Shown here: one piece after another, positions 1 to 20,000 of the stretch | How the letters are laid out: every line of letters starts with the position of its first letter | Numbering within the stretch: the first letter of the stretch is position 1 | Sequence record: SRR20825006_827 | Length of the DNA: 20,000 bases | Strand: one strand, 5' to 3' | Program-made: the position numbers and the translations under genes | Notes under the pieces: model-generated | What the model saw: only the letters and a program-made list of their open reading frames with translations | The model's database searches: none | Told to the model about the DNA's origin: nothing

Positions 1-522
1 GCCTGCGCCACGCTCGCTGATCAAAACCTGCGAGTGCTGCTCGTCGGGGATGGCGTCGAGCGCGCATCGCTCGAAGCGCACGCCAGAGAGGTCGCGCCGC
101 ACGTCGAGTTTCTCGGGCGACGCGATGATGTCCCCGAGATCCTCTCGAGGGCTCACATCGCGGTCGTTCCCTCGCGTTGGCAGGAAGCCTTTGGCTGCGT
201 CACGGCCGAGGCGATGCGCGCCAAGTGCTGCGTGATCGTGTCCGATGTTGGCGCGAGCCGAGAGCTCGTCACGCACCGAAGAACTGGCCTCGTCGTACCC
301 CCTGATGACGCCATGGCGCTCGCGGATGCGATCCGCTTCGCGCTCGAGAACCCAGAGAAACGCGCGCGGTTTGCAGAAGCCGCCAAACAAGACGCAGACC
401 ATCGCTTCGCCGTCGAACGCATGGTCCAGGATATCCTCCAAACACTCATCGAGGTCGATCATGAAACCCGCCAAAGAGATGACCGTGCTCACCAACGACT
501 TGCTCGCGACCCTCGAGCGTGA
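1..522 (+). CDS. Glycosyltransferase family 4 (GT-B), C-terminal part, 5'-truncated by the window edge
   Basis: Frame 1 is open from base 1. Motifs LLVGDG, FLGRRDDV, VVPSRWQEAFGCVTAEAM (E-x7-E), SDVGA and TGLVVPPDD match the Glycos_transf_1 domain. Confidence 0.93.
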   Translation, partial: ACATLADQNLRVLLVGDGVERASLEAHAREVAPHVEFLGRRDDVPEILSRAHIAVVPSRWQEAFGCVTAEAMRAKCCVIVSDVGASRELVTHRRTGLVVPPDDAMALADAIRFALENPEKRARFAEAAKQDADHRFAVERMVQDILQTLIEVDHETRQRDDRAHQRLARDPRA

Positions 523-1399
523 TGGCATCGTGGAGTTGCCGATGCTCATGGACGAGCATGCGCTCGAGCGCATGCAGCAAGCCTTCTCGAGCCGCGTCGA
601 GCACGTCGCCTACAACGGCGACGCTGGCTACAAGGCGATCGATCCCTATCGCCGCTTTGTCGACGACCTGTGCGCGATCTCGCGCGACTTCATCGACGTG
701 GCCGCGCACCCGCTCGTCGCCGAGCTCGTGCGCCAGTACGTCGGCGCGTCGGCCACCATCACCGAGGCCAAGGGGTGGCGCTCACTCCCCACGCACGACG
801 ACTTTCACGGGTGGCACAATGACGCCTGGTATCACCCGGAGCTCGAGGAGGTCCCCAGGCAGTTGAAGCTCGCGGTGTATCTTAGCGACGTGAACTCGGG
901 AGAGTTTCACTATATCCGGGGGACGCAGGGACAAAGGCGCCATGCGCATTTTTCGGACGAGGACGTGCACGAGATGAGCGAGCGACGCATCGAGATGAAG
1001 GCCAGCGCAGGGACCGCCTTCCTGTTCGATGTCTCCGGCATCCATAGGCAGGCGATCCCGATCCTCGAAGATCGAGACGTGGTCTTCTTTGTCTACAATG
1101 ATCCCGAAACACCGCTCCAGGAGGTCGATGTTCGCGCCAGGCGTTACCGACCGCTGATGCTTCGTGCATCGGATATCGGAGGACTCACGACAGGTCAGAG
1201 CGACCTTTTGGGCATCGGCAACCGCGCCCTCGAGCACGACGGCGCCATGGCCAACCCCGAGGACAACGTCCGCGCGCTCATCGATCGCGCTCACCACGCG
1301 CTGATCAAGGGGACGCGGCTGGCAGATCGCATCGAGCGCAGCACGAGGAAAGTGCTCTCCAGAGTTTCGAGCCTTCGACCTCGCGTGCGAACCTGGTAA
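461..1399 (+). CDS. Phytanoyl-CoA dioxygenase (PhyH)-like 2OG-Fe(II) dioxygenase
   Basis: ATG at 461 follows GAGGT (451-455); alternative ATG at 479. Motifs LERDGIVELP, HPLVAELVRQYVG, GWHND (HxD), LAVYLSDV..G.FHYIRGT, AGTAFLFD and GIHR (distal His). Confidence 0.82.
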   Translation: MKPAKEMTVLTNDLLATLERDGIVELPMLMDEHALERMQQAFSSRVEHVAYNGDAGYKAIDPYRRFVDDLCAISRDFIDVAAHPLVAELVRQYVGASATITEAKGWRSLPTHDDFHGWHNDAWYHPELEEVPRQLKLAVYLSDVNSGEFHYIRGTQGQRRHAHFSDEDVHEMSERRIEMKASAGTAFLFDVSGIHRQAIPILEDRDVVFFVYNDPETPLQEVDVRARRYRPLMLRASDIGGLTTGQSDLLGIGNRALEHDGAMANPEDNVRALIDRAHHALIKGTRLADRIERSTRKVLSRVSSLRPRVRTW

Positions 1400-1437
1400 G
1401 ACACCATAATATATTGACTTTTGAACCTTGGCACATC

Positions 1438-1494
1438 TCCTCCCGACGTTCGCGCGAGCGGAGGATCGAACCCCTCGCGCGCATGTTGGGAGGA
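1438..1494. repeat. Long intergenic inverted repeat (hairpin), possible terminator, REP or RNA-stability element
   Basis: TCCTCCCGACGT (1438-1449) pairs with ATGTTGGGAGGA (1483-1494) with two G-U wobbles, and CGCGCGAG (1451-1458) pairs with CTCGCGCG (1474-1481). No U-tract. Confidence 0.6.
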
Positions 1495-1567
1495 CAGCCT
1501 GTGATGGATGTTGTAGGCTATCTGGCGTCATGATGGATTCGTTCTGATTCAGTTTGCGCAGGATGGT

Positions 1568-2926
1568 ATGGAGACGGGGGACAAAATCGCAGGGCGGTAT
1601 GTCCTACGCCAACAGCTCGGCCGAGGAGGCTTCGCCACCGTCTACGAGGCGTGGGACGAGTCCGTCGGTCGCGTGGTCGCCATCAAGTGCATGGACGTCT
1701 CGAGAATCAATGAGGCCTCCACAGAGCAGGGGATTCTGCTCGAGCGCTTTCGGCGCGAGGCCCAGATGGCCGCCACGTTGCGCCATCCCAACATCATCGA
1801 GATCCATGACATCGGGCAGCTCGATGACGACCCGACGCGCCCCTTCATCGTCATGGAGAAGCTCGAGGGTTACGATCTTGGCGATCAGATCGAGCGCCAC
1901 GGCGCGCTCCCTCCCGAGCGCCTCTTTCCCCTCATGATTTCTGCCCTCGATGCCCTCGGCGAAGCGCATAAAGCAGGCATCATTCACAAGGACCTCAAGC
2001 CCTCGAACCTCTTCTTGAGCCGTCCTGGATCGCGCGCCGAACAGATCAAGATCGTCGACTTCGGGATCGCCTACCTGCACACACCTTTGAGCGAGGAGGA
2101 CACCTCCCCCGAGCGCCTGACCCAGAACGGTCAGCTCCTCGGTACACCTCAGTATCTCGCGCCCGAATACATCGACGAACAGGACGTGACCCCAGCGCTC
2201 GACGTCTACCAGATGGGGCTCATCATCATCGAGCTCCTGATGGGCACCTACCTCCTCGAAGGAAAAACCTCGCTCCAGTGCCTCGTCGCGCACACCAAGG
2301 GCGACCTCGAAATCCCCGAGGCGCTCATGGAGGGCGAGCTCGGCTCCTTCCTGCGGCGCGCGCTCGCCAGAGAGCCCGGGTATCGCTTCACGGACGGTGA
2401 CGAAATGGCCGAGGCGCTCGAGCTCCTCGAACCCGACGCCATCGATCTCTCTCAGGTCGTCCGCGCCGCACGCCCCATCTCTGGCCAGAAAACCGTCGCC
2501 ATCGCGGACATCGCCGCGCCCACTGCACAGATGAGCGCCGATGCGATCGCGGATACCCTGGCCATGACCGCTGACACGGTCGCGATACAAAAGGAGCTCG
2601 CCGCCACAGAGACCATCTCGGTCAAACCTCCCGTGATGGCTGCGCCAGAACCCGAGATCGACCGGATCGAGACCAAAAAGGCGGGGCTCGTGATCGGCGG
2701 CTCGCTGCTCGTGGTCGCCATCTTCTGCGCGCTCGTCTTCCTCGTCATGACGATCGCGATCATTCGCGATCAACGCGAAGCGCCCAAACCTCCCTCCTCG
2801 CCAAGCCCTGCTCCCACGGTGACGATCGAGGTCGATCCCCAGAAGGCCGCCGACTGGCGCGAGCGCGCCGAAGAGGAGTGGAAAGAGAAGAAAAAGAAGA
2901 AGAAGAAGAAAAAAGACGACGACTGA
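1568..2926 (+). CDS. Hanks-type (Pkn2/PknB-like) membrane Ser/Thr protein kinase
   Basis: Motifs GRGGFATVY, VAIK, RFRREA, HPNII, IHKDLKPSN, VDFG, GTPQYLAPE and DVYQMG. An Ala/Thr linker leads to a TM helix (GLVIGGSLLVVAIFCALVFLVMTIAII) and a short Pro-rich, poly-Lys tail. Confidence 0.96.
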   Translation: METGDKIAGRYVLRQQLGRGGFATVYEAWDESVGRVVAIKCMDVSRINEASTEQGILLERFRREAQMAATLRHPNIIEIHDIGQLDDDPTRPFIVMEKLEGYDLGDQIERHGALPPERLFPLMISALDALGEAHKAGIIHKDLKPSNLFLSRPGSRAEQIKIVDFGIAYLHTPLSEEDTSPERLTQNGQLLGTPQYLAPEYIDEQDVTPALDVYQMGLIIIELLMGTYLLEGKTSLQCLVAHTKGDLEIPEALMEGELGSFLRRALAREPGYRFTDGDEMAEALELLEPDAIDLSQVVRAARPISGQKTVAIADIAAPTAQMSADAIADTLAMTADTVAIQKELAATETISVKPPVMAAPEPEIDRIETKKAGLVIGGSLLVVAIFCALVFLVMTIAIIRDQREAPKPPSSPSPAPTVTIEVDPQKAADWRERAEEEWKEKKKKKKKKKDDD

Positions 2927-2935
2927 TGTGTCTTT

Positions 2936-4990
2936 ATGGATTCGTTTGATTTCAACCGTGGGATGGGGCAACTGCGCAGCTTGCTCGGAGAACGCTTCCC
3001 CAGAAGACGCATCGAGGAGCTCCTCTCACTCGTCGAGCGCGCCAGAGAGAGCGATCCTCTCCGCTACGACGAACAATGGCTCCCCTACCTTCGCAGCTTC
3101 ACCACCAGGCTCCCGCAACCCCTCCAGGTCAAGGGCACCCCCGATCGATGCATCGCCATCGCAGAGTGCCTCCCGTTTGCCTCGCTCCACCTCGTGCTCC
3201 CCGAAGACCTCGTCGATGAGGACCTCGCGCGCATGTCCCACGAGCGCGTCCCACAGGCAATCACCGCGCTCACCATCGAGAGCGATCAGGTCTCTTCGCA
3301 AGGTCTGCTCTACCTGGCAGATGCCGCCTGGTATCCACAGCTCCACTTCCTGAGGCTGGCGTCGGATCGCTTCGGCATCGCTGGGTACGAAGCCTTCCTC
3401 TCGCAAATCCCAGCCGACGCGCTCGATGGGTTGGAGCTCGCCACCAGACACCTCAAGGAATCGATCCTCGATCGCCTGTTTGCCTGTCCTCCGCTTCGCC
3501 ACGTCAAACACCTGAGCCTCTCTGGGCGCTCGCTCGGAGAATCATTCGAAAAACTCCTCGAGCGACTCGAAGCGCTCGAGCTTCGCTCGCTCGGATTACC
3601 AGGTTGCGACCTCGACGGGGTCGCCTTCGCCACCTTCCTGGGCTCGCCGCTCGCCAGCAGGCTCGAGCGGTTAAACCTCTCGCACAACAACTTCGACCTG
3701 CGCACCGCGCGCCAGCTCCAATACGAGGTCGACTCGTTCGCCAACCTCCAGCACATCGATCTCTCGCACAACAAGTTCAGCGATGAGGGCTTGAAGCTCT
3801 TGCTCGACACCGAGGCGTTCCCACCTACATGTGAACTCGACCTCTGCTTTAACGGGATCACGTTCGCTGGCCTCGACGCGCTCGCCATGCACCCGAGGCG
3901 CGAGCATATCGATGTCCAGGAGGACGCTCACGCTGCCATGGTCTACCTCTTCACGCGTTTTGGCTGGATCGACCCGGATCAACCGCTCGTGCAGCTCGGA
4001 GACCTCGGGGATCTCGTGCCCGAGAGGAAAACCCTGGAAGGTTCATTCGATTGCCTCGATTTACGGCAGGCGCGGCTCACGGACACAGAGTGCGCTGTGC
4101 TCGCAGAACTCCCAGCGCTCGAGCACGTCCGCTACATGGACCTCTCCTACAACGGCATCTCGGACCAGGGGATCGCGATCCTGGCGGATTCTCCTTACCT
4201 CTCGAACGTGCAACATATCGATGTGCGGGAGAATCCGATCACGGCCTGGGGCTTGCTCTACCTGACGCGCTCGACGAGCCTGCCTTCTCTACAGGTGCTC
4301 GAGTTTATCCCGCCCGATCGCGAGCACTTCGTGTTCTCCAACGAGAGCCTCGAGACGTGCCGCCGTTTGCTCGACCCCGACAGCGTCGTCAACCTGACCT
4401 TCGATAGCTACAACACGGATGACCCGCGCTGGGAGCTCTCCATCGATGGAGAGGATCGAGAGCTCGGGCTGCTCTATGACGAACTCGAAAACAGCTCGCC
4501 AGATCAACCCGAGGGTTTTCCCGCTTCACTTGTCCTCGATGAGTTTGCGGTCCTGGGCTACGAAGGCGTCTATGTCCTCGACAAACTATACAGGGCGAGG
4601 CAACCGCTCGCGCACATTCGCAGGTTGAGGGTCAATTATTGCAGCCTGGGTACGCTCGGCATCCTCCACATGTTGTTGCGCAGAGGTTTCGCCTTCGAGA
4701 ACCTCGATTTTTGGAACGCTGGCATCGGTGAATCCTATTGGTACGGTGAGCTCGAAGAGCGCGCGCTGAACTTCGAGCAGCTCTCCCAATACGAGACGAC
4801 CTCGAGGATCACCAGCATCGACCTCTCGAGGAATTACCGGGTTCGGATGGACTGGGCCGAGGCGCACGCGTTGCTCGATCCTGCCTTCGATAACCTCGGC
4901 GAACTTATCCTCGACAGGCTCTCGATCATGCCGAGCTTGGTCCAGATGCTCGAGCACAACAGACCGGAGCTAAGAGTCGTGGTTCGCTAG
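2936..4990 (+). CDS. Leucine-rich repeat protein (ribonuclease-inhibitor-like LRRs)
   Basis: Repeats LERLNLSHNNF, LQHIDLSHNKFSDEG, VRYMDLSYNGISDQG, VQHIDVRENPITAWG and ITSIDLSRN. Starts 9 bp after the kinase stop. Confidence 0.9.
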   Translation: MDSFDFNRGMGQLRSLLGERFPRRRIEELLSLVERARESDPLRYDEQWLPYLRSFTTRLPQPLQVKGTPDRCIAIAECLPFASLHLVLPEDLVDEDLARMSHERVPQAITALTIESDQVSSQGLLYLADAAWYPQLHFLRLASDRFGIAGYEAFLSQIPADALDGLELATRHLKESILDRLFACPPLRHVKHLSLSGRSLGESFEKLLERLEALELRSLGLPGCDLDGVAFATFLGSPLASRLERLNLSHNNFDLRTARQLQYEVDSFANLQHIDLSHNKFSDEGLKLLLDTEAFPPTCELDLCFNGITFAGLDALAMHPRREHIDVQEDAHAAMVYLFTRFGWIDPDQPLVQLGDLGDLVPERKTLEGSFDCLDLRQARLTDTECAVLAELPALEHVRYMDLSYNGISDQGIAILADSPYLSNVQHIDVRENPITAWGLLYLTRSTSLPSLQVLEFIPPDREHFVFSNESLETCRRLLDPDSVVNLTFDSYNTDDPRWELSIDGEDRELGLLYDELENSSPDQPEGFPASLVLDEFAVLGYEGVYVLDKLYRARQPLAHIRRLRVNYCSLGTLGILHMLLRRGFAFENLDFWNAGIGESYWYGELEERALNFEQLSQYETTSRITSIDLSRNYRVRMDWAEAHALLDPAFDNLGELILDRLSIMPSLVQMLEHNRPELRVVVR

Positions 4991-5108
4991 AGAGGTCCGC
5001 TAAAGAAGGCGCCGCATCATTCAACAGAATAAATCCTGGCGAGTTCTGGTTGGCGCTTGCAGTGAATCGCAACCTCTCTCTCTCCGCACTCGACCTCGCG
5101 AGGACATC

Positions 5109-8100
5109 ATGTCACCCCGACTCCCGACCATCGAACATGTCCTCGATAACCTGAACTCTTCTTCCAGTGATACGAAGCTCGACACCCTCGGGTTGCTCGC
5201 GGAGTCAGACCTCGACGCCTACACCCCGCGCGATCGCACCAGGCTCGCCGAGGCGCTCATCGCGAGCGCTGGTGCGGACCTCGACGTGCTCGGATGGGAT
5301 GCGCTCGCCAGGGCGTTGTCTTCTCTGCTGTTGTGGGTCCCCGAGGGCGCCATGCTCCCCGAGCGGCCCGATGATCTGCCCACACAGCTCGAGGTCGCCT
5401 GGCGCGAGCTCGAGCTCGCGCTTTGGCCCCTGCGCGAGCTCGATGAGCTCACGCTCGAAGCGCTCGCCAGGACCAACCTGGCAAGAATATATGCGCCGCT
5501 CGAGGTGCTCGAAGCGCTGGCTCACCTCGATCCTCTCCCCACTCCAATACTCCAGCGAAAGCTCGAGGAAGCCGTCGCCGACGCGCCGATCCCGGGCGAT
5601 CAGCTCGCCCCGATGCTGCTCCGTTGGCTCGATCGCTCCTCTGGCCTCGCCAGGATCGCCATGAGGTGTCTGGCGAAGCCCTGGGTGTGCCAGAGCGATG
5701 ACGTGCGTCAGTCCGTTCATATGCTGCGCCGGTGCATCAAGTCAGGCGATGATACCCTCGCTCGTCACGCCATCGAGGCGCTCTCGCTGCTCGAAGACGC
5801 GAACTCCATCGCGCTCGCGATCCGCGACCCGGATCAAACCGCGCGAGGGCGCGCCTTGCTCTTCGAACACGCGGGACATTTGCTCCCTCGCGAGGCGCTC
5901 GAACAAGGATTCGCGCTCGCGCTCGAGGACCCGTGGCAATACGGCGACGCGATGGTCGCCTGTCTGGAAAAAATGCACGCGCGGGGCGTCTTCCTCAAAC
6001 CAGAACAGGCCCCCGATGTTCTCGATCTCTTCGACCGTCACCAGCGCTTCGAGCCCGAGCAGGCAAGCAGATACCTGTATGTCATCCGGGACGCTGTCTA
6101 TGCGCTGTTGAACCGCCTCGAGTTGGAGGACCCGCGCTGGTTCAGGTTGCTCGAGCTGGTGCCTTCGCTGCGTGATGAACACCGCGAGGCGCTCCTCTCG
6201 AAGCTCCTCTCCGCGCCAGATCCACTGTATTCGCATGTCTGTCGTGTCGCGCGCGCATCAGGGACGCATTGCCTCGAAAAGAACCTGCTCGCGAACCTCG
6301 AGAAGAACGCCGACGCCACGCTGCGAGCCCTGGAGGCTTGCGGAGGAGCTCAGACCGCGGACAAGCTCGCTGCGCTGATCCTCGAGCAGGACACACCGCT
6401 CTGGCTTCGCGCGGCCTCCGGGCGCGCGCTCTCGTTGATCTGGCATCTGGGCAAAGACGAGTACCGACAGATGCTGCTCTCGAGGTTGGAGCCAGCCGCC
6501 TTGCCCGCTCGCATCGCGGATGATCTCGGACCTCGCATGGATCAACAGACGCTAGAGCTGTTGATGTTGTCTCCACAGGTCGGCGAGCGGCCCGAGCGCG
6601 CGCTGCTCGATCTGTGCAGACATGGCGGAAGCGAGGCGCTCGAGGCGATCGATGTGTTGCTCACGCGCGTGCTGCAATCCGCGGTCGGCGACCACGTCGC
6701 AGGCGATCCTCACCAGCCGTGGACCGCGCGAAGCGAAACAGTGCTCTCAGCGGAGGTCGAAGAGGCGCTAGACGCCTACGGCGCGAGGCTCTACTCGCGA
6801 GGTTCGCTCGTCATTCCGACGCTGGCCAGAGCCAACAGCCCCTCGCAGGCAGGGCGCGCTCTGCGCGCCTATCTGTTGCACGAACAAATCGAGCGCGCGC
6901 AGGATGCGCGCGTGCTCCGCATCGCCCTCGACGCGCTCGCGCGAACCGAGGCGATGGAAAACCGAGAACAGATCCTCGCGCTCACCAGGCACGAGCATCA
7001 GGATGTTCGAAAGAAGGCCATCTTCGTGCTCTCCGCCTACAGAAGGGACCCTGGCCTGATCCCGAGGTTCACGTCGCTCGCCAGCATGCCCGACATCCAG
7101 ACCGCGCGTCAGGCCATCGAAGCGCTCGGCAAATTACACGATCCGGGCGCCACGCCTGCGTTGATCGAGGCGCTCGGCCATCGAAACATGAACATCAAAC
7201 TCAGCGCCGCCGAGGCGCTCGCGACCTCAGGTGATACGCGCGCCATCGAGCCGCTGCTCGGCTGGCTCGAGCGGCACGACCACGAGCGTTTTCGCAGGCT
7301 CCTGTACCGCGCGCTCGAAGCGATCCTCGAAGAATCACTGCTTCCCGTGCTGATGACGAGGCTGGCCTCGGCCAACCCGAGGCAACTCCGGCTGCTGAGT
7401 TCTGCGATTCAGAACCTGTCGATTTATACATTGCGTTCGAGAGATGCGCTCGATGATGTGGCAATGGCCCATCTCTACGAGGCCGTCGACCTGGGCCATT
7501 GCCAACTCGTCGATGCCACGCGCCAGGAGCTCCTGGCGTGGGTCGGCGCGGGCGCCTATCACCGGGAGCGCACGGAGCGGGAAGACGAGCTGAGAGGCGT
7601 CTTCGATGAAACACAGTTGCTCCCCGGGGAAGATAACCTGCTCGACATCGACGCGGCTCGTGTGGAGAGGCACCTGACGCTGTTGCTCGACGCGCTGCCA
7701 AGCGCGCGCGGTGAGGCGCTGGCACATATGCTGCGCCTGTTGTCGAAGGTGCGAGACTTTGCCAGCCTTCCGCGTGAAGCGCACCTTTCTGCGTGTAAAC
7801 AGCTCGTGAACCTGCTCGTCGTGGACCCGCTTTTCCCACGACGCGAAGAGCTCCTGGAGCTCTCGACGAGGTTCTCTCGAGCGCTCCCCCTGTCGAGCAA
7901 ACGCGCGCTTATCGATACCATCCGAGCCATCGAGGCGTTCCCCGGAGGTGATGGCGAGGATCGCTGGCGCATCCTCGAAGCATCGGGCGCGCTGCTCGAG
8001 GCACAGGACATCCTCGCGATCTACCGGGACTGTGAGGTCTCTCACTCACCAGAAATCGCGCGCCGACGCGCCTCGAAGTTGCTCTTTCCCAAGCGCTCGA

Positions 8101-9509
8101 TCTCCATATCAGCGAGTGACCGTGAACGGCTGGATGTGTGGCGACAGCGCGAGGACTTTTTAGACAAAGACGCACGCGACGGGCTCGTCACGCACATGGG
8201 TGGGCGGCGTGTTCTGTCCTACCTGCTCGAATGCCTCGAGCGCGACGAGGGAGTTTTGGACGATATGCTCGAGCATATCGTCGCCCTCGCTCACTTCGGG
8301 AGCACATCGTGGCGCTCGCATCGCTCGTCTCGAACGCGCTCGGAAAACTCCGAGCCCTGGAAGCCCTCGAAGTCATGGCGTCTCGGCAGGTTGAAGGCAT
8401 CGCGAGAGCACGAGGACGCAGACGTTCGCGCAGCGAGCGCGATGGCGCTGTTGGAATCATCAGCGCCGCTCGCGCGAGACGAGGTCGAGGTCTTGCTCGA
8501 AGGCTACCTCGGCGAGGGCTATGAACTCTCGACCGTAGGACGTCGCGCGCTCGCGCAGTTGCTCGAACAATCCTCACCTCATCTTCTCGCGCGGCGTTGG
8601 ACGAGCGAACATATCCCCGGATGGCTCGACCTGCTCGAACATGCTTCGCTTCAGGTCATTTCACATCGCGCGTCGGATTTGCTCGAGATCTGGCGTGGCG
8701 AGGACACCTCCAGCGCAGAACGCGCCCGGCGCCTCCTCGGCAAGCTCGATGGGGATATCGTCTTCGCGCTCGTCTACCCCGCGATAAAACGGGGTGAGCT
8801 CGGCGTCCTCGGGCTGCTCTCGAGGAGCATCACGGAGGATGCGCACGTTCGAGCGATCATCGCCCAGCTCGAAGACCTCGGTGAAAAGCGGCTCGCGAGG
8901 CGTTTGCTCGGGCAACTGCGCGAGGGGCATCTGCTCGATCCTGATGTCCGAGCTTCCCGCGAACGCGATCTCGCCACGCTCCTCATCCCGCCATCCCCGC
9001 TCCCTCCCGAAGCGCGCGTCCTCGAGCAGGGTGAAGATGGGCTACTCGCTGCGCTCTACAGCGAGGATCGCTATGAAGTGCGTGCGGCGCTTCGCCGCGT
9101 GGCCAGGTTCGCAGGCGCGACACAGATCGAGGATCGCGTCGTCACGCTCGCGCTCGAGCACGAGGATCTTTCCCTCAGGAGCGCGGCACATCGCGCGCTG
9201 AGGCAAATCTCATCGAGGCAGGTCTACCTCGATGTCACGCGTCGCTTTCTCCACGATCCACGCAGGGATGTCGTGCGCCAGGCGATCCGCATCCTCGCCC
9301 ACGGAGGCTCCACACAGGAGCTCGATACATTCGTCGAGCTTCTGTTTGGCAAGGACTCCATGCTCGCAGGGCAGGCGCGCGAAGGGTTGCTGATTTTGGG
9401 GGATGTCGCGTTGCCCGAGCTTCGACGTGTGTGCAGCCGCGCGAGACCGGACAGGAGGCCAGTGATCCAAGAGATAATCGAGCAAATTCAAACATCTACG
9501 CTCGCGTGA
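5109..9509 (+). CDS. Large HEAT/PBS-lyase repeat alpha-solenoid protein (1466 aa)
   Basis: RBS GAGGA precedes ATG 5109. HEAT units include DVRKKAIFVL, TARQAIEALGKLHDPGATPALIEAL, NIKLSAAEALATSGDTRAIEPLL and DVVRQAIRILA. Confidence 0.88.
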   Translation: MSPRLPTIEHVLDNLNSSSSDTKLDTLGLLAESDLDAYTPRDRTRLAEALIASAGADLDVLGWDALARALSSLLLWVPEGAMLPERPDDLPTQLEVAWRELELALWPLRELDELTLEALARTNLARIYAPLEVLEALAHLDPLPTPILQRKLEEAVADAPIPGDQLAPMLLRWLDRSSGLARIAMRCLAKPWVCQSDDVRQSVHMLRRCIKSGDDTLARHAIEALSLLEDANSIALAIRDPDQTARGRALLFEHAGHLLPREALEQGFALALEDPWQYGDAMVACLEKMHARGVFLKPEQAPDVLDLFDRHQRFEPEQASRYLYVIRDAVYALLNRLELEDPRWFRLLELVPSLRDEHREALLSKLLSAPDPLYSHVCRVARASGTHCLEKNLLANLEKNADATLRALEACGGAQTADKLAALILEQDTPLWLRAASGRALSLIWHLGKDEYRQMLLSRLEPAALPARIADDLGPRMDQQTLELLMLSPQVGERPERALLDLCRHGGSEALEAIDVLLTRVLQSAVGDHVAGDPHQPWTARSETVLSAEVEEALDAYGARLYSRGSLVIPTLARANSPSQAGRALRAYLLHEQIERAQDARVLRIALDALARTEAMENREQILALTRHEHQDVRKKAIFVLSAYRRDPGLIPRFTSLASMPDIQTARQAIEALGKLHDPGATPALIEALGHRNMNIKLSAAEALATSGDTRAIEPLLGWLERHDHERFRRLLYRALEAILEESLLPVLMTRLASANPRQLRLLSSAIQNLSIYTLRSRDALDDVAMAHLYEAVDLGHCQLVDATRQELLAWVGAGAYHRERTEREDELRGVFDETQLLPGEDNLLDIDAARVERHLTLLLDALPSARGEALAHMLRLLSKVRDFASLPREAHLSACKQLVNLLVVDPLFPRREELLELSTRFSRALPLSSKRALIDTIRAIEAFPGGDGEDRWRILEASGALLEAQDILAIYRDCEVSHSPEIARRRASKLLFPKRSISISASDRERLDVWRQREDFLDKDARDGLVTHMGGRRVLSYLLECLERDEGVLDDMLEHIVALAHFGSTSWRSHRSSRTRSENSEPWKPSKSWRLGRLKASREHEDADVRAASAMALLESSAPLARDEVEVLLEGYLGEGYELSTVGRRALAQLLEQSSPHLLARRWTSEHIPGWLDLLEHASLQVISHRASDLLEIWRGEDTSSAERARRLLGKLDGDIVFALVYPAIKRGELGVLGLLSRSITEDAHVRAIIAQLEDLGEKRLARRLLGQLREGHLLDPDVRASRERDLATLLIPPSPLPPEARVLEQGEDGLLAALYSEDRYEVRAALRRVARFAGATQIEDRVVTLALEHEDLSLRSAAHRALRQISSRQVYLDVTRRFLHDPRRDVVRQAIRILAHGGSTQELDTFVELLFGKDSMLAGQAREGLLILGDVALPELRRVCSRARPDRRPVIQEIIEQIQTSTLA

Positions 9510-9522
9510 TGGTCGCGCGAGC
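9500..9522. terminator. GC-rich hairpin between convergent HEAT and ABC-F genes, possible bidirectional terminator
   Basis: GCTCGCGTGA-TGG-TCGCGCGAGC forms a 10-bp stem with one wobble at the convergent stops. No U-tract. Confidence 0.35.
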
Positions 9523-9552
9523 GCGCCATCCTCACGCGCCATCCTCACGCGC
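9522..9552. repeat. 13-bp tandem repeat (CGCGCCATCCTCA) x2.4
   Basis: Copies at 9522-9534 and 9535-9547 plus a partial copy, overlapping the ABC-F stop codon. Confidence 0.75.
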
Positions 9553-11475
9553 TTTCGCCTCGAGCTCCATCCACCGCTCGTAGAGCTGCTCGGCGTGTTC
9601 TCGCGCCGTCGCCAGCTCTGCGTGAAGTCGCTCGAGCTCCTCTCCGACATCCTCGCGTTGGTAGAGCGTCGGATCTGCCAGTGATTGCTCGATCACATCG
9701 CACGCCTCTTCTGCCTCGAGGATCGCCTCCTCGAGCCCCTCGAGCTCGAGCTTCTCACCGTAACTTAGCGCGCGGCGAGACTCGCGCTCACGTTCGGCGC
9801 GCTCGTGACGCTGGCGTCGCTCCTCGGCGCGTTCGTTCGCGCGCGCCTCACGTTCACGCTGGATCTGGCGATCTTTCCGGCGTCGATAGAAGTCGTAGTT
9901 CCCCTCGTATCGCACCAACCGACGATCCTCGATGGCGATGATGACATTGCACACGCGGTTCAAAAAATAGCGGTCGTGCGACACCACGATGACGCAGCCA
10001 TCGTAGTCTTCGAGCGCCACCTCGAGCGCCTGTAGCGAGAGAATGTCCAGATCGTTTGTGGGCTCGTCGAGCACCAACAGGTTGCCATTTTGAGCGACCA
10101 CGCGCGCGAGCTGTAGGCGCCGTTTTTGCCCACCAGACAACAACCGGACCTTGCGCTTGAGGTCTCTGGAGTCGAACAGAAATTGCTCCAGAAATCGACG
10201 CTTGTGATGGCGCACATCGCCCACCCACACGTAATCACTCGGCCCGAGCGCGTCATAGAGCGTCGCCTCCGGATCGATGGGTGGACCATGCTGTCTCAGG
10301 TAGGCGACATCGGTGCGTTCGCCGATTTCGACCACCCCCGTGTCCGGGCGCATGTAGCCCATAAGCATCTTGAGCAAGGTCGTCTTGCCGCTCCCGTTGG
10401 GGCCGACGAGCCCGATCTTATCGCCCGTGCTGACGTCGATGCCGGTGGGGTTTAGAAGCGCGCGCTTGCCGAGCGTCTTGCTGATCCCACGCGCGGCCAA
10501 AATCAATGGCCCGTGCTCTTTGCCACGCGCGAGCCGCATCCGCATCAGCTCCTCGCCATCCTCTTCCTGACGAAGCGAGCGCTGCCTTTGTTCGAGCTCC
10601 TGGAGATGTTGACCATCCTTTGATCCACGCGACACCGAGTGCAGCTTGAGCTTCTCGATCTCCTCGCCGATCAGCTTCTGCTCGCGCGTGCGCGTCTTTT
10701 GCTCGACCGCCATCCTCGCGAGCTTGCGCTCCATAAAGACGCGGTATTCACCAGGATAATCGTAGAAGGCGTCGCGGCTGACCTCGACGATCCGATCGAC
10801 GACATGCTCCAGAAAGTAGCGATCGTGTGTGATCAGGAGCAGCCCGCGCGTCTTGTTCTTTAACCAGCCCTCGAGCCAGTCGACCGTGTCCGGGTCGAGG
10901 TGGTTCGTCGGCTCGTCGAGCAAGAGCAAGTCGGGCGCTTCGAGCAACACGCGCGCCAGGTCGACGCGCCGCTGCTGACCGCCAGAGAGTCGCTTCGTCG
11001 GGACATCCAGCAAGGCGTCGAGCCCGAGCCGGTCGAGCATCTCCTCGACGCGACGCTCCCAATCCCAACCCCCCAGCTTTTCGATCTGTTGTTGGAGCTC
11101 ATCCTGCTCGTGCAGCAGCCGCTCGAGGTCCTGTGATGCGCCCATCGAGGCGATCTTGTCCGTGGTTGCCTCGTGCGCAGCGATCACTTCCTGGACCCGC
11201 TCCACGGCGCTGGCGACGACCTCTCGAGGCGTCTCCTCGCCAGAAAACCCGACCTCTTGCGCCAGATAAGCGACGCTCGCGGACTGCCGCATCGCGATCT
11301 CGCCCGTCGCGGGCTCGAGCGCGCCGATCAGGATGCGGAACAACGTCGTCTTCCCACAACCGTTCGGGCCGACGATGGCGACCTTCTCGCCATCATCCAT
11401 GCCGAAGCTGACCTCCTTGTAGAGAGGTTCTTCCTCGAATGCGTGTGTCAGATGTCGGATGGAGAGGAGGTTCAT
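9532..11475 (-). CDS. uup: ABC-F family ATPase, Uup-like
   Basis: Likely start MNLLSIRHL at 11475. Two NBDs: GPNGCGKT/LSGGQ/LLLLDEPTNHLD/THDR and GPNGSGKT/LSGGQ/VLDEPTNDLD/SHDR. No TM segments. C-terminal coiled coil LSYGEKLELEGLEEAI resembles the Uup CTD. Confidence 0.9.
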   Translation of the reverse strand: MNLLSIRHLTHAFEEEPLYKEVSFGMDDGEKVAIVGPNGCGKTTLFRILIGALEPATGEIAMRQSASVAYLAQEVGFSGEETPREVVASAVERVQEVIAAHEATTDKIASMGASQDLERLLHEQDELQQQIEKLGGWDWERRVEEMLDRLGLDALLDVPTKRLSGGQQRRVDLARVLLEAPDLLLLDEPTNHLDPDTVDWLEGWLKNKTRGLLLITHDRYFLEHVVDRIVEVSRDAFYDYPGEYRVFMERKLARMAVEQKTRTREQKLIGEEIEKLKLHSVSRGSKDGQHLQELEQRQRSLRQEEDGEELMRMRLARGKEHGPLILAARGISKTLGKRALLNPTGIDVSTGDKIGLVGPNGSGKTTLLKMLMGYMRPDTGVVEIGERTDVAYLRQHGPPIDPEATLYDALGPSDYVWVGDVRHHKRRFLEQFLFDSRDLKRKVRLLSGGQKRRLQLARVVAQNGNLLVLDEPTNDLDILSLQALEVALEDYDGCVIVVSHDRYFLNRVCNVIIAIEDRRLVRYEGNYDFYRRRKDRQIQREREARANERAEERRQRHERAERERESRRALSYGEKLELEGLEEAILEAEEACDVIEQSLADPTLYQREDVGEELERLHAELATAREHAEQLYERWMELEAKAREDGA

Positions 11476-11582
11476 CGGTCCGCCAGCGAAAGCGTCTTTT
11501 CGGCATATTCTGCGGGTAGTCTTAGAGCAGAATGCCGCAAAAAGCGAGCGAGACAGAGAGCTCAGATCTTCAGAGCTCCGCT

Positions 11583-12527
11583 CTAGTTGATCGGCGGCGT
11601 GATCACGACGCGAACCACCTCGCGCTCGGTCGGTCCGAGCTCGATCAAATACCTCCCCTGCTCGACGTTGTGCACCGAGCTGCACGCCTGCGCGAAGGTC
11701 TGCGCGGCGACCTCTCCTGCTTCGGTGACAAAGCGCACTGGCAGATCGCGCGTTGTCGCCAGGCGGTTCGTCTCCACCTCCAAGGTGCCACCGAACATGC
11801 CGTTGCCCTCATCGCGCAAATACACATCGATCGGATAATGCTCGGGCAAATCGAAGTTCGGGATATGCGGAGGGTTCACGCGCGCGGCAGGCCGCACATC
11901 CACCGCCGTCAGCGACCCCTCGAAGAGGCCGCAAATCGACTGGCAATCAGGCTCTGTGCACTCCCCCCACGTCGACTCGCACGCGTCCACGGCGCCGCAG
12001 ATGCCTCCGCAAAAACGAATCAGGTCGTTGGCGACTCCGCAGCTATCCACCCAGCGCAAGGCGTTGGTCTGAATGTCACAAATCGAGTCGACGTCTGGTT
12101 CACATGGCCCGCTCATATCTCCTGATACCGGGGACATGTCCTCCTGGCCGAGATCTTCCTCCGCGTTCATATCCATATCTTCAGGTGTCGAAGATATGTC
12201 CTCCTGACCTTGATCTAAACCTCCCATATCCATCGGGATCGGGTCGTTGGCGCACTCACACATCCCGAAGCGATTCTGGCTGCACGTTCGCGTGGACATC
12301 GAGCCATCAGGGCACTCGCACGTGTTGATATCCCCATCCTGGCAGGTGTCGCAGAGGCACGCCTCGTAACCCGAGCCATCCTGCTTGCAGAGCTGGGCAC
12401 CCATCGCGCCGCCAGCGCACACGCAAGAGACGGAGCGGCCCGGATCGCACGCGAGATCATTTGTGGGGAGCGGGCATCCCCAGGCAAAGAGCGGGAGCAT
12501 CGAGAGCAAGAGCCATCGCTTCAACAC
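11583..12527 (-). CDS. Cys-rich putative lipoprotein with Asp/Met-rich linker, function unknown
   Basis: GTG at 12527 lies 6 nt after AGGAGG and overlaps the protease stop. Signal KRWLLLSMLPLFAWGC, two six-Cys modules, a DM-rich linker (DMGGLDQGQED..EDMDMN..EDMS) and a beta-rich C-terminus. Confidence 0.78.
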   Translation of the reverse strand: MLKRWLLLSMLPLFAWGCPLPTNDLACDPGRSVSCVCAGGAMGAQLCKQDGSGYEACLCDTCQDGDINTCECPDGSMSTRTCSQNRFGMCECANDPIPMDMGGLDQGQEDISSTPEDMDMNAEEDLGQEDMSPVSGDMSGPCEPDVDSICDIQTNALRWVDSCGVANDLIRFCGGICGAVDACESTWGECTEPDCQSICGLFEGSLTAVDVRPAARVNPPHIPNFDLPEHYPIDVYLRDEGNGMFGGTLEVETNRLATTRDLPVRFVTEAGEVAAQTFAQACSSVHNVEQGRYLIELGPTEREVVRVVITPPIN

Positions 12528-13984
12528 GAGCAACCTCCTGGCCCACAGTAAGGATAGGATTGGCCGCAGACGTTCCCCAGAGTGTCGATGTAGTAGCAGT
12601 AGTACCCATCGAACCTGTAGCTCGCCGGGGAGTAGCCGCACGCGCTGCCTGCCGCGTCCACGGCGACGCAGTTGCGCGTCGATGGATCATAGGTCAGGCC
12701 CGTGATCGGGACCTGCTGGCAGACCTGACCCGTCGAGCTCAGGTACTGACACTGGTTCCCATTCACGCGCAACGCCACAGGGTTGCAGCTTGGCGTGGGG
12801 TTCATGCTCGCTGTGCAATCCGGGTCCCTCGGGCATTGAGGATCGCATCGGCCGTTCCCGTGCAACCCGTACGCCTGACACGTATCGACAGGAGGTTGCT
12901 GGCTCTGACAGTCCGAATCGACCGAGCCGCACGCGGCGTCGCAGACGCCGTCAGCCGCGCAAGAACCTCCCTCGGCCGGGCAAGAGCCGCCCGGACAGAG
13001 CAACTCGATGCAATCCTCGTCGAGCTGACATTGCCCATCGCACACATCGTCGCTCTCGCAGGAGACCTCGCGATCGGAGAGCGCGACGATCCCCTCGATC
13101 CAGGAAGCGTGCACATCGAGGCGCTGGTAAAAGCCATAACGATCGCAGGTCTGATCCCCCCACGAGGTCACGCCTACCTGCATCCAGTCTCCATCGACCT
13201 CGATAAACGCAGGTCCTCCAGAGTCGCCATTGCACGCGCCCATGCCGCCAAACGTGTAGCGCAGCGCCTGCGCTGTGAGCGTGTCGAAGCGCACGGTGCT
13301 CGCGCGCCGGATGCCTCCGCCGACAGGGTAGGGCTTCCCGGCGACGACGGTGACATCGGACGCGCCATAGCCGACCAACCGCGAAGGGGCGCCGAGCAAA
13401 TCGCCAGGGTCGCCCAGGTAGAGCTTCGCAGGTTGTACTTCTGTCACAGCCTGGTCGAGCTCCAGGATGGCCAGGTCGTGGCCGTTCTGGAAGGTCCAGG
13501 GTTGCGAGGGGTTAAAGTCGACGTAGTTCGGGTGCTTGTGGACACGCGCGATGCTGCGGTCGATGGTCGGAGAGAAGGGGTTTGCGCCGAGGCGAAACCC
13601 GAGCTCGAAGCTCGCGAGGTTCGAGACGCAGTGCGCGGCGGTGAGCGCCATGTTCGGCGAGATCAAGGTCGCCGTGCAGATCGCATCCGAGCCGTAGGTC
13701 AGCGCGCCGGTCGCGGCGAACTCGCGAGAGCGCTCTCCGCCGATGATATACTCCATCGGGTCGACCTCTTCGGACTGGCCGCCACACTGACACGACTCGA
13801 AGCCGCTGCCATCCTCGAGGCAAACCTGCGCCGAAGATGTGCCATCGGTGCAAGCGCAAGAGACGCTCTCGCCAGGAACACACACCGTGCCCTTGGAGCC
13901 AAAGAGTTGCCCACAACCTGCGGTGAGCGACAGGAGAAGCATCAGGGAAAAGAAAGAAGCTGACAGACCTGGTCGCGTGGACAT
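12521..13984 (-). CDS. S1 (chymotrypsin/trypsin-fold) serine protease lipoprotein with Cys-rich N- and C-terminal modules
   Basis: ATG at 13984 follows GAGG. Lipobox LTAGC, activation site IIGG, catalytic motifs LTAAHC, HDLAIL and ACNGDSGGP, plus GVTSWG. Confidence 0.93.
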   Translation of the reverse strand: MSTRPGLSASFFSLMLLLSLTAGCGQLFGSKGTVCVPGESVSCACTDGTSSAQVCLEDGSGFESCQCGGQSEEVDPMEYIIGGERSREFAATGALTYGSDAICTATLISPNMALTAAHCVSNLASFELGFRLGANPFSPTIDRSIARVHKHPNYVDFNPSQPWTFQNGHDLAILELDQAVTEVQPAKLYLGDPGDLLGAPSRLVGYGASDVTVVAGKPYPVGGGIRRASTVRFDTLTAQALRYTFGGMGACNGDSGGPAFIEVDGDWMQVGVTSWGDQTCDRYGFYQRLDVHASWIEGIVALSDREVSCESDDVCDGQCQLDEDCIELLCPGGSCPAEGGSCAADGVCDAACGSVDSDCQSQQPPVDTCQAYGLHGNGRCDPQCPRDPDCTASMNPTPSCNPVALRVNGNQCQYLSSTGQVCQQVPITGLTYDPSTRNCVAVDAAGSACGYSPASYRFDGYYCYYIDTLGNVCGQSYPYCGPGGCSC

Positions 13985-14086
13985 GACCGCCTCGGGAACA
14001 TATCGGGTTAAAGAAAGCACGCGGTAAATCGCGTCGTGTATAAACCTCGAAAACCCTCCCGAGGCGGCGCTATTCCCGCAGCTCTA

Positions 14087-16249
14087 TCAATGGAACTCGT
14101 TTGTCGTGATCGGCGGCGCCATGATGACCTCCTGCGACCTTTGATCGACGTAGAGCTTGATCTCGATCTTGTGCGCGCCAGGTTTGTTCGGATCGAAGTC
14201 GCGCTCGGCGGTGACGCTCGCGGTCGCCTGATCCCCGTTCCCTGGTCCTGTCTTGTACGTGTAGCGCCAGCTGCTGCTCCCTTCAAAGCCCGGCTGCAAC
14301 TTATCGAGCAAGGGATCGAGGTGCGCGCTGGCGGTCGGCGCGTAGGGGACCGCCGCGCCAGCCTCGGGGACCTTGCTCACGCTGGTCAGCGTGACGTTCT
14401 TTCCGCCAGGGAACACGTAACTGTCCCATCGAATCGGGTATCCTGCGGCCTTGTCAGCTTCCCCCGGGACAGGAGGATGCCATGCTTCGCCATACTTCTG
14501 CTCGCTCGTGAAGTACGATCTGGCGTTGTAGGCGATCGTCCACATCATGCCCTCGCCCTCGCTCAACTTGTTCTCCATGATCTGACGCTGGAGGGCGATC
14601 TCGAACGCTTTCGGCTCGGGCGTCGGGTCAGCATAGCCCGTGAAGACAAGGCCCGAGCTCCCGAGCTTGCCGCTCACGAGGACGTTATCCGGGAAGAGCG
14701 GCGCGAGGGCGGCTTCCATCTCGTTGCGCGCCGTCATCGCGCTCTTGAACTTGGAGCCATCGACGATGCCGCCGAACTCGCCGCTGATCAATTCGGTCTT
14801 GTCTATCGAGAGCGCGAGCCCAGGAGCCACGCCGAACATCGCCGCGTTGACCTCGTCGATCCCCAACTCCCCATGCGCGATGGCGATGCGCTTGTTCCCG
14901 AAGCAAATCATGACCGGCGCGAAGCCCTGGATGCTGAATTGCTCGTAGGTCATGTCCTTGTTCTCGCCAGCAGTGATAGTCTGCGAATTCACCGGCGCGC
15001 CGACCTTCGTGACAAAATCCTGGAAGATATCCCTGATGCGTTTGACGTCCTCGTCACTCGCGTAGGTGGTCATCACAATAGGCTTCACCTGCTCGAAGGG
15101 GTTCTCATCTGCGTCCGGGTAGGAGGCGATGAGGATGTTTCCGCTATGTCCGGCGAAGATGTCGCGCCTGGGGTCAAACGAGAGCCCGAACTGCTGCTCG
15201 ATCTCGTCGAGCGTGCTCTCGATCTCGTGCTCACCGATCGGCGTGAGCAGCGAGACAAACAGCTCCCACATGTTGACGCCGTCGAGGCGAAACGCCATCG
15301 CCCCCACGACATCACGCGTGACCAGCTCGCCCAGCGGAATCACTGGCGTGGCGCGCGTCAGATCCTTGGCGAGCGCGCGACCATCGGCGTCGAGCCCGAC
15401 CCACCCGCGCCCGACCCAGCGCTCCTTCTCGAGCGAGAGGCTCCCGCCAACGCCCTGGACCGTGAGCAGCAGTCGCGCGAACTTGGTCGCTTCGATCGGG
15501 GTGTCTCCCATCGAGCGGTAGAGGTCGCGCAGCATCTCGCGATGCAGCGGCCCGCGCGCTTGCAGGAAGAAGCCCATCGTTTCGTTTGTGCCCATGAGTT
15601 CTTGCTCGAAGTTCTGGAAGGCTTCGGTGTCAGCGAGCGAGCGGCTCTTTAGCGTCCCTTGCGTCGCGCACATCTCGCGGGCGCCCTCTTCGTCTTCCGA
15701 GACGAGGACGAGCGGGCCGCAATCGACCATTTGCAGGTCATGACTGTATACGGTGAAGCCATCCCCCTTCTCCTTGACCTCGAGCTGGAGCTGCCGCGTT
15801 ATCGTGAGCTCGAACTGATCGCGGTCTGTGACAGGGAACGCGAGGACCGGATCGGTGAAGTCCGAGCGGCCATAGGTGGACAGGATGTAGAAGGGAGCAT
15901 CGGTCTTGACGCCGATCTTCTTCCAGCTCTCGACCGAGAAGATGTCGATCCCGGAGACTTCCTTGAAGCGGCGGAGATCAGGCATCGCCTCTTCCATGAC
16001 CGCGCCTTCGGGCGTCAGCGTCGAGACAGTCGCGATGACCTCCTCGACGCTGCGAAAAGCGACCACCAGGTCAGCGCGTTCGCTCAGCGTCCTCGCGCCT
16101 TCGCTGATCGGGCCACGCTTTGGCTTCTCGATCAGGTTCTCCTGGTTGTTTTCCGCCTTGCGATCCTTGCAGCTCGTGGAAAGCGTCAGCAGGAGGGCAC
16201 AGCCCAGGACAGAGAGGACACGGAAGGAAGGGGTCTTTACGCGCAGCAT
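14087..16249 (-). CDS. 720-aa lipoprotein with a C-terminal type IV pilin-like domain
   Basis: RBS AAGGAG upstream; lipobox LLLTLSTSC. The C-terminal segment KLSEGEGMMWTIAYNARSYFTSE has pilin alpha1-C spacing. The CDS is solid; the domain call is inference. Confidence 0.75.
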   Translation of the reverse strand: MLRVKTPSFRVLSVLGCALLLTLSTSCKDRKAENNQENLIEKPKRGPISEGARTLSERADLVVAFRSVEEVIATVSTLTPEGAVMEEAMPDLRRFKEVSGIDIFSVESWKKIGVKTDAPFYILSTYGRSDFTDPVLAFPVTDRDQFELTITRQLQLEVKEKGDGFTVYSHDLQMVDCGPLVLVSEDEEGAREMCATQGTLKSRSLADTEAFQNFEQELMGTNETMGFFLQARGPLHREMLRDLYRSMGDTPIEATKFARLLLTVQGVGGSLSLEKERWVGRGWVGLDADGRALAKDLTRATPVIPLGELVTRDVVGAMAFRLDGVNMWELFVSLLTPIGEHEIESTLDEIEQQFGLSFDPRRDIFAGHSGNILIASYPDADENPFEQVKPIVMTTYASDEDVKRIRDIFQDFVTKVGAPVNSQTITAGENKDMTYEQFSIQGFAPVMICFGNKRIAIAHGELGIDEVNAAMFGVAPGLALSIDKTELISGEFGGIVDGSKFKSAMTARNEMEAALAPLFPDNVLVSGKLGSSGLVFTGYADPTPEPKAFEIALQRQIMENKLSEGEGMMWTIAYNARSYFTSEQKYGEAWHPPVPGEADKAAGYPIRWDSYVFPGGKNVTLTSVSKVPEAGAAVPYAPTASAHLDPLLDKLQPGFEGSSSWRYTYKTGPGNGDQATASVTAERDFDPNKPGAHKIEIKLYVDQRSQEVIMAPPITTNEFH

Positions 16250-16272
16250 CAGCGATCGTCTCCTTATCTTAT

Positions 16273-16332
16273 GAGGGTGTTGGAGATAGTCGGACCGAGT
16301 CTGGCGACGTGGAGAACATCTTCAACGCCCTC
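16273..16332 (+). mobile_element. 60-bp palindromic MITE/REP-like element, copy 1
   Basis: 15-bp terminal inverted repeats GAGGGTGTTGGAGAT...ATCTTCAACGCCCTC, flanked by TAT on both sides (16270-16272, 16333-16335). 53/60 identical to the reverse complement of 19907-19966. Confidence 0.75.
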
Positions 16333-16449
16333 TATCACAGTTAGATTGAAAAAAAGGCCCACCACCTATACAGCGCGTCGTTCGTGATGAACAGCGCGAC
16401 GTGCTGCAAGGTCGGTGGGCCGGATGGCTCACTCAAGTTTTTGTGTCTT

Positions 16450-16983
16450 TCATGAGGTCAACTCCGAGCATTTGCCGATGGAGTCCTCGAGCCAGGATAT
16501 GCGCGCCGAGAGATAGGCCTCGCTCCATGCGGCGCTCATCTGCTCGAAGTCTCCGAGATCCTCGACCTCGTCATCCTCCTGGAGCGCCTTGAGGCGCGCC
16601 TTACAGGCGTCGAGCTCGCGCTCGAGCATCCCCTGCGTCAGCGCCGTGTTGGCGTCAGCCGCCATATCCAGGCGCAAGACGACCTCATCTCGCATGGAGA
16701 AGTCTTGCGCGGGCTGGCGCAGCCAGCGCTGGAGGTGATTGCGGCCAGCGTCCGTCAGAGAATAAATCTTCTTCTCCCGACCTGCCTCGCTCTCGGTCGT
16801 CTCGACCTCCGCCCAGCCCTCTTCGAGGAGGCGGTGAAGCATGGGGTAGATCTGACCATAAGATTCATTCCAGAAGTGATAGCGCTCCTTCTCGAGTTTC
16901 TTCTTGAGGTCGTAGCCGCTCGCGTCTTGTTTGCTCAACATGCCCAGGATGGCGTAGAGCGTCCGTGAAGTTTTTCGTGCCAT
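16450..16983 (-). CDS. PadR-family transcriptional regulator (AphA-like, with C-terminal helical domain)
   Basis: Motifs YAILGMLSKQDASGYDLKK, FWNESYGQIYPML.RL and REKKIYSLTDAGR.HL..WL..P...RDE. RBS GGAG upstream. Confidence 0.94.
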   Translation of the reverse strand: MARKTSRTLYAILGMLSKQDASGYDLKKKLEKERYHFWNESYGQIYPMLHRLLEEGWAEVETTESEAGREKKIYSLTDAGRNHLQRWLRQPAQDFSMRDEVVLRLDMAADANTALTQGMLERELDACKARLKALQEDDEVEDLGDFEQMSAAWSEAYLSARISWLEDSIGKCSELTS

Positions 16984-17448
16984 TGCGTACTCCGTTCGTT
17001 GTGCGGCACCTTTTGATATACTGCTTCTGTGCTCGAGCAGCCTTTTCGAGGTGCCAAAGTGTTTTCCGATCTATCAACGGGATAGATTAGCTGTACTCCG
17101 AGAGCATTGTGGTTGCAAGAGACCCATCTCGAAATCGAGGTGTTCTCTCCACCAAACGTCTCTTCGTGGTTAAAGTCTTGGTAAAACGTATCAAAACAGA
17201 ATTTGTATAACTTGTCTCGTAAAAAATCGATGCGGGACAAATGGGTGGGTTTAAAAAACCTCGGGTTTGTGGTGGCACGGAAATACTCCTACATTGCTTT
17301 TGCAGATGGCCTATTCCATTCACGAACAACACCTTTCTCGTCACTTCCTGACGAGCGCCGAAAAAATCTGAAGATAAATGGCTATGTGTCGTCTATCCTT
17401 GGCAGAAGGCCAAGGGCATCGACCGCTGGCCATAAATCGGGTCCATCG

Positions 17449-17486
17449 GTATGTTTTCGATATATCGACACAAGGCTCGATAAAGT
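17449..17486 (+). promoter_or_regulatory. Candidate operator and promoter of the RRE-precursor gene
   Basis: Perfect 12-bp palindrome TCGATATATCGA (17457-17468) overlaps a weak -35 TCGATA; -10-like TAAAGT at 17481-17486 (18-bp spacer). Lies in the AT-rich region divergent from padR. Confidence 0.35.
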
Positions 17487-17512
17487 TTACTGTTTTTTCA
17501 AAGGAACGAATC

Positions 17513-18226
17513 ATGAACCCGATCGCGCGCACCCGAGGGGTGATCTTCAAAACGAACGAATCCGACGTCATCGCCTCACTCGAAGGAAAAAATGTTACGT
17601 TGACACACGCGTTGCACCAAATCTTGACATTATGTGACGGAAATCGGGACATCGATGCGATCGCACACATGCTCGATATGCCGCGTCAGGACATCTTCGC
17701 CGCGCTCGACCAACTCGCTGACCTCGGCTTGCTCCAAACGCGCACCGCACCACCCGCGAACGTGCTCGCGCAGACATTGCCCGCGGGCATGAGCCGCCGC
17801 GAGGCGCTCTCGCGCATCGCACTCGGCGTCGCCGGTGGTTTGACCGCCTTCTCGCTCGGGAGCCGCGTCGCCTTCGCGCAAGATGCCGACAAATCGACCA
17901 AGACCACCAAGACCACCAAGACCGATACGACCGAGACCAACAAGCCGATCAAGGGCACCACAGAAGCGGATAAAAAACTCGAGGAGGAAATCGCTGCCCT
18001 CGATAAACGCATCCAGGAGCGCGATCTCAAGCGCAAGAAGGCGATCCAGTGTCGCAAAAAAGGAGGCACGCGCGCCCAGGAAGAGGAGATAAAGCGGAGC
18101 GCCTGTCAGAACCCCGGACAGCTCCAAAAAGAGATCGCCGCCGATCGACAACTCCTCAAAAAGAAAAAGCGCCTCCAGGAACAGCGCAGAAAGAGCGCCA
18201 GCGAACACATGTACAAGACCAGGTGA
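17513..18226 (+). CDS. PqqD/RRE-domain protein with internal twin-arginine motif and charged C-terminal region, putative RiPP precursor or modified secreted protein
   Basis: AAGGA precedes ATG 17513. Residues 1-75 show a beta-strand + winged-helix PqqD pattern (ILTLCDGNRDIDAIA..L...DIFAALDQLADLGLL). Residues 93-122 read MSRREALSRIALGVAGGLTAFSLGSRVAFA. The tail is rich in T, K, E and Q. Confidence 0.75.
   Translation: MNPIARTRGVIFKTNESDVIASLEGKNVTLTHALHQILTLCDGNRDIDAIAHMLDMPRQDIFAALDQLADLGLLQTRTAPPANVLAQTLPAGMSRREALSRIALGVAGGLTAFSLGSRVAFAQDADKSTKTTKTTKTDTTETNKPIKGTTEADKKLEEEIAALDKRIQERDLKRKKAIQCRKKGGTRAQEEEIKRSACQNPGQLQKEIAADRQLLKKKKRLQEQRRKSASEHMYKTR
17897..17923 (+). repeat. In-frame 9-bp tandem repeat (ACCAAGACC) x3 encoding TKT-TKT-TKT
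   Basis: Read directly from the sequence, just after the predicted AFA/Q cleavage site. Confidence 0.85.
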
Positions 18227-18288
18227 GGCGCGACCTCTCGATCCTTTGCGACGCATAAGACGCGGCGAGGAGGTGGCGATTCGATACG

Positions 18289-19743
18289 CTACATCCTCGC
18301 CGCGTTTGCTTTGGCGCGCAGGTGCGAGAGCATCATCGCCGCGACATCATCGCTCCCCGCGTCGAACGGATGCGCGAAGTAAGAGGGGAAGTTCACCTCC
18401 AACACAAACGCGCGCCCACTCTCATGCTCGAGCACATCCACGCCCCCCATCTCCAACCCGAGCACCGCGCACGCATCACGCGCGACCTCGATGACTTCTG
18501 CGGGAGCCTCTTGCTCGAAATACTCGGGCTTCTCTTCATCGACATGGGTTCGAAAGTCATCCTGGCGCGAGGGGTTGATGTAGGCGCAAGTCTGCTCTCC
18601 GACCACGATCACCCGCCAGTGCGTCGCCGGTTCGATGCTGCTCATCAGGGTCGCGTAGGCTCCTTGCGTCGCGTAAACCTGATCGACCACAGAGAACAGA
18701 GTCGACCAATCGGTGAGCCTCATGACGCCCACACCCAGTGATCTCCCAGGGACCTTGAGGACGACCGGAAAGCCCCCGAGGTGCTCGACAAAGGCTCGAA
18801 GCTGCGCGCGCTCGTCGGTCAGCGCGAAGATCGCGCGCGGCGTCGGGATGCCACACCGCGCGAGCAGGAGCGCCTGGTTGTCATGGATCAGATGCGCTCC
18901 CAGCGGATGACTGTAGAAGGTCGCCACGCGCGGATGCGCGAGCATCTGCTCGACGACGATCGCGCGATGAGAGGTCGCCACCCGATACAACATCGCGCCA
19001 TCCTCCAGAGGCGGCGTGCCCACGAGGTCGAAGTCCTCGGCGTCGATCTCGATCATCTCGACACCTTGCTCCAGACAGGCGTGCTCGAGTTGTTCCTCCA
19101 GGCGACTGCGCCGTCCATCACAGACCACATAGAGGCGCTCGCGCAGCTCGGGCGCTGGAGAGAGCTCTTCTGTCAGCGCCGACAAGGCATCGAGCGGCGC
19201 GTAGATAAAGCCCGCCAACGTGATCTTTTTGCCTGCGCTGACCTCGTTGCCTCGGTGCCAGGCGGTCAGATCGAGCTCGAGGTCGCTCGCCACGTTGTAC
19301 CAGAGGAGCGCCTCACCGAGCGCGGGTGTGTGCTCCAGGTTGCCTCCCCTGGCGCGCTCGAAGCATGTCTCACCGCCGCTCTCTGGGGGCTCCAGCGTCA
19401 GCAACACCGTCGCCACGAGGTGCTCGCCGTCCAACACATAGTCGTCGAAGTGTGCCGGGTGTCCCTGTCCCTCACGATAGATGCGCAGGCGCAGATGCGT
19501 CAGCGAGGCGTCAGGTAACAGCGCCGCCTCACACATGCGCGAGGCCACAGCCTCGAGCACCCCGTCGATCCTGACAGGTAGCTCGAGGCTCGTCCCGGCA
19601 GGTCCTCTCTCGGTCGAGAGCTGATGACTCGCCAGGAGCGCGTCATCCTCGATGAGCGCGAGGATGCGTTCGATCTCGTCGTGCTCGACGAGCTCTTCGA
19701 GCAAAAAGACAGAGGGTTGCGTGCTGAGTCGCGTTCGTTTCAT
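18289..19743 (-). CDS. Fusion of a prolyl-4-hydroxylase-like 2OG-Fe(II) oxygenase and a RimK-like ATP-grasp ligase
   Basis: Likely start ATG 19743; alternative TTG 19773. N-domain: LRIYREGQGHPAHFD (HxD), VATVLLTL...GGETCF, GEALLWYN, AWHRGNEV.AGKK. C-domain: GIPTP, GGFPVVLK..GRSLGVGVM, WRVIVVG, DFRTH, LGLEMGGVDVL, FVLEVN. Confidence 0.88.
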   Translation of the reverse strand: MKRTRLSTQPSVFLLEELVEHDEIERILALIEDDALLASHQLSTERGPAGTSLELPVRIDGVLEAVASRMCEAALLPDASLTHLRLRIYREGQGHPAHFDDYVLDGEHLVATVLLTLEPPESGGETCFERARGGNLEHTPALGEALLWYNVASDLELDLTAWHRGNEVSAGKKITLAGFIYAPLDALSALTEELSPAPELRERLYVVCDGRRSRLEEQLEHACLEQGVEMIEIDAEDFDLVGTPPLEDGAMLYRVATSHRAIVVEQMLAHPRVATFYSHPLGAHLIHDNQALLLARCGIPTPRAIFALTDERAQLRAFVEHLGGFPVVLKVPGRSLGVGVMRLTDWSTLFSVVDQVYATQGAYATLMSSIEPATHWRVIVVGEQTCAYINPSRQDDFRTHVDEEKPEYFEQEAPAEVIEVARDACAVLGLEMGGVDVLEHESGRAFVLEVNFPSYFAHPFDAGSDDVAAMMLSHLRAKANAARM

Positions 19744-19906
19744 CTGGCTCTCGTGTGTGGGCTTCTTGCTCAAAGCGTTCTGGAAGCGTCGAAGGTATTC
19801 ACGATCTCGAGGAACACGGCAAGCGTCGGGTTTCCGTTTTCAGGCGACCCGGTCAGCAGACCCTCTGCGCTCCCTCTTGCCGACTTGAATGGTGACGTTT
19901 GCCTGG

Positions 19907-19966
19907 GAGGGTGTCGAACATATTCTCCACGTCGCCAGACTCGGTCCGAAGATCTTCAACACCCTC
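19907..19966 (-). mobile_element. 60-bp palindromic MITE/REP-like element, copy 2 (inverted relative to copy 1)
   Basis: GAGGGTGTCGAACAT...ATCTTCAACACCCTC. The central 27 bp are the exact reverse complement of TCGGACCGAGTCTGGCGACGTGGAGAA in copy 1. Confidence 0.75.
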
Positions 19967-20000
19967 TGCGCGATGGAACGGAAAGGGCGCATCTGCTGGC

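Follow-up and report, generated by a model that had tools for sequence, protein, structure and literature searches.

The window, a 20,000-nt stretch of DNA (SRR20825006_827), carries at 16450..19743 three genes, encoding a PadR-family regulator, a small protein and an enzyme that fuses a 2OG-Fe(II) oxygenase domain to an ATP-grasp ligase (Table 1). The ORF list confirmed this arrangement and bore out the gene order and relative orientations given in a preliminary description of the locus, as well as the 62 bp said to separate the small gene and the enzyme gene tail to tail: the two genes converge, and their stop codons are separated by 18227-18288. The PadR gene is divergent from the small gene across a 529-bp spacer (16984-17512), and a 60-nt inverted repeat flanks all three genes in the window. 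Read from its first TTG, the enzyme ORF spans 18289-19773 and encodes 494 aa; its homologues begin at the ATG at 19743, the position at which the preliminary description also ends, and those of the small protein share an MNP start.

Table 1. Genes and protein features of the locus, in positions of the window.
Feature	Position	Strand	Basis or detail
PadR-family regulator	16450..16983	-	Pfam PadR 9.9e-19
Partner (putative precursor) protein, 237 aa (P0001)	17513..18226	+	ORF and translation
RRE-like (PqqD-like) domain, residues 1-76	17513..17740	+	AF2 model, Foldseek, structure alignment
Linker, residues 77-92, invariant R77, P80, P81	17741..17788	+	22/22 sequences of A4; low pLDDT
Internal twin-arginine (Tat-like) signal, residues 93-122	17789..17878	+	MSRREAL, Gly/Ala-rich h-region, R118, AFA before Q123
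Variable Thr/Lys-rich linker with KTT repeat, residues 123-150	17879..17962	+	Poorly conserved
Helical tail, residues 151-237	17963..18223	+	Five E-x-x-x-K motifs, Cys180, Cys198, NPGQ at 200-203
2OG-oxygenase/ATP-grasp fusion enzyme, 484 aa	18289..19743	-	ORF; P0002 100% identical, 484 aa
C-terminal ATP-grasp ligase, RimK/LysX/graspetide clade, residues 206-494	18289..19158	-	Pfam RimK 3.2e-11
N-terminal P4H-like 2OG-Fe(II) oxygenase domain, residues 11-205 (494-aa numbering)	19159..19743	-	H108-x-D110, H173, K183

The small-protein and enzyme genes form a conserved pair

The preliminary description had made its reading depend on the co-occurrence of the small gene and the enzyme gene in other genomes, and the two do travel together. 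The partner gene was present in 19/22 loci whose ATP-grasp is at least 49% identical to that of the window enzyme, and in the three loci that lacked it (L002, L013, L018) the contig ends 187-273 nt past the enzyme gene; it was found in none of 25 loci whose ATP-grasp is at most 42% identical. Across about 401 genomes of the phylum of the pair-carrying MAG G001, 24 carried both genes, 2 the partner only, 9 the enzyme only and 366 neither (Fisher p 5e-29). Among 15 loci of this phylum that were fetched on a partner match, the two genes were adjacent in 13, convergent in some and co-directional in others. The pair also occurs in gammaproteobacteria, and its carriers include lineages as distant as Thalassolituus and Myxococcota-type MAGs. 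Their association is far beyond chance, and the two genes are conserved as a pair.

Other neighbouring genes vary from locus to locus. A scan of the neighbouring genes in L001, L004, L012 and 13/15 phylum loci brought up no conserved third gene alongside the pair, and no PadR gene. The PadR gene is a local neighbour that lies outside the conserved unit, and its place as a component of the system, as first proposed, was not supported.

Domains of the small protein

Residues 1-76 of the small protein were modelled by AF2 at pLDDT 84-92, and DSSP assigned to the model a three-stranded sheet (E10-14, E19-23, E26-30) followed by three helices (H32-40, H47-54, H58-70), the order of a winged helix. 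The best Foldseek matches of this segment were all RRE-bearing RiPP proteins, and it aligned with the lasso B1 RRE 6jx3_B over 75 residues (Z 9.6, rmsd 2.4) and with PqqD 5sxy at Z 7.6. Profile searches gave fainter signals. The window protein had weak matches to HTH_47 (2.6e-5), PqqD (0.038) and TIGR03859 (13.9 bits) and no PF05402 match in Pfam at E≤0.1; PqqD (PF05402) scored 24.6 bits on the homologue L083, where the Pfam cut-off is 23.4, and about 20 bits on other homologues. The closest ESM Atlas clusters were PqqD (score 0.87), which serves as a lead only. The PqqD/RRE-like N-terminus on which the preliminary description had also staked its reading was thus confirmed in the predicted structure, in which residues 1-76 adopt an RRE-like fold.

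Conservation of the partner is strongest in RRE helix 3 (ALDxLxD) and in the R..PP linker that follows, ahead of the tail. Known RREs (PqqD, lasso B1, and the LynD/TruD and MccB N-domains) are found on enzymes or as stand-alone chaperones, with the leader bound in trans, which the accessible portion of one account gives as the normal mode of peptide binding for these domains (PMC12710340). Unlike these, the RRE here is the N-terminal domain of the very protein presumed to be modified, ahead of an export signal, and a limited literature search found no precedent for an RRE that shares a polypeptide with its presumed substrate.

The segment from residue 93 to 122 resembles a twin-arginine signal. 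The pattern [LVM]-S-R-R-x-[LAVF]-L-[RK] followed by a hydrophobic stretch recurs in 148/152 representatives (mean hydropathy 1.49), with S at -1 in 85/148 and L at +4 in 93/148, and the arginine pair, residues 95-96 in the window protein, has a median position of 96 in the 148. The window protein combines an SRRxFL-like motif with a mildly hydrophobic h-region and an AxA c-region (MSRREAL...GSRVAFA, then Q), and these features, together with a basic c-region residue, are common to Tat signals of the kind served by proofreading chaperones. What sets it apart is its position: a classical Tat signal is expected at the N-terminus, whereas this one begins at residue 93, with a folded domain of 92 residues ahead of it. 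Profile matches to the Tat signals of MelC1 and AioB were weak and not significant (E 0.15-0.7), no NCBIfam Tat-signal model matched the small protein at E≤0.1, and the segment could instead be a plain membrane anchor.

Between this segment and the tail lies the KTT linker, encoded in part by a 9-nt tandem repeat at 17890-17916 that is one unit shorter in P0024, P0025 and L009. In the AF2 model, the tail consists of helices at 151-183, 191-197 and 201-236, mostly at pLDDT 82-90, and its five motifs pair E151 with K155, E169 with K173, E190 with K194, E223 with K227 and E231 with K235. In A3 the pairs E190/K194 and E231/K235 do not vary, and the latter is also invariant in 22/22 sequences of A4. 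When 15 enzyme-linked tails, which are mutually related, were pooled, Glu was followed by Lys at i+4 149 times against 43.1 expected (z 17.5), whereas Arg at that position was depleted (8 versus 25.3 expected, z -3.8). D→K occurred 21 times versus 25.6 and K→E 60 times versus 43.1, and K→D was not enriched (20 versus 25.8); the pattern is specific for Glu and for Lys. The same E→K enrichment reached z≥3 in 113/134 representative tails, a sample biased towards such tails because they were retrieved by a profile containing the tail. Both residues of a motif tend to be kept or lost together: across aligned motif columns, both were present in 77 cases, Glu only in 4, Lys only in 4 and neither in 22. 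The ExxxK feature picked out in the preliminary description is in this way a family-wide signature, with a modest enrichment in the window's own tail (five motifs, z 2.1). The Thr/Lys/Glu-rich composition ascribed to the tail also held, but the Thr-rich stretch turned out to be the poorly conserved, variable linker and not a conserved core.

Glu as carboxylate donor and Lys as acceptor at fixed spacing is the pattern of a graspetide-type precursor, the bond itself being only predicted. Against a lactam reading, charged single helices of the ordinary kind also gain stability from E(i)-K(i+4) pairs. Other representatives bear Cys-rich or Thr-rich tails behind the same RRE and twin-arginine module, and the C-terminus of the small protein has no acidic EE-type tail.

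Two catalytic halves in one enzyme

The fusion enzyme was modelled by AF2 at a mean pLDDT of 87.5 and, judged by sequence, both of its halves have intact catalytic residues. In the oxygenase half, the iron triad H108/D110/H173 is invariant in 19/19 sequences of A5, and position 183, ten residues beyond the distal His, is Lys in 17/19 and Arg in 2/19. This +10 spacing of the basic 2OG-binding residue is a signature of prolyl 4-hydroxylases (P4H). The family profile matched solved prolyl 4-hydroxylases in the PDB at 9e-16, and Foldseek retrieved algal P4H structures (3gze and 2jig) at about 1e-12 to 1e-13. The window enzyme had no Pfam oxygenase match at E≤0.1; PF13640 was recorded for 7/22 enzyme homologues, scoring above its 27-bit cut-off in L001 (29.9) and L082 (29.7) and just below it at 26.2 and 21.4.

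Fusion of the two halves was found in the window and, by full-length ORF matches, in at least 27 of the genomes sampled from the phylum. The oxygenase domain is missing from Thalassolituus-type loci, where the ATP-grasp stands alone, and from L012, and it is catalytically dead in 2/13 enzyme homologues. The P4H-like oxygenase fused to an ATP-grasp therefore stands as a description of the window, but not as a universal part of the system, and the domain is dispensable in some lineages.

The Pfam RimK ATP-grasp match covers residues 303-461 of the second half, which has the ATP-grasp fold and the ATP/Mg residues of the RimK family (conserved K340, R408, D446, E459 and N461). Curated models placed it in neither TIGR00768 nor a graspetide synthetase family: the scores were 62.9 bits versus a cut-off of 143.4 for rimK_fam (TIGR00768; E 3.1e-17), 51.8 versus 275.6 for LysX (E 6.2e-14), 36.4 versus 331 for PRK10446, and 34.5 versus 350, 16.8 versus 425 and 12.7 versus 475 for the graspetide models TIGR04187, TIGR04185 and TIGR04184. 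Searched against the PDB, the ATP-grasp profile matched RimK at 5e-25 (91 bits) and PsnB at 3e-11, and Foldseek returned ArgX, RimK and PsnB at 1e-12 to 1e-14 (TMt 0.74-0.77 to RimK), with ArgX-LysW and RimK-RpsF complexes as the best matches. On these sequence comparisons RimK, and not the graspetide synthetases, is the nearer relative of the ligase, and glutamylation therefore stays a rival to cross-linking.

Known systems and candidate functions

The preliminary description recognised no such architecture among characterised graspetide clusters, a view overtaken by corallotide, which by analogy is the closest known system. In the accessible part of the report on it (PMC13097080), corallotide is graspetide group 15, encoded by CorA/CorB/CorC/CorD of Corallococcus exercitus; the ATP-grasp CorB and the PF13640 oxygenase CorC form a complex, Lys(i)-Asp(i+4) isopeptides are made at five KxxxD motifs of CorA, a 22-kDa precursor with a folded N-terminal docking domain, and the Lys concerned is then 5-hydroxylated. 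As far as that part goes, the likeness extends to an ATP-grasp that would act with a PF13640-type 2OG-Fe(II) oxygenase (separate in CorB/CorC, one chain here), to a protein-sized substrate, presumed here, whose folded N-terminal domain would dock the enzymes, to repeated i,i+4 carboxylate/Lys core motifs and to occurrence in Myxococcota-type bacteria. The two homologues with a dead oxygenase domain would fit a structural or activating role like that of CorC on CorB.

The differences, again within the accessible part of that report, are as clear. Corallotide joins Lys(i) to Asp(i+4) where the motif here is Glu(i)-Lys(i+4), a comparison made by description and not with the CorB/CorC sequences; its N-terminal domain is all-helical, in place of an RRE fold plus an internal twin-arginine signal; and the CorA core is reported to be a coil with collagen-like CD, whereas the tails here are predicted to be helical. 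The ligase here falls outside TIGR04187, and no PF00144 neighbour (the CorD-type beta-lactamase) was seen in L001, L004, L012 or the phylum loci scanned. Neither the KxxxD motif, nor CorD, nor restriction to Corallococcus applies to this family, gammaproteobacteria also carrying the pair, and five of its motif strings are absent from the examined part of the paper's RODEO table. RimK, the S6 L-glutamate ligase, and LysX/ArgX-LysW are the nearest ATP-grasp kin by sequence and fold, and each has a partner protein of its own, whose acidic tail it modifies; the partner here is unlike S6 and LysW, and those systems have no counterpart of the oxygenase domain, the RRE, the signal segment or the ExxxK arrays.

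From the folds, catalytic residues, gene pairing and motif statistics observed here, we infer a substrate role for the partner and tentatively favour, with confidence just short of even, a two-gene protein-modification module in which the tail of the 237-aa protein is lactam-crosslinked, hydroxylated and exported by Tat. The leader would comprise the cytoplasmic RRE domain and the internal twin-arginine signal, and the helical array of Glu-x-x-x-Lys motifs would be the core. Lacking a signal sequence and dependent on ATP and 2OG, the enzyme must work in the cytoplasm, where it would modify the tail ahead of export. Its ATP-grasp half would activate Glu side chains and join each to the Lys at i+4 as an isopeptide (lactam) staple, and its P4H-like half would hydroxylate, possibly at the cross-linked Lys by analogy with CorC. 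The modified, folded tail would leave via Tat, probably cut by signal peptidase after AFA(122). The RRE may bind either the enzyme or its own signal, the latter in the manner of the Tat proofreading chaperones NapD, TorD and DmsD (compared here with the accessible parts of PMC3712460 and PMC3316669); a cis-acting RRE chaperone is speculation by analogy, and what the proposed system has in common with theirs is cargo completed in the cytoplasm and exported folded.

Were the ligase of RimK type, it would attach a free amino acid, glutamate or another, to carboxylates on the partner, at tail Glu residues or the C-terminus, and form no intramolecular cross-link. The best sequence and Foldseek matches point that way, as does the action of RimK and LysX/ArgX on acidic partner tails, the tail here being Glu-rich. 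We nonetheless consider this unlikely: RimK and LysX scores are all below curated cut-offs, the partner C-terminus lacks the EE-type ending, and a fused or associated PF13640 oxygenase resembles corallotide and not RimK systems (PMC13097080, accessible part). Glutamylation, moreover, would neither need Lys at Glu+4 nor bar Arg there, nor explain why the two residues are retained or lost jointly. That PadR is an integral member of a three-gene, PadR-regulated RiPP cluster is very improbable, since for all its divergent placement beside the partner gene and the inverted repeat enclosing all three genes, it adjoins the pair in no other scanned locus (L001, L004, L012, 13/15 phylum loci).

The twin-arginine segment might be an ordinary Sec/YidC signal anchor of a bitopic protein whose cytoplasmic parts the enzyme modifies, for example by prolyl hydroxylation of the R-x-A-P-P linker. 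The internal position of the segment, the invariance of P80 and P81 and the prolyl 4-hydroxylase likeness of the oxygenase half agree with this, but the linker is equally invariant where the ATP-grasp has no oxygenase domain (Thalassolituus, L012), the motif, modest hydropathy, AxA and basic residue of the c-region are in keeping with a Tat signal, and modification of the linker alone would leave the ATP-grasp idle, which together make it quite unlikely. We also judge it unlikely that the partner serves as an adaptor or regulator anchored in the membrane, its RRE tethering the enzyme, controlling it or presenting a small peptide, while the tail plays a separate periplasmic role. The usual trans binding by RREs, the conservation of helix 3 and the R..PP linker above that of the tail, the Cys-rich or Thr-rich tails behind the same module and a 529-bp spacer that could hold a candidate small gene would all suit such a role. 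No third gene travels with the pair in the loci scanned, however, and an untouched exported tail would leave unexplained why the partner is so tightly paired with a protein ligase of the cytoplasm; the ExxxK signature, for its part, is specific and is kept from Thalassolituus to Myxococcota-type MAGs.

Pairing and distribution of the two genes

Three genes of the window, encoding a PadR regulator, a small protein that we call the partner (P0001) and an enzyme in which a 2OG-oxygenase is fused to an ATP-grasp ligase, were correctly located and described in the preliminary description, as judged from their open reading frames and the Pfam match of the regulator. A spacer of 529 bp separates the divergent PadR and partner genes. 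A TTG at 19773 opens the mechanical reading frame of the enzyme; in the identical database protein P0002, as in every close homologue, the start is an ATG ten codons later. Enzyme residue numbers below follow the 494-aa form from the TTG.

Features of the window
Feature	Coordinates	Strand	Remark
PhyH-like dioxygenase	245-1399		
Ser/Thr kinase	1568-2926		
LRR protein	2936-4990		
HEAT-repeat protein, 1466 aa	5109-9509		
ABC-F ATPase	9532-11685	-	
Trypsin-like protease	12521-14020	-	
Lipoprotein-like protein, 720 aa	14087-16249	-	without family
60-nt palindrome, left copy	16273-16332		imperfect
PadR regulator	16450-16983	-	Pfam PadR 9.9e-19
Partner, 237 aa	17513-18226	+	ORF
Tandem 9-nt repeat	17890-17916		KTT units in partner linker
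N-P-G-Q/M turn	18110-18121		partner residues 200-203
44-nt inverted repeat	18235-18330		imperfect (73%)
Enzyme gene	18289-19743	-	convergent with partner, 62-bp gap
60-nt palindrome, right copy	19907-19966		inverted, 88% complementary to left copy

We fetched 47 loci carrying relatives of the enzyme, 22 with at least 49% identity in the ATP-grasp and 25 with at most 42%. The partner gene lay directly beside the enzyme gene in 19 of the 22 closer loci; the other three contigs stop 187-273 nt beyond the enzyme gene, and one of them (L013) has a marginal fragment. By tblastn and HMM, no partner was found near the distant ATP-grasp relatives (0/25). A sample of 401 genomes was drawn from the phylum of G001, a MAG with a 65%-identical enzyme, and yielded a partner match in 26 and a strong oxygenase-domain match (E<1e-30) in 33. 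Both occurred in 24 genomes, the partner only in 2, the enzyme only in 9 and neither in 366 (Fisher p 5e-29), in a tally that merges partner and oxygenase-domain searches listing the same genome handles, full identity of the samples not being certain. These results bear out the co-occurrence of the two genes that the preliminary description had proposed as a check. Around partner matches, a full-length fusion enzyme (E 1e-101 to 1e-141) adjoined the partner in 13 of 15 loci fetched, seven pairs being convergent and the others co-directional, with partners of about 360-450 aa counted from the RRE start. One of the two exceptions has a contig ending 31 nt past the partner, and the other genome carries its enzyme on another contig. 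One locus (L086:1-5857, G104:C56) holds three paralogous partner genes intermingled with two copies of the enzyme gene; its partners combine a shortened ExxxK region with an added C-terminal beta-rich domain that gives a weak Laminin_G_3 match.

The remaining neighbours of the pair are unrelated between loci, and none of the genes of window 1-16249 adjoins the pair elsewhere. PadR, which had been counted as part of the system, was absent from the neighbours scanned in other loci and is thus incidental. A partner profile search recovered 980 representative clusters (at 50% identity) at E<=0.001, and database sources name the partner and enzyme proteins ‘hypothetical’.

The gammaproteobacterium Thalassolituus also has the pair, with a stand-alone ATP-grasp of about 290 aa lacking the oxygenase domain, and was itself the single match in a sample of 401 from Pseudomonadota. 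A 212-aa ORF upstream of this ATP-grasp was considered as a split oxygenase and rejected (hhalign probability 0.15%, no Pfam match), in a comparison of a single sequence with a profile that is insensitive. In Thalassolituus-type loci (L004:3820-6864; also L003, L005, L014, L019 and L020), a run of genes ends with the stand-alone ATP-grasp. Before it come genes for an MscS-like channel and a Zn_peptidase_2 metallopeptidase, and an unassigned ORF (about 210 aa) that abuts the ATP-grasp start codon. The metallopeptidase could be a maturation protease.

Repeats accompany the three genes in the window. Two inverted copies of an imperfect 60-nt palindrome flank PadR, partner and enzyme, the left one lying a short way upstream of where the 720-aa lipoprotein gene begins; they share an exact 25-nt core (0 expected by chance), and the palindrome forms a predicted hairpin (-24.7 kcal/mol, z -2.9). 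The copies may represent a REP-like repeat, a common regulatory site or cassette ends. The 44-nt inverted repeat lies across the gap between the convergent stop codons and may be a two-way terminator; a terminator scan did not call it, and scanning the window for tRNAs, Rfam families and promoters brought up nothing relevant.

Recognition domain, signal segment and tail of the partner

Partner residues 1-76 form a confidently predicted N-terminal domain of three strands followed by three helices (AF2 pLDDT 84-92), whose top Foldseek matches are all bearers of a RiPP recognition element (RRE): LynD/TruD, TbiB1, PbtF, PqqD, TigE, McbB, MibB and MccB. VIA-align gave Z 9.6 to a lasso-peptide B1 RRE (rmsd 2.4 A, 75/85 residues), 8.5-8.7 to MccB, LynD and TbiB1, and 7.6 to PqqD. 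Sequence matches are weak (HTH_47 2.6e-5, PqqD 0.038, ApyI 0.02), and one partner homologue scores above the Pfam PqqD cut-off (24.6 vs 23.4 bits). The model and both structural comparisons thus confirm the RRE fold that the preliminary description had suggested verifying at this N-terminus.

The domain is followed by an invariant linker, R77-x-x-P80-P81, and from residue 93 by M-S-R-R-E-A-L, a hydrophobic Gly/Ala-rich stretch, R118 and A-F-A before Q123. Judged by sequence, this segment matches the twin-arginine signal pattern, apart from beginning at residue 93. In 148 of 152 sequences examined, a hydrophobic segment comes after an RR pair, which has a median position of 96 and the logo [LVM]-S-R-R-x-[LAVF]-L-[RK]. 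Translation from an internal start at M93, which would yield a plain N-terminal Tat signal, was rejected: Thalassolituus-type partners do not keep the Met, and the domain before it shows conservation at the protein level. The linker that follows is Thr/Lys-rich and variable. Its tandem KTT repeat is one unit shorter in the near-identical proteins P0024 and P0025 and in locus L009, so the Thr-rich stretch varies in length; we consider this stretch, which had been counted in the tail, to be incidental.

Residues 151-236 are predicted by AF2 to form a helical hairpin with two Cys and five E-x-x-x-K motifs. Across 15 enzyme-linked tails (3082 residues, kin to one another), we counted 149 cases of Glu with Lys at i+4, where shuffling gave an expectation of 43.1 (z 17.5); these cases account for 43% of all Glu. 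Arg at the same position was rarer than expected (8 vs 25.3, z -3.8), Asp-to-Lys was not above expectation (21 vs 25.6), the reverse order, Lys-to-Glu, was mildly enriched (60 vs 43.1), and i+3 spacing barely so (55 vs 43.6). Per protein, the z for ExxxK was 4-8.5 in long tails, 4.2-5.0 in Thalassolituus and 2.1 in the window partner. It reached at least 3 in 113 of 134 representative tails, which were retrieved with a profile that included the tail (1194 motifs observed, 260 expected). In aligned motif columns, picked for having the pair, both residues were present in 77 cases, a single one in 4 and 4, and neither in 22; E231 and K235 are invariant in 22/22 sequences. Salt bridges between Glu(i) and Lys(i+4) also stabilise ordinary charged helices. 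Because Arg and Asp are excluded, the pattern would argue for a chemical rather than purely electrostatic requirement.

The turn between the tail helices, N-P-G-Q/M, is flanked by the Cys pair. It is present in short partners with an oxygenase-bearing enzyme (window, L001) and in P0026-P0029 and L011, where the enzyme type is only partly visible; it is missing from L012 and deleted in Thalassolituus, both with oxygenase-less ligases. Since the long G001-phylum partners examined lack it despite a fused oxygenase, it is at most a subgroup feature.

The enzyme and its relation to corallotide

An AlphaFold2 model of the enzyme, built on a 13-sequence alignment, is confident and two-part (mean pLDDT 87.5). 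A complete ATP-grasp makes up the C-terminal half (about residues 206-494). Foldseek ranked ArgX/LysX, RimK and the graspetide ligase PsnB highest for it (all 1e-12 to 1e-14); the family profile matched RimK at 5e-25, PsnB at 3e-11 and LysX at 1e-10. NCBIfam scores were far under the curated cut-offs (rimK_fam 62.9 bits, LysX 51.8, graspetide maturase TIGR04187 34.5). These matches and scores place the ligase on a branch of its own within the clade of ATP-grasps that modify proteins and peptides, somewhat closer to RimK. ATP-grasp residues K340, R408, D446, E459 and N461 are retained in homologues.

In its N-terminal half the enzyme has a double-stranded beta-helix oxygenase, which resembles prolyl 4-hydroxylases most closely (Foldseek 3gze, 2jig; profile 9e-16). 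Pfam reported PF13640 on enzyme homologues and not on the window enzyme at E<=0.1. The iron triad H108, D110 and H173 is invariant in 19/19 full-length homologues, with K or R at position 183 throughout. In two more distant homologues, P0016 and P0021, H108, D110, H173 and K183 are replaced while the oxygenase domain and the ATP-grasp residues remain; the N-domain may have a non-catalytic role, by analogy with activation of CorB by CorC.

The nearest published system, compared by description, is corallotide (PMC13097080). There, the ATP-grasp CorB (TIGR04187) is complexed with the PF13640 oxygenase CorC; CorB links Lys(i) to Asp(i+4) through isopeptide bonds at five KxxxD motifs in CorA, a 22-kDa precursor, CorC afterwards 5-hydroxylates the cross-linked Lys, and the folded CorA N-terminal domain binds the enzymes (PMC13097080). 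Both systems share an ATP-grasp with a PF13640-type oxygenase, i,i+4 motifs and a folded N-terminal domain, but the motif here is ExxxK, differing in order and residue, the ligase belongs to another ATP-grasp clade, the two enzymes are fused rather than separate chains, an RRE on the presumed substrate and a Tat-like signal are present here and not in corallotide, and the distributions differ. Six PF13640-like matches from the phylum sample (L124-L129), fetched as CorC-like stand-alone oxygenases, had no ATP-grasp neighbour by HMM. Because the ligase falls below the NCBIfam cut-offs for graspetide synthetase families and RimK, the system would seem, from sequence, to work like graspetides or corallotide without membership in any named family. 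Literature searches, which left an amidoligase survey outside their scope, returned no description of an RRE joined to a Tat signal, nor of such an oxygenase-ATP-grasp fusion.

A proposed route of modification and export

The data give folds, residues, pairing and motif statistics; each further step is inferred, and the most economical reading is modification of the partner tail. Lacking an export signal and requiring ATP and 2OG, the enzyme must act in the cytoplasm. The sole conserved companion of the enzyme combines a peptide-binding RRE fold, a Tat-type signal and a repeated carboxylate/amine motif such as ATP-grasp ligases connect; the tail of this companion would be the substrate. The ATP-grasp would form side-chain amides between Glu(i) and Lys(i+4), the oxygenase, if present and active, would hydroxylate the cross-linked product, and Tat would export the tail in its folded, cross-linked state, to be freed by signal peptidase. 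The partner RRE may dock the enzyme, as described for the N-terminal domain of CorA, or may hold its own signal until modification is done, in the manner of Tat proofreading chaperones. A complex prediction for enzyme and partner, run without controls or supplied alignments, scored 0.00 and speaks neither way. The earlier interpretation, an RRE-Tat precursor hydroxylated and cross-linked before export under a PadR regulator, is partly supported: its pairing and RRE fold stand, PadR and the Thr-rich stretch do not, and its chemistry is putative.

Alpha-helices are classically stabilised by synthetic Glu(i)-Lys(i+4) lactams. It is conceivable, though we think it rather doubtful, that the partners are widespread, unnamed exported ‘stapled-helix’ proteins whose leader, a cis RRE with a twin-arginine signal, brings an ExxxK tail to the cytoplasmic ATP-grasp, which would lock every helical turn by a Glu-Lys lactam, with hydroxylation by a fused P4H-like domain in many lineages, and that they leave through Tat because they are covalently folded. 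If true, three firsts would follow: a natural equivalent of synthetic i,i+4 lactam helix stapling, an RRE that the substrate itself bears and a RiPP-like pathway tied to Tat. The proposed chemistry, if correct, would also extend ATP-grasp side-chain cross-linking from short peptides to entire exported proteins of 200-580 residues, add a new mode of enzyme recruitment, by a recognition domain on the substrate, and define a type of Tat client by covalent cross-links instead of cofactors; enzymatic Glu-Lys helix stapling would interest protein engineers. Should the enzyme turn out to be a glutamylase, there would still be novelty in a RimK-like system dedicated to an exported protein. The ExxxK/RRE/RR signature is simple to mine and marks a large, readily testable family, its roughly 980 representative clusters all unnamed in the sources examined.

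The RRE + SRR + hydrophobic leader also precedes other tails, and may serve further modification systems; if the stapled-helix reading is true, these tails would mark more undiscovered chemistries. Nearly without Glu/Lys, they are either Cys-rich (6-14 Cys; P0111, P0147, P0151, P0152, P0170 and P0171) or Thr-rich (20-24 Thr; P0091 and P0158).
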